Positions 1-50,132 of a DNA stretch of 50,132 nucleotides are shown here, piece after piece. A program made the translations under genes and the position numbers. The stretch lies in IMG/VR virus record IMGVR_UViG_3300025897_000002; one strand, 5' to 3'. How positions within the stretch are numbered: position 1 is the first letter of the stretch; each line of letters opens with the position of its first letter. This DNA comes from a virus. The notes under the pieces were generated by a model. That model was not told where the DNA came from, made no database searches, and saw only the letters and a list, made by a program, of their open reading frames with translations.

Positions 1-99
1 CTAATTGAAACCACGTTGTTCGCGGCCCTTGAGGGGTCCAGCCAATGACCATGACTGACCCGACCGGCACACCCGAAGAGCGCGATTTGGCGTTCTGCG
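1..99. repeat. Window-end duplication: bases 1-99 identical to 50034-50132 (circular-contig overlap or short terminal redundancy); unique length 50,033 bp
   Basis: Both ends read CTAATTGAAACCACGTTGTTCGCGGCCCTTGAGG...GCGATTTGGCGTTCTGCG; ORFs run across the junction. Confidence 0.95.
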
Positions 100-269
100 T
101 GCGGGCGGCAAAACTCCGGTGCAAGATTCGCAACGGGCACCTGTGTTGGGGGCCGGTCTGTAACTGCTTCGACAAGATGACGATGGAGTGTTGGGACATT
201 GCGGCCAAAAATCACGTTCTGTCGTCGCTGCCTGACTATGACCCGATCATTACCGTAAATGGATGGTAG
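45..269 (+). CDS. small Cys-rich early protein (74 aa)
   Basis: ATG overlaps the stop of the upstream gene across the junction (CAATGA, = 50078-50081). Six Cys. The N-terminus MTMTDPTGTPEE carries the ACCGGCACACCCGA junction motif. Confidence 0.6.
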   Translation: MTMTDPTGTPEERDLAFCVRAAKLRCKIRNGHLCWGPVCNCFDKMTMECWDIAAKNHVLSSLPDYDPIITVNGW

Positions 270-280
270 GAGGACAACCG

Positions 281-595
281 ATGACCGGCACAACCGATGA
301 ACTGGTGGAGAGCGTTCAAGATGGGGGCCTATCTGAGTTCCAGAGTAATCATGTCTGTTATTTTAACAATCGCATTGGTTACGATGAGGATTCCGATGAG
401 ATTATCGCGCAGTGCGGGAAGTGCGGGAAGGAAGGCAGAATCAAGTATTTAGCAAAAGATCGAGTTTGTTGGTCAGCTTACCCAGATAGCGGAGGGCATC
501 GTAAGGAGGTGCCGGTTCGCGGGGATTTCTTGAACCAAGAGACCGTAGACGATGGGGACGATGGCCCTTACACAATGGATGAAGCCGATGAGTGA
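281..595 (+). CDS. small early protein with CGKCG zinc-ribbon-like motif (104 aa)
   Basis: AGGAGG at 268-273 then ATG 281. N-terminus MTGTTDELVESV is near-identical to that of the gene at 49328. Confidence 0.7.
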   Translation: MTGTTDELVESVQDGGLSEFQSNHVCYFNNRIGYDEDSDEIIAQCGKCGKEGRIKYLAKDRVCWSAYPDSGGHRKEVPVRGDFLNQETVDDGDDGPYTMDEADE

Positions 596-1112
596 ACTTG
601 CCACCCTGAAAAAAATTCAACGGGCAGTGTGCCGCCACTATGACATCTCATTACCTGTAATGTTGGGAGATCAACGGTCTCGCAACGTAGCGTGGCCTCG
701 TCAATTGGCAATTTGGATGTCGTCAAAGTTAACCAAGTCTTCAATCTCTTCAATTGCCCAGCACTTTAATCGGGATCATACGACCGCCTTGCATGCCAAA
801 AGAGCGGTTAACGAACGCATGAAGGACGTTAATTCTGAAACATTTAGGGATGCTCAAGTCTTGTTGGGCGAATTTGCCAGCTTTCATTCTTACGGATCGT
901 TGAGACTTGTACCTCTTCCGAAAAAAAGCGTTAAAAAGGAGGAGGTCCGCAAGAGAACAGGAAAAAGGAGGCCCGTAGGGCCACTGCATCCGAGGACGGC
1001 GAAGACCACTAGAAGGTGCCTTAGCTGCTCTGGTTTATTTGAGTCTGAGGGCATACACAACAGGCTGTGTGCATCCTGTAAACACGGGATCAACAACTCA
1101 GCGTTTATTTAA
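588..1112 (+). CDS. DnaA domain IV-like DNA-binding protein with basic linker and C-terminal CxxC-N13-CxxC zinc ribbon; candidate replication initiator or iteron binder
   Basis: LKKIQRAVCRHYDISLPVMLGDQRSRNVAWPRQLAIWMSSKLTKSSISSIAQHFNRDHTTALHAKR aligns by eye to DnaA C-terminal domain signatures (SR..VA.PRQ.A, RDHTT.LHA). Start chosen at ATG 588, overlapping the upstream stop (GCCGATGAGTGA). The track ORF starts at 552. Confidence 0.8.
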   Translation: MSELATLKKIQRAVCRHYDISLPVMLGDQRSRNVAWPRQLAIWMSSKLTKSSISSIAQHFNRDHTTALHAKRAVNERMKDVNSETFRDAQVLLGEFASFHSYGSLRLVPLPKKSVKKEEVRKRTGKRRPVGPLHPRTAKTTRRCLSCSGLFESEGIHNRLCASCKHGINNSAFI

Positions 1113-1642
1113 TTCAGGATGAGCGAAAAGCATTGATACCGAGCGAGCCAGAGTGTGTGAAAAGCAATGCGTTGGAGCGAGCCACAATAATGGAAAAGCA
1201 CAAGTCTCGAGCGAGCCAAAAATGAAGAAAAGCACTCAGTCGGAGCGAGCCAGATATGAGGATCAGCAGGGCCTGTGAGCGAGCCACGTAAAGAGAAGCG
1301 CATATTACGAGAGCGAGCCACTTAGAAGGAAAAGCATGGTGCGAGATCGAGCCAAGAAGAGCGAAAAGCATGCATTCTGAACGAGCCATGACGGCGGAAA
1401 AGCAAAAGAACCGAGCGAGTCAAGCCGTCTGAAAAGCATGGTTCATGAGCGAGCCAGAAGACGGGAAAAGCATTGAGTTAGAGTAAGTCAGATCGGTAGA
1501 AAAGCATCTTGAGAGAGCGAGCCATCAGTCGTGAAAAGCACAGAACCGGAACGAGCCATCAGTCGTAAAAAGCAGAGAACCGGAACGAGCCATACGAGGT
1601 GAAAAGCAACAAATCCGAGCGAGTCAGAATATTGAGAAACCC
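1111..1642 (+). repeat. Iteron array: 15 units of a bipartite 34-bp repeat (box A GAGCGAGCCA, 8-nt gap, box B GAAAAGCA, 8-nt gap)
   Basis: Box A starts at 1141, 1175, 1209, 1243, 1277, 1311, 1345, 1379, 1413, 1447, 1481, 1515, 1549, 1583, 1617 (constant 34-bp step). Box B starts 18 nt after each box A. A partial fused unit lies at 1111-1122. Confidence 0.95.
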
Positions 1643-1868
1643 ATATCCAGTTACTCTTAGCGAGATTGTCCAAGAGTACGAGCGAGACTTAGAGGCCCGT
1701 CGCAGACTTTACCCAGAGCTAGTGAAATCTGGTAAACTGAGGCAGGGGGACGCAGACCGAAGGATCGAGATCTTGGAGTACGGTCTTGCCCGAGAGAAAG
1801 CCAATTTGACGGCAATTAGGGCAAGCGATAACCGGCATTTGGAAAACTCAAGGAAGAAAGGAAAGTAA
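1599..1868 (+). CDS. small conserved early protein, paralogous to the 49164..49328 product
   Basis: Shared motif RRRLYPELVKSGKLRQGDADRRIEILEYGLAREKAN vs MRLVVYPKLVTAKKLTQETADRRIFVLQNVLAREEAN. Start uncertain (GTG 1599 or TTG 1632, both inside the last iterons). Confidence 0.6.
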   Translation: MKSNKSERVRILRNPYPVTLSEIVQEYERDLEARRRLYPELVKSGKLRQGDADRRIEILEYGLAREKANLTAIRASDNRHLENSRKKGK

Positions 1869-1870
1869 AC

Positions 1871-2188
1871 ATGACTGACTTATTTGATTATGAGGAAAGT
1901 CTAAGGCTCAAGTACGAGGGCATGGATCGGGCCGAGGCCAAGGCGGCAACTCCTCTTGAGGAGGCACGGGAAATAGCGAGGCGGATTGCCCTGAAGACCC
2001 CTGACCGGTGTGTATCTGCTGATGACGTTGGACGGGAGCTAAAGCGATTGGGATTACCGTCTAGCTTGGGGCCAGCCACTGGGAGTCTCTTCCGAGGTAA
2101 GGAGTGGGAGTTTACCGGGAGGCGGATTAAGTCGAGGCGGACCAGTAACCATGCTAGGGAAATAAAAGTGTGGCGGCTTAACAATTAG
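1871..2188 (+). CDS. hypothetical protein (105 aa)
   Basis: ATG 2 nt after the upstream stop, preceded by GGAAAG; coding-like composition. Confidence 0.65.
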   Translation: MTDLFDYEESLRLKYEGMDRAEAKAATPLEEAREIARRIALKTPDRCVSADDVGRELKRLGLPSSLGPATGSLFRGKEWEFTGRRIKSRRTSNHAREIKVWRLNN

Positions 2189-2226
2189 GACTAAATCCTT
2201 AACAATTTGGCTTGAATTGATATACT
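2177..2226 (+). promoter_or_regulatory. sigma70-like promoter (-35 TTAACA 2199-2204, 16-nt spacer, extended -10 TGATATACT 2218-2226) overlapped by two CTTAACAATT direct repeats
   Basis: 5/6 match at -35, TATACT at -10 with upstream TG. CTTAACAATT at 2177-2186 and 2198-2207, 21 nt apart. Confidence 0.5.
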
Positions 2227-2522
2227 ACGGGACATCTGCTGAGTTAACTTCATCGATACTGAAGCAGCAGAACCCAGCGCCTAATAAAACCCCATGTTGA
2301 CGAATGTTAATGGATGGGGAGCGCCAGACATCCTGTAGACATCTTTAAGACCTGAAGCGCCAAAAAGCGGCGGCTACCCTAAGCAATCCCCCGTGTGCCC
2401 AACCCCGCCCTAGCAACCCCAAACACAACTAAACACCCATAAGAGAGATAGAGAGAGACCAGTCGTATCAATAGGTCGGGAATAGCGAAATCCCCCTCTT
2501 TCTCCCTTTCTCCCCCCAAACA

Positions 2523-2538
2523 TGTTTCACGTGAAACA
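2523..2538. promoter_or_regulatory. perfect 16-bp palindrome TGTTTCACGTGAAACA (candidate dimeric-regulator site)
   Basis: Self-complementary over all 16 nt. Sits between a C-rich block (2386-2517) and the G-rich GTCGGG cluster (2556-2690). Confidence 0.5.
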
Positions 2539-2555
2539 ATAGACACCCTTGCTGA

Positions 2556-2690
2556 CCTAGTCGGGTCGGGAATGGCGGGTTACTGCGGTTGTCGGGGTGG
2601 TCGGGTCTACACTTTTGCCCCCCTGGTGGGACGTGTCGGGGTCGGGGTCGGGTTTTTCAGTCGGGGTCGGGTTGTCGGGGTCGGGTTCTT
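2556..2690 (+). repeat. GTCGGG repeat cluster A (about 12 copies, + strand only), G-quadruplex-prone
   Basis: GTCGGG at 2560, 2565, 2591, 2600, 2635, 2641, 2647, 2660, 2667, 2674, 2680 (plus 2475). Begins TAGTCGGGTCGGG. Confidence 0.9.
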
Positions 2691-2862
2691 GAGACAACCT
2701 TTGGTTGAACAACTGGGCGGGAATGGCCTCTGGGCCGGGGTATATACCCACCTATGGTTGTATTCGTCCAAATCGACGCGATAATTAGGGCAAAAATAGT
2801 TGTTGTTAGTGCATTGCCCGCATGGGATGATCGGGCGTCGTAAATCCTAGGAGGGATTATCA

Positions 2863-3489
2863 ATGGACGTTCACGTATCAACTATGACTGGCAAGCTAGA
2901 AGGCTTTCGGGCGATCAATAGCAACACGCGAAGCAATCCGTTTTGCCTCAAGATGTACGAGAACGCGACGGACAATGTTATCTGTCGCAAGTGCTATTCC
3001 CATGAAATGCTAAAGGCCTACCGGGCAAACACGGTCCCCGCATTGCAGCGTAACAGCGACGCGCTGTCGCAAGCGTGGGATCCCGGCGATCCAGTGCGCC
3101 TTACTGGCAAAGGCCGCAAAACATTCCAGCCTGGCGAATATGTGCGGATTTCCGGGCATGGCGAGATCGTGAATTCGGCCTATGTCGCCAATGTCATGCG
3201 GATCGTCCGCGAGAACCCGCAAGCGCGTTTTTCTTGGTGGACTAAACGCCACCAGCTAATTCGCCAGTATTGCGAAGCGAACGGGAAACCAGAGAATCTC
3301 ATTCTCGTTTATTCTAATCCGATAGTGGATAAGATAATGACTAAACCGCCCGCGTGGTTTGATAAGGCATTTAATAACATTTCGAAACCGCACGAGGACG
3401 AAAACTGTACGGGTCAAAAATGCCGCGATTGCATGGCTTGCTATGATCCTAAGAGTTCAACCGATGTTATTATTGAAAGGGTGAAATAA
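2863..3489 (+). CDS. hypothetical protein, Cys-rich ends (weak resemblance to the phage GP88-like family)
   Basis: AGGAGGG 8 nt upstream of ATG. N-terminal C..x..CRKCY and C-terminal CTGQKCRDCMACY cysteine clusters. Confidence 0.8.
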   Translation: MDVHVSTMTGKLEGFRAINSNTRSNPFCLKMYENATDNVICRKCYSHEMLKAYRANTVPALQRNSDALSQAWDPGDPVRLTGKGRKTFQPGEYVRISGHGEIVNSAYVANVMRIVRENPQARFSWWTKRHQLIRQYCEANGKPENLILVYSNPIVDKIMTKPPAWFDKAFNNISKPHEDENCTGQKCRDCMACYDPKSSTDVIIERVK

Positions 3490-3689
3490 TGGGATATAAG
3501 CCGATGTTTTTATTTAAGGGTGGGGAGCGTAAGGGTAACGCTCAAGTTTTTTCGACAGAAGAAGAAGCGCGTGAAAGTGCGCTTGCCCGGTTTGTGGTTT
3601 GGACAATGCCAGAGGGTATTGACGTTGAGCCAACGGACGATCCGGTAAACTTTCGCCGCATTGACGGGCGCGATGAGTACCTAGAATAG
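3489..3689 (+). CDS. hypothetical protein (66 aa)
   Basis: TAATG overlap with the upstream gene. Its TAG stop is part of the first TAGTCGGG motif. Confidence 0.7.
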   Translation: MGYKPMFLFKGGERKGNAQVFSTEEEARESALARFVVWTMPEGIDVEPTDDPVNFRRIDGRDEYLE

Positions 3690-3846
3690 TCGGGAGCAAA
3701 TAGTCGGGAGTCGGGGCCCCGCTTAGTCGGGGCCTTTTTTTGTCTTGGTAATAGTCGGGGTCGGGTCGGGGTCGGGTCGGGGTCGGAATAGGGTATTTGG
3801 CCGGGCGGGCCGGGCAGGGCGGACGGGCAGGGCGGACGGGAATCGT
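3686..3846 (+). repeat. GTCGGG repeat cluster B (4 x TAGTCGGG, then GGGGTCGGGTC tandem, then 2 x GGGCAGGGCGGACGG), G-quadruplex-prone
   Basis: GTCGGG at 3689, 3703, 3710, 3726, 3754, 3760, 3765, 3771, 3776 (and GTCGGA at 3782). GGGCAGGGCGGACGG occurs twice in 3815-3846. Confidence 0.9.
3715..3741 (+). terminator. rho-independent terminator
   Basis: GGCCCC (3715-3720), loop GCTTAGTC, GGGGCC (3729-3734), then T7 (3735-3741). Confidence 0.7.
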
Positions 3847-3899
3847 CCCCGCTGGAACAAAAGGTGAACATCCCCGTGTTATTTTCTGGGGAATATATG

Positions 3900-3927
3900 T
3901 TGTTTCTCGTGCAGGGAAATATATACT
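3900..3927 (+). promoter_or_regulatory. candidate promoter (TTGTTT, 16-nt spacer, TATACT) upstream of the DUF932-like gene
   Basis: -10 TATACT at 3922-3927 is identical to the -10 of the 2199-2226 promoter. The -35 is weak (3/6). Confidence 0.35.
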
Positions 3928-3967
3928 GGCTTTGGGCAATTTCGCCCGCACATGAAGGGATATCCAA

Positions 3968-4915
3968 ATGAATAACATCGTGAACCTGTCGCCTTGGTCC
4001 GCCCGCGCTACTGAGGTCACCGCTGATCCGGTTCTGGCCCGGTTCCTCGCACCGGTCGAGCGTCGCCAATTGTTTGACGCCGCTGGCAACGAGGCGGCCC
4101 ATGTTGGCCTGTATGATGACGCCAAGTGCGTCGGCGTGGTTTCGCCTACCTATCACGTTCTGCAAAACGCCACCGCGCATGATGTCGTGACGGACGCAAT
4201 ACGGGGATCCGGCTATCACGGTCAGTTAGACGTTAAGCCGGTACAGGGCGGTCGCTTTGGCGGTCGCTGGGGCACTCGCTACATTCTTGCGGACCATGGA
4301 TTCGCAATTCAGCAGCCGGGGAAATACCTCGCAACCCGCGTCGATCTCGAGCTATTCTTGCGGACCTCTTACGACGGCAGCACCGGCACCAGCATCGGCG
4401 TTTCGATGTTTGACCGCTTTTGCGATAACGGCATGGTGTTTCACTCTCAGGTGCAAGCTTTCCGCGCCAAGCACACCCGCTATGCTGAAGACAACCTGTT
4501 CCGCGTCACGCCCCAGCAAGTCGAGGTTGCGCTTGCCGAGGCTCAAGAGCAAGCCGAGATCATCAGGCGATGGGCGGAAACACGGATCACCGCAACGCAA
4601 GCCCGCGAATTGCTCAAAGGCCTCAAGGTCAAAGAGCATAAGGTCGAGGACAAACGGCCCGTGTCCGAGCGCACACCGCGAAACGAGTTAGAATTGCTCA
4701 TGGCCGGGTTCGAGCAAGAAAGCGAAGACCGGGGTCAAACCTTGTGGGCGTTGGTTTCCGCTGTAACGGCATGGTCCACGCCACGCGATAACGTCGCGGA
4801 TATGCCCACCGTCCGCCGGGGCCGGTCGCAGGATAGTCTTTCGCTCGCCGAAGGCCGTCAGGATAGGACGGCGGATTGGGTACTGGTACTGCAAAAGATG
4901 GCCCGCGCCGCGTAG
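3968..4915 (+). CDS. DUF932-like protein (phage/plasmid family of unknown function)
   Basis: VSPTYHVLQN...GGRFG...LRTSYDGSTGTSIGVSMFDRFCDNGMVF matches the DUF932 pattern (Y.v.qN ... NShDGs.a ... R.vC.NGmv). The TAG stop is part of a TAGTCGGG motif. Confidence 0.8.
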   Translation: MNNIVNLSPWSARATEVTADPVLARFLAPVERRQLFDAAGNEAAHVGLYDDAKCVGVVSPTYHVLQNATAHDVVTDAIRGSGYHGQLDVKPVQGGRFGGRWGTRYILADHGFAIQQPGKYLATRVDLELFLRTSYDGSTGTSIGVSMFDRFCDNGMVFHSQVQAFRAKHTRYAEDNLFRVTPQQVEVALAEAQEQAEIIRRWAETRITATQARELLKGLKVKEHKVEDKRPVSERTPRNELELLMAGFEQESEDRGQTLWALVSAVTAWSTPRDNVADMPTVRRGRSQDSLSLAEGRQDRTADWVLVLQKMARAA

Positions 4916-5095
4916 TCGGGTCACATACTGAAAACTGGGCTCGCCTCGTGCGGGCCCTTTTTTTGTGTCGGGTCGGGCTGTCGGGTCGGGATGGGTCGGG
5001 TCGGGCTCGATGCTGTCGGGTCGGGTCGGGTCTGGGGCTCGGTTCCTGGGTCTTGGGTCTTGGGCCCTGGCCCCCGGCCCTTGGTTACTGGGCCC
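4913..5095 (+). repeat. GTCGGG repeat cluster C (about 11 copies) followed by TGGGTCTTGGG/GGCCC repeats
   Basis: GTCGGG at 4915, 4967, 4972, 4980, 4985, 4995, 5000, 5015, 5020, 5025, then TGGGTCTTGGGTCTTGGGCCCTGG. Confidence 0.9.
4937..4964 (+). terminator. rho-independent terminator
   Basis: GGGCTCGC (4937-4944), loop CTCGT, GCGGGCCC (4950-4957, one G-U pair), then T7 (4958-4964). Confidence 0.7.
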
Positions 5096-5227
5096 TCTAT
5101 TTCTTCTTTTCCTGGCCTGATCTGGCCTGATCTGGGTGCACTAAAAGTAGTAGACAGCGCCCGGTCCAGGCATTAAGCTGATCACAGCTTAACCGCATCG
5201 GTTAAGTGGAAACCTTGGAGATAGAAT

Positions 5228-5548
5228 ATGAGCGAAATGATCAAAACGGTGGGCGGCCTTTATACGCCCGAGGAACTGGCCTCTGCACACGCGGAGCGAG
5301 GTGAACGAATTGAAAATCTGGAACGCGACAAGGCGTTCCTCGAGAGGCGCAATGCCGAACTAGAAACGGTCGCCGAAGCTGTTACGACGCTGGTAAATTT
5401 TGCGGCCAAAGGCGAAGACCTCAACGAACTTCGCTCCGATCTCAACGAACTCCGCTCCGATCTTGATGACGTCGAGGACACTAGCTCCAAGCTTGACGAC
5501 GTCGTGCGTGCCATGCGGGATGCCGCCGCAGAGCTTGCATCAGTCTAA
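5228..5548 (+). CDS. very acidic coiled-coil protein (106 aa) with internal 21-bp tandem duplication
   Basis: GGAG 8 nt upstream of the ATG. DLNELRS duplicated (nt 5420-5440 and 5441-5461). Rich in E/D. Confidence 0.75.
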   Translation: MSEMIKTVGGLYTPEELASAHAERGERIENLERDKAFLERRNAELETVAEAVTTLVNFAAKGEDLNELRSDLNELRSDLDDVEDTSSKLDDVVRAMRDAAAELASV

Positions 5549-5590
5549 TCCAAGCCGGGGGCGGGCATGGTACCTGCCCCCTACCACCCC

Positions 5591-5923
5591 ATGAAAGGAA
5601 ACAAGGTGAAAATATTCAAGTTCAAGTTATCCACCCGCATCGGCTCCACCGCCCGCGAGTGGCTGGCCGCAAAGGCCGCAGCATCGCAGGTCCGCCGCGA
5701 CATCGAGGCCATCACCCGCGCCCTGATCGCGGACGCGCCGCGCAACATCCGCGACCGCCTCGCCCAGCTTGAGGCCGAACTCAAGGCGGCAGAAGCAACC
5801 GCGAAGGCATACGAACCTGACCTGCGTGATCTGCCTCACGGCTCCCACGTCGTGCCCGGGCTCGGCTCAGTCGAGCGCGGATATCGCAGCGAATCGGAAA
5901 CGCTGCGGGCGAAGGTGAACTAG
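5591..5923 (+). CDS. hypothetical coiled-coil protein
   Basis: Start is ATG 5591 or GTG 5606. The GTG is favoured by comparison with the paralogous intergenic element at 5924-5988. Confidence 0.65.
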   Translation: MKGNKVKIFKFKLSTRIGSTAREWLAAKAAASQVRRDIEAITRALIADAPRNIRDRLAQLEAELKAAEATAKAYEPDLRDLPHGSHVVPGLGSVERGYRSESETLRAKVN

Positions 5924-5985
5924 AAGCCTAATCAACCGGGGGCTGGCAAGGTGCTGGCCCCCACCAAACCAAGAAGGGAAAAACA

Positions 5986-6114
5986 GTGAACAGTAGAGCC
6001 AGAAGACGACGCAACCGTTTTATATTCAGAGCGATAATGTCGATTTACATTCCATGCGGTGTTTTGGTTTGCTGCTATGGAGTCTGGATTGTGTTCCAAC
6101 AGCTAACCTTCTAA
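5986..6114 (+). CDS. possible 42-aa membrane miniprotein (GTG start), not in the ORF track
   Basis: VNSRARRRRNRFIFRAIMSIYIPCGVLVCCYGVWIVFQQLTF: Arg-rich N-terminus plus one hydrophobic helix. GGGAAAAA RBS-like element in the same relative position as upstream of GTG 5606. Followed by a hairpin and T-run. Confidence 0.35.
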   Translation: MNSRARRRRNRFIFRAIMSIYIPCGVLVCCYGVWIVFQQLTF

Positions 6115-6128
6115 TCCAACCGAGGGGC

Positions 6129-6166
6129 TGGGTCCCTTTGGGGCCTAGCTTTTCTGTCGGGTCGGG
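6129..6166 (+). terminator. weak terminator hairpin plus T-run, immediately followed by GTCGGGTCGGG (cluster D)
   Basis: GGTCCC (6130-6135), TTT, GGGGCC (6139-6144), AGCTTTTCT, then GTCGGG at 6156 and 6161. Confidence 0.4.
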
Positions 6167-13394: not shown

Positions 13395-15796
13395 TGGCTA
13401 TTATTGAAAACGAAGAGACCCCAGAGAACCCTGTAGGGATGGCTGCTGAAGTCCAAGAAGAGGTTCTTCCGGAGGATATGATTTCGGAAGAGAACGAAGA
13501 CGGCAGCATTTCCTTCTTTGTCGAGGAAGAGCCCAAAGAAGAAGACGTTCCCTTCGACGCCAATCTTGCTGAATTTATAGATGAAACTTCTTTAGGTGCT
13601 CTTTCCAATAAACTTATTGGTGATGTGCGCGGAGACTTGGACAGTAGGTCAGATTGGGAAGAGACCTACAAAAGGGGTTTGGAGTCTCTTGGTATTAAAT
13701 ACGAAGACTTTCGAGACTTTCCCTTTGAGGGCGCGAGCAGCGTAACGCACCCCTTGTTGGCTGAGAGCGTCACTCAGTTTCAGGCTCAAGCCTACAAGGA
13801 GCTTCTGCCTTCGGGTGGCCCTGTCCGTACTCAGATTCTTGGGACGACTACTCCGGAAGTAGAGGCTCAGGCAGACCGTGTCGCTGAGTTTATGAACTAT
13901 CAAGTTACGGTAGAGATGAAAGAGTACGATCCAGAAACGGATATGATGCTTTTCTATCTTCCGTTGAGCGGCTCTGCATTTAAGAAGGTCTACTATGACC
14001 GCGCTCTGGACCGCCCGGTCAGCAAGTTCTGCCCCGCTGAAGACATTATTGTTCCCTATGGAACTACGGACATTCAGACGGCACAGAGGATTGCTCAGCG
14101 CATTAGTATGCCGCTGAACGAATTAAAGAAGCTGCAATTTATAGGGTTCTATCGTGACGTTGAGGTTCTTGCCTCCGACAACGTCATTTATGGAAGCTCG
14201 ATCCGCGAACAAGAAGATGAGCTTGAGGGCGTCCACCCAAGTTATAGCGACGAAAACCTTACGGTCTATGAGCTTCACGCATTTATTGATCTTCCTGACT
14301 TTCCTCACCGCGACAACGAGGGTGAGGAGACCGGGATTGCCCTGCCGTATATCGTTACGATAGATGACGGATCGGGGAAAATTCTTAGTATTCGCCGGAA
14401 TTACTACCCAGAAGATCCGTTTACTAAGATAGAATACTTTGTTCACTACAAGTTCTTGCCCGGACTTGGCTTCTACGGATTTGGTTTGCCCCACATGATC
14501 GGTGGGTTAGCCCGTGCCTCAACTAGCATTCTTCGCCAGCTAATAGATGCCGGGACGCTAGCTAATTTGCCCGGAGGGTTTAAGCAACGCGGAGTGCAAC
14601 TCGCGGAAGAAGAGAACCCAATCAGGCCGGGAGAGTTTAGGGATATTGACGCGCCGTCTGGTCTTCGGGATGCAATTATGCCGCTCCCGTTTAAGGAGCC
14701 AAGCCCGACCTTGTTGCAACTTCTTTCCTTGCTGGTTCAAGACGGACGTAGGTTTGTGTCCCTCGCGGACCAAAACCTTAGCGACATGAACAACGAGACC
14801 CCGGTGGGAACCACGGTGGCTTTGATTGAGCGCGGCTCTCGCGTGATGTCTTCTATTCACAAGCGTTGCCATTATGCTCAAAAGCAAGAGTTTATTCTTC
14901 TTGCAGACATTCTAGGTCGATACCTCCCTCCGGAGTACCCTTACAGCTTAGGCAACGTAAATCGCTTGATTAAATCTGCGGACTTTGATGGCCGTGTTGA
15001 TATCATTCCGGTTTCTGATCCTAATATTTTCAGTATGTCTCAGCGGGTTGCGCTAGCCCAGAACCAACTGCAATTGGTTCAAGCTAACCCGCAAGTTCAC
15101 GGCGAGAAGGGTATCTACGAGGCTTATCGTCGAATGTACGAGGCTTTGAATGTAAGAAACATTGAGCAGCTTCTTCCGCCGCCTCCACAACCGCAACCAA
15201 AAGATCCTGCTATTGAAAACAACGACTTCACAAGGGGTCTAATTGGTCAGGCGTTCGAGGGTCAAAATCACGATGCTCACATCAAGGCTCACATGGCCCT
15301 TATGGTCCTCCCGGTAGTTCAGACTAATCCGACCATTGTTGCCAACGTCAATGCACACATCATGCAACACCTTGGTCTAAAGGCTCGTGAGGTCGTGACC
15401 AGCACCATGATGGAGCAAGTGGTTCAGCTTATGCAATCTCAGGGGGGTGTTATCGCTCCTGAGCAACAAGCTGCTCTTGCTAGCGAAATTGAGGATCGTA
15501 TCGCTGAGGTCGTAGCGACAATGACAGAGGGCTTTGCTCAGTCTCAAGAGCCGGAAAATCAGAAAGACCCCTTAGTTGCAATTCGAGAGCAGGAGGTCGC
15601 TTTGGCCGCTCGCAAGTTGCAGCTTGAAGGAGAGAAATTTAAGCAAAAATCCTCCCTTGAAAGTTCTAAAGCTGCCGCTCAAAATATAGTGGACATTGCC
15701 CGTGTTGAGGCTCAAAACAGGGCTATAACTGAGCGAAGCTCAATCGCAAGAGAGCGGATTGCTGCAAATCTAGTCGGCAAAATTGGTCGGCGTTAG
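13394..15796 (+). CDS. portal protein (800 aa)
   Basis: Large protein immediately after terL, acidic N-terminus, size and position typical of podovirus portals. Confidence 0.8.
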   Translation: MAIIENEETPENPVGMAAEVQEEVLPEDMISEENEDGSISFFVEEEPKEEDVPFDANLAEFIDETSLGALSNKLIGDVRGDLDSRSDWEETYKRGLESLGIKYEDFRDFPFEGASSVTHPLLAESVTQFQAQAYKELLPSGGPVRTQILGTTTPEVEAQADRVAEFMNYQVTVEMKEYDPETDMMLFYLPLSGSAFKKVYYDRALDRPVSKFCPAEDIIVPYGTTDIQTAQRIAQRISMPLNELKKLQFIGFYRDVEVLASDNVIYGSSIREQEDELEGVHPSYSDENLTVYELHAFIDLPDFPHRDNEGEETGIALPYIVTIDDGSGKILSIRRNYYPEDPFTKIEYFVHYKFLPGLGFYGFGLPHMIGGLARASTSILRQLIDAGTLANLPGGFKQRGVQLAEEENPIRPGEFRDIDAPSGLRDAIMPLPFKEPSPTLLQLLSLLVQDGRRFVSLADQNLSDMNNETPVGTTVALIERGSRVMSSIHKRCHYAQKQEFILLADILGRYLPPEYPYSLGNVNRLIKSADFDGRVDIIPVSDPNIFSMSQRVALAQNQLQLVQANPQVHGEKGIYEAYRRMYEALNVRNIEQLLPPPPQPQPKDPAIENNDFTRGLIGQAFEGQNHDAHIKAHMALMVLPVVQTNPTIVANVNAHIMQHLGLKAREVVTSTMMEQVVQLMQSQGGVIAPEQQAALASEIEDRIAEVVATMTEGFAQSQEPENQKDPLVAIREQEVALAARKLQLEGEKFKQKSSLESSKAAAQNIVDIARVEAQNRAITERSSIARERIAANLVGKIGRR

Positions 15797-15810
15797 TACA
15801 GGAGTTGAAG

Positions 15811-16002
15811 ATGGTAGACACTGGTTTGAAGGGCACAATGCCCAAAAGTCCGAAGGGTGTTGACAACACCATGAAGGTTGAGCGTCAAGGGGAAGTCCCG
15901 TATAGCCCTCCTTTGAACACAAAGGCTGGCCCTGCTCCTAAAACCGTTATGGCTCGTGGCCGGGGCGCTATGGAGCGTATCCTTCCCACAAAGATTGCGT
16001 AA
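15811..16002 (+). CDS. small virion-module protein (63 aa)
   Basis: GGAG 6 nt upstream of ATG 15811 (the track ORF starts at TTG 15805). Confidence 0.55.
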   Translation: MVDTGLKGTMPKSPKGVDNTMKVERQGEVPYSPPLNTKAGPAPKTVMARGRGAMERILPTKIA

Positions 16003-16007
16003 GACCA

Positions 16008-16400
16008 ATGATTGCTCTGTTTGGCAAAATGATCGGAGGCCCGATAGTCTCCAAGGTATTTGAGACTGGCGTTCGATACTTTGAAAAGCGCCAGGAAATT
16101 TCTGAGGCCAAGCATAACGCACGGATGCAAGTGGAGGCCAAAAAGGCAACCGCTGACATAGACTGGGATCAAATTATGGCCCAGAACTCTTCTAAAAGTT
16201 GGAAAGACGAGTTGCTGACGATTTGGGCCGTAGTTGTAATGTCTTTAGTGTTTCTTCCTTGGACTCAAGAGTGGGCTCTCAATGGTCTGAGAGGGCTGGA
16301 AGAGGCTCCTGAGTGGTTTACCATTTTAATTTTTACTGTTTTTGCGGCTAGTTTTGGCGTCAGGGACTTGATTAAGACCAAACTCGGCGGGAAAAAGTAA
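16008..16400 (+). CDS. membrane protein, tentatively holin-like (3-TM, gene-transfer-agent-type pattern)
   Basis: Charged helical N-half, SWKDELLTIWAVVVMSLVFLPW and WFTILIFTVFAASFGV hydrophobic segments; functional call is weak. Confidence 0.5.
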   Translation: MIALFGKMIGGPIVSKVFETGVRYFEKRQEISEAKHNARMQVEAKKATADIDWDQIMAQNSSKSWKDELLTIWAVVVMSLVFLPWTQEWALNGLRGLEEAPEWFTILIFTVFAASFGVRDLIKTKLGGKK

Positions 16401-16405
16401 ATAAA

Positions 16406-16573
16406 TTGATTACTAGAGATAAAGAAGAACTCCAGAAGACCATCGATGATGAAATTGGGTCTCTGAGAAAAGACTACTATGAGTGCCTCATCAGAGAGGC
16501 AGAACTCAAGATAAAGATTGTGGAGCTTGAGGAAAAAGTAGTCGAATTGTTAAGTCGCACAAGTATCCACTAG
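16406..16573 (+). CDS. possible 55-aa coiled-coil protein (TTG start), not in the ORF track
   Basis: Open frame with heptad-like sequence LIREAELKIKIVELEEKVVELL; no ATG and a weak RBS. Confidence 0.25.
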   Translation: MITRDKEELQKTIDDEIGSLRKDYYECLIREAELKIKIVELEEKVVELLSRTSIH

Positions 16574-16593
16574 TTTGAACTACTTGTAGCGTC

Positions 16594-16621
16594 TTGACAC
16601 AACTTTAAAAAAAAATATATA
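16594..16621 (+). promoter_or_regulatory. near-consensus sigma70 promoter (TTGACA, 16-nt spacer, TATATA) with an A9 tract in the spacer
   Basis: TTGACA 16594-16599, TATATA 16616-21, A9 at 16607-16615. Lies in a 76-nt gap before the 16650 gene. Confidence 0.55.
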
Positions 16622-16649
16622 GAAATACAGTCTTAATACAGAGGCTGTA

Positions 16650-16847
16650 ATGGATGCGATCCTACTCGCGGAGGGCCTTTATCGGTTCTTACGCAAAGAG
16701 CGCGACTCACAGGTTGATTACCTGTCTGCGGGTAACGCTAAGTCTTACGACGCCTATCAGTGTGCAGTTGGCAAGATTAGAGCCTTCGAGCTTACTGAAG
16801 GTTTTATTAAAAAAGAATTCAAACAACTTGATGAAGAGGACGAGTAA
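16650..16847 (+). CDS. hypothetical protein (65 aa)
   Basis: GAGG before the ATG; TAATG overlap with the next gene. Confidence 0.7.
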   Translation: MDAILLAEGLYRFLRKERDSQVDYLSAGNAKSYDAYQCAVGKIRAFELTEGFIKKEFKQLDEEDE

Positions 16848-17269
16848 TGGCGGAAGCTGCCGTTAATATTAAGGAATCTGCTCCGGACGTTCACATTAAT
16901 GATCCGGACGTTTCACCCCCCACAGGAAGCGCCTTAGACCGCCTACCGACTCCTACCGGTTGGAGGATGGTTGTCTGGCCCATCGTTCCTAAAAAGAAAA
17001 CTGACGGGGGTATACTGCTTCCAGACTCCACGAGGGACAAAGAGGCTTACTCTTCTGTTTGCTCTAAAGTCCTCAAAATGGGCCCGCTTTGCTTTAAAGA
17101 TCCTGAAAAGTTTGGCGAATCTGGGTCTTGGTGCGAGACAGGAGACTACGTCATTACTGCCCGGTATTCCGGCTCTCGCTTCAAAATTGATGGTGCAGAG
17201 CTAAGAATTATTAACGACGACGAAATCCTTGCTGTCGTGCAAGACCCCAATGACATCAAACACGCTTGA
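16847..17269 (+). CDS. GroES/Cpn10-like co-chaperonin with a roughly 40-aa N-terminal extension
   Basis: KKKTDGGILLPDSTRDK...GDYVITARYSGSRFKIDGAELRIINDDEILAVV parallels GroES (T.GGI.LPD...K...GD.V.f..y.G.e.k.dG.e.li....DILAv). Confidence 0.7.
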   Translation: MAEAAVNIKESAPDVHINDPDVSPPTGSALDRLPTPTGWRMVVWPIVPKKKTDGGILLPDSTRDKEAYSSVCSKVLKMGPLCFKDPEKFGESGSWCETGDYVITARYSGSRFKIDGAELRIINDDEILAVVQDPNDIKHA

Positions 17270-17276
17270 GGAACCC

Positions 17277-18131
17277 ATGAGTTTAGCCAACCCCAACGAT
17301 GATTCAGAAGATCAAGTCGAGGACCAAGAAGAGGCCAATGAGGCCGAGGAGCAAGAAGCCCAAGAGGGGGGCGATGACGAGCATGAGCAGTACAGCGCCC
17401 GTGTTCAAAAGCGAATAAACGAGCTTGTTGGGCGAGCCAAAACCGCAGAGGAAAGAAACCAGCGGCTGTCTCAGGAGAAAGACGATGCATACAATTATGC
17501 TCGCGGCCTTATTGCGGAACAGCAGCAATCGCAAACTCGGATTAAAACGGTGGAGCAGGGCTATGTGGCTGAGCTTAACCAACGTCTTGGGGCGGAAGAA
17601 GTATCGCTAAAAGATCAGTTGAAGTCTGCCTACGAAGGCGGGGATTACGATAAGGTTGCTGAGATTACGTCGTTAATTGCAGACGTTAGCGCTCAAAAGG
17701 CTAGGGCAAAGTCCCTTACTCCTGTTAATAGAGCGCCACCCCTGACTCAAGAGGTTCCTCAGCAAGTCCAGCAGTCTCGTCCTGACCCCCAGGCCCTTGA
17801 TTGGGCTGGGCGAAATCCTTGGTTTGGCCGTGATTCTGCTATGACTGGGGCTGCTCAAGCAATCGACCACGAGCTTGTTTCGCGGGGGGTGGACCCGTCC
17901 TCTGAGTATTACTACCAAGAGATTGATCGGAGAATGCGAGAAGAGTTTCCGCATAAATTCGACAAATCCAAGCCCATGACGCAAAGCGTCGCTGGGGTAA
18001 GCCGAAGTCCAACTAACTCAAAGAATAAAAAAATGACGCTAACTGATAGCGAGAGAGGCGTGGCCCGACGCCTTGGAGTCAGCGACGAGCAATACATGAA
18101 AAGTAAGTCAGCCTTGCAAAGGAACGCATAA
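17277..18131 (+). CDS. scaffolding protein (putative)
   Basis: GAGGA RBS; acidic N-terminus, Q/E-rich coiled coil; position between portal and capsid genes. Confidence 0.65.
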   Translation: MSLANPNDDSEDQVEDQEEANEAEEQEAQEGGDDEHEQYSARVQKRINELVGRAKTAEERNQRLSQEKDDAYNYARGLIAEQQQSQTRIKTVEQGYVAELNQRLGAEEVSLKDQLKSAYEGGDYDKVAEITSLIADVSAQKARAKSLTPVNRAPPLTQEVPQQVQQSRPDPQALDWAGRNPWFGRDSAMTGAAQAIDHELVSRGVDPSSEYYYQEIDRRMREEFPHKFDKSKPMTQSVAGVSRSPTNSKNKKMTLTDSERGVARRLGVSDEQYMKSKSALQRNA

Positions 18132-18592
18132 TGGATCGCACGCCTAGAGAAGACAAAGCCAGAAATAAGAAACCCCGTAGAAAGTCATGGGCCCCAGCGT
18201 CTTCTCTTGACTTGCCAGAGCCACCAGAAGGCTACAAATACAGGTGGATTCGTGAGTCTGTTATGGGATATGATGATAAGAACAATATGTACAAGAGAAA
18301 ACGGGAAGGTTATGAGCCTTTAAGGGCTGAAGAAGTCGCCGGTTTTGATGTACCTATTGTTGACGAAGGCAAGTACGCAGGGCTTGTTGGGAATGGTGGG
18401 CTAATTGCTCACAAAGTGCCTGTGGAAATCGCTGAAGAGCGGGACGAATACTTCCGTCAGCAGACGGACGGACAGATGGAAGCGGTCGATAACGACTGGA
18501 TGCGCGATAATGATTCGCGGATGCCCAAGCTATCTCCTGAGCGAAAAAGCTCAGTCTCTTTTGGCCGAGCTAGGTCAAATAACGAAGATTAA
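18131..18592 (+). CDS. head-module protein, unknown function (153 aa)
   Basis: TAATG overlap with the scaffold gene; conserved-looking WIRESVMG...EGYEP core. Confidence 0.7.
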   Translation: MDRTPREDKARNKKPRRKSWAPASSLDLPEPPEGYKYRWIRESVMGYDDKNNMYKRKREGYEPLRAEEVAGFDVPIVDEGKYAGLVGNGGLIAHKVPVEIAEERDEYFRQQTDGQMEAVDNDWMRDNDSRMPKLSPERKSSVSFGRARSNNED

Positions 18593-18613
18593 CTCATCAA
18601 GTAGGAGGCCATA

Positions 18614-19177
18614 ATGGCTAATCAGGACGCATCCTTCGGGTTCATGCCTGTTGCGAAGACGGGCTCTAGCCCCGATTCCTCCGGTTATTCTGAGTATGGC
18701 ATTTCTAGCGGTTATGCGACTGCAATTTTCCAAGGCGACCCCGTCATTATGACTGCGTCTGGTGTTGTTGCTGTTGCTGCTGCTGGCAATCGTCTTCTCG
18801 GAGTGGCTGGGGGTGTATCGTACACAGACCCAACATCCGGAGAACCAACCTTCTCTAACCAATATCCGGGCGGTGTAGCCGCTGCGGACATCAAGATTCA
18901 GGTTTATGACGACCCGGATCAATTGTTCAAGGTTCAGTCGGCAGGAACTGTCGCTACTACGAACATCGGTAACAACGCGGATCTTTCGTATGTAACCGGC
19001 AATAGTAAGTCTGGGGTTTCCAAGGCAGAGCTTAGCGGCACCATGGCAGCGACGGGCGCACAATTCCGGATTATCCGAGTGTCTAATGATCCCGAAAACA
19101 GCACCACAGGTTCGGCAAATGCCAACGTGATTGTTCGTATCGACGAGCACTTCTACGGCACCGAAACTGGCGTGTAG
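18614..19177 (+). CDS. putative capsid decoration/cement protein (187 aa)
   Basis: AGGAGG RBS; immediately upstream of the major capsid gene; beta-rich G/A/S/T composition. Confidence 0.55.
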   Translation: MANQDASFGFMPVAKTGSSPDSSGYSEYGISSGYATAIFQGDPVIMTASGVVAVAAAGNRLLGVAGGVSYTDPTSGEPTFSNQYPGGVAAADIKIQVYDDPDQLFKVQSAGTVATTNIGNNADLSYVTGNSKSGVSKAELSGTMAATGAQFRIIRVSNDPENSTTGSANANVIVRIDEHFYGTETGV

Positions 19178-19189
19178 GGGGAATGACAG

Positions 19190-20092
19190 ATGGCTATTTC
19201 ACGCGCTCAACTTGCTAAAGAACTGGAGCCGGGACTCGCGGCTCTTTTTGGAATGGAGTACGACCGCTACGATCAAGAACACGCCGAGATCTTCGAAACG
19301 GAGAGTTCGGATCGTGCTTTTGAAGAAGAGGTCATGCTCACTGGCTTTGCCACTGCACCGACCAAGGCAGAGGGTAGTTCGCTTACGTTCGACACTGCCA
19401 CGGAAGCATACACTGCACGGTACTCACACGAGACCATTGCGCTCGCTTTCGCTCTGACCGAAGAGGCCATGGAAGACAATCTTTATGATCGTCTTGGCGC
19501 TCGTTATACGAGGGCTTTGGCTCGCTCGATGTCTAACACCAAACAGGTGAAAGCAGCGAACGTGCTTAACAACGGCTTCAGTGTTGCTGGTGGGGACGGT
19601 GTTTCTCTTTTGAACACTGCTCACCCCCTGGCTTTCGGTGGCACCTTTGCTAACCGTCCGACAACTGATGCGGATCTGAATGAGACCTCTCTTGAGGACG
19701 CCCTCATCAGCATCTCAACATTTGTTGACGAGCGGAACCTCAAGGTGGCTCTGCGCGGCATGAAGCTAATCGTGCCTCCGCAGTTGGTCTTTGTGGCAGA
19801 ACGTCTGTTGGAATCGCAGCTACGCCCAGGCACGGCTGATAACGATATCAACGCCGTCCGGAGCACAGGTATGATTCCGGAAGGTTACACGGTCAACCAC
19901 TTCCTGACCGACAGTGACGCTTGGTTCGTTAAGACCGATGCGCCCAACGGCTTTAAGAACTACCAGCGTTCGCCTCTCCGCACTTCGATGGAAGGTGACT
20001 TCACGACTGGTAATGTTCGCTTCAAAGCCCGCGAGCGTTATAGCTTCGGTTACAGCGATCCTCGCTGTGTCTTTGGCACAACTGGTGCCTAA
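19190..20092 (+). CDS. major capsid protein (putative HK97 fold, 300 aa)
   Basis: Position after scaffold and decoration genes, size, followed by a strong terminator hairpin; N-terminal MAISRAQLAKELEPGL... typical of about 300-aa capsid families. Confidence 0.7.
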   Translation: MAISRAQLAKELEPGLAALFGMEYDRYDQEHAEIFETESSDRAFEEEVMLTGFATAPTKAEGSSLTFDTATEAYTARYSHETIALAFALTEEAMEDNLYDRLGARYTRALARSMSNTKQVKAANVLNNGFSVAGGDGVSLLNTAHPLAFGGTFANRPTTDADLNETSLEDALISISTFVDERNLKVALRGMKLIVPPQLVFVAERLLESQLRPGTADNDINAVRSTGMIPEGYTVNHFLTDSDAWFVKTDAPNGFKNYQRSPLRTSMEGDFTTGNVRFKARERYSFGYSDPRCVFGTTGA

Positions 20093-20099
20093 TGTTACT

Positions 20100-20122
20100 G
20101 GGGGGCTTCTGGCCCCCCTTTA
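20100..20122 (+). terminator. rho-independent terminator/attenuator after the capsid gene
   Basis: GGGGGGC (20100-20106), loop TTCTG, GCCCCCC (20112-20118), then TTT. Confidence 0.6.
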
Positions 20123-20207
20123 ACTTTCCGGGTTAACCCCACCCTGAGAGACTGTCCCGGCAGACGCTCACAAGACTTTCAGGGGAACCCTTTGTGAGGA
20201 GGTAATA

Positions 20208-20945
20208 ATGGCAGTTCATTTCACAGGCCCGATTCTGCACGCGGGCGTAAACACCAGTCGGAAATGGTTTAAGAACCTACCGGCATCGGTAAACCCCGAC
20301 TATCTCATCACGATGGATGATTTTTCGGGAATTGCTCTTGATTCGACCAATGACTGGACGGTTGTAAAAGACTCTGGGGCTACGGCTGCTCTTGGCGCAG
20401 ACGCTGAGAACGGAACCCTTGTCCTTACTTCAGCCAACACTACAGACAATGATGGCGCTTCTGTTCAGGGCAACGAGATTTTCGCTGTCTCCACAGGTCG
20501 TGATATTTGGTTTGAAACCAAGTGCTTTGTCACAGATGCCGAAGGAAGCGCAATCGAGCTTTGCGTCGGCCTTACGGTAAATTTTGCAACCAATCCTGAA
20601 GCTATGCTTACCGCAGCAGACCGCATTGTTTTCCAAGTGGACGACGGCGATCAAAACATCGACTGCGTCACTGAAAAAGATGGAACGGAAACCAGAACGG
20701 ACTCAACCATTGACATTGTCAGCGGCACTTATGTGACCCTTGGCTTCCGTGTTCAGGGCCCGTCCAGCGATGCTGGGTCTACGGGTAAGGTGGAGTTCTT
20801 TGTTAACCGCAACTTGGTTGCAACCCACACCACCAACATTCCTGACGATGAGAATCTCACCGTTGGCGCAATGTCACTTAGTGGGAGCGCAACTGGTCAG
20901 AAGTCGTCTACGTTTGACTATCTGCTCGCCGCTCAAGACCGGTAG
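20208..20945 (+). CDS. virion structural protein (245 aa, beta-rich, jelly-roll-like by composition)
   Basis: GAGGAGG RBS; located in the head module. Confidence 0.7.
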   Translation: MAVHFTGPILHAGVNTSRKWFKNLPASVNPDYLITMDDFSGIALDSTNDWTVVKDSGATAALGADAENGTLVLTSANTTDNDGASVQGNEIFAVSTGRDIWFETKCFVTDAEGSAIELCVGLTVNFATNPEAMLTAADRIVFQVDDGDQNIDCVTEKDGTETRTDSTIDIVSGTYVTLGFRVQGPSSDAGSTGKVEFFVNRNLVATHTTNIPDDENLTVGAMSLSGSATGQKSSTFDYLLAAQDR

Positions 20946-20955
20946 GGGATGACCA

Positions 20956-21114
20956 ATGGCTCTTTCTCTCAAGAAAAAGTCTGACAAAGGGGGGGCTGAA
21001 AAAGCCCCTCCTAAGTCATCGGCTAAAAAAAAGGCTGCGGCAAAAAAAGACCTTCCTCCCGCTCACAGCGCGGAATACAAGGCTCTTGTCCTTCGCGGTG
21101 AAATTGAGGAGTAG
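20956..21114 (+). CDS. 52-aa Lys-rich protein, not in the ORF track
   Basis: MALSLKKKSDKGGAEKAPPKSSAKKKAAAKKDLPPAHSAEYKALVLRGEIEE. AGGGGA RBS; its 3' end supplies the GAGGAG RBS for the next gene. Confidence 0.5.
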   Translation: MALSLKKKSDKGGAEKAPPKSSAKKKAAAKKDLPPAHSAEYKALVLRGEIEE

Positions 21115-21117
21115 ATC

Positions 21118-21780
21118 ATGGCTTACCAGTCATCCGATGTAAGGGCGGTATTCGCTACCGCTGATGCCGTAGCTGCTGACCCAGACGGCCTAGCGCAAAG
21201 CCAGACGCCCAGTGGTGCTGGCAATTTAACGCTAAACGGGGCTCTCACTAGTGGTGGTGTTGGTACTTTTGTTTCATCTCGTCAAATTACTATTACGAGT
21301 GCTGGCAACATATCCAACCGCACATTCACAATCACGGGAACTGACGTTTCTGGGGTTGCTCAAGTTGTTACGATTACCGGCCCAAATGCTGCGACGGTAA
21401 CAACCTCAGAACATTTTAGGACCGTAACGCAAATTGCAATTAGTGGCGCTGCCGCTGCTGCGGTCACCGCTGGTATGAACGGTAACGCTATTGAGGTTAT
21501 CACTACGGGCCGCGCCCGGATAAAGGGTGCCTTCATCGTTAACTCAGCGACTGCTGGAACTGTTTCCTTTGTTGACACAGCAACCCCGGATGCCACTTCG
21601 GCCACTGCTGATTTAATAACTGCGGCTACGCGGCTTAAACTTGGAACTGTCGCTAGTGCCACTGCTGAGCGTGACGTAACCATTCCCGGTGATGGTCTGG
21701 TCTTTATTAACAACGTCTATGTGTTTTACACTGCTGCGGCAGCGGTTCCGTGGACGAACATGACTGTATTCCTAGCTTAA
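21118..21780 (+). CDS. virion structural protein (220 aa, A/T/G-rich)
   Basis: GAGGAG RBS; structural operon context. Confidence 0.7.
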   Translation: MAYQSSDVRAVFATADAVAADPDGLAQSQTPSGAGNLTLNGALTSGGVGTFVSSRQITITSAGNISNRTFTITGTDVSGVAQVVTITGPNAATVTTSEHFRTVTQIAISGAAAAAVTAGMNGNAIEVITTGRARIKGAFIVNSATAGTVSFVDTATPDATSATADLITAATRLKLGTVASATAERDVTIPGDGLVFINNVYVFYTAAAAVPWTNMTVFLA

Positions 21781-21792
21781 CGGAGAATAGCA

Positions 21793-22071
21793 ATGAAGAT
21801 GAAAAAGCCTAAAAAAATGATGGGTGGCGGTTCCGCTCGTAAGAACGCTCCAAAAATGATGAAACGCGGCGGTAAGGTCAAAAAGATGGCTTCCGGCGGC
21901 GGTGTCTCGGGACGGACCATTTCAAATGCAGACATTGCGCGGGCATTGGGCGAGAGTGGTCGCACCATTAGTGCCAGAGACCGTGAGCGTATTAGGAAGG
22001 CTCTGATGCCAACAGCCATGGGCGAGAGTGGTCGCACCATTAGTGACAGAGACCGTAAGCGTCTGAAATAA
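21793..22071 (+). CDS. very basic 92-aa protein with three SGRTIS repeats
   Basis: GESGRTISARDRERI and GESGRTISDRDRKRL are encoded by a 42-nt direct repeat (21949-21990 and 22021-22062, 40/42 identical), plus VSGRTISNADI. Confidence 0.75.
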   Translation: MKMKKPKKMMGGGSARKNAPKMMKRGGKVKKMASGGGVSGRTISNADIARALGESGRTISARDRERIRKALMPTAMGESGRTISDRDRKRLK

Positions 22072-22943
22072 TGGCTCTTTCAGGCTCAAAGGACTACACG
22101 CCATCAGTCTCTGATTTTGTCGAGGAGGCTTATGAGCGGTGTGGATTAGAAATCCGGGCTGGTTGGGACTCTCAATCCGCCCGGAACTCTATCAACTATA
22201 TGTTGGCCGATTGGGCAAATCGAGGCATTAACAACTGGACTGTGGATCAGGTGAGCCAAACAATGGCTATTGGCATCTCAGAAATTCCTGCTGGGACCAT
22301 TACGATCACCGTTGTTGCTAGTGGCTCCTTTGCCGTTGCTGAAACCATTACGGGTGGGACAAGCGGCGCTACCGCTAGCGTCCTCACAAAGCCCTCCTCA
22401 ACGACTATGGAGCTAACCGTACCCACAGGCACCTTTGCTGTGTCGGAAACGATCACAGGGGGCACAAGCGGGGCTACAACGACTGTTTCAGCAGCCCCCA
22501 GTCTAGTTGATACCCAAAATACGATTGATATTATTTCTGCTGTTATTCGCAGGAGTAGTAACGACATCACGATTGAGCGAATTGGGCGTTCTGAGTACCT
22601 TCAGATACCGAGCAAGACCACCACGGGCCGCCCAACTCAGTTCTTCCTCGACAAGCAGATTACCCCTGTTATTAAGCTCTGGCAGACGCCTGAGAACAGC
22701 ACGGATATCTTAATTTACGACAGGCTTGTCCGAATGGACGATGCCGATGCGGCTCAAAACGATATGGGAGTGCCGTTTAGATTTTTTCCTGCATTTGCAG
22801 CAGGATTAGCGTACTATACGTCAATCAAGCGGGCTCCTGAGCGTATGACGGTTCTGAAGGCGCTGTACGAGGAGGAGCTTGTAAGGGCGATGGCAATGGA
22901 TAGCGGTCGTCCGTCAATGTTCATCAACGCTGGGCGTAGTTAA
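22071..22943 (+). CDS. virion structural protein (adaptor/tail-associated) with internal FAV.ETITGGTSGAT tandem domain
   Basis: TAATG overlap; SFAVAETITGGTSGATA and TFAVSETITGGTSGATT about 37 aa apart. Confidence 0.75.
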   Translation: MALSGSKDYTPSVSDFVEEAYERCGLEIRAGWDSQSARNSINYMLADWANRGINNWTVDQVSQTMAIGISEIPAGTITITVVASGSFAVAETITGGTSGATASVLTKPSSTTMELTVPTGTFAVSETITGGTSGATTTVSAAPSLVDTQNTIDIISAVIRRSSNDITIERIGRSEYLQIPSKTTTGRPTQFFLDKQITPVIKLWQTPENSTDILIYDRLVRMDDADAAQNDMGVPFRFFPAFAAGLAYYTSIKRAPERMTVLKALYEEELVRAMAMDSGRPSMFINAGRS

Positions 22944-22950
22944 TAAAAAA

Positions 22951-23652
22951 ATGGATGATTCTCTAAAGGGGAAGACCGTCGCTATTGTTGCGATGGGAGC
23001 GAGCAATTCTGACTTTATTAAACAGTGTGCTTTTAAGGGCTCACAAACACAGGTAGCAGACGAAGTCTGGGCTATCAACAGCATGGCCGGTGTTATTCAG
23101 CACGACCGTGTCTTTATGATGGACCCTGTAGCAAGGTTTTTTGACACGGATCTTGCTGGGCCGATGACCCCTGGCATGAGGGATTGGCTTCCTCGGCACC
23201 CTGGCCCTATCTATACGGTAGCCTTGGATGAGCGGGCTCCGGGCCTTGTTCCCTATCCCATTGTTGAAGTTGTTGCGAAGATAGGTGTCCCATACTTCAA
23301 CAATACTGCTGCTTATGCCATTGGCTATGCAATTGCTAGCGAAGTTAAGAAAATTGAGCTTTATGGCATTGACTTCTCGTACCCAGACGACCGGCATGGG
23401 GCTGAGGCCGGAAGGGCTTGCTGCGAGTTCCTCTGTGGGATGGCAGTAAGGTCGTTTGGCATTGAAGTTCAAGTGTCTCCATCCAGCACTTTTTTGGACG
23501 TTAGCTCGTCTGAAGAAGACAAACTTTACGGGTACAGAGACCTGCCCTTATATAATTACGGAAACAAGATCAAGATGGACTATAATGGCGAGACAAAGGT
23601 CTGGTCTGTAGTTGAAGTGGAGCCGCCAAAAGATGGCGTATGCGAAGGGTAA
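22951..23652 (+). CDS. Rossmann-like protein, tentatively MptE/DUF115-like (glycosyltransferase-type) inside the structural operon
   Basis: KTVAIVAMGAS...EVWAINS...DRVFMMD...NTAAYAIGYAIASEVKKIELYGIDFSY resembles the DUF115 layout; weak call. Confidence 0.45.
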   Translation: MDDSLKGKTVAIVAMGASNSDFIKQCAFKGSQTQVADEVWAINSMAGVIQHDRVFMMDPVARFFDTDLAGPMTPGMRDWLPRHPGPIYTVALDERAPGLVPYPIVEVVAKIGVPYFNNTAAYAIGYAIASEVKKIELYGIDFSYPDDRHGAEAGRACCEFLCGMAVRSFGIEVQVSPSSTFLDVSSSEEDKLYGYRDLPLYNYGNKIKMDYNGETKVWSVVEVEPPKDGVCEG

Positions 23653-24133
23653 ATACTCGTATGTAACGAGTGATCGTAGCGGGTTTCGCTACCACAAGAG
23701 GGACGTTCGTAAGGAATGGAACGGCCTTGTGGTGGGCCGGGATGAGTACGAATCTAAGCACCCACAACTCACTCCCCCCAAGTTTTTTGCCGACCCGGAG
23801 GCTATCAGAAACGCAAGAAACGATAGAACTGAACCAGCCGTTGAGGTCTTACTTAATGATGACCCCTTTCTTAGCCTAACATCAGGTTCCGGCTCAATTA
23901 CAGCGACAGAGATAGCTCACGGGCGTAGCACCGGAGACACTGTCGTTTTCAGGAATTGTGAGCCTTTTGATGGCTTTTCATCTGCTGTTTTGCAGAATAG
24001 CTCAGGATATTCTATTACAGTTGTGACCGATGACACCTACAGCTTTACCGCTTCGGGCGGAACGGCGACGGTTGGATCTAAAAATGGCGGCGGGTCGATA
24101 GCCTCTGCTGGCCCGGTTACTGTGGAGGCGTAA
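23633..24133 (+). CDS. virion-module protein (166 aa)
   Basis: MAYAKGKYSYVTSDRSGFRY...EWNGLVVG..EYE.KHPQ, a conserved N-terminal pattern seen in podophage structural clusters; start at ATG 23633. Confidence 0.65.
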   Translation: MAYAKGKYSYVTSDRSGFRYHKRDVRKEWNGLVVGRDEYESKHPQLTPPKFFADPEAIRNARNDRTEPAVEVLLNDDPFLSLTSGSGSITATEIAHGRSTGDTVVFRNCEPFDGFSSAVLQNSSGYSITVVTDDTYSFTASGGTATVGSKNGGGSIASAGPVTVEA

Positions 24134-24808
24134 ATGTCTTGGACGCTAGCAACGCTAAAAACGGCAGTTCAGAATTATACTGAAAACGACGAAACAACCT
24201 TCGTTAGCAGCCTAAACACCTTTATTCTTATGGCTGAGGAGAGGCTTCTCAAAGAGGTTCAGTTTGACGTTTTTCGCAAGAACGTGTCCGGCAAGGTAAG
24301 CATCAACAACAAGTTTTTGACGAAACCTACAGACTTCATGGCGGTTTTTTCTTTAGCCTTGAAAAATGGGTCAGATACGATAGCAGGAACAGACATCACT
24401 GGTTACGTTCCTCTCTTGCAAAAGCACCCAACCTATATTGCTGACTACAACCCGACTGATAGCGATACAGGGGTGCCGAAATACTACGCATCTTTTGATG
24501 ACGGAACATTTGTTCTTGGGCCTACGCCAAACGACAATTATGCCTCGGAGATGCACTATTTTTATCGGCCAAACAGTCTAACGGTTGGCGGCGACAGCGG
24601 GACGACATGGTTGAGCATAAACGCCCCACTTGCACTACTTTACAGCACTCTTGTTGAGGCTTACACCTTTATGAAGGGAGAGCCTCAGCTTATTCAGCTT
24701 TACAACGAACGCTACATTGAGGCTCTGGGTAGGCTTAAAAACATGGCAGAAGGGCTTGATAGGCAAGATCAGTATAGGTACGGCTCGTTAAGACAGGCTG
24801 TTAGTTAA
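24134..24808 (+). CDS. virion structural protein (possible neck/adaptor)
   Basis: TAAATG junction; structural operon context. Confidence 0.7.
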   Translation: MSWTLATLKTAVQNYTENDETTFVSSLNTFILMAEERLLKEVQFDVFRKNVSGKVSINNKFLTKPTDFMAVFSLALKNGSDTIAGTDITGYVPLLQKHPTYIADYNPTDSDTGVPKYYASFDDGTFVLGPTPNDNYASEMHYFYRPNSLTVGGDSGTTWLSINAPLALLYSTLVEAYTFMKGEPQLIQLYNERYIEALGRLKNMAEGLDRQDQYRYGSLRQAVS

Positions 24809-25086
24809 TGTTTGTCGCTGAAGTTGGCAATGTGACCGTTGCTACGACCAACCATAGGTCTCACTCTTCTGAAGAGTTAGCTAGAATGGCTGTTCGTAAG
24901 ATCATTTATGTCGGAGACGACTTGCCGAATGAAATCAGTTCTCAGGCAGAAATCTACAAAAATAAGCTATTCCAAGTTATTCTGGGTTATATTACTCTAT
25001 CTAGAAGGTCTGAAAGGGAAGACATCGTTAGAGCCCTTGAAAGGGCTGGTATGTCTGAGGCCGTAATGCTGATTAGGAGCTTATAA
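24808..25086 (+). CDS. hypothetical structural-module protein (92 aa)
   Basis: TAATG overlaps on both sides. Confidence 0.65.
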   Translation: MFVAEVGNVTVATTNHRSHSSEELARMAVRKIIYVGDDLPNEISSQAEIYKNKLFQVILGYITLSRRSEREDIVRALERAGMSEAVMLIRSL

Positions 25087-25523
25087 TGGCTATTGCAACC
25101 GCGATGTGTACCTCTTTTAAGAAGGAACTTCTTGAGGGCGTTCATAATTTTACGACCGGGGGCAACGCTTTTAAGCTGGCTCTTTACACCACAGCGGCTA
25201 CCCTGGGCGCGACTACTACCGCTTATGCGACTGGTCTTGCGGGACAGGTTACCAGCACAAACTACACTGCTGGAGGAGCGGCCTTAGTCAAAACAACGGG
25301 CTTTCCAAAGTCCACGGGTACAACCGCAATTACTGACTTTATTAACCTTACGTTCAGTAATGTCACTATCGCAGCGCGTGGCTGCTTAATTTACAACGAC
25401 ACAAACGCCGACAAAGCCGTTGCTACCATTGACTTTGGCGGCGTGAAATCTTCAACATCTGGCGACTTTACCGTTCAGTTTCCAACTGCAAATGCTACCG
25501 GCGCGATTATTAGAATCGCTTAA
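25086..25523 (+). CDS. conserved phage structural protein (145 aa)
   Basis: MAIATAMCTSFKKELLEGVHNF...FKLALYT...YTAGG pattern recurrent near fibre genes. Confidence 0.7.
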   Translation: MAIATAMCTSFKKELLEGVHNFTTGGNAFKLALYTTAATLGATTTAYATGLAGQVTSTNYTAGGAALVKTTGFPKSTGTTAITDFINLTFSNVTIAARGCLIYNDTNADKAVATIDFGGVKSSTSGDFTVQFPTANATGAIIRIA

Positions 25524-25534
25524 TGGGTTAATCC

Positions 25535-26302
25535 ATGGCGAGCGTAACAGGTTGGGGTAGGTCTACCTGGGGTTCGGGCGCTTGGGGCGAGTCCGCACCT
25601 GTTGAACTGACCGGGGTTTCAGCGACTGGCGCAATAGGCGCAGTCTCTACAGCCGGAAGTGTTGTTCAGGCTGTTTCTGGCGTTTCCGCTACAGGCTCTA
25701 TTGGCTCTGTTGTTGCAAGTATTGACAAGTCCGCTGTTGCAACGGGCGTATCTGCGACTGGATCTGTCGCATCTGTCTCTATTTCGTTGCCAAAGATAGT
25801 AAGCCTGTCTGGTGTTGGAGCCTCTGGATCTGTCTCTTCGGTTTCTGTGGCCGTAGACATTGACGCAGCGGCGACCGGGGTTGGTGCGACATCGGGTGTT
25901 GGCTCTGTAGCTACGGGAGCTTTCGCTGACGCAACAGCCTCTTCTGTATCGGCTACAGCAACCGTTTCTCAACTACAGCTTGTCTCCGGGGGTGCCAGCG
26001 CCTCAGCAACCGGAGTCCAAGGCACCTCTGGAGTTGGCGCGGCCCAGTCAGCCGTATTTAAGCAAGTTTCAGTTTCTGGCGTGGCAGCAACGTCAGGCCT
26101 GGGAGCGGTAACCGTAAAATTTAGTTCTTTAATAACACTAGAATCTGTCGCTGGAATTGCATCCGTAGGCAGTGTTAATATATGGGGGCTTGTAGACGAC
26201 GCCCAAACGCCTGGGTGGCAGTCCATTACCGATTCTCAGACGCCTGGGTGGCAGTCTGTGGTAGATTCCCAAAGTCCCGGTTGGACAGCTATTGCTGCAT
26301 AG
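25535..26302 (+). CDS. tail fibre-like repeat protein
   Basis: Eight or more GVSATGSIGSV-type repeats; C-terminal QTPGWQS x3 encoded by a 27-bp tandem repeat (about 26209-26290). Confidence 0.75.
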   Translation: MASVTGWGRSTWGSGAWGESAPVELTGVSATGAIGAVSTAGSVVQAVSGVSATGSIGSVVASIDKSAVATGVSATGSVASVSISLPKIVSLSGVGASGSVSSVSVAVDIDAAATGVGATSGVGSVATGAFADATASSVSATATVSQLQLVSGGASASATGVQGTSGVGAAQSAVFKQVSVSGVAATSGLGAVTVKFSSLITLESVAGIASVGSVNIWGLVDDAQTPGWQSITDSQTPGWQSVVDSQSPGWTAIAA

Positions 26303-26313
26303 AGAGAGAAACA

Positions 26314-28134
26314 ATGCCTAGTACATATGTAAACAATCTTCGCCTTGAAGAAATAGCCACTGGGGAGCAATCAGGAACCTGGGGGAACACTACTAACACG
26401 AACCTTGAGTTGGTTGGTCAGGCATTGGGCTACGGGACGAGAGCCATCGCCAATGCCTCAACTGACAACATAACAATCGCAGATGGTGCCTCTGATGCAG
26501 ACCGCAGCATGTACCTAAAGCTGACCGGTGGTGGTCAGGCTTGCACAGTCACTTTGCTTCCTAATACCAGTTCTAAAATGTGGATCATGGAGAATGCGAC
26601 GAGCTTCACCCTGACATTTTCACAAGGGTCAGGTGCCAATGTAGCAGTCAAGGCTGGTCAAACAAAAATGATTTTTGCTGATGGTCTTGGCTCTGGGGCT
26701 GTTGTTTACGAGCTCGGCACTGTTGCCGTGCAGAACATTCAAGCGGACGGCACAGTGACGGTAGGGATCGATGATACGGGGTATGACGTAACCTTCTTCG
26801 GCGCGACCACTGGCAAAAAGCTGTTCTGGGATGAATCCGAGGACACACTAAATGTGGCGGGGACGACAGCCCTGGCTGGCAATCTGTCTGTCACTGGCGT
26901 CACATCAAATGCAGATGGCGCTGTCGCGACACCCTCTATCACGAACACAGGTGACCTAAACACCGGTATCTACTTCCCTGCCGCCGACACAGTTGGCGTC
27001 GTCACAGGAGGCGTTGAGCAGTTCAGGTTCGGCAGCAACCCCATCCCAGGCAAGAACCTCATCCAAAACGGCGCGATGACGGTAGCACAGCGGGGGTCTA
27101 CGGCAGCAGTTGCATCCGGGTACGGTGCCGTAGACCGTTGGGGAATGAACTCACTGAGTGGCGCGCCTGCGCGCTACACGCTTTCACAGGAAAGCAGCGG
27201 AGGGGTTGGCGGCAACGCCAAGTGGGCGAAAATCCTTGTCACCACGGCTGATGGTTCCCCCGCGGGTGCTGACGCGCATTACTTTGGTCAGAAAATAGAG
27301 GGCTTCGACGCCCAGGCACTTCTCGATGACAGCGGCGATCTACTCGCATCAACAATGTCCTTTGACATTATTGTTCACGCCGACGGGGCAAGCAGTCTTT
27401 CCTTCCCGATTACTTGTGCAATCTGCGTCAATGATAACGGTTTTGCAAATCAGCAATATGTCAAGACATTCACCGTCGCGGCGGCAGACACTTGGGAGCG
27501 AGTGAGCGTTGCCATCGCCGCCAACGCCGCAGCGGTTATCGACAATGACAACTCGAACGAGTTTCAAGTTTCCCTGACCATTTACGCCGGGTCAGCAAAA
27601 GAAACCACTGACGCAACCTGGGAAAGTGCCTCTGGGCTTGATGTCAGCGTCAGTGGCGTTGATAACCTTGCTGACGCTACCAACAACTATGTTGGCATCA
27701 CCAATGTTCAACTCGAAGTCGGCAGCGTTGCCACGGACTTTGAGCATGAGGACTACGACACGACCTATCAGAAGTGTCGCAGATATCTACGGGCTTATCT
27801 CCAAAATGCCAACAACCGAAAGAACTTCGTCCAGGGGCATGTCTACAACACAACACGATGTTGGTTTGTCTACATTCCTGATACGCCCATGCGGGGGACA
27901 ATCGCGGTTTCTTACGTTGGTACAGCGGGTGATATTGTAATCGCTTATGGTACCGGCAGCACCCAGGCGACAACCGGAACACCATCTGTCCAGAGCGCAT
28001 CGACCGAAGGCGAGAGTGTCGAGTTTCTTTTGGACGCGGCTTCGGGCACACCTTTTACCGTAGGGCAGGCGGTTGAGGCTTATGTGATCAACGGTTCAAA
28101 CGCAACTGCGTTTCTCTTTTCGTCGGAGTTATAA
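26314..28134 (+). CDS. tail fibre protein
   Basis: N-terminus MPSTYVNNLRLEEIATGEQSGTWGNTTNTNLELVGQALGYG is a typical podophage fibre anchor; start moved to ATG 26314 (the track ORF starts at 26182 inside the previous gene). Confidence 0.8.
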   Translation: MPSTYVNNLRLEEIATGEQSGTWGNTTNTNLELVGQALGYGTRAIANASTDNITIADGASDADRSMYLKLTGGGQACTVTLLPNTSSKMWIMENATSFTLTFSQGSGANVAVKAGQTKMIFADGLGSGAVVYELGTVAVQNIQADGTVTVGIDDTGYDVTFFGATTGKKLFWDESEDTLNVAGTTALAGNLSVTGVTSNADGAVATPSITNTGDLNTGIYFPAADTVGVVTGGVEQFRFGSNPIPGKNLIQNGAMTVAQRGSTAAVASGYGAVDRWGMNSLSGAPARYTLSQESSGGVGGNAKWAKILVTTADGSPAGADAHYFGQKIEGFDAQALLDDSGDLLASTMSFDIIVHADGASSLSFPITCAICVNDNGFANQQYVKTFTVAAADTWERVSVAIAANAAAVIDNDNSNEFQVSLTIYAGSAKETTDATWESASGLDVSVSGVDNLADATNNYVGITNVQLEVGSVATDFEHEDYDTTYQKCRRYLRAYLQNANNRKNFVQGHVYNTTRCWFVYIPDTPMRGTIAVSYVGTAGDIVIAYGTGSTQATTGTPSVQSASTEGESVEFLLDAASGTPFTVGQAVEAYVINGSNATAFLFSSEL

Positions 28135-28135
28135 A

Positions 28136-28459
28136 ATGGCAGTTCAAAATCTACGCTTTACGTCGCCTGACAAACAACACGTCGCCTTTGAACTTCCCAA
28201 CGGAGGCGGTAGCATGAGCGTCGATAAGTTTCAAGAACTGTTTCCCGACGTTGCCTTGCCGTCATCCTACGTTGCTCCAGCAGCAACTTGGGACAGTGTT
28301 CGAGCAGAACGAAACCAGCTTCTTAAAGACACCGACTGGCAAGGCATGAGCGACGTAACAATGTCTGACGCTGAGAAAGTTTATCGCCAAGCCCTCCGTG
28401 ATCTTCCCGCTCAAGACGTTGATGGCCCTGGCGATGTCGTCTGGCCCAGTGCGCCGTAA
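28136..28459 (+). CDS. tail fibre assembly chaperone-like protein
   Basis: RNQLLKDTDWQGMSDVTMSDAEKVYRQALRDLP...VVWPSAP matches the tail assembly chaperone pattern (tDW ... W..YRq.LRD ... WP). Confidence 0.7.
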   Translation: MAVQNLRFTSPDKQHVAFELPNGGGSMSVDKFQELFPDVALPSSYVAPAATWDSVRAERNQLLKDTDWQGMSDVTMSDAEKVYRQALRDLPAQDVDGPGDVVWPSAP

Positions 28460-28556
28460 AATGGAATCCTTCCGCAACACGTTTGACGTTGCCAGCGTGG
28501 CTGTCGTGATCGGCACACTCGCGGATTGCTCCCGGTAGTTTGGTGGGCGCATAGCT

Positions 28557-30431
28557 ATGCCTCTTTTTTCATTAAAATTTCGCCCTGGTATAAATAAAGA
28601 CCAGACCGACTACACCAACGAAGGCGGTTGGTCTGACTCGGACAAAATCCGGTTTAACAACGGACTTCCGGAAGTTATCGGGGGTTGGGAGAAAAAAGGC
28701 CCCAATACATTTTTAGGCTCGTGCCGGTCTCTTCACCCGTGGGTTGCCCTAGACGGCAGTAAGTACATTTCCGTAGGGACCAACATTAAATACTACATTG
28801 ATGAAGGTGATGGGTTTTACGACATTACTCCAATAAGGAGTACAACGTCTGCCGGGGACGTAACCTTTTCTGCGACAAGCGGACAGTCAACGGTAACCGT
28901 TACTGACGCAAACCACGGGGCGGGTGTGGGGGACTTCGTTACATTTAGCGGTGCGGCAACCCTTGGCGGCACTATAACGGCTGCGCGGCTCAACCAAGAG
29001 TACAACGTAATTTCCGTTGTTAACGTCAACTCATACACTATTTCAGTCCGTGAAGTATCGACAATAGCATCCATTACGGTTAACGGAGCGCTAGATCCAA
29101 CGCTTGTCGCTGCAAACGCATCTGACACCGGAAACGGAGGCGGATCAACGGTTGGCACTTACCAAATTAACATCGGCCTTGATACTACTGTTTCGGGCAC
29201 TGGTTGGGGCGCTGGGGCTTGGAGTAGAGGGGCCTGGGGTTCCGCAGCCTCCAGTTTGGCAGTTGGTGACATTCTTCGTCTTTGGTCGGAAGACACTTGG
29301 GGCGAAGACCTTGTCTTTAATGTTAGGGACGGTCCAATTTACTACTGGGACACAAGTGCTGGAGTGGGTACTCGCGGAGTATTGTTAAGCTCTCTGGGAG
29401 GGGCAAGCAATGTTCCGACTGTTAGTGGAAAGATAATTGTAGGCAATCAACAGCGGCAGATTATTAGCTTCGGCTGTAACGAGATTGGCTCAAGCGAACA
29501 AGATCCTATGCTTGTGCGGTACACCGATTTTGAGTCAGCAGTTGACTGGACTCCAACGCTGGAAAATAGCGCCGGAAGGCAGCTTCTTTCAAATGGCTCA
29601 TCGATAATTACTGCATTTGAAACCCAAAAAGAAATACTGCTTTGGACGGACAGTTGCGTTTACTCAATGCAGTTTGTTGGAGGTGACCTCGTTTACAGGT
29701 TTGAGGTTGCAAGTATCGGGCCTAGCATAATTGGCCCCAACGCTGCTGTGTCTGCTGACAACGCTGTGTTTTGGATGGATACCGAGGAGTTCTACGCATA
29801 CACAGGTAGAGTTCAAGCCATCCCGTGTACTGTTAGAGATTATGTTTTTCAGGACATAAACCTAAATCAGTCTGAAAAAATTGTTGCTGGGTTTAATAAG
29901 AACCACAACGAGATCACTTGGTTTTACCCGAGTGCGGCCAGTGACAACATTGACAAGTATGTGACTTACGATTTTAGTCAAAAAATTTGGACAATCGGCA
30001 CGTTTAATAGAACTGCTTGGGTTGAAAGTGGTCTTTACGCTTACCCAATAGCAGCAGGGGCCGATAACCGTCTTTACTATCACGAGCTTGGCTTTTCAGA
30101 TGACGGCTCTGCAATCGCGGCTCACGTTGAAAGCAGCGACATTGATACGACTGACGGTCAGCAGTTTGTCTTCTTCAAGAGGCTCATTCCCGACATTACG
30201 TTCATAGGTACAGCTAGCGTTCCAACAGCAACCTACACGATCAAGGGAAGGAACGCTCCCGGCGACACTCTGTCAACGAAGGCAACTGCAAGCGTTGGGG
30301 CAACCAGTGGTCAACAAAACATTCGCGGCAGGGCAAGGCAAGTTGCTTTGAGGGTCGAGTCAAACACGACTGATGTTGCTTGGCGACTAGGAACCAACAG
30401 GTTGGACATCCAGCAGGATGGTCAGCGATGA
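28557..30431 (+). CDS. tail (hub/tubular-type) structural protein, 624 aa
   Basis: Conserved N-terminus PGINKDQTDYTNEGGWSDSDKIRFNNGLPEVIGGWEK typical of podophage tail proteins. Confidence 0.75.
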   Translation: MPLFSLKFRPGINKDQTDYTNEGGWSDSDKIRFNNGLPEVIGGWEKKGPNTFLGSCRSLHPWVALDGSKYISVGTNIKYYIDEGDGFYDITPIRSTTSAGDVTFSATSGQSTVTVTDANHGAGVGDFVTFSGAATLGGTITAARLNQEYNVISVVNVNSYTISVREVSTIASITVNGALDPTLVAANASDTGNGGGSTVGTYQINIGLDTTVSGTGWGAGAWSRGAWGSAASSLAVGDILRLWSEDTWGEDLVFNVRDGPIYYWDTSAGVGTRGVLLSSLGGASNVPTVSGKIIVGNQQRQIISFGCNEIGSSEQDPMLVRYTDFESAVDWTPTLENSAGRQLLSNGSSIITAFETQKEILLWTDSCVYSMQFVGGDLVYRFEVASIGPSIIGPNAAVSADNAVFWMDTEEFYAYTGRVQAIPCTVRDYVFQDINLNQSEKIVAGFNKNHNEITWFYPSAASDNIDKYVTYDFSQKIWTIGTFNRTAWVESGLYAYPIAAGADNRLYYHELGFSDDGSAIAAHVESSDIDTTDGQQFVFFKRLIPDITFIGTASVPTATYTIKGRNAPGDTLSTKATASVGATSGQQNIRGRARQVALRVESNTTDVAWRLGTNRLDIQQDGQR

Positions 30432-30601
30432 GTAAATTAGAGCAAGTGCTGACTAAGTCACGGCTCCCGGCTGCTCCGGATGTTTACGACGTTAATACTT
30501 TTTCGGCTTTAATAAACTCCCTAGAGTTAATTCTTGGAAGTATTAAGACACCCCAGGAAATAAGGAACCAGTCTGAAGCTCAGTCTTGGTTTTTAGGGTA
30601 G
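30428..30601 (+). CDS. small structural-module protein (57 aa)
   Basis: ATGA overlap with the upstream stop; the track ORF starts at 30380. Confidence 0.6.
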   Translation: MSKLEQVLTKSRLPAAPDVYDVNTFSALINSLELILGSIKTPQEIRNQSEAQSWFLG

Positions 30602-30605
30602 AGCT

Positions 30606-30878
30606 ATGATTACACTTAGAGGTGAGCGGTTTTCTGGCTACAACAAGCCAAAGAGGACTCCGGGCCATCCCAAGAAGTCTCATGCCGTTCTCGCAAAAAA
30701 GGGCGACAAGGTTAAGCTGATTAGATTTGGGCAGCAGGGTGTTTCTGGCTCTCCCAAAAAGAAAGGTGAATCTCCTTCTTATAGAAAGAGGCGCGAATCA
30801 TTTAAGGCGCGTCATCGTAAGAACATCAATAAAGGAAAGATGTTTGCGGCTTATTGGGCGGACACAGTGAAATGGTGA
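30606..30878 (+). CDS. basic small protein (90 aa), conserved viral family of unknown function
   Basis: GYNKPKRTPGHPKKSH.V.AKKGDKVKLIRFGQQG...SFKARHRKNI...YWADTVKW pattern. Confidence 0.8.
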   Translation: MITLRGERFSGYNKPKRTPGHPKKSHAVLAKKGDKVKLIRFGQQGVSGSPKKKGESPSYRKRRESFKARHRKNINKGKMFAAYWADTVKW

Positions 30879-30882
30879 TGTC

Positions 30883-31671
30883 ATGTCCAGACAATTAAGC
30901 AGCATAAGTCGATTTGGAACTACCGAAGAGTTCTATCTTCAGGTTGCCCGATCCCAGATTGCAGGCCATGAGACTAACTTCAAGTTTGGTTTCAACCCTG
31001 ATGTTGACGACGCGCTGGAAACCATATGGACGCAGGGGGGCCTATACAGCTACTTGTCTGCCGCCACTATTCTGAAAGTATCAAGCTCAAGTACGGATGA
31101 TACGGCTGCTGGAACCGGGGCAAGAACCGTTGAGATTTTCGGCCTTGATGGCAATTACAATGAAATCTCTGAAACTGTTACGTTGAACGGACAGACGGCG
31201 GTCAATACCACAAATTCCTATCTTAGGATTAACCGTGGCGTAGTTAGGTCTGCTGGCTCTGGAGGTCAGAATGCTGGCGTAATCTACGCCGGTACAGGAA
31301 CGGTTACGGCGGGTGTGCCCGCTAATAAATACCTGTCTATTGCTATTGGTGACAATCAGACCCTTATGGCATTGTGGACAGTACCCGCTGGTTATACGGC
31401 TTTCCTTCTTCAGACAGATGTTACTGTTGCCACGACTCAGAACAACAAGTATTGCACGGCCAAGCTGGTTGCTTGCCCATATGGAGAAGTCTTTCAGGTA
31501 AAGGATGCTTTTGTAAAATCTGAAAGCAGCATGCATCAGGCCTATACAGTTCCACTTGTTTTTGAGGAAAAAACAGACCTCGAATGGCGGGCTATCGGAG
31601 ACTCTGCTGGCGCTGATATCGCAATATCCGCCGGAATGGACATCATCTACATCAAGAACACGAGTCTGTAA
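30883..31671 (+). CDS. virion structural protein (262 aa)
   Basis: Operon context; TAATG overlap downstream. Confidence 0.7.
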   Translation: MSRQLSSISRFGTTEEFYLQVARSQIAGHETNFKFGFNPDVDDALETIWTQGGLYSYLSAATILKVSSSSTDDTAAGTGARTVEIFGLDGNYNEISETVTLNGQTAVNTTNSYLRINRGVVRSAGSGGQNAGVIYAGTGTVTAGVPANKYLSIAIGDNQTLMALWTVPAGYTAFLLQTDVTVATTQNNKYCTAKLVACPYGEVFQVKDAFVKSESSMHQAYTVPLVFEEKTDLEWRAIGDSAGADIAISAGMDIIYIKNTSL

Positions 31672-32030
31672 TGGCTAACACTTACAGAAATGCGTTTGCG
31701 AATTTGACGGCTACGGGTGCTACGGCAGTCTATACGTCACCCTCAGTCACGACAGCAATCGTGAAGTCCCTGAGGATTGCAAACGTCACGACCGGAACTG
31801 CCGGTAATGTTACAGTAGAAGTAACAGATAATAGTGCTTCTACCACATATACTTTTTCAAGGAACGTAAGTATTGCAGCAGGCGTTTCACAAGAAATGCT
31901 CGGCCAAGACACTTCGACTACTGCTGATGGGCAATCGATTATTGTGCTTGAAGAATCGGATGCTTTGAAAGTTACTCCTTCTGCTGCAAATGTTTTTCAT
32001 GTTACTATGGCCGCGCTTGAGGTTACTTAA
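31671..32030 (+). CDS. virion structural protein (119 aa)
   Basis: TAATG overlap; T/A/V-rich beta-like composition. Confidence 0.65.
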   Translation: MANTYRNAFANLTATGATAVYTSPSVTTAIVKSLRIANVTTGTAGNVTVEVTDNSASTTYTFSRNVSIAAGVSQEMLGQDTSTTADGQSIIVLEESDALKVTPSAANVFHVTMAALEVT

Positions 32031-32032
32031 CC

Positions 32033-33448
32033 ATGACTCCAATCCAGAACTTAGCTGACAATCTAGCCGCGCTAGGCCGATACGAGGACACCTATATGGT
32101 TCACGCCGCTGAAGGCGAAACCGTGGTGCCGAGTGATGTTCTGGACGCCAATCCCATTCTCAAGACGGCTCTTTTTGCCCAGATGCGGTCTATGGGCATT
32201 GAGAACCCGGACAGGTACGTTGTTGGCAGCGGCCTGAATAGCGTCAACCCAATCACTGGTCAGCCTGAGTTCTTCTTCAAGAAGATCAAGCGCCTCGTCA
32301 AGAAGATTGCTGCCCCGGTTGGCGGTACGATTGGCTTTGCTCTTGCTGGCCCTACCGGCGCTGCAATTGGTTCTGGCCTTGGCTCTTTAGTCGGCGGCGC
32401 CTCTCCACAGCAGGCCCTTGGAACTGCGGCCATTGGCGGCCTTCTGGGCTATGGGGCTGGTAAATTTGCCCCGAATCTTCAGGGCCAACTTCAGGGTGCT
32501 TTCCGTGGCATCCCCGGCATTGGTGGCCTTATGCCCGCGCAGGCTGGCGGCCTTATACCCGCGCAGGCTGTTCCGGCGTCTCCGGGCGGTGGGCTTCTTA
32601 ACGCGGCTAGAGCAGCTTCTGGAAGGGCTGCCTCGCCCGAAGGTGGTCTGCTCTCTGGGATCAGCAAGTTTGTTAAAGAGAAACCCTTGCTTGCCGCCGG
32701 GATTGCTGGCGCTGGGGGTCTCGCACTTATGAGTGGCTTTGGTGCTGAAGAGCAGGAGTTTGAGGATAATCCGGCGACATATTCAGATTATTTGTTAGCA
32801 AGAAAAGCGCTAGGTAGTGAGGCGACGGCTGACGACATTAGAAAATTGCGTCTTAGCTTCAGACTTCCAGAGAACCCCCCTGTGCGAATGGAGGGTCTTC
32901 GCCCCGGAGTTCCCATGGCAGAAGGAGGGAGCCCTGCGGTAGCTGCCGCTGCTCTAAACAAGTCTCCGACAGCAGCCCCCGCAATGACAGTTGGTGAGCG
33001 GGCTGGTCGAATTAACCAGATCAATAAGCAAATACAAGGCATTGCGGGTCAGATGGCTCGTGAGGGGGCCAACATTCCCGAGCTAATGGAAAGAAAAAGT
33101 CTGTTAGAGGCTGAGATCGATAAGATCTTGAACTCTCCCAGCCTTCCCTCATTACCCATGGCCCCGCGACAAGCTGATCCCCCATCCATGCCAGGAACTG
33201 TTAGTGCCGCAAGAGGCGGTGGGTTGTCTGACTTGAGGGACCTGATGATTGCTCAGCAGGGCTTCCCCCGTCGCTCTGGACGGGTGTCTGGTTTGGGTGG
33301 GGAAACGGACGATCTTGTACCGGCCATGCTTTCTAATAACGAATTTGTTTTTACGGCTGACGCTGTCAGGGGTGCTGGAGGAGGTAGTGTCGATCTTGGC
33401 ACCGACCGAATGTACGCCATGATGGACCAACTTGAGCGGAGAGCGTAA
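32033..33448 (+). CDS. internal virion/ejection-type protein (471 aa)
   Basis: N-terminal DTYMVHAAEGETVVPSDVL...RYVVGSGLNSVNPITGQPEFF and C-terminal DDLVPAMLSNNEFVFTADAV motifs flank a G/A-rich hydrophobic region. Confidence 0.7.
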   Translation: MTPIQNLADNLAALGRYEDTYMVHAAEGETVVPSDVLDANPILKTALFAQMRSMGIENPDRYVVGSGLNSVNPITGQPEFFFKKIKRLVKKIAAPVGGTIGFALAGPTGAAIGSGLGSLVGGASPQQALGTAAIGGLLGYGAGKFAPNLQGQLQGAFRGIPGIGGLMPAQAGGLIPAQAVPASPGGGLLNAARAASGRAASPEGGLLSGISKFVKEKPLLAAGIAGAGGLALMSGFGAEEQEFEDNPATYSDYLLARKALGSEATADDIRKLRLSFRLPENPPVRMEGLRPGVPMAEGGSPAVAAAALNKSPTAAPAMTVGERAGRINQINKQIQGIAGQMAREGANIPELMERKSLLEAEIDKILNSPSLPSLPMAPRQADPPSMPGTVSAARGGGLSDLRDLMIAQQGFPRRSGRVSGLGGETDDLVPAMLSNNEFVFTADAVRGAGGGSVDLGTDRMYAMMDQLERRA

Positions 33449-34488
33449 TGTCTATTACCGTAACAGGCTCAAGCCTTGCTCCTTTCGTTGAGGAACAGAC
33501 ACGCCTCCTTTTGGAAGAGGCCCGTGAGGCTGCTAAAAGCCCAATTCCTGTTCCGGACATTCCTGTCGCAGGGTTCTCGCCGCTCCAACTGCAAGCGATG
33601 CAGCGCGGAGAACAGGCTGTGGGCGGTCTTGACCCCTACATTCAACAAGCCGCTGACTTTGTTCCGCAGCAACAGGCTGCTATTCAAAAAGCATTAACCG
33701 GGCTTGGGTCAACTCAAGCGGGTATTCAAGGGTTACTTGCTCCGGAGCAGTACAAGTTCGACCCAGCTTCTGCTCAGGATTTCTTTAATCCCTTTGAGCA
33801 ACAAGTTGTTCAGCAAATTCAGCAAGATATTGGTCGGCAACGCGAAGAGGCTCTTGGAGATGTTTCTTCTCAGCTTGCGGGTCAGGCTGGTGCCTTCGGC
33901 GGCTCTGGGGCAGACAGGGCGCGTGAGCGTGTTGAGCGACGGTATGATGATCTACTAAATCAACAACTGTCCAACTTGCGATATCAGGGCTATCAACAAG
34001 CCATGGGTCAGGCTCAACAGGAGTTTGGTCAGCAGTTTACTCGCCAGCAGGGGCTTCAGTCTCTTCTTGGGGATATTGCTATGCGGTATCCGCAGCTTGG
34101 CAGTGCTATTAGAGATATTGGCGGGGACGTTCTTCGTCTTGGCGGCGTTCAAAGGGAGGCAGACATGACTGACATTCAGCTTCTCTCTAGCCTTGGCGGT
34201 CAACAGCAGAGCCAGCTACAGGCTCAACAGGATGCCCAGAGGGCGCAGCGCGTTGCTCAGTTGCAAGATCCATTTTCTCGGATTGGATTCGTGAGGGATG
34301 TTCTGACTGGAGTTCCTCAAGCGGGAGGGACAAGCGTGAGTAGGACCACTGCACCTCAAGCGCAACCATTTGGCTTGGCGCAATTGGCTGGCCTTGGAAC
34401 CTTGGGTCTTCAGATTTACAACCCGTTCACTGGAAAAGCAGGGGCATTAGGCAACTCCCTGGGCTTTGGCACTAAGGCAGGGTCATAG
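33448..34488 (+). CDS. Q-rich virion protein (346 aa)
   Basis: TAATG overlap; coiled-coil and Q-rich composition. Confidence 0.7.
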   Translation: MSITVTGSSLAPFVEEQTRLLLEEAREAAKSPIPVPDIPVAGFSPLQLQAMQRGEQAVGGLDPYIQQAADFVPQQQAAIQKALTGLGSTQAGIQGLLAPEQYKFDPASAQDFFNPFEQQVVQQIQQDIGRQREEALGDVSSQLAGQAGAFGGSGADRARERVERRYDDLLNQQLSNLRYQGYQQAMGQAQQEFGQQFTRQQGLQSLLGDIAMRYPQLGSAIRDIGGDVLRLGGVQREADMTDIQLLSSLGGQQQSQLQAQQDAQRAQRVAQLQDPFSRIGFVRDVLTGVPQAGGTSVSRTTAPQAQPFGLAQLAGLGTLGLQIYNPFTGKAGALGNSLGFGTKAGS

Positions 34489-34490
34489 CG

Positions 34491-36758
34491 ATGAAAGCTC
34501 ACCGCAGAAAAGGCATCCCGACCTTGATGTTGCAGACCGGGGGAAGTCCTAAACTGGGGGGACCGCTCGGGAGAAGGTTGCTGTCCGAAAGTCAAGAAGA
34601 GCGGAGAGGCTTGGCAAGTGGTCTGACTCAAGCATTGGAAGACCGTGACAACCTCCTTCAGCGCAACTTTAGGTTTGGCCCACAGGATCAACCAGACACA
34701 GAAACCCAATTAGCTCGTGATATACGCACAGTTGGTGGAATAATTGACCCCGTCACCGTAATCCCGAGGGGGCTCGGCGGATTGTACCGTTTCTACGACA
34801 AAAATATTGCTAGACCATTTGCGGAGTACGCAAGGAAAGAGGTTCCAACTCCGTCAGCGATAGAAAAGGCCGCTGAACAATCGGCCCAAGCCGAAGCCGA
34901 AGCTCAAGCTAACGCTCAAGCTGACCTAGCCAGAACTCAAGCGCAACGCGCTGCCGACGCTCTTAGTGGTGGAGTTCGTAGGCCACCAACAACGCCCGTT
35001 GAGAAAGCCAAGGCTGCTCAGGCTGAGCAAGCTGCTGAAACCGCTGAGGCTTCCCAAGCCGCTGCATCCGTAAGTTCCCCGGAAGAAGAGGCTCTTCGTC
35101 GAGCAACTGGCGCTCCGTCGAGTGCAGAAGAAGCTGCCGCTGCGGCCAAATCAGGCGATCTTTCACGGGAAGCCTCTCCTGTTCAAGGCAAAGATGGGAC
35201 CACGATTGCTAGTATTATGGGTAGTGTAGATGCTCAGTTTAACGAGCAGGAAAGGCTTAACGAGTTAAAGACTACTTTTGGCCTCAACCTAAGTGACATG
35301 GAAAAAGCTGCCCCCGGAATTGCGTTTAGCCTTTCCTTGATGGGCGCTCAGAGGGCCCCCGGCGAAAGCGTCTTTAATGCGCTTGCTCGTTCTGCTGGTT
35401 CTGCGGGCGAAGGCGCTTTGAAAGCAAAACTTGCTCTTGACGCTAAAGAACGGGCTATTGACTCTTCGCTAGTGTCAACTGTTCTAGGAGAGAAAAAAGT
35501 AGCGGAAGACTATGTCAAAAATACAATGTGGGTTGTTTCTTGGGATGGTGGTTTTGATAAAAAAGGTAGCCCCGGAGCATCTTTTTACAGAATGAACGCA
35601 AGGCAATTAAACGAGGCTACTGAAGCTGGCTTACCAATAGTTCCGATGGACTTTCTAAAGTCTTCAATGACGGCGGAGTCTGCAAGGGCTGCGTATAGAT
35701 CTAAGGAGGGGGCAACAATTCAAGCGGCTTTAGTCAGGCGAATTGGTGAAGCTTACAAACCGACTTCTGTTAAGATGACGCTCGTCACCAGACCAAAAGA
35801 TAAAGTAGATGGCCGTCGTCTTATTGGTTTCGATGAAAATAACGAGCAGAGAGAAGTTGTGCTTCCTGACGATGTTGGTGGTAACGCAAAATTAGTGGGT
35901 AACATTCTCAAGGATTCAGGCGAAACTCTTCTGCTTGTGGACGAGATGAATGGTCTCATCGACAAAAGCGCCGGGGCTTTTAACGTAGCTAGCGCGCTCA
36001 GTGAGAAGACGATGAGTCTTTTGGGTCTCGGAAAAAACGCTACTGCTCAAGACCTTTATAGAGCGGCAAGCGAGAAGGGGAGTGTCGCCCTTAACAATCT
36101 AAGTGGATTTGCGAAGGGCAAAGTTAATGTTGACAATGCCTACAATGAAATGGGCGCAGATGGTGTTAAGAAGTTCCTCAATATACAGGGAGATATTTCT
36201 GAGGAAGACCTTAAAAAGAGGTTGTCAGAAAACCTTAACAATGTGAGGGGGTCTAAGCCTATCGAGAAACCGGGTCAGAACGCCAGCGACGAAGATCTTT
36301 CGTCTTATGAAGCAAGGGTGAGATTTCGGACAATCCAAAACGCCCTCGCTGCTAAGCTCGCTCCAATACTTCTTGGTGAGTCTGGTAGGACAATCTCTGA
36401 CGCTGACCGTGTTCGCGTCATTGCCCTTCTTGGTGGTTTCGCTGATTTCAGCAAGGCTGGTGTGTTTACAAGCGCAGAAGAGATGAGGCAGTCTACTGCT
36501 ATGCTCAAGGAAATCCTTGGTAAGTACGAAGAAACTGCATTGCAAGACTCTAACGCGATAATTGACGCATACGACGAGGCGTCTACGTACACAAGCCCAA
36601 TAACAAAAGGGAGGCTTTACTCACCAAGCAAAAGTGACGAAAAGGCAGTTGGTGACCTTAGAGTTTATGTCCAGGCGTTTGATAAAAAGAAGGCCGGTCA
36701 AACGAGCCAGCCTGCAAGCTCAACTGTTAGCGCTGCTGTTCTTCTTGGGTCCCCGTAA
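34491..36758 (+). CDS. large internal virion/ejection-type protein (755 aa) carrying one GESGRTISDADR motif
   Basis: A/E/Q low-complexity region; LGESGRTISDADRVRV at nt 36375-36410. Confidence 0.75.
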   Translation: MKAHRRKGIPTLMLQTGGSPKLGGPLGRRLLSESQEERRGLASGLTQALEDRDNLLQRNFRFGPQDQPDTETQLARDIRTVGGIIDPVTVIPRGLGGLYRFYDKNIARPFAEYARKEVPTPSAIEKAAEQSAQAEAEAQANAQADLARTQAQRAADALSGGVRRPPTTPVEKAKAAQAEQAAETAEASQAAASVSSPEEEALRRATGAPSSAEEAAAAAKSGDLSREASPVQGKDGTTIASIMGSVDAQFNEQERLNELKTTFGLNLSDMEKAAPGIAFSLSLMGAQRAPGESVFNALARSAGSAGEGALKAKLALDAKERAIDSSLVSTVLGEKKVAEDYVKNTMWVVSWDGGFDKKGSPGASFYRMNARQLNEATEAGLPIVPMDFLKSSMTAESARAAYRSKEGATIQAALVRRIGEAYKPTSVKMTLVTRPKDKVDGRRLIGFDENNEQREVVLPDDVGGNAKLVGNILKDSGETLLLVDEMNGLIDKSAGAFNVASALSEKTMSLLGLGKNATAQDLYRAASEKGSVALNNLSGFAKGKVNVDNAYNEMGADGVKKFLNIQGDISEEDLKKRLSENLNNVRGSKPIEKPGQNASDEDLSSYEARVRFRTIQNALAAKLAPILLGESGRTISDADRVRVIALLGGFADFSKAGVFTSAEEMRQSTAMLKEILGKYEETALQDSNAIIDAYDEASTYTSPITKGRLYSPSKSDEKAVGDLRVYVQAFDKKKAGQTSQPASSTVSAAVLLGSP

Positions 36759-39700
36759 TGCCCAAACTTAGCGTCATAAACGACAAGTATGGGACTGGTG
36801 CCGTATATGAGTTTGACATAAACGGAGAAGCCCCTAGCGAGGTTGAGAAGAAATTTATCGCTAGTTACCTGAAGGACGTTGGTGTCGTCGAAAAACAGTT
36901 AGACGCAGAGCAGAACATCGACACCACTGGCGTCAGGGATGCTGGCTTTCGGTACGGTTTTGCAAATGTTGAGGACGACAAGGAGCGAGCCGCGTATCTT
37001 GACAAAACTGTTGGGCCGGGCAACTGGCTGCGAAGACTAGACGGAACATTTGCCCTTAGCCCGGATGGCAGGGCCAAGATAGGACAGCCGGGGGACGTTC
37101 CCCTTTCAATCGAAGACAAGGGTTTCAGCCGTTACGACTTTGCTGACTTTGCTGGCGAGGGCGGTCTTGCGCTTGGCGCTGCCGCAGTCGCTGGCGTTCT
37201 AACTGGTGGTCTAGGTCTTCTTCCTGCTGTTGGTGTCACAGCCTTGGCTGGGGCTGGCGGGAAACTTGTAGACGAGGCAATCGAGTCTTCAAGAGGTTTG
37301 CAGCGTCAGTCGTTTAAGGAAGTGGCGCAAGATGCGCTGACTGAAGCTGCTTCTGCTGGAACTGGCGAATTTGGTGGTCGCTTTATTACCTCTGCTGTTG
37401 GCCGCTTAATCAAGGGTGGAACGACAAACGCACAAAGAGCAGAGCATCGCGAGCTTCTTAAATGGGCTAAAGAAAACAACGTACAGTACGTTCCTGACCT
37501 TGCTTCAGTATCTGGCAAGCCGCTGCTGGCTCGTGTGCAGGCTCTGACTGAACAGGTTCTGGGAAACAAGCGTGGCCCGGTGATCCAAGAAAGCCTAGAC
37601 AGCCTTGTGCAGACCATTAGCAGGACTGACGGCATCCCGACTGAAGAGGCTCAAACGCTTGTTTTCAATATCCTGAACAACAAGGCAGAGCTTGCGAAGG
37701 GTGCCGCAAAGACAGTTGCCAATGACATCGCTGGCGTCTACGGACAGTCTGTAGCTCAGCTTGGGGATCGGGCCGCTGCGGCTATCGCTGCTGGCAACCG
37801 TGAAGAGCTTGAGTCTGTCATTAAGGGGCTTCATGCCCTTGATGCTCAATCTGAGCTAGACCTGAATGCTGGTTATGGAATCATTAACACCATCTTCAAT
37901 AAAGACCTTGATTTTCTGAACAGCCCAGCATATCGGAGCCTTCTTGAGGGTAAAAAGATTCCGCTTGATGATGGCGAATTTGTTTCCCCGATTCGATTTG
38001 CACGGTCAGTTGATCCTTCTACTGGTGATGAGATCGTTGAGCCTTTGGTGGTTAACGTGTCTGACACCATTAGAATGATTGACGAAATCCCAGAAGATAG
38101 AGTTTTTCCTGATGGAACAAGTGTTCGGGATGAGTTCCGCAGGGCTTTTGGCTTTTACGATAAAGCTAAGGAAAATGGAAATTTCATTAGCCTTAAAGAT
38201 TACAACCGCGCCAGAAGCACCTTAAACAGAATGGTGAACACGGAGAGGGGCTTTGCCGCTCGGCGTCGAGAAGCCGCCCCCGTTGAAACTGCTCCGATGA
38301 TTTATCGGACTTTGACGGATGACTTTACAAAGTCTTTGGATAACTTTGACCTAACCATTCAGTCCCTTTTTGACAATGTGTCAACTCTTACTGCAAGTGA
38401 AGAGCTTGTTAATGCCGCTGCTGCGGCTCTTGGCCGGGAGATTCCAATAACGGGAAGGTTTGGTCAGGCTGATCTAAAGCGCAGGACTGTTGCGGCTCTA
38501 AAAAACAAGTTATCTGACGTTCGATCATCTCTTGGTGCGATGAAGGAGATGAACGGCGTTTATGCGACTCAGAGGGAAATCTTTGAGGACGCTAACATTA
38601 GAGGGGTCGCAGCCCGCCTTAAAAATATCGGAAGCCTTCAGGGCGATGTTATCGCCTCAGATGTAGCCTATCTTGCAAACGAAGTCCTGCGCGACCCAAG
38701 AAAATTTGATAGCCTAGCTAAGTTATTTGAGAACCCCCTTAGAACCAAAGAGCAGACATCTCGCGTTCTCTCGTCTTTACGGGAAAATCTTATTGTTCGG
38801 GGCCGTGCTGAAGAGGTTGCGGCTGGTATCGCAGACCTTGAAAAACTTATTCCAGAAGAGACCGTAAAGTTTGGCGGGAAGATGACGCAGCAAAGAGCGC
38901 GTGATCTTCTGGGTAATGTTGTTATGAATCGTTTGTACCGCCGAGCAGTTGATACGACTGCTGATGGAGATGAGGTCGTAAACATTCTGCGATTTAGTAA
39001 GCTCGCAGACCAAAACCGTGATGCAGTTCGTCAAGTCTGGGGAGATAGGGCTTCCGCAGAGTTTCTTGACATGGCTGACGAAATCAAGGGTGCCTACAAA
39101 GAATTTTCAAAAGAACTTCCTGAGCGGTTCAATTTGGCGTTTAGTGACATTGTAAATCGTGGCCTCACCGGCAAAGAACTTCAGGGAAAACTTCAGACTC
39201 TCAAGGATGAGCTTGCACAGACTACAAAAGGTGCATTCCAGAAGGCCCTGAGAAACCCCGAGACTCTTAACCTTGAGAATGCCGCCAGCATGATGGTTGC
39301 CGGAAAGGTTCCACTTCAGACTGTAAGGGAAACCCTAGATGCGCTTAAACGAGACCTTGGCGAAGAGCAGTTTGCTGTAGTCGAGCAGTCTCTCAAAGAC
39401 ACTGCTGTCAAAAGGTTCTTCAGCAACATTGCTGGAAATGGAGATAATGTTAGCGATATCTCCACAATTAATCCCGTTGACGCTGTTCTGAATTATCGCC
39501 AACTCAAGAATATGCTTGGCACTGGGGCGAAACAGCCAACAATTAGCCGAGACACTCTTAAGTACATCTTTACTCGTGGTGAAGTTACCGGTTCTGAAGC
39601 AGTCAAGGGCTTGGAGAATCTTGCTAAGTTTGCCGAGAATCAGGCTGGTAGAGCAACGTCCGGTAAGGGCACTCTTGCTGGCGCAACCTTGGGTGTGGGT

Positions 39701-40270
39701 CTCGCGGCGGGCCTTCTGATTGACCCGATAACTACGCTTTCATCCATTGCGGGCCTTAGCGTTCTGTCAAGGTTCTTCTCTAATCCTGCTTTTGTGAAAC
39801 TCTTGTCGCGCCCGAAAAAAGAAAGCCTTCGTTTGCTTAGGCAAGATGAAAAGGGCGGCATTCCGGAAAAAGCATTTCTTCAAGCGTGGACAAACCTTAC
39901 GCGGACAATTGTTGACGGTGGTGAAGACGGAAGCATTCCGATGACACGAGAAGAGGTTCAGGCTCAACAAGGAAAATTAGACAAACTCCTGAAGATCGAT
40001 CAGCAACCGGTTGCCAGAAAAACTCCTACTGTTCGTAAGGTTCCTCCCGCCCCCGCTAGGATTGTTTCTCCGCAACAGCCCGCGTCCCCTCAGCCCGTTC
40101 CTCAACCTGTGCAGCGCCCTCAAGCGCCTGTTGTCCCGCCGCAACCGGCTGCGGGCATCTCATCAATACCTACTGGCGCACAACAGTCTGCTGGGTTAGC
40201 TTCTCTCAGGCGGCAACAGCAAATTGGCTTGGCCCAACCATATAGAGGCGTGAGTGCTGTAAGGGTGTAA
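36758..40270 (+). CDS. largest virion protein (1170 aa), internal/ejection-type, with G/A-rich hydrophobic segment and P/Q-rich C-terminus
   Basis: TAATG overlap; GGLALGAAAVAGVLTGGLGLLPAVGVTALAGAGG; no catalytic motif recognised. Confidence 0.75.
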   Translation: MPKLSVINDKYGTGAVYEFDINGEAPSEVEKKFIASYLKDVGVVEKQLDAEQNIDTTGVRDAGFRYGFANVEDDKERAAYLDKTVGPGNWLRRLDGTFALSPDGRAKIGQPGDVPLSIEDKGFSRYDFADFAGEGGLALGAAAVAGVLTGGLGLLPAVGVTALAGAGGKLVDEAIESSRGLQRQSFKEVAQDALTEAASAGTGEFGGRFITSAVGRLIKGGTTNAQRAEHRELLKWAKENNVQYVPDLASVSGKPLLARVQALTEQVLGNKRGPVIQESLDSLVQTISRTDGIPTEEAQTLVFNILNNKAELAKGAAKTVANDIAGVYGQSVAQLGDRAAAAIAAGNREELESVIKGLHALDAQSELDLNAGYGIINTIFNKDLDFLNSPAYRSLLEGKKIPLDDGEFVSPIRFARSVDPSTGDEIVEPLVVNVSDTIRMIDEIPEDRVFPDGTSVRDEFRRAFGFYDKAKENGNFISLKDYNRARSTLNRMVNTERGFAARRREAAPVETAPMIYRTLTDDFTKSLDNFDLTIQSLFDNVSTLTASEELVNAAAAALGREIPITGRFGQADLKRRTVAALKNKLSDVRSSLGAMKEMNGVYATQREIFEDANIRGVAARLKNIGSLQGDVIASDVAYLANEVLRDPRKFDSLAKLFENPLRTKEQTSRVLSSLRENLIVRGRAEEVAAGIADLEKLIPEETVKFGGKMTQQRARDLLGNVVMNRLYRRAVDTTADGDEVVNILRFSKLADQNRDAVRQVWGDRASAEFLDMADEIKGAYKEFSKELPERFNLAFSDIVNRGLTGKELQGKLQTLKDELAQTTKGAFQKALRNPETLNLENAASMMVAGKVPLQTVRETLDALKRDLGEEQFAVVEQSLKDTAVKRFFSNIAGNGDNVSDISTINPVDAVLNYRQLKNMLGTGAKQPTISRDTLKYIFTRGEVTGSEAVKGLENLAKFAENQAGRATSGKGTLAGATLGVGLAAGLLIDPITTLSSIAGLSVLSRFFSNPAFVKLLSRPKKESLRLLRQDEKGGIPEKAFLQAWTNLTRTIVDGGEDGSIPMTREEVQAQQGKLDKLLKIDQQPVARKTPTVRKVPPAPARIVSPQQPASPQPVPQPVQRPQAPVVPPQPAAGISSIPTGAQQSAGLASLRRQQQIGLAQPYRGVSAVRV

Positions 40271-40271
40271 G

Positions 40272-40505
40272 ATGAGCAGTGAAGAACTTCGCGTGTTGGT
40301 CGCTGAAATCCAGGGCGACATGAAGCTTATCAATGAAAAGGTGGGCACTATGTCCACTGTTTTTGAAGAGCGCCTTAACACCATCAAAACCAATGACATT
40401 CATCACGTTCAGTTGAAGGTTGACAGCATCTATAAGGCTGTTTGGTTTGGGGTTGCTTTAATTCTTAGCAACGCGGCGCTTTACGCCTTTAGCATGTTTT
40501 CTTAA
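40272..40505 (+). CDS. holin-like small membrane protein (77 aa, C-terminal TM)
   Basis: Immediately upstream of, and overlapping (TAATG), the M15 peptidase gene; AVWFGVALILSNAALYAFSMF. Confidence 0.55.
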   Translation: MSSEELRVLVAEIQGDMKLINEKVGTMSTVFEERLNTIKTNDIHHVQLKVDSIYKAVWFGVALILSNAALYAFSMFS

Positions 40506-40945
40506 TGCAACTCAGCCCCCACTTTTCTCTTAGAGAGATGGTCCGCAGTCAGGTTGCGTCTAGGCTCAAAATAGACAACACGCCTTATGATGCGGCTAAA
40601 GACTCTTTGAGCGCCCTCTGTGTGAACGTCTTAGAGCCCATCAGGGAGCATTTTAACCAACCCTTTAGCCCATCGTCCGGGTATCGCTGCCCAGAGCTAA
40701 ATAAGGCCATTGGAGGCTCTATAACAAGCCAGCATTCTTTGGGCCAAGCTGCTGACCTAGAGGTTCCGGGTTTTGACAACAGAGAGGTTGCTCTTTGGGT
40801 AAAGCAAAACCTTCCCTACGATCAATTGATTTTAGAGTGCTACAATACTGAAGACCCGTATTCCGGCTGGGTCCATGTCAGTTTTACTAATGTAAACCGC
40901 AAAGAGTTTCTTATCTTTGACGGCAGCAATTACTCTTTAGGATAA
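40505..40945 (+). CDS. peptidase M15 (Peptidase_M15_3-like) endolysin
   Basis: FSPSSGYRCPELNKAIGGSITSQHSLGQAADLEV...GWVHVSF: H-x6-D and terminal His zinc ligands. Confidence 0.85.
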   Translation: MQLSPHFSLREMVRSQVASRLKIDNTPYDAAKDSLSALCVNVLEPIREHFNQPFSPSSGYRCPELNKAIGGSITSQHSLGQAADLEVPGFDNREVALWVKQNLPYDQLILECYNTEDPYSGWVHVSFTNVNRKEFLIFDGSNYSLG

Positions 40946-41125
40946 AGAGTTTATCCCTGGCTTCGGCATATCTCTCGAAATGCCCAAGCGGGCGTACTCT
41001 TGATCGATAAGTTGTTTGATCTGACCAGAAAGTTTTCTGTTTTCTAGTTTGGCTAAGTAAACCAAGTTCGAGTAGCTCTCGTCCTCTATACTTAGGGTCT
41101 TCCATGAAGTGCGGCGATTGGGCAT
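40937..41125 (-). CDS. ribbon-helix-helix (CopG/Arc-like) DNA-binding protein
   Basis: KTLSIEDESYSNLVYLAKLENRKLSGQIKQLIDQEY fits a strand-helix-helix layout; lone minus-strand gene. Confidence 0.6.
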   Translation of the reverse strand: MPNRRTSWKTLSIEDESYSNLVYLAKLENRKLSGQIKQLIDQEYARLGISRDMPKPGINSLS

Positions 41126-41446
41126 ATGTCTCTCCGAAAAAATAAGTACAACGCAAAAAAAACCAATGTTGACGGGATCACCTTTGACAGCAAGCGTGAG
41201 TCTCGTCGGTATCTTGAGTTAAAAACGCTCCTTCACGCGGGCCATATATCTGACCTTGAGCTTCAAATTCCCTTCCCTTGCATTGTTAACGACAAGAAAA
41301 TTTGCTCTTACAAAGCTGACTTTGCTTACACTCAAGACGGGAAACGGGTCGTTGAAGACGTAAAAGGTTTTGTTACAAGAGATTTTCGGCTCAAGAAGAA
41401 GTTGGTTGAGGCCCTCCACGGCATCGAGGTTGTCATCGTCAAATAG
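41126..41446 (+). CDS. DUF1064-like protein (putative endonuclease/resolvase family)
   Basis: KNKYNAKKTNVDGITFDSKRESRRYLELK...DF.Y...G...VEDVKG pattern. Confidence 0.75.
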   Translation: MSLRKNKYNAKKTNVDGITFDSKRESRRYLELKTLLHAGHISDLELQIPFPCIVNDKKICSYKADFAYTQDGKRVVEDVKGFVTRDFRLKKKLVEALHGIEVVIVK

Positions 41447-41608
41447 TACGCTACTAATCGTACAGCACTTCTACCGAGTGTCAACGTAAGGCAAGTGTGG
41501 AAAAAATACCCCCAGAATTTATGAAAAACTCCGGGGGTAAGTGACCTCTTCAACCTGGGAGGAAGGGAGAGGCATGGGAGGGTGCATTATGGTGTTTTTG
41601 GGGCGGGT

Positions 41609-41640
41609 TTGACAAGCCCAACTAATAGCGTTTATTAGTG
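41609..41640 (+). promoter_or_regulatory. promoter (TTGACA, 18-nt spacer, TATTAG) overlapped by the palindrome ACTAATA-N5-TATTAGT
   Basis: TTGACA 41609-41614; inverted repeat arms at 41621-41627 and 41633-41639, the right arm doubling as the -10. Confidence 0.5.
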
Positions 41641-41693
41641 TGTCTTCTGATGGTCGGATAACGGCAGCGTCAGGAGACTTTGGAGGGGGTACT

Positions 41694-41885
41694 GTGGGAT
41701 TCTGCTACACCCCAGCCGCAGCCCGAGAGACCGAGGCGGCAGCAGAGCGGGGCGTAGCTCCTGAACAAGCAGCGGTTGACCTGACAGCGTTACGGTATGT
41801 CAGGGCCTTGTACGACGGATGGCTCCGATGGTGCATGGTGTGGGGACTTCCTGGCTATATGCCGGGGGAGTCTCCCTATGCCTAG
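41694..41885 (+). CDS. possible 63-aa protein (GTG start)
   Basis: GGAGGGGG 4 nt upstream of GTG 41694. The track ORF starts at GTG 41640, which would lie at or before the predicted transcription start. Confidence 0.35.
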   Translation: MGFCYTPAAARETEAAAERGVAPEQAAVDLTALRYVRALYDGWLRWCMVWGLPGYMPGESPYA

Positions 41886-41936
41886 AACTCAGGAACCACC
41901 CTTGGTGCAGTATTTAGGAAGAGGAGAGGAAAGAAT

Positions 41937-42800
41937 ATGGAAGTACACAACAAGCACAATTTGCCTTATCCGTTCGTCAAAGCACTGTCGAGCAACCACC
42001 GACCCTTAGTGGAAAAACGGGTCAGGGTGACATCCCTCATAAAGCCTCCGCGCATGACTGCCCTCGAAAGGCAGAACTGGGACAACATGGAGGTTGATGT
42101 ATCGGAAATGATGCATGCCCTTTTAGGAACAGCATTTCATGGGGTGCTTGAAGACAACTCTGATGGCGATCCGGACATGGAAGCTAAAGAGCTTAGTCTG
42201 GCAGCGGATTACTTTGGCTGGAACCTCACTGGAACGATGGATCACCTGTCGAAGTCCGGGGTGATTACCGACTGGAAGACAACCTCTGTGTGGAGCGCAG
42301 TGTTTGGCAATGATGGTTGGGAGCCTCAGTTGAATCTTTACGCCCAACTTGCCCGCGACAATGGGTATGAGATTAAGGGCCTAAAAATCTTTTCTTACTT
42401 TAGGGATTGGAACGAGCGCCGCTCGCTTGATGGGGGCGACTACCCCGAACATATGTGGGGCAGTTACGACATACCGCTGTGGTCTGAAGAAAAGGCCAAG
42501 CTCTACATTCAAGAGCAGATAACCACGCTGGAGGCGGCGCTTGATGGAGAGGGCGTTCTTTGCAGCGATGAAGACCGATGGGCAACGCCAGACCGTTACG
42601 CAGTAATGAAGCCAGGAGCTAAGAGGGCTACCCGTGTGCTAGACACAGAAGAGGAGGCTAAAGAATACCTTTACACAAAGGTTGGTAAGGGTAAAATAGA
42701 GGTTCGATTTGGCGAAAAGTTTAAGCGATGTGAGCGATACTGCAATGCAAGCGCATTTTGCAAGCAGTATCAGGAAGGTACTGGAAATGAATTTGCTTGA
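41937..42800 (+). CDS. PD-(D/E)XK nuclease, Cas4/RecB-like, with C-terminal Cys cluster (recombination exonuclease)
   Basis: GGAGAGGAAAG RBS; MDHL...ITDWKTT...QLNLYAQL core motifs; C...CERYCNASAFC cluster. Confidence 0.75.
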   Translation: MEVHNKHNLPYPFVKALSSNHRPLVEKRVRVTSLIKPPRMTALERQNWDNMEVDVSEMMHALLGTAFHGVLEDNSDGDPDMEAKELSLAADYFGWNLTGTMDHLSKSGVITDWKTTSVWSAVFGNDGWEPQLNLYAQLARDNGYEIKGLKIFSYFRDWNERRSLDGGDYPEHMWGSYDIPLWSEEKAKLYIQEQITTLEAALDGEGVLCSDEDRWATPDRYAVMKPGAKRATRVLDTEEEAKEYLYTKVGKGKIEVRFGEKFKRCERYCNASAFCKQYQEGTGNEFA

Positions 42801-43446
42801 TTTGAGTGCGCCTTTTGACCCTGACGAAATCGACTGGAGAGTTGGGGCAACCACCAAAGATAAGTCTAAGGGAATTGCGTTAGCGTACATTGACGCCCGC
42901 GCTGTAATGGAGCGTCTTGATAGCGTTTGCGGCCCAGAGAATTGGCAGTGCAAGTACAGCCATGCTGGGGAAAAGACTGTCTGCGAAATCCTTATAAAGT
43001 GCGGCGAGGAATGGGTAGCAAAGTCCAATGGGGCTGGCGATACTGACGTTGAAGGCCCAAAGGGGGCGTTGTCAGATGCCTTCAAGCGGGCTGCTGTCGT
43101 TTGGGGAGTGGGTCGTTATCTCTATTCTTTAGACAGCCCATGGGTCAGACTTGAAGCGAGAGGCAGATCTTACGTCATCGCTAAAGATGAATTGCCACGC
43201 TTGAAGGGGATGCTTGGAGGGCGAGTAAAAACAGACACAAAGACCCCTGCAATTCTCGTTGAGACCATTGTTGGTGATGTAGAGAAAAACCTGAAGTCCT
43301 GCGGGTCTCTCGAAGAGTTAAAGGATGTTTGGGTAAGCTCATCCGTTAACTTGAAGAAAGTAATGGATTTTGACAAAGGTCAGCATGAGGCCCTTGTCAA
43401 AACGAAAGACCAAATGAAAAACGCGCTTACAAAAAAGGAAGTTTAG
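42787..43446 (+). CDS. Rad52-like single-strand annealing protein
   Basis: IALAYIDARAVMERLDSVCGPENWQCKY...SDAFKRAAVVWGVGRYLY; start at ATG 42787 overlapping the upstream gene end. Confidence 0.8.
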   Translation: MNLLDLSAPFDPDEIDWRVGATTKDKSKGIALAYIDARAVMERLDSVCGPENWQCKYSHAGEKTVCEILIKCGEEWVAKSNGAGDTDVEGPKGALSDAFKRAAVVWGVGRYLYSLDSPWVRLEARGRSYVIAKDELPRLKGMLGGRVKTDTKTPAILVETIVGDVEKNLKSCGSLEELKDVWVSSSVNLKKVMDFDKGQHEALVKTKDQMKNALTKKEV

Positions 43447-43447
43447 A

Positions 43448-43873
43448 ATGTCTGGTGTGAATAAAGTAACTCTTCTGGGTAATCTTGGTAAAGACCCGGA
43501 TGTCAGGCAGACGCAAAACGGTGGGTCTGTTGTTAGTTTTTCTGTTGCTACTTCTGAGACATGGAAAGACAAGGCGACTGGAGAGCGAAAGGAAAAGACA
43601 GAGTGGCACCGGGTTGTTAGTTTCAGCAAAGGAATCAATGCCTTCGTTGAAAGCTACGTTAAAAAGGGGTCAAAGGTTTATGTTGAAGGAAAGCTACAAA
43701 CGCGCAAATGGACTGATAAGTCAGGCGTTGAAAAGTACACAACTGAAATTGTTATTCCTGCTTATAACGGAGACCTTCAACTGGTTGACAAAAAGAGCGG
43801 TGAGTCTTTTTCTCCTCCTGAAAAGAAAACTCAGGAAATTACTCCAGACCTTGATGATGAAATCCCGTTTTAG
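43448..43873 (+). CDS. ssb: single-stranded DNA-binding protein
   Basis: NKVTLLGNLGKDPDVR...TEWHRVV...GSKVYVEGKLQTRKW OB-fold signature and acidic tail DLDDEIPF. Confidence 0.95.
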   Translation: MSGVNKVTLLGNLGKDPDVRQTQNGGSVVSFSVATSETWKDKATGERKEKTEWHRVVSFSKGINAFVESYVKKGSKVYVEGKLQTRKWTDKSGVEKYTTEIVIPAYNGDLQLVDKKSGESFSPPEKKTQEITPDLDDEIPF

Positions 43874-44198
43874 ATCAAGGCGTTACAGGCAATATGTAGC
43901 GAGTTTGGGTTGCGTCATTTGTGGCGCAGAAGCTCAAGCCGCTCACGTTAGAATTGGGCACTATGCAATGGGCTTAAAGCCTAGCGACGACCGCGTAGTT
44001 CCTTTGTGCCCTTATCACCACACGGATGGTCCTGATGCACAACACAAGAGCAACGAACGAGACTGGTGGCAGCGACAAGGGATTGACCCCCTCAAGCTCG
44101 CCCAGCTTATCCGAGAGACTAACGGCGACTATGAATCCGGCTGGTTCGTCGTCCGGGAGGCAAAGCGACTTGCCGGAGCAGTGGCGTCTAGCGAGTGA
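43854..44198 (+). CDS. DUF968/HNH-like nuclease-family protein
   Basis: YVASLGCVICG...AHV...GLKPSDDRVVPLCPYHH pattern; start ATG 43854/43857 overlaps the ssb end. The upstream part of track ORF 43485..44198 is out-of-frame overlap with ssb. Confidence 0.7.
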   Translation: MMKSRFRSRRYRQYVASLGCVICGAEAQAAHVRIGHYAMGLKPSDDRVVPLCPYHHTDGPDAQHKSNERDWWQRQGIDPLKLAQLIRETNGDYESGWFVVREAKRLAGAVASSE

Positions 44199-44472
44199 AG
44201 AGTGGATAGAATTGGATGGTGCTGCCCGCTTGTTAGAGGAAAACAAGAAGATTATTTTTTCTCAGATCATGTCAGAGTGGCCCGACATTCCGGTAAATAA
44301 AGCTGAGCATAAAGCCCGCAGAGACCCTAGATACACCGAGCTTATAGAGAAAATGGTTGAGGCCAGAACGACGGCCAACATTCATCGTATTCGCGCTGAG
44401 TACATGCGAATGAAGTTCGAGGACAACCGAACAAGGGAAGTTACTCGTCGAGCAGAAATGAACATCCGGTGA
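44170..44472 (+). CDS. hypothetical protein (about 100 aa; start uncertain, TTG 44170)
   Basis: The track ORF 44026..44472 overlaps the previous gene; no in-frame ATG until well inside. Confidence 0.5.
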   Translation: MPEQWRLASEEWIELDGAARLLEENKKIIFSQIMSEWPDIPVNKAEHKARRDPRYTELIEKMVEARTTANIHRIRAEYMRMKFEDNRTREVTRRAEMNIR

Positions 44473-45077
44473 GCATCAGCACTAAGATTAAAAAAGACAT
44501 TCGCTCGTGGAGTAGAGATGTTCTTGAAGAGCCCTCAGAGTTTCTAAACGGCTTTCCGCCGTGTCCTTATGCAAAGTCTGCTTGGAAACAAAAGAAGGTT
44601 TCCATAGAAGTCTTTAACTTGCCGGAAGGGTGCGAGGGCGGGTTAATCGGTTGTCCGGAAATATTTGACGATGGAATAAAAAGCATCCTTGAGGACGACA
44701 AGGACGTTCACATTATTGCCATTCCCAACTGGCAGGAGTTGGGGTCGGCTGAAAGCACTGACGTAGCCTGCATGGAGGCAAATAAAGTTCTGGCCCCATC
44801 AGACATTTATTTAATGTCCTTCCATCCGGAAGACCAGCCTGATTCAGAAAATTTTGAATTTCTGTATAAGACTTATGATGAGCAGCCTGGGCTTGACTAC
44901 TATGCAATGATATTTGTACAGCGCCTGTCGCTACTCAATGCCGCAAGCGATGCCCTGACTTCTAAGGGTTATTACGACAATTGGAAAGTGAAGGCGTATA
45001 ATTCCCTGATGAGCCCAAGGTGGGAGGCGCGTTTTATTAGCGAGAAGTACAGTGAAAAAGAGTGCCCCGATGATTAA
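44469..45077 (+). CDS. hypothetical protein (202 aa)
   Basis: GTG start overlapping the upstream stop (GGTGA). Confidence 0.7.
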   Translation: MSISTKIKKDIRSWSRDVLEEPSEFLNGFPPCPYAKSAWKQKKVSIEVFNLPEGCEGGLIGCPEIFDDGIKSILEDDKDVHIIAIPNWQELGSAESTDVACMEANKVLAPSDIYLMSFHPEDQPDSENFEFLYKTYDEQPGLDYYAMIFVQRLSLLNAASDALTSKGYYDNWKVKAYNSLMSPRWEARFISEKYSEKECPDD

Positions 45078-45267
45078 AGACGCCCTTGATCAAATCGAAA
45101 AAGAAACAGGCGCTCAGCACGCGCCAGAGGACATCCTTCGCGCTTGTGAAGAGTGTGGGTGCGTAGCTTTCTTGGTGACGGGTAGCGGAAAATTACAATG
45201 TGTGCAGTGTGAAAAATACGACGAAAGCACTATGGTTTATTTCATGGGGGACGCTGACGCGAATTAG
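45070..45267 (+). CDS. small CxxC...CxxC zinc-ribbon protein (65 aa)
   Basis: CEECGC...CVQCEKY; ATG 45070 overlaps the upstream stop (ATGATTAA). Confidence 0.65.
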   Translation: MIKDALDQIEKETGAQHAPEDILRACEECGCVAFLVTGSGKLQCVQCEKYDESTMVYFMGDADAN

Positions 45268-45728
45268 TTCAGGTTCTTAGGCTTAAAAACCCCATCGCCC
45301 GTTTCTTCAAGAGCAACAGTTTTTGCGCTAGCAATGTTTTCTATTTCTTGAATGCGTTTGGCAAGTTGCTCTTTGGTAAGCATCTTCACGGGATCTTCTC
45401 TTTGAGAGTTTAGAAGACCGCCCATCTGCGCCCTTAACTTTTCCGCCTGCACTGCCGCAGCGTATTGCCCGTTTTCGATGGCCCCGTTGCGGATGTTAAG
45501 CAGATCTCTCATGCTTCTTTCAGCAGAGATGCCGAACTGAGCAGCAACATCATCTTGCATCTCTATCCGAGCAGCAACGATCTTTGGCTCTTTCAGCAAC
45601 CGGCTTGCAGCTTGTGCGGGTTGGGCAAATCCGGCTCTACGAGCAGCTTCTGTCTGAGAGCAGTTGCCGTACACCAATTCCTGAACAAACTTTCTTTGCC
45701 GCTCGTTTAGCTGATCTTCTTCACTCAT
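45264..45728 (-). CDS. terS: terminase small subunit-like protein (Terminase_2 type HTH)
   Basis: LNERQRKFVQELVYGNCSQTEAARRAGFAQPAQAASRLLKEPKIVAARIE matches the Terminase_2 N-terminal signature; lies about 16.6 kb from terL across the circular junction, on the other strand. Confidence 0.75.
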   Translation of the reverse strand: MSEEDQLNERQRKFVQELVYGNCSQTEAARRAGFAQPAQAASRLLKEPKIVAARIEMQDDVAAQFGISAERSMRDLLNIRNGAIENGQYAAAVQAEKLRAQMGGLLNSQREDPVKMLTKEQLAKRIQEIENIASAKTVALEETGDGVFKPKNLN

Positions 45729-45949
45729 CTAGTAAGGCCGGGATTGAAATAATCGTCATCAGAAATGGAATGACCGTCAGGCAGGTAATTTGTTTTATTG
45801 GGCTTTTCTTCAGTCCGGCGGATCAAGTCATTTTTGATCGCAACAATGTTGGCCTGAAGGATATCAACCTGAAGCTGTAAGGGCTCGATTACCTTCAGCC
45901 AATCTTTGGTGGTTTGCATGCTGAAACCTCGCTGTGATCTCGCAGTCAT
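45725..45949 (-). CDS. hypothetical protein (74 aa), co-oriented with the terS-like gene
   Basis: 4-nt overlap with the downstream terS-like gene start. Confidence 0.6.
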   Translation of the reverse strand: MTARSQRGFSMQTTKDWLKVIEPLQLQVDILQANIVAIKNDLIRRTEEKPNKTNYLPDGHSISDDDYFNPGLTR

Positions 45950-46095
45950 AATAGCAGATAATTACACATGAGTTGTCTTGTGGTCAAGAAACAGCGGTTA
46001 GCGCCAAAAATTTTTTTGCCTTGATGCCCAAAAAAAAGTTGACTGCACCTTAGTCATGCACTTAGTCTCGTGTACAGATCAACCAAGGAGGTAAA

Positions 46096-46953
46096 ATGGA
46101 ATCCCAGTCTATCGAATCTGACGATCTTGCTCTCGAAAAAGACTTCACCATTGAGAGCGTCAAACGCCTCACTAAAGATCAGCGCGTTGCGTTTCAGTCG
46201 CTTGGTGAGCAAGAGGCACGGTTTCTTGTAGATCAGTATTACACTGTTCAAGACAACCGGATTGCGACCAGTGCTCAAATCCGGTCAATGACAAAAGGGG
46301 GGGAGCCTGTTCACGTTCTCTCCTTGACTCGTGACAATTACGAGCAGCTTGAAAAAAACGCCAAGGTTGGCCTTCAGGTTTACGCTGACAATCATCCTGT
46401 CGGACGGTGGTTGCTGGCTCAGCACGGTATTGGTCCAGTCATTGCTGCGGGGCTTCTTTCACATCTCGACATTAGAAAGGCTCCAACGTACGGACACTTC
46501 TGGTCGTTTGCTGGGATGAACCCCGAGAAGAAATGGGAGAAGGGCAAGAAGCGGCCTTGGAACGCGAAGCTAAAAACGCTGGTCGCGTTCAAGGCTGGCG
46601 AATCTTTCGTGAAGACTCAGGCTCACAAGAAGTCTTTCTACGGCAAGATATTCAGAGAAGAGCGAGATCGGCTTGAAGCAGCCAACGAAAGTATGGAGTT
46701 TAAGGATGTCGCTTTGGATAGGGCTAAGACTGTTGGCAAAACGACTGTAGCTTACTCTCACTACTCAATTGGCAAATTGCCTCCGGCTCATCTTCACGCT
46801 CGTGCTCGTCGTTATGCGGCTAAAATATTTCTTAGTCACTTGCATTATCGTTGGTACGAATGGGAGTACGGCAAAGCACCGGCAGATCCCTACCCCGTTG
46901 CAATCCTCAAGCATGCACACATCATCGAAGCCCCCGGCCCGGAGATATCGTAA
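46096..46953 (+). CDS. IS110-family transposase C-terminal (Transposase_20/HhH) domain-like protein lacking the DEDD/RuvC-like N-domain
   Basis: AGGAGG RBS; GIGPVIAAGLLSHLDI.KAPTYGHFWSFAGMNPEKKWEKGKKRPWNAKLKTLVAFKAGESF parallels IS110 Tnp (PGIGp.tAa.Lla.igd...f...aSyaGL.P....SG.......isk.Gn..LR..L). Confidence 0.6.
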   Translation: MESQSIESDDLALEKDFTIESVKRLTKDQRVAFQSLGEQEARFLVDQYYTVQDNRIATSAQIRSMTKGGEPVHVLSLTRDNYEQLEKNAKVGLQVYADNHPVGRWLLAQHGIGPVIAAGLLSHLDIRKAPTYGHFWSFAGMNPEKKWEKGKKRPWNAKLKTLVAFKAGESFVKTQAHKKSFYGKIFREERDRLEAANESMEFKDVALDRAKTVGKTTVAYSHYSIGKLPPAHLHARARRYAAKIFLSHLHYRWYEWEYGKAPADPYPVAILKHAHIIEAPGPEIS

Positions 46954-47162
46954 TGGCTTACCCGATTGCTATTCCCTCGCATCTGTGGGGCGATAAATCT
47001 AATGAAGCTGCTGATAGGTTCCTGCGCGTCTTTCCGAGCTTGCTGCACAGCGATCCGAAGATGCTGGAGCTTGAGTACAAAGACCTTCTTGCGGTTGTTC
47101 AAGACGAGTTCGAGGAGTTCGAAACAAAAACGCAATTAGCCAACACCGGGTCGTTGACGTAA
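46953..47162 (+). CDS. hypothetical protein (69 aa)
   Basis: TAATG overlaps at both ends; start moved from the track's 46851. Confidence 0.65.
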   Translation: MAYPIAIPSHLWGDKSNEAADRFLRVFPSLLHSDPKMLELEYKDLLAVVQDEFEEFETKTQLANTGSLT

Positions 47163-47692
47163 TGCAATCTCGTGTATATAAGGCAGGGGTCCATATACCC
47201 TCCAAGGTTGGACCGAGAGCGGGGTGGTTTTTTATATCCTTTCTTTCCACCCTGCTCTCCACCTTATCCCACGCAAATTCTCAAGATCTTTCGCCTCAAA
47301 TGAGTTGCCTTGCTGAGGCTGTGTACTTCGAAGCAAGGTCAGAAACTTTTCTTGGGCAATTAGCTGTTGCTGGCGTTGTCCTTGAGCGCGTTGAGCGACC
47401 TGAGTTCCCGAACACCGTCTGTGAAGTTGTCCATTACGGTCATTATCTAAATGGAGCGCCTATAAAGAATAGGTGCGCCTTTTCGTATTGGTGTGATGGG
47501 TTGCCTGAGCGAGTGAACGACGAGGGTGCTTGGTACGAAGCTGTGTACGTTGCTCAGTTGGTTCTTGACGGAGTGCGTGTGGCAAACACCGATGGGGCAA
47601 CGCACTACCACGCCTCTTACGTTATGCCGAAATGGGCGTCTGACTACACGCTCATGTCTCGAATTGGAGTTCACCTTTTTTATGGAGACTAA
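47162..47692 (+). CDS. SleB-like cell-wall hydrolase (Hydrolase_2) with N-terminal signal/anchor
   Basis: CLAEAVYFEARSE...GQLAVAGVVLERVE.PEFPNTVCEVV...ATHYHASYVMPKWA...IGVHLFY; hydrophobic WFFISFLSTLLSTLSHA near the N-terminus. Confidence 0.85.
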   Translation: MQSRVYKAGVHIPSKVGPRAGWFFISFLSTLLSTLSHANSQDLSPQMSCLAEAVYFEARSETFLGQLAVAGVVLERVERPEFPNTVCEVVHYGHYLNGAPIKNRCAFSYWCDGLPERVNDEGAWYEAVYVAQLVLDGVRVANTDGATHYHASYVMPKWASDYTLMSRIGVHLFYGD

Positions 47693-47693
47693 A

Positions 47694-47900
47694 ATGTGGA
47701 AGACATATTGGTGCGGGAACTTAATGGAAGACCGACAAGAAACGGTCAATTCTGTTCCGACTGTTAAAGCTAAAACCGCTTCACAAATTGCTGAAGAAAA
47801 GTGGAACGACTACAAAAACGGATTGGCTAACCTTTCTATCCGAAGGGATGGTCAGCAATGCGAGTATCTGTATAGGAGCCGTTCAAATGCCAAAAGGTAA
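47694..47900 (+). CDS. hypothetical protein (68 aa)
   Basis: ATG 1 nt after the upstream stop; start moved from the track's 47526. Confidence 0.6.
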   Translation: MWKTYWCGNLMEDRQETVNSVPTVKAKTASQIAEEKWNDYKNGLANLSIRRDGQQCEYLYRSRSNAKR

Positions 47901-48141
47901 GGGGCCTCAACCCAATAAAAAAGCTGTGCGAACGGGTAACATTAGTGCTAGTGTATCTCGGGGTCTGGTGAAGGCAGTGAAGCGTGACCGGACTCATTTG
48001 GAGGGGCTCGTTCAAAAGATGAGCGCACACAAGAAAGGAAAGAAAGTATGGGTAACCGTAGCGAACCCCAATCCGCTGGAGACCAATCAACGCTTTGTCA
48101 GGATGTTGGCGCGGGATGCCTGGAGGGGTACGTCGTCCTAG
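47887..48141 (+). CDS. basic small protein (84 aa)
   Basis: MPKGKGPQPNKK...; ATG 47887 overlaps the upstream end by 14 nt. Confidence 0.55.
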   Translation: MPKGKGPQPNKKAVRTGNISASVSRGLVKAVKRDRTHLEGLVQKMSAHKKGKKVWVTVANPNPLETNQRFVRMLARDAWRGTSS

Positions 48142-48542
48142 AGGACAGCGTCGTAATTTGGTTTGGGCCTGACAGAGAGGGCGCTGACAGTTTTGTCTTG
48201 GCAGCATCCCGGCTGTCGTCCTCTCCTGATCTCAAGGTCAAGCCGCTGTCTGCCTCTAACGAAATTAAGGTTAAGGGCAAGGGATCATCCCGCGCCACTA
48301 GGATGACTGAGTGGTCGGTTATGCCAAGGGAGTGGGTTGACTGGGTAGACAAGGAATATCCGGGCTTCAACCCTCACCCAGAGTTTGACGCTTATTGCAA
48401 CTGGTCTATGTCCAGTAAAAACGGGGCCAAGCGAGATCATTTCGCTGCTTTTCGGAACTGGATCAAGCGCGTAACCGACGAGAAGAAACCGTCTCCGACC
48501 AGTGCCACGCTTAACGCCCTGAAGGTACTTAAAGATGTCTGA
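48048..48542 (+). CDS. hypothetical protein (start uncertain)
   Basis: AAGGAAAG before ATG 48048, but this start overlaps the previous gene by 94 nt; conserved-looking C-terminal half EWVDWVDKEYPGF...FAAFRNWIKR. Confidence 0.55.
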   Translation: MGNRSEPQSAGDQSTLCQDVGAGCLEGYVVLEDSVVIWFGPDREGADSFVLAASRLSSSPDLKVKPLSASNEIKVKGKGSSRATRMTEWSVMPREWVDWVDKEYPGFNPHPEFDAYCNWSMSSKNGAKRDHFAAFRNWIKRVTDEKKPSPTSATLNALKVLKDV

Positions 48543-48933
48543 TCGGGACGCGAAAAAGCAGACCCTTGCCAGATTGCGGATTCATCTGCAAATGCGCCAA
48601 ATGAGTGACCCTGAGACCAAGATTTTCTTTGAGGATTTTTTAGGGTTCACCGAGAACCTGACGGTCGATGAGTTCAACAAGGTTGCTGAGAGAATTTTAG
48701 TTGAGCCGGGAAGAAAGTGGTTTCCCACGGTTGGCGAATGGAAGGCTTTCGAGAAGCGATTTATCCACAGGGAGCCAGTGCCCGAAGTGGCAAAGATAGC
48801 AGCCCCGATAAGATGGTCTGACGAAGATTTTCAGAAGGCTGAGGCTCAGATCGAGATGCTGCCGCAGGGAAGCCAGTGGAAGGCTAGGCTTGGCGGGATG
48901 CTACAGCACATGAGGGGGAGGCACGATGGATAG
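48535..48933 (+). CDS. hypothetical protein (132 aa)
   Basis: ATG overlaps the upstream stop region; coding-like. Confidence 0.65.
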   Translation: MSDRDAKKQTLARLRIHLQMRQMSDPETKIFFEDFLGFTENLTVDEFNKVAERILVEPGRKWFPTVGEWKAFEKRFIHREPVPEVAKIAAPIRWSDEDFQKAEAQIEMLPQGSQWKARLGGMLQHMRGRHDG

Positions 48934-49102
48934 CGACAGGTCTATGTACGCAACGAAACAGTGCTCTGAGTGCGATGGCACTGGCGAGTTGTGGCTACAA
49001 AAGTCGCCTACACGTTCAGTCCCGATTGATTGCGATGTTTGCGCTGGAGATGGGATCGTGTTGGGCAGGGTCGATTGGTGGGAGTCTTCAAGTGAGTGGT
49101 GA
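48926..49102 (+). CDS. 58-aa DnaJ-type zinc-finger miniprotein (2 x CxxCxGxG), not in the ORF track
   Basis: MDSDRSMYATKQCSECDGTGELWLQKSPTRSVPIDCDVCAGDGIVLGRVDWWESSSEW; GGGGGAGG RBS; overlaps the upstream stop. Confidence 0.65.
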   Translation: MDSDRSMYATKQCSECDGTGELWLQKSPTRSVPIDCDVCAGDGIVLGRVDWWESSSEW

Positions 49103-49163
49103 TGTACGCCGCCAATAAAAACGCGGGGGTCGATGAGTGACCCGATGCGTATGAAACACAAAC

Positions 49164-49328
49164 GTGCTCAAGCGGGAGATCGCCATGCGCCTTGTGGTCT
49201 ACCCGAAGCTGGTGACTGCGAAGAAGCTGACGCAGGAGACAGCGGACCGGCGCATCTTTGTATTGCAGAACGTGTTGGCAAGAGAGGAAGCCAACGCCGA
49301 AGCGATCCTCGCATCAAGGAGCAAGTGA
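49164..49328 (+). CDS. small protein paralogous to the 1599..1868 product (GTG 49164 or ATG 49185)
   Basis: Frame differs from track ORF 49133..49540. MRLVVYPKLVTAKKLTQETADRRIFVLQNVLAREEANAEAILAS aligns with the 1599 gene product; the stop overlaps the next start (TGATG). Confidence 0.6.
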   Translation: MLKREIAMRLVVYPKLVTAKKLTQETADRRIFVLQNVLAREEANAEAILASRSK

Positions 49329-49540
49329 TGATCGGCACACCCGATGAACTAGTGGAGAGCGTGCGCAAGGCGGTGCGCAATCCTGGCAATGGGCAGGGCA
49401 TCGGCATCAGCAACGAGGAAGCCCGCGCCGCCATCGTGGCGACCTTGAAAGGAATCAGGCCCGCGCAAAAGACAACGTGGGCAAGTCAGGTCCGACACCG
49501 TATTGACAGGCTGTTAGCTGAATTGGAGGCCCCCCGATGA
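49328..49540 (+). CDS. small early protein (70 aa)
   Basis: MIGTPDELVESV N-terminus (36-nt near-identity with 281-316); ATGA overlap downstream. Confidence 0.65.
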   Translation: MIGTPDELVESVRKAVRNPGNGQGIGISNEEARAAIVATLKGIRPAQKTTWASQVRHRIDRLLAELEAPR

Positions 49541-49749
49541 CCGGCACATTGGCTGAGCGTTTATCGAGTGCGAGGGCCGACGCTAGACTGTCCTTGAGGG
49601 ACGTTGAGAAACAAACCGGCGTCTCCCAAGGGAACCTATCGAAGATGGAGAGCGGCCAACAAACGAACCCCACACTCAACACGCTGACCGTGCTGGCTGG
49701 TTGCTACGGCGTGACGGTCGGCGCTTTGATTGGGGAGGCCAACCGATGA
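49537..49749 (+). CDS. XRE/Cro-type helix-turn-helix transcriptional regulator
   Basis: LSLRDVEKQTGVSQGNLSKMESGQQTNPTLNTLTVLAGCYGVTVGALIG is a classic HTH_3 pattern. Confidence 0.85.
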   Translation: MTGTLAERLSSARADARLSLRDVEKQTGVSQGNLSKMESGQQTNPTLNTLTVLAGCYGVTVGALIGEANR

Positions 49750-50081
49750 CCGGCACACCCGATGGCACTGGTGGGGGTAGCGGCATGACCCACGAACAGA
49801 TGGAGCGAGACGCACGCAAAGTGATCTTTGCACAAGGGGTGGGTAATGCCAGGGGTGTTGGAAATCCAGCGATTGAACGGGCCATTCCACAAGCCCGCAA
49901 CGTCCTGTCTCTCTTAGAGGAAGTGGAGCGGATACGGGACGCAGCAACGATATCCGTAACCATTGCCGGTCATGCACGGCGCGCAATCAGTAGCGGGCAA
50001 ATCCACGACAAAGAAGTCGGCAGGAAGGTTGAGCTAATTGAAACCACGTTGTTCGCGGCCCTTGAGGGGTCCAGCCAATGA
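49746..50081 (+). CDS. hypothetical early protein (111 aa)
   Basis: ATGA overlap with the XRE gene stop; MTGTPDG N-terminus with the junction motif; the track ORF starts at 49701. Confidence 0.65.
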   Translation: MTGTPDGTGGGSGMTHEQMERDARKVIFAQGVGNARGVGNPAIERAIPQARNVLSLLEEVERIRDAATISVTIAGHARRAISSGQIHDKEVGRKVELIETTLFAALEGSSQ

Positions 50082-50132
50082 CCATGACTGACCCGACCGG
50101 CACACCCGAAGAGCGCGATTTGGCGTTCTGCG
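50034..50132. repeat. second copy of the window-end duplication (= 1-99); contains a partial duplicate of the CDS starting at 45 (here 50078-50132)
   Basis: Identical to 1-99. Confidence 0.95.

Follow-up and report, generated by a model that had tools for sequence, protein, structure and literature searches.

Short G-rich repeats in a podovirus genome appear to belong to a widespread, clade-specific and polar repeat system that is seemingly undescribed; we found no description of such arrays in the searchable literature. The repeats are tandem or closely spaced copies of the hexamer GTCGGG, all in one direction, and their orientation is tied to the genome, with terL as reference, and not to local transcription. 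From comparison of related phages we regard them as a probable lineage-specific family of one-directional cis-acting DNA elements, and tentatively propose that they act as polar, Chi-like recombination boundaries between exchangeable accessory-gene cassettes.

Results

A hexamer confined to four intergenic clusters

The window, by which we mean the whole 50,132-nt stretch that was analysed, is a complete podovirus genome of 50,033 bp in a circular assembly (its last 99 nt, 50034-50132, are identical to its first 99, 1-99). The phage is a member of the HTVC023P supergroup, and its TerL is about 60% identical to those of 023Pt_psg01, the Pelagibacter phages HTVC027P and HTVC023P, and the lake phage DSL-LC04. 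GenBank phages had no DNA similarity to window positions 1-8000, and no GenBank phage protein similar to the DUF932 protein of the window was found. Pfam, PHROG and NCBIfam scans of the neighbouring ORFs gave DnaA_C, GP88, DUF932 and a methyltransferase as the only functional leads, and the subset of window ORFs scanned contained no match to a primase, helicase or DNA polymerase. At 41937-44198 lie genes for an Erf-like annealing protein, an exonuclease and an HNH nuclease.

An exact search of both strands found 45 GTCGGG sites in the window, 33 on the plus strand and 12 on the minus strand. The plus-strand sites begin at 2475, 2560-2685 (11 sites), 3689-3781 (9), 4915-5030 (10) and 6156/6161 (2), and no others occur on that strand anywhere outside 2475-6166, other intergenic regions included; the minus-strand sites are scattered, and two of them (59 and 50092) are a single site in the terminal repeat, leaving 11 unique. 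No other hexamer present 15 or more times is as spatially concentrated as GTCGGG, whose 33 plus-strand copies all lie within 4 kb. The first-pass annotation had read about 12, 10, 11 and 2 copies in the four clusters (about 35 in total), each within one or two of the exact counts, and its description of clusters A to D as same-strand and intergenic was confirmed by the search and by gene calls on the source contig. Tandem Repeats Finder periods in the arrays were 5, 6 and 11.

Local GC content, raised in that annotation as something that might alone explain the clustering, was examined by shuffling. Dinucleotide shuffles of the whole window yielded 20.75 +/- 4.8 sites on both strands, and none of 100 reached 45; shuffles of the four intergenic regions alone, keeping their own dinucleotide content, yielded 1.47 +/- 1.2 in total (maximum 7) against 31 observed, and the three shuffled cluster cores about 1 copy each (maximum 5) against 9-11. 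Because these region-confined shuffles give far fewer copies, local G+C and dinucleotide content are not the cause of the clustering.

The clusters separate four small consecutive transcription units: the GP88-family gene with a 66-codon ORF; the DUF932 gene; the coiled-coil ORFs with a small membrane ORF; and a 114-codon membrane ORF (Table 1). Arrays mostly fill the spacers between the terminator and the next promoter of individually transcribed accessory genes upstream of terL; in the window they start at a stop codon or 3-15 nt past a T-run, leaving 147-198 nt between the array end and the start codon that follows. The first unit of cluster B (3689) overlaps the TAG stop of the 66-codon ORF, starting on its G; four units stand before or inside the terminator and a perfect 11-nt block repeated three times (GTCGGGGTCGG) follows it, placing units of cluster B inside the terminator and on both its flanks. 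Cluster C begins in the same way, with unit 1 (4915) on the G of the DUF932 TAG stop, and its other nine units begin 3 nt past the terminator T-run. At cluster D a terminator-like hairpin lies immediately 5' of the two units. The arrays themselves have no G+C-rich hairpin followed by a T-run, so they are not intrinsic terminators; separate canonical terminators stand just upstream. Nor do they match replication iterons, their units being 5-6 nt against about 17-22 bp or longer. Rfam covariance models run on window positions 1-9000 gave one sub-threshold match (STnc100, 20.8 bits against a gathering score of 47). To the left of cluster A, positions 2381-2538 form a sharp local change from C-rich to G-rich sequence inside a 674-nt non-coding region.

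Table 1. Positions of arrays and neighbouring features in the window and, in the last three rows, in relatives
Feature	Position	Strand	Remarks
C-rich tracts (2381-2428 and 2489-2520)	2381-2520	G4-capable on -	left of cluster A
Isolated GTCGGG unit	2475-2480	+	in the 674-nt non-coding region preceding cluster A; exact search
Perfect 16-nt palindrome TGTTTCACGTGAAACA	2523-2538		just left of cluster A
Cluster A, 11 units (2560-2685), spacings 5 to 35 nt	2556-2690	+	upstream of GP88-family gene
GP88-family gene	2863-3489	+	Pfam and gene calls
66-codon ORF	3489-3689	+	transcription unit shared with GP88-family gene
Cluster B, 9 exact units and one degenerate GTCGGA	3686-3790	+	exact search
Intrinsic terminator of GP88/ORF66 unit, 9-bp stem then T7	3713-3743	+	terminator consensus scan
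Secondary G+C-rich repeat (GGCAGGGCGGACG x3.2), G4-capable	3799-3840	+	between cluster B and the next promoter region
DUF932 gene	3968-4915	+	ends in TAG stop
Cluster C, 10 units	4913-5030	+	exact search
Intrinsic terminator of DUF932 gene, 8-bp stem then T7	4937-4964	+	terminator consensus scan
Secondary repeats, GGGTCTT x5 and CTGGCCTGAT x2.4	5026-5135	+	3' of cluster C
Two coiled-coil ORFs and small membrane ORF	5228-5548 (one coiled-coil ORF)		one transcription unit
Terminator-like hairpin, 10 pairs including two G-T, loop TTT, then TTTTCT	6127-6155	+	read by eye; absent from the consensus-scan list
Cluster D, two overlapping units (GTCGGGTCGGG)	6156-6166	+	upstream of ORF 6313-6657
114-codon membrane ORF	6313-6657		downstream of cluster D
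Array embedded in methyltransferase gene, L115	4703-4770		on reverse complement of stored locus
Array embedded in methyltransferase gene, L020	9767-9834		on reverse complement of stored locus
Array embedded in methyltransferase gene, L048	~4940-5010		on reverse complement of stored locus

Other repeats and sequence biases were seen in the same genome. A 34-nt iteron-like repeat, GAGCGAGCCA-N7-GAAAAGCA-N9, is present in about 14-15 copies at 1107-1626 (the repeat finder lists 13 overlapping 78-nt copies), directly 3' of a gene (552-1112) for a protein with a DnaA C-terminal domain and a zinc ribbon. Five inverted copies lie 5.5 kb away at 7156-7333, and the two sets bracket the whole GTCGGG region; they may be a replication origin or a partition site. 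A 21-nt tandem duplication at 5417-5458, within the coiled-coil ORF 5228-5548, repeats the peptide LNELRSD. Between the array region and terL, on the minus strand, a 353-aa protein (9406-10467) has an N-terminal Fis-type helix-turn-helix (HTH_8); it matches the PHROG 'DNA repair exonuclease' strongly and metallophosphatase weakly (Pfam E = 0.0068, short of the curated cutoff), and is a possible candidate DNA-binding protein. The palindromic hexamers CAGCTG, CTGCAG, GCCGGC, AACGTT, TGGCCA and CGGCCG are each absent from the 50 kb, with 13-16 expected in genes, whereas GATC (162) and GANTC (111) are frequent; this avoidance resembles that of restriction sites and could help host identification.

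Arrays in related phages

An exact 17-mer of cluster B is present in at least 119 IMG/VR contigs, nearly all with 8-48 same-strand copies within a few kb. The G+C content of these contigs runs from 31 to 72%, but about 27 of them exceed 0.6 and at least one of those (L083) looks like a different, coding phenomenon, leaving a secure range of about 31-62%. At 80 of the loci terS and a small nuclease gene lie on the array strand, and because they have these two genes in common we place the 80 loci in the supergroup of the window. Four cultured or deposited relatives had no arrays. When 80 TerL relatives were sampled irrespective of the motif, arrays were seen in about 8, in every case 2-9 kb upstream of terL and on its strand.

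In a neighbour-joining tree of TerL the array-bearing phages fall in one half, with a few array-less members among them, and the half containing HTVC023P, HTVC027P and 023Pt_psg01 has no arrays at all. Array-bearing TerL proteins are only about 60% identical in amino-acid sequence, and their phages range from 33 to 52% G+C. Because array-bearing phages fill one half of the tree at such divergence and at 35-52% G+C, their distribution indicates that the trait is old and has been maintained. Scanning 185,579 bacterial and archaeal genomes with a 22-mer gave just 39 contigs, whose G+C was 65-78% in every case and never low or mid, and so no clue to the host. Arrays in DNA of low or mid G+C are found in viruses only.

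Three further observations concern these relatives. Many metagenomic contigs (L014, L020, L050, L057, L062, L069, L071 and L127) start or stop inside an array or beside one, probably because short-read assembly fails there, or possibly because genuine DNA ends lie there. Array-less HTVC023P (L122) has same-strand repeats of its own in the equivalent spacers (11319-11866, 12372-12566 and 14887-15305), including CTAGGAAA five times upstream of terS and a TTGAGAATA...CGAAAA unit of about 20-33 nt six times, and a leader motif, ACTAACAAA, ahead of several start codons. A 12-nt palindrome, GAACAATTGTTC, or its half-site recurs beside (A/T)TCGGG arrays in L140 (about 1988-4576) and L148 (about 1640-1792), and may be an operator.

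Orientation follows terL

Arrays lie on the terS strand at those same 80 loci, and on the terL strand at 17 of 17 loci that include terL. The order at the 80 loci is terS(+), nuclease(+), array, GP88 on the minus strand, array, further cassettes with arrays, and terL(+). GP88 in these relatives is a minus-strand frame (Pfam E = 1e-34), whereas in the window it lies on the plus strand, and the direction of the arrays is the same in both. Minus-strand units keep the order terminator, array, promoter along their own direction, the array being inverted relative to transcription. In about 24 relatives an array even lies antisense inside the minus-strand gene of a C5 DNA methyltransferase, immediately ahead of the GFPCQ motif, where CCCGAC is read as Pro-Asp in stretches such as LPDFPDSRPD.

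Because orientation follows terL and not the flanking gene, an RNA-level or ordinary promoter-bound role is unlikely. We rejected as a general role both an RNase site and the binding of a TRAP-like ring protein to RNA, to which the 5-6-nt period might point, since the arrays occupy terminator-to-promoter spacers of units on both strands and do not flip with gene direction. The minus-strand GP88 and methyltransferase cases likewise separate the arrays from the stoperators of mycobacteriophage L5, which are oriented with transcription and consist of 13-bp sites that occur singly and bind the immunity repressor. Stoperators resemble the arrays as many short asymmetric sites in short intergenic spaces with orientation-dependent action; the arrays differ in their 6-nt tandem units, in an orientation independent of the flanking gene, and in that no repressor was found within 10 kb upstream of terL.

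Confinement to the terS-terL interval, always in the direction of terL, would also suit packaging or genome-end signals, recognized by TerS in the manner of pac or giving telomere-like protection at headful ends. The largest array (11-16 units) is directly 3' of terS and the small nuclease gene in the 80 loci, arrays are 1.1-1.5 kb apart (about 2-3% of the genome), and the pac site of phage P1 is built from hexamer repeats. We nevertheless consider a packaging role very unlikely: terS of the window (45264-45728) is encoded on the opposite strand, 7 kb from the arrays by way of the circular junction; a genome with four to six separate pac sites would be without precedent; and TerS is equally present in array-less relatives.

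Unit sequence, turnover and same-strand depletion

Across relatives the conserved unit is (G)TCGGG, the T (-1) being present in 83% of units and the G before it (-2) in 78%, with variable flanks. Some lineages use ATCGGG or TTCGGG units; the invariant core is TCGGG. Clusters have 2 to 16 units at spacings of 5, 6, 7, 9, 12 or 16 nt, most commonly 5 and then 6; low-GC phages have lone units in AT-rich spacers, at spacings of 7, 12 or 16 nt. A run of at least five T lies within 40 nt upstream of 45 of 247 arrays, against 6 of 247 downstream, and many arrays begin 2-15 nt past a terminator T-run. The recognition site of the T7 gp4 primase is 5'-GGGTC-3', and (GGGTC)n reads as its tandem. We rejected T7-type primase sites as an explanation: the ATCGGG and TTCGGG units around the TCGGG core lack GTC, the window ORFs scanned had no primase match, and relatives that encode a primase have no arrays.

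Arrays turn over fast yet keep their position. A near-identical strain (L127) is without one 11-nt unit of cluster B, and in relatives at 95-98% protein identity the arrays are rearranged at the same positions. Conservation in related phages, which the first-pass annotation had listed as a check, holds for hexamer and position; copy number and the G-quadruplex motif vary. Such copy-number differences between near-identical strains, in tandem 5-6-nt units that are classic slippage substrates, are what neutral microsatellites would show, spread by duplication and tolerated in non-coding DNA. This reading is hard to credit, as it would have to yield one hexamer in one orientation despite TerL identity of about 60% and G+C of 33-52%; discrete non-tandem units also occur, and neither depletion of the hexamer elsewhere nor polar breakpoints are expected of junk.

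That depletion is real in the window and suggestive elsewhere. The 51 plus-strand genes of the window contain no sense GTCGGG, against 7.25 +/- 2.6 in 1000 synonymous-codon shuffles, none of which reached zero, and 9 antisense copies against 10.2 expected. GTCGGG ranks 34th of 3948 hexamers in depletion, the stronger cases being palindromic restriction-type words. For terL and portal genes from further phages with arrays the counts are 1 against 6. Per-family counts are confounded by single conserved positions, and no depletion was visible when all array-bearing loci were pooled together with intergenic DNA and high-GC contigs. Evasion of type III or ISP restriction by strand bias was rejected, since the 11 non-array sites share one orientation but the arrays supply the opposite one.

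G-quadruplex potential

The first-pass annotation had pointed to runs that satisfy the G3+N1-7 x4 rule for intramolecular G-quadruplexes (G4). For clusters A to C this was upheld by motif search and by folding: the plus strand of the window has 15 overlapping canonical motifs, all in clusters A to C, and G4-aware minimum-free-energy folding places quadruplexes in the same three clusters with gains of 7 to 22 kcal/mol, and none in D. One of its two examples was misjudged, as GGGGTCGGGGTCGGG alone has only three G-tracts and obeys the rule only together with the preceding GGGACGTGTC. As a conserved feature the motif did not hold up, being found in 59% of mid-GC and 33% of low-GC related clusters and absent from the other 41% and 67%. 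Framing the G-rich strand as non-template and RNA-like needs qualification, as arrays mostly lie past the terminator T-run and before the next promoter, and their orientation is constant beside minus-strand genes.

G4- or R-loop-prone DNA, the main idea of the first-pass annotation, could nonetheless act without a dedicated protein as a one-way block to RNA polymerase or the replisome, making the arrays backup terminators, insulators or fork barriers. Such a block would be polar and host-independent, which fits the wide G+C range; folding agrees with the confinement of the canonical plus-strand motifs to A-C, and many arrays start just past a T-run. We think this account quite unlikely, given the clusters that have no motif, the two or three units of cluster D and of many relatives, and the probable lack of transcription through most array-bearing spacers. 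The TC between G-tracts is moreover conserved, which a loop would not need, and depletion concerns the single hexamer and not G-runs, which are not avoided in the sense direction (GGGG, 169 sense against 119 antisense).

Tandem G-tracts on one strand, or sites for terminator proteins, also form polar blocks in immunoglobulin switch-region pentamers, mitochondrial CSBII and the Sal-box/TTF-I terminator arrays of rDNA. These resemble the phage arrays in lying in untranscribed spacer directly after a unit and in being polar and recombination-prone; they differ in being eukaryotic or organellar, and the arrays differ from them in conserved loop bases and in the frequent absence of a canonical G4. 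G4 cannot be a conserved requirement, and G-tract folding may contribute to a polar block.

Homology blocks often end in or just to the right of arrays

Breakpoints were taken as the ends of BLAST blocks of at least 88% identity and at least 300 bp beyond which homology did not resume within 400 nt. In this set, which consists of phylogenetically non-independent metagenomic contigs and marks where homology ends and not where exchange starts, 77 of 189 right-hand block ends lie inside an array or 0 to +200 nt to its right (29 inside, 13 within 60 nt and 35 at 61-200 nt), against 12 of 189 at -200 to -1. Left-hand ends show no peak (19 of 160 at 0 to +200 and 13 at -200 to -1). The asymmetry is present at the array beside the GP88 start (20 against 1) and is kept at the first array after terS, whose right neighbour is the 3' end of a convergent gene and not a fast-evolving promoter (22 against 0). 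The window itself gives examples: homology to L120 and L121 stops at 5033-5035, the edge of cluster C, and homology to L121 restarts exactly at 6156, in cluster D.

Discussion

The data point to a hexamer signal read at the DNA level in one direction, for which multiplicity counts more than arrangement and whose effect on the DNA that relatives share is one-sided. The independent behaviour of the units, at varied spacings and numbers, fits probabilistic reading by a moving enzyme. Only a one-ended mechanism fits, because exchange of a cassette between two arrays would break homology on both sides, which is not seen.

Setting out from the observed clustering, polarity relative to terL, hexamer conservation, turnover, depletion and breakpoints, we infer a nuclease, its attenuation and strand invasion, as follows. 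A DNA end or break would form to the right of an array, and a helicase-nuclease would resect from it toward the left. The enzyme would be attenuated as the units of the G-rich plus strand pass through it; a low reading probability per unit would call for tandem copies, and G-tract folding may help. The surviving 3' tail would then end in array sequence that every related phage has in common, and could invade a co-infecting relative and copy the DNA to the right of that relative's array. Accessory-gene cassettes would be exchanged, the junction being sharp where the array lies and diffuse further to the right.

Among the four roles listed in the first-pass annotation, oriented Chi-like signals and recombination hot spots are thus the best supported, by polarity and by one-sided breakpoints. 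Chi sites, like the arrays, are short (5-8 nt), G-rich, asymmetric and used in one orientation; their reading probability is low, so that tandem copies are additive, and they form a polar recombination boundary. A polar effect on recombination and on the DNA retained is indicated for the arrays indirectly, through homology ends, by the breakpoint asymmetry at their right side. In Caulobacter, each Chi site is read with a probability of about 0.23, and when 15 putative Chi sites are inserted as an array, AddAB is attenuated in only one of the two orientations (PMC5443536). The one alphaproteobacterial Chi that we compared, that of Caulobacter, is GCGGTGGT (PMC5443536) and not GTCGGG; more generally, GTCGGG is not known to match any Chi. 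Two further differences weaken a Chi-like reading: Chi words are species-specific, so that one word common to hosts of 33-52% G+C would be unusual, and host genomes are enriched in Chi over their whole length, whereas the phage word is depleted on the array strand outside the arrays, which a Chi role does not predict.

A variant that we hold to be unlikely would make the arrays a polar DNA punctuation mark owned by the phage clade and read by a dedicated phage machine for recombination, end processing, ejection or packaging.

A strong rival, although we rate its chances as rather low, is that the arrays are sites for a sequence-specific DNA-binding protein, of phage or host, that co-regulates or insulates accessory and early cassettes as an activator or repressor array or as a polar roadblock comparable to L5 stoperators or to the TTF-I Sal-box terminators of rDNA spacers. 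Conservation of the exact hexamer in AT-rich contexts across 33-52% G+C would fit such a protein, as would the confinement of arrays to one set of consecutive transcription units and the different direct repeats in equivalent spacers of array-less relatives such as HTVC023P. Where relatives are low in G+C, a TATA(T/A)ACACA-like element stands about 27-47 nt downstream of the last unit, and sense-strand depletion would suit a polar roadblock. The period of 5-6 bp is, however, shorter than the footprint of known repeat-binding repressors, array orientation is constant when the flanking gene flips, the distance from array to the following promoter-like element or start codon varies in the window, and one-sided breakpoints are not predicted. 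Within 10 kb upstream of terL we found no protein family specific to array-bearing phages, only antisense or array-derived pseudo-ORFs, and GP88, the most constant neighbour, was rejected as the partner since it is also present in array-less HTVC023P. In favour of regulation, genes of the terS-terL interval of HTVC027P have unusual early timing (PMC12753301).

Recombination boundaries around small accessory genes would have a counterpart in T4-type phages. There, PeSL cassettes, modules of an early promoter and a stem-loop that flank accessory ORFs, have reportedly been proposed to mediate modular shuffling. As with the arrays, small variable accessory genes of a hyperplastic region lie between repeated terminator and promoter modules; unlike the arrays, these modules are promoter-hairpin units of about 50-70 nt that contain no tandem G-rich hexamers, are not reported to be polar to one side, and belong to an unrelated phage family.

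We suggest that polar boundaries, if this is what the arrays are, would explain the reshuffling of the hypervariable accessory region upstream of terL, which carries methyltransferase, GP88, DUF932, DUF1281 and DUF3085 genes, and would provide a simple sequence marker of cassette borders in viromes. If instead they are read by a binding protein, they would define a new regulon and a new mode of DNA recognition based on 5-6-nt tandem units. A dedicated punctuation mark, if that reading is true, would protect incoming DNA ends and drive one-ended swapping of anti-defence and accessory cassettes across phages of very different hosts, a phage-owned analogue of Chi combined with integron-like cassette exchange. 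There is also a practical warning, that array sites often break assemblies. The arrays are a non-random signal, long maintained, in an ecologically dominant and very abundant group of marine phages.

Follow-up and report, generated by a model that had tools for sequence, protein, structure and literature searches.

Results

Organization of the GTCGGG clusters

The window (the whole stretch of DNA analysed, 50,132 nucleotides, IMG/VR record IMGVR_UViG_3300025897_000002) holds the genome of a complete circular phage of 50,033 bp, with a podovirus-type, SU10-like portal and an HTVC023P-related TerL. Its recombination genes encode an exonuclease (41937-42800), Erf (42709-43446) and SSB (43448-43873), and the scanned proteins of the window include no primase, helicase or DNA polymerase. 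Searches of 2300-6400 in near or distant mode revealed no DNA similarity to deposited phages, and an Rfam scan of 1-9000 gave no match above threshold, a lone STnc100 match being at chance level. On the plus strand, all 33 copies of the hexamer GTCGGG lie in four non-coding clusters, at 2475-2685 (A), 3689-3781 (B), 4915-5030 (C) and 6156-6166 (D). The features of these clusters are as follows.

2475-2685, + strand: cluster A, within a non-coding region of ~670 bp; its 12 GTCGGG units are separated by unique spacers
3489-3689, + strand: 66-aa gene, whose stop TAG (3687-3689) is the first 3 bases of TAGTCGGG at 3687-3694
3687-3716, + strand: three motif units 5' of the terminator (TAGTCGGG, agcaaa, TAGTCGGG, A, GTCGGGG), near-invariant in relatives
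3713-3741, + strand: predicted intrinsic terminator, a GC-rich hairpin with a further TAGTCGGGG unit in its loop and 3' arm, followed by T7 at 3735-3741
3752-3786, + strand: main G-tract array, TA(GTCGGGGTCGG)x3, with a perfect threefold run at 3754-3786
3799-3840, + strand: second G-tract array, GGCCGGGCGGGCCGGGC(AGGGCGGACGGGC)n, which fits the canonical G-quadruplex motif
3854-3871, + strand: conserved box GGAACAAAAGGTGAACAT, duplicated in relatives, where it also occurs 3' of cluster A
3900-3927, + strand: candidate sigma-70-type promoter of gene 3968-4915 (TTGTTT, 16 nt, TATACT), read by eye and kept by relatives
3968-4915, + strand: DUF932 gene, whose stop TAG (4913-4915) opens another TAGTCGGG
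4937-4964, + strand: predicted terminator of cluster C, GGGCTCGC-ctcgt-GCGGGCCC plus T7 (hairpin 4937-4957, T7 4958-4964)
4967-5065, + strand: cluster C arrays, GTCGGG units at 4967-5030 and then (GGGTCTT)n, with two canonical G-quadruplex motifs
6122-6166, + strand: cluster D, a reduced form with a 15-pair hairpin (6122-6154), a T-rich tail and GTCGGGTCGGG at 6156-6166

Cluster B together with the stop codon of the gene before it (3686-3846) had been outlined in a preliminary description made from the sequence alone, and most of that outline was confirmed. The reading frame of the 66-aa gene does end at 3687-3689, so that its TAG opens the first TAGTCGGG. Two more copies were said to follow, which holds for the one at 3701 and is slightly off for the other, because the unit at 3709-3716 reads GAGTCGGG; the further TAGTCGGG copies in cluster B begin at 3701, 3724 and 3752. 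The hairpin GGCCCC(G)/(C)GGGGCC lies at 3715-3734, 26 nt past the stop codon, and a terminator scan (3713-3736 plus T7) and RNA folding each gave it 9 pairs; as described, a further unit forms its loop and 3' arm, and T7 ends at 3741. The distance of 12 nt reported between the T-run and the G-run applies to GTCGGG, while the run TAGTCGGGGTCGGGTCGGGGTCGGGTCGGGGTCGG itself begins at 3752, 10 nt past the T-run. Tandem Repeats Finder described this run as period 11, 3.0 copies and 100% matches, and its G4Hunter score of 2.32 (3752-3786) is the genome maximum. In the second array, GGGCAGGGCGGACGG is present twice inside 3812-3839, as described. The box GGAACAAAAGGTGAACAT is a possible operator. The candidate promoter, which was not picked up by a consensus scan, lies ~160 nt from the terminator, and its sequence is not common to the other clusters; as regards promoters, no sequence is common to clusters A-D.

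The order seen in cluster B was also claimed to recur twice. At 4913-5030 it does, with a TAG in TAGTCGGG, a hairpin, T7 and a GTCGGG run; this hairpin has an 8-pair stem by folding and lies 22 nt past the stop codon. The minimal form placed near 6129-6166 does contain a hairpin followed by GTCGGGTCGGG (span 6122-6166), but the gene stop there is TAA (6112-6114) and not TAGTCGGG. Upstream of cluster A lie a C-rich tract and the palindrome ATGTTTCACGTGAAACA. The hairpins of clusters B and C fit the description of intrinsic (Rho-independent) terminators, with a GC-rich stem and a U-tract 3' of the stop codon, and both canonical strong plus-strand terminators of the window carry arrays.

Motif counts and predicted G-quadruplexes

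GTCGGG was matched 45 times against an expectation of 20.75 ± 4.76, a number reached in 0/100 shuffles, and TAGTCGGG is present in 7 copies against 1.05 expected. The plus-strand coding sequence (38.6 kb) holds no GTCGGG against 6.6 ± 2.4 expected, a count as low in 1/1000 synonymous-codon shuffles, while the reverse complement is at expectation in the same comparison (10 against 9.7). We rejected a strand-specific avoidance of GTCGGG in genes, since TCGGTC and AGAGTC behave alike and, by our Poisson estimate, such hexamers come in about the number that chance would give among 4096. The bias was not repeated in distant contigs either, where ~20 isolated units lie on the array strand and 27 on the other.

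Six canonical plus-strand G-quadruplex motifs were found, all in clusters A-C, and other G3-4-tract units are present in the same gaps as the GTCGGG arrays. For the cluster B arrays, the G-quadruplex-aware fold reached -54.2 kcal/mol compared with -30.2 kcal/mol without G-quadruplexes (ViennaRNA, RNA parameters), whereas the C-rich strand of the arrays was unstructured in folding. Cluster D falls short of the pattern of at least four G3+ tracts with short loops. Since it has only two units and many arrays are long-spaced, a G-quadruplex is not always possible.

Conservation and copy number in relatives

Relatives were collected with two probes, of which the first is an exact 23-mer common to 20 IMG/VR contigs and the second matches >120. 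The carriers are uncultivated estuarine and marine phages, and GTCGGG runs are conserved in the whole group. The arrays are absent from the published relatives 023Pt_psg01 and DSL-LC04, and no description of GTCGGG-type phage repeats was found in the literature searched.

Cluster B is kept in 20 close metagenomic relatives. Its units and terminator are 95.7% identical among them, and the array flanks and the spacer with the promoter 94-96%, compared with 87-88% for the flanking genes. The variation seen in the hairpins retains pairing but is small, which makes it weak support for a conserved structure: C-to-T changes in the 5' arm of cluster B leave G-U pairs, and a T/C change in cluster C toggles between G-U and G-C. 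The units remain perfect, and it is their number that varies, with shifts of 2, 5, 6 or 11 nt in cluster B, steps in the 3752-3786 array that are not multiples of 3, and two to six GGGCGGAC units in the second array; cluster A has 14 units in relatives, with indels of 1-2 nt. As the indels measure 1, 2, 5, 6 or 11 nt, a coding function of the arrays in the window lineage was ruled out.

Beyond the close relatives, dozens of distant phages have several arrays each, three to six per locus, and the module recurs in TerL-clade phages with a GC content of 0.44-0.56 (e.g. L163, L018 and L144). Array contigs of middle GC content (0.40-0.60) carry homologues of the window's TerL (~60% aa), portal (~51%) and TerS. 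The GTCGGG core stays the same whether the period of the array is 5, 6, 9, 11 or 15 nt, and does so in phages of 40-60% GC. In 12 of the 20 loci, and in 18 further loci, the flanking sequence retrieved with an array encodes a TerS homologue, always in the orientation of the arrays. In distant relatives, an ORF whose substitutions are of the synonymous type spans the array zone 3' of terS; this zone is probably coding, so that the motif cannot strictly be called a non-coding spacer.

Orientation and association with terminators

In the first set of loci the motif is overwhelmingly one-stranded per locus, and in the multi-array loci found with the second probe all arrays share one strand (29/29). 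They are co-oriented with TerL in all 15 contigs that show TerL and independent of the direction of neighbouring genes, as illustrated by minus-strand neighbours with firm Pfam matches (GP88 at L011 4400-5185 and DUF7227 at L006 7345-8061).

Among distinct terminators of the clade loci, GTCGGG follows within 20 nt after 44 of the 57 on the same strand, and 15 of these 44 also have a unit ≤35 nt upstream of the stem. Of the opposite-strand terminators, 12 of 49 adjoin an array; for random positions the figure is ~0.6%, obtained by an earlier, stricter terminator test. Where arrays follow a T-run, they start 2-12 nt past it. Counted from the arrays, only 25 of 84 zones come after a same-strand terminator, and ~60% have no adjacent predicted terminator. 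Other arrays adjoin opposite-strand terminators or promoters, where the transcript would be C-rich, and some of them adjoin divergent-gene promoters (TTGACA-18-TATTCT). Because the arrays keep the TerL strand irrespective of local transcription, an RNA G-quadruplex cannot be the general mechanism; the G-run may act on termination at the DNA level.

Cassette joints at the arrays

The 66-aa gene is an optional cassette, missing or swapped in some close relatives. In L093 and L109 it is missing and homology restarts at ATAGTCGGG (window 3685), whereas in L102 the sequence as far as the start of the array (window 3754) is that of another cassette. Nine relatives have an extra gene between the DUF932 stop and TAGTCGGG, which itself ends in the TAG of TAGTCGGG. 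Taken together, the indel or replacement joints between close relatives fall at window 3685, 3754 and 4915. Three markers across cluster B occurred, pairwise, in all four combinations. In the distant group, homology blocks stop at array edges in the pairs L020/L014, L006/L018 and L007/L006, and 20% of internal block ends lie ≤40 nt from an array compared with 7.6% of the sequence, a modest 2.7-fold enrichment calculated from non-independent pairs against the overall sequence and not against array-free intergenic regions. Alignments also tend to break at variable repeats, and the joints of phage mosaics lie at gene borders in any case. Assemblies of these phages are often broken at the arrays as well, because of the motif arrays themselves.

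The preliminary description had regarded the arrangement as a composite module and not as random expansion of simple sequence. This view is upheld by its retention in the 20 close relatives and its recurrence in distant TerL-clade phages, and we refuse random expansion because of this conservation and distant recurrence, the single strand, the coupling to terminators and the breakpoints on the motif.

Discussion

GTCGGG runs after terminator hairpins are real, conserved in a phage group and placed between gene cassettes. We tentatively favour the reading, which we hold at somewhat less than an even chance, that the arrays are G-quadruplex-prone cassette spacers serving as recombination junctions and as transcription-unit boundaries. 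Cluster B would then be one copy of a clade-specific spacer dividing gene cassettes. The accessory (early) region 5' of the large terminase gene would consist of small transcription units parted by non-coding gaps, each with an intrinsic terminator, one or more tandem GTCGGG(G) arrays and other G3-4 tracts. Because the arrays are long, shared, directly oriented and pairable in any register, they would act as homology patches, and recombination in them by phage Erf, exonuclease, SSB or host enzymes would gain, lose or swap cassettes, with each cassette keeping its own promoter and terminator. For the G-rich strand in single-stranded form, folding into G-quadruplexes is predicted; these structures could stall replication or transcription and thereby start recombination and insulate neighbouring units. 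The start of recombination in the arrays, G-quadruplexes in vivo and selection for either are what we infer, not what we observed. Against the cassette-spacer model, direct repeats inside one genome also favour deletions, which is a cost; the model does not predict the GTCGGG-free plus-strand coding DNA of the window, and nothing in it accounts for the unit being GTCGGG.

The association with terminators can also be read as a fail-safe or insulator acting at the DNA level, a version of the idea in the preliminary description. In it, very GC-rich, G-quadruplex- or R-loop-prone DNA from 2-12 nt past the U-tract would slow or block any polymerase that reaches or passes the hairpin, which would raise termination efficiency and shield the next promoter; we consider this unlikely. 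The excess of arrays after same-strand terminators, their short distance from the T-run, the arrays at both strong terminators of the window and the strong predicted G-quadruplex potential all fit. Terminator efficiency is known to be influenced by the DNA that follows, and precedents exist in the G-rich pause elements 3' of poly(A) sites and in mitochondrial CSBII, where termination depends on a G-quadruplex. However, the majority of array zones have no such terminator beside them, the arrays stay on one genomic strand even beside opposite-strand units with C-rich RNA, and arrays of 100-280 nt far exceed the length needed for a downstream clamp; the conserved GTC and the breakpoints on the motif are left unaccounted for. 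The constancy of GTC over phages of such different GC content suggests a sequence-specific reader. The arrays may be multivalent sites for a clade-specific GTCGGG-reading protein, be it TerS (directional pac), a regulator or roadblock of the phage, or a nucleoid protein of the host, an explanation we think distinctly unlikely. Besides the constant core, the conserved isolated units beside terminators and the co-oriented TerS homologues flanking arrays speak for it, and the single orientation throughout would fit directional packaging. Yet terS of the window (45264-45728) is on the opposite strand, several kb away from every array, and the terS-adjacent zone of the relatives is inside an ORF. 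A link of the motif to pac and TerS is doubtful, as it holds in relatives and not in the window. A spacing of 5-6 bp leaves too little room for usual duplex binders, the gaps also contain other G-tract units, and no candidate reader was found to co-occur with the arrays in the loci examined. An 11-bp helical phasing of alternating 6/5 units also vanished when runs with the search probe were excluded, so that this preference does not survive the removal of ascertainment.

If the arrays were instead a neutral or near-neutral, slippage-prone microsatellite, born near G-rich terminator arms, spread by unequal recombination and tolerated only in non-coding gaps, units that vary freely in number and in length (5, 6 or 11 nt), the broken assemblies and the single GTCGGG arrays of many high-GC bacterial genomes would follow. 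We regard this as improbable, since the arrays persist at 40-47% GC and over TerL divergence to ~60% aa, the segments between genes show stronger conservation than the genes themselves, isolated units outside tandem runs are conserved as well, and every multi-array locus obeys the strand locking strictly. Such locking recalls a polar one-strand signal read by a translocating enzyme, either Chi-like, taming host RecBCD/AddAB at concatemer or headful ends, or related to replication. GTCGGG is short, G-rich and asymmetric, and its single genome-wide orientation follows that of TerL and so, likely, the packaging direction; the active orientation of Chi in lambda relative to cos matches that of the arrays. 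Tandem copies would make recognition near-certain, and breakpoints cluster at the arrays as hotspots would. But such motifs are normally genome-wide and not barred from coding DNA, and only one end polarity would gain protection, so we consider this reading highly doubtful. For its replication version, T7-type primase sites (5'-GGGTC-3'), as read by a gene 4-like primase-helicase, were rejected, with no primase among the window proteins scanned and isolated units that have non-G bases before GTCGGG and do not fit (G/T)(G/T)GTC. A Rho-utilisation site on antisense RNA was likewise dismissed, the arrays not being among the most G:C-skewed 78-nt windows. In a bolder form of the cassette-exchange reading, which we think quite unlikely, the clade would use strand-locked (GTCGGG)n as a dedicated polar DNA signal that programs how co-infecting phages swap promoter-gene-terminator cassettes, as a G-quadruplex-triggered or Chi-like recombination hotspot co-oriented with packaging. 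Functionally it would resemble integron attC sites or the PeSL cassettes discussed below, here built from a microsatellite.

Comparison with known systems

The PeSL (promoter-early stem-loop) cassettes of T4-like myoviruses are short conserved non-coding modules that combine a strong sigma-70-like promoter with an effective stem-loop terminator; they are repeated between small accessory genes, the joints between close relatives fall in them, they form encapsidated mini-circles, and they are proposed to drive modular shuffling via homologous recombination (Arbiol et al. 2010, PMC2839356; Comeau et al. 2014, PMC4122927). The present elements are alike in their stem-loop terminators, in the four clusters within 2.4-6.2 kb of the window and in joints that fall in the element. 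They differ in that the shared sequence is a G-tract microsatellite and not a promoter, with hypervariable copy number and strict confinement to a single strand. Because the phage is podovirus-type, with an SU10-like portal and an HTVC023P-related TerL, and not T4-like, the arrays are an analogue of PeSLs and not a member. The G-quadruplex-forming intergenic repeats GGGNATC and GGGGA(C/T)T of Xanthomonas and Nostoc (Rehm et al. 2015, PMC4692102) share the tandem G-tract units of 5-7 nt, non-coding enrichment, variable copy number and predicted G-quadruplexes. Here, however, a phage clade carries units of GTCGGG(G), several of its arrays lie within a few kb on one genome strand, coupling to intrinsic terminators and cassette joints is tight, and the G-quadruplexes are predicted only. 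Recombination at Neisseria pilE depends on a G-quadruplex with an sRNA (PMC3547852), and G-runs are proposed for the Borrelia vls cassettes (PMC3585125). Like the PeSL cassettes, these are precedents for the cassette-spacer reading. As in those systems, a strand-specific sequence, here predicted to form G-quadruplexes, lies beside cassettes that in the phages would be exchanged by homologous recombination, but pilE and vls are single defined bacterial elements for antigenic variation and here there are many viral tandem arrays.

One-orientation units of 6-7 bp in non-coding phage DNA are also known as the SRL/SRR heptamers beside the terminal repeats of T7 and the P1 pac hexamer clusters. These are tied to concatemer processing and packaging, at one or two defined sites per genome, whereas the present arrays occupy 4-6 sites between genes. 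TIGR (tandem interspaced guide RNA) arrays have two alternating 8-12-nt repeats, 8-12-nt spacers, box C/D ends and a tas gene nearby; with units of 5-6 nt and no fixed-length spacers, the GTCGGG arrays were ruled out as TIGR arrays. True TIGR arrays of the window sit elsewhere, at 1125-1626 and 7173-7319. A link to phage TIGR-Tas was also dropped, as the window and the loci gave no convincing spacer matches and the first 20 array-bearing loci no Tas homologue. An attempt to derive the host from the repeat was uninformative, since most of what a genome scan returned were lone arrays in unrelated high-GC bacteria, among them Actinomycetota and Myxococcota.

GTCGGG arrays are a simple marker of this clade. 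If they aid termination or bind a protein, they would be a new regulatory element in a clade that has no cultured array-bearing member. If they are recombination junctions, they would offer a sequence-level handle on the shuffling of small accessory genes among abundant environmental phages, and a natural case of G-quadruplex-prone DNA organising a viral genome.

Genome and gene content

The first and last 99 bases of the window (1-99 and 50034-50132) are identical, an exact terminal overlap, and it is therefore a closed (circular or circularly permuted) phage genome assembly of 50,033 bp. No DNA-level match to deposited phages was found for the searched region (2300-6400). Among published TerL proteins, the closest (about 60% identical) are those of phage 023Pt_psg01, pelagiphages HTVC023P and HTVC027P, and DSL-LC04. 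A polymerase or primase of the phage's own was not found among the window proteins scanned. The following genes and repeat arrays were recognized.

552-1112: protein with a DnaA-type helix-turn-helix
1125-1626, + strand: TIGR array, about 15 units of 34 nt
7173-7319, - strand: TIGR array, 4-5 units of 34 nt
9406-10467, - strand: one gene with a Fis-type helix-turn-helix (HTH_8) and a metallophosphatase/DNA-repair exonuclease-like domain
11922-13394, + strand: large terminase, TerL
13394-15796, + strand: SU10-type portal
+ strand: head and tail genes
41937-43873: recombination module (exonuclease/Erf/SSB)
45264-45728, - strand: small-terminase (TerS) homologue

Homologues of the HTH_8/metallophosphatase gene lie close to TerL in L010 and L022. 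About 15 palindromic hexamers have no occurrence in the whole window, among them AACGTT, ACATGT, ACGCGT, AGTACT, CAGCTG, CGATCG, CGCGCG, CGGCCG, CTGCAG, GCCGGC, GTCGAC, GTGCAC and TGGCCA, a composition that suggests restriction-site avoidance.

The 285-aa product of the gene at 46096-46953 (+ strand) is assigned by an NCBIfam equivalog model (193.6 bits, cutoff 100; E 4e-57) as a TIGR-Tas RNA-guided endonuclease, and by this annotation the phage carries a TIGR-Tas system. Each array unit is exactly 34 nt long and consists of an edge repeat GAGCGAGCCA, an 8-nt spacer, a loop repeat GAAAAGCA and a second 8-nt spacer, and the 34-nt repeats fit the published dual-repeat, dual-spacer architecture. 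The two arrays, in opposite orientations, lie on either side of the GTCGGG-cluster region. Their spacers gave no convincing match in the window or loci, and no link with the GTCGGG arrays was found in spacer matches or in Tas homologues of the first 20 array-bearing loci.

Organization of the GTCGGG clusters

The preliminary description had presented cluster B as an interwoven gene stop, terminator hairpin and run of G-repeats, and all of this is present in the sequence, with minor corrections needed. The TAG stop of the ORF at 3489-3689 indeed provides the first bases of TAGTCGGG. Of the further copies claimed, those at 3701 and 3724 stand, and the unit at 3709 reads GAGTCGGG. The unit at 3724 supplies both loop and 3' arm of the hairpin (3715-3734), which is followed by T7 at 3735-3741; a TA(GTCGGGGTCGG)x3 run comes 10 nt past T7. 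The same order does recur at 4913-5030 (cluster C). The proposed minimal form (cluster D), which spans 6122-6166, has a long hairpin and two units, but its gene stop is TAA and lies outside the motif. Two further features belong to this set.

2475-2685: cluster A, a fourth and larger cluster, inside a 670-bp non-coding stretch
3799-3840, + strand: second cluster B array, with GGGC-type tracts

GTCGGG occurs 45 times in the window against about 21 expected, and all 33 copies on the + strand lie inside the four clusters. The 38.6 kb of + strand coding DNA contains none, against 6.6 +/- 2.4 in synonymous-codon shuffles, while the reverse complement is at expectation. This absence from + strand genes holds for the window genome but not for the distant relatives. 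TCGGTC and AGAGTC are also missing from + strand genes (about 6-7 expected), with their reverse complements at expectation.

Directly upstream of cluster A (2374-2545), two C-rich tracts lie on the same strand (G4Hunter about -2), with one canonical C-strand motif at 2388-2410 and, after the tracts, a perfect palindrome, ATGTTTCACGTGAAACA; close relatives keep the palindrome and the second of the tracts. A consensus-like promoter at 2199-2226 (TTAACA-16-TATACT with TG) is directed into the 630-nt leader holding these tracts. The gap after cluster C carries more short tandem repeats, (GGGTCTT)n and (CTGGCCTGAT)x2.4 (5028-5065; 5112-5135), and beyond the cluster C arrays the window differs from its relatives.

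Conservation of cluster B in close relatives

A protein-seeded scan recovered 2 viral and 20 metagenome contigs whose DUF932 protein is 92-98% identical. The layout of cluster B is identical wherever a contig covers it: the TAGTCGGGAGCAAATAGTCGGGAGTCGGGGCCYCGCTTAGTCGGGGCC segment is near-invariant and the array starts with TAGTCGGGGTCGG every time. Unit number and GGGCGGAC repeat number vary, the steps being 2, 5, 6 or 11 nt, and the arrays of these relatives are therefore non-coding. Pairwise identity averages 94-96% in the array flanks, in the spacer/promoter and in the units together with the terminator, and 87-88% in the genes on both sides; hairpin pairing in the cluster B and C terminators is preserved through G-U/G-C changes.

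The conserved box GGAACAAAAGGTGAACAT, a possible operator, is present once in the window (3854-3871) and twice in relatives (L093-L109; 26-nt duplication). It is located past the G-arrays and ahead of the next promoter; in relatives this is upstream of the DUF932 gene, and their cluster A is followed by the box as well. Several close-relative metagenome contigs (L001, L093, L095, L100, L101 and L104) begin or end at or beside the G-arrays, and L103 has long poly-G stretches where the array should be; short-read assembly breaks or is corrupted at the arrays.

Cassette joints at the arrays

The DNA upstream of the cluster B module varies among relatives. The 66-aa gene is present in some; in L093 and L109 this cassette is missing and a GP88-like gene leads directly into ATAGTCGGG, and in L102 an unrelated gene takes the upstream position. 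Homology restarts at exactly one of two window positions, 3685 or 3754 (where the array starts). Nine relatives carry an extra gene at cluster C, placed after the stop codon of DUF932 and before TCGGG, its own stop being the TAG of TAGTCGGG; therefore three different genes (66-aa, DUF932 and inserted) terminate in the motif TAG.

Across about 400 nt of cluster B, three markers (upstream cassette, a variant just past the array and the DUF932 5' haplotype), read from the relatives' alignment, occur in all four pairwise combinations, and thus recombination or recurrent change has taken place inside the spacer. In the distant group, array edges also coincide with the ends of homology blocks. When all pairs are pooled, 20% of internal block ends fall no more than 40 nt from an array versus 7.6% of the sequence, a figure inflated by non-independent pairs and with sequence share, not intergenic DNA, as its baseline.

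Distribution, strand and terminators in the wider clade

The exact cluster B 23-mer was found in 20 IMG/VR contigs, and a (GGGTC)4 probe gave more than 120 matches. Multi-array contigs (40-60% GC) encode homologues of the window TerL (about 60%), portal (about 51%) and TerS (27-35%); neither 023Pt_psg01 nor DSL-LC04, the published relatives that were checked, has such arrays. Arrays are confined to a single strand in all 29 multi-array loci of the second probe, and the first 20 loci also show the motif mainly on one strand; the strand used is that of TerL in 15/15 contigs where TerL is visible. Genes beside arrays lie on either strand, and a consistent description is that cassettes in either orientation alternate with spacers of one fixed orientation. 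The following features come from the distant relatives.

L011 4400-5185, - strand: GP88, strong Pfam match, array neighbour
L006 7345-8061, - strand: DUF7227, strong Pfam match, array neighbour
L011 3515-4015, L006 6738-7181 and the L018 equivalent: in-ORF GTCGGG zone near terS

On the array strand, the usual order is stop codon, hairpin, T-run, array. GTCGGG lies within 20 nt past 44 of 57 distinct predicted terminators on this strand of the clade loci, and 15 of the 44 are preceded by a unit at up to 35 nt as well; 12 of 49 other-strand terminators adjoin an array from the opposite side. Counted by array zone, only 25/84 follow a same-strand terminator and 9/84 lie beside an opposite-strand one. 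Many arrays lie close (10-20 nt) to the -35 element of a good sigma-70-type promoter (TTGACA-18-TATTCT) that belongs to a divergent gene.

In the distant relatives the largest GTCGGG zone lies directly downstream of terS, within an ORF. There L011 and L018 differ by third-position changes (IVPCLWSG vs MVPCLWSG) and a 9-nt indel, so the motif can also be coding. The first ~95 residues of this ORF contain a GVPDV...IELK stretch that, read by eye, looks like a PD-(D/E)XK-type nuclease motif. Single GTCGGG(G) arrays, which reach 28 units and include TCGAG, TTCGGG or TCCGG units, are also carried by bacteria with high-GC genomes (Myxococcota, Actinomycetota, Planctomycetota and an Aquimonas MAG; L048, L054, L055, L068, L075, L077, L086 and others), some of them directly past a stop codon.

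Predicted structure and sequence constraint

Clusters A-C contain every canonical + strand G-quadruplex motif of the genome (six), and the top G4Hunter score (2.32) is that of the cluster B array. Folding with G-quadruplex terms predicted two quadruplexes each in B and C and a single one in A, with energies for B of -54.2 vs -30.2 kcal/mol without these terms; the complementary strand has nearly no predicted structure. The presence of other G-tract units (GGGCGGAC, GGGTCTT) in the same gaps argues that G-tracts matter as such. The GTC before GGG is invariant across arrays of differing period and phages of differing GC, which argues for either sequence-specific recognition or continual homogenisation by exchange. 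Unit spacing showed no preference for helical phasing after probe bias was removed.

Possible role of the arrays

Fail-safe termination or insulation, to which the 44/57 terminator-array coupling points, is unlikely as the role of the arrays, since arrays without terminators exist and array orientation is independent of local transcription. It is doubtful that they serve as binding sites of a GTCGGG-reading protein, TerS/pac included: TerS adjoins arrays in relatives, but in the window it is not beside them, and the relatives' terS-adjacent zone lies inside an ORF with synonymous-type changes. We consider a tolerated microsatellite improbable, and a Chi-like or other polar signal slightly more so.

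The best-supported account, which we offer tentatively, is that the arrays are inter-cassette spacers acting as recombination junctions and unit boundaries. It would explain why they lie outside transcription units, why their sequence is identical across otherwise unrelated DNA, and why copy number varies and joints fall on the motif; their one orientation with respect to the conserved backbone would follow because exchange is viable only between direct repeats. An analogy is offered by the PeSL cassettes of T4-like phages (PMC2839356, PMC4122927). The GGGNATC repeats known from Xanthomonas and Nostoc (PMC4692102) are alike in position and make-up, and the account can borrow from G-quadruplex-initiated recombination at pilE (PMC3547852) and the vls proposal (PMC3585125). 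Cassettes would be exchanged by recombination at the spacer arrays, for which the phage's own annealing and exonuclease system would be available, and the arrays would also bound transcription units.
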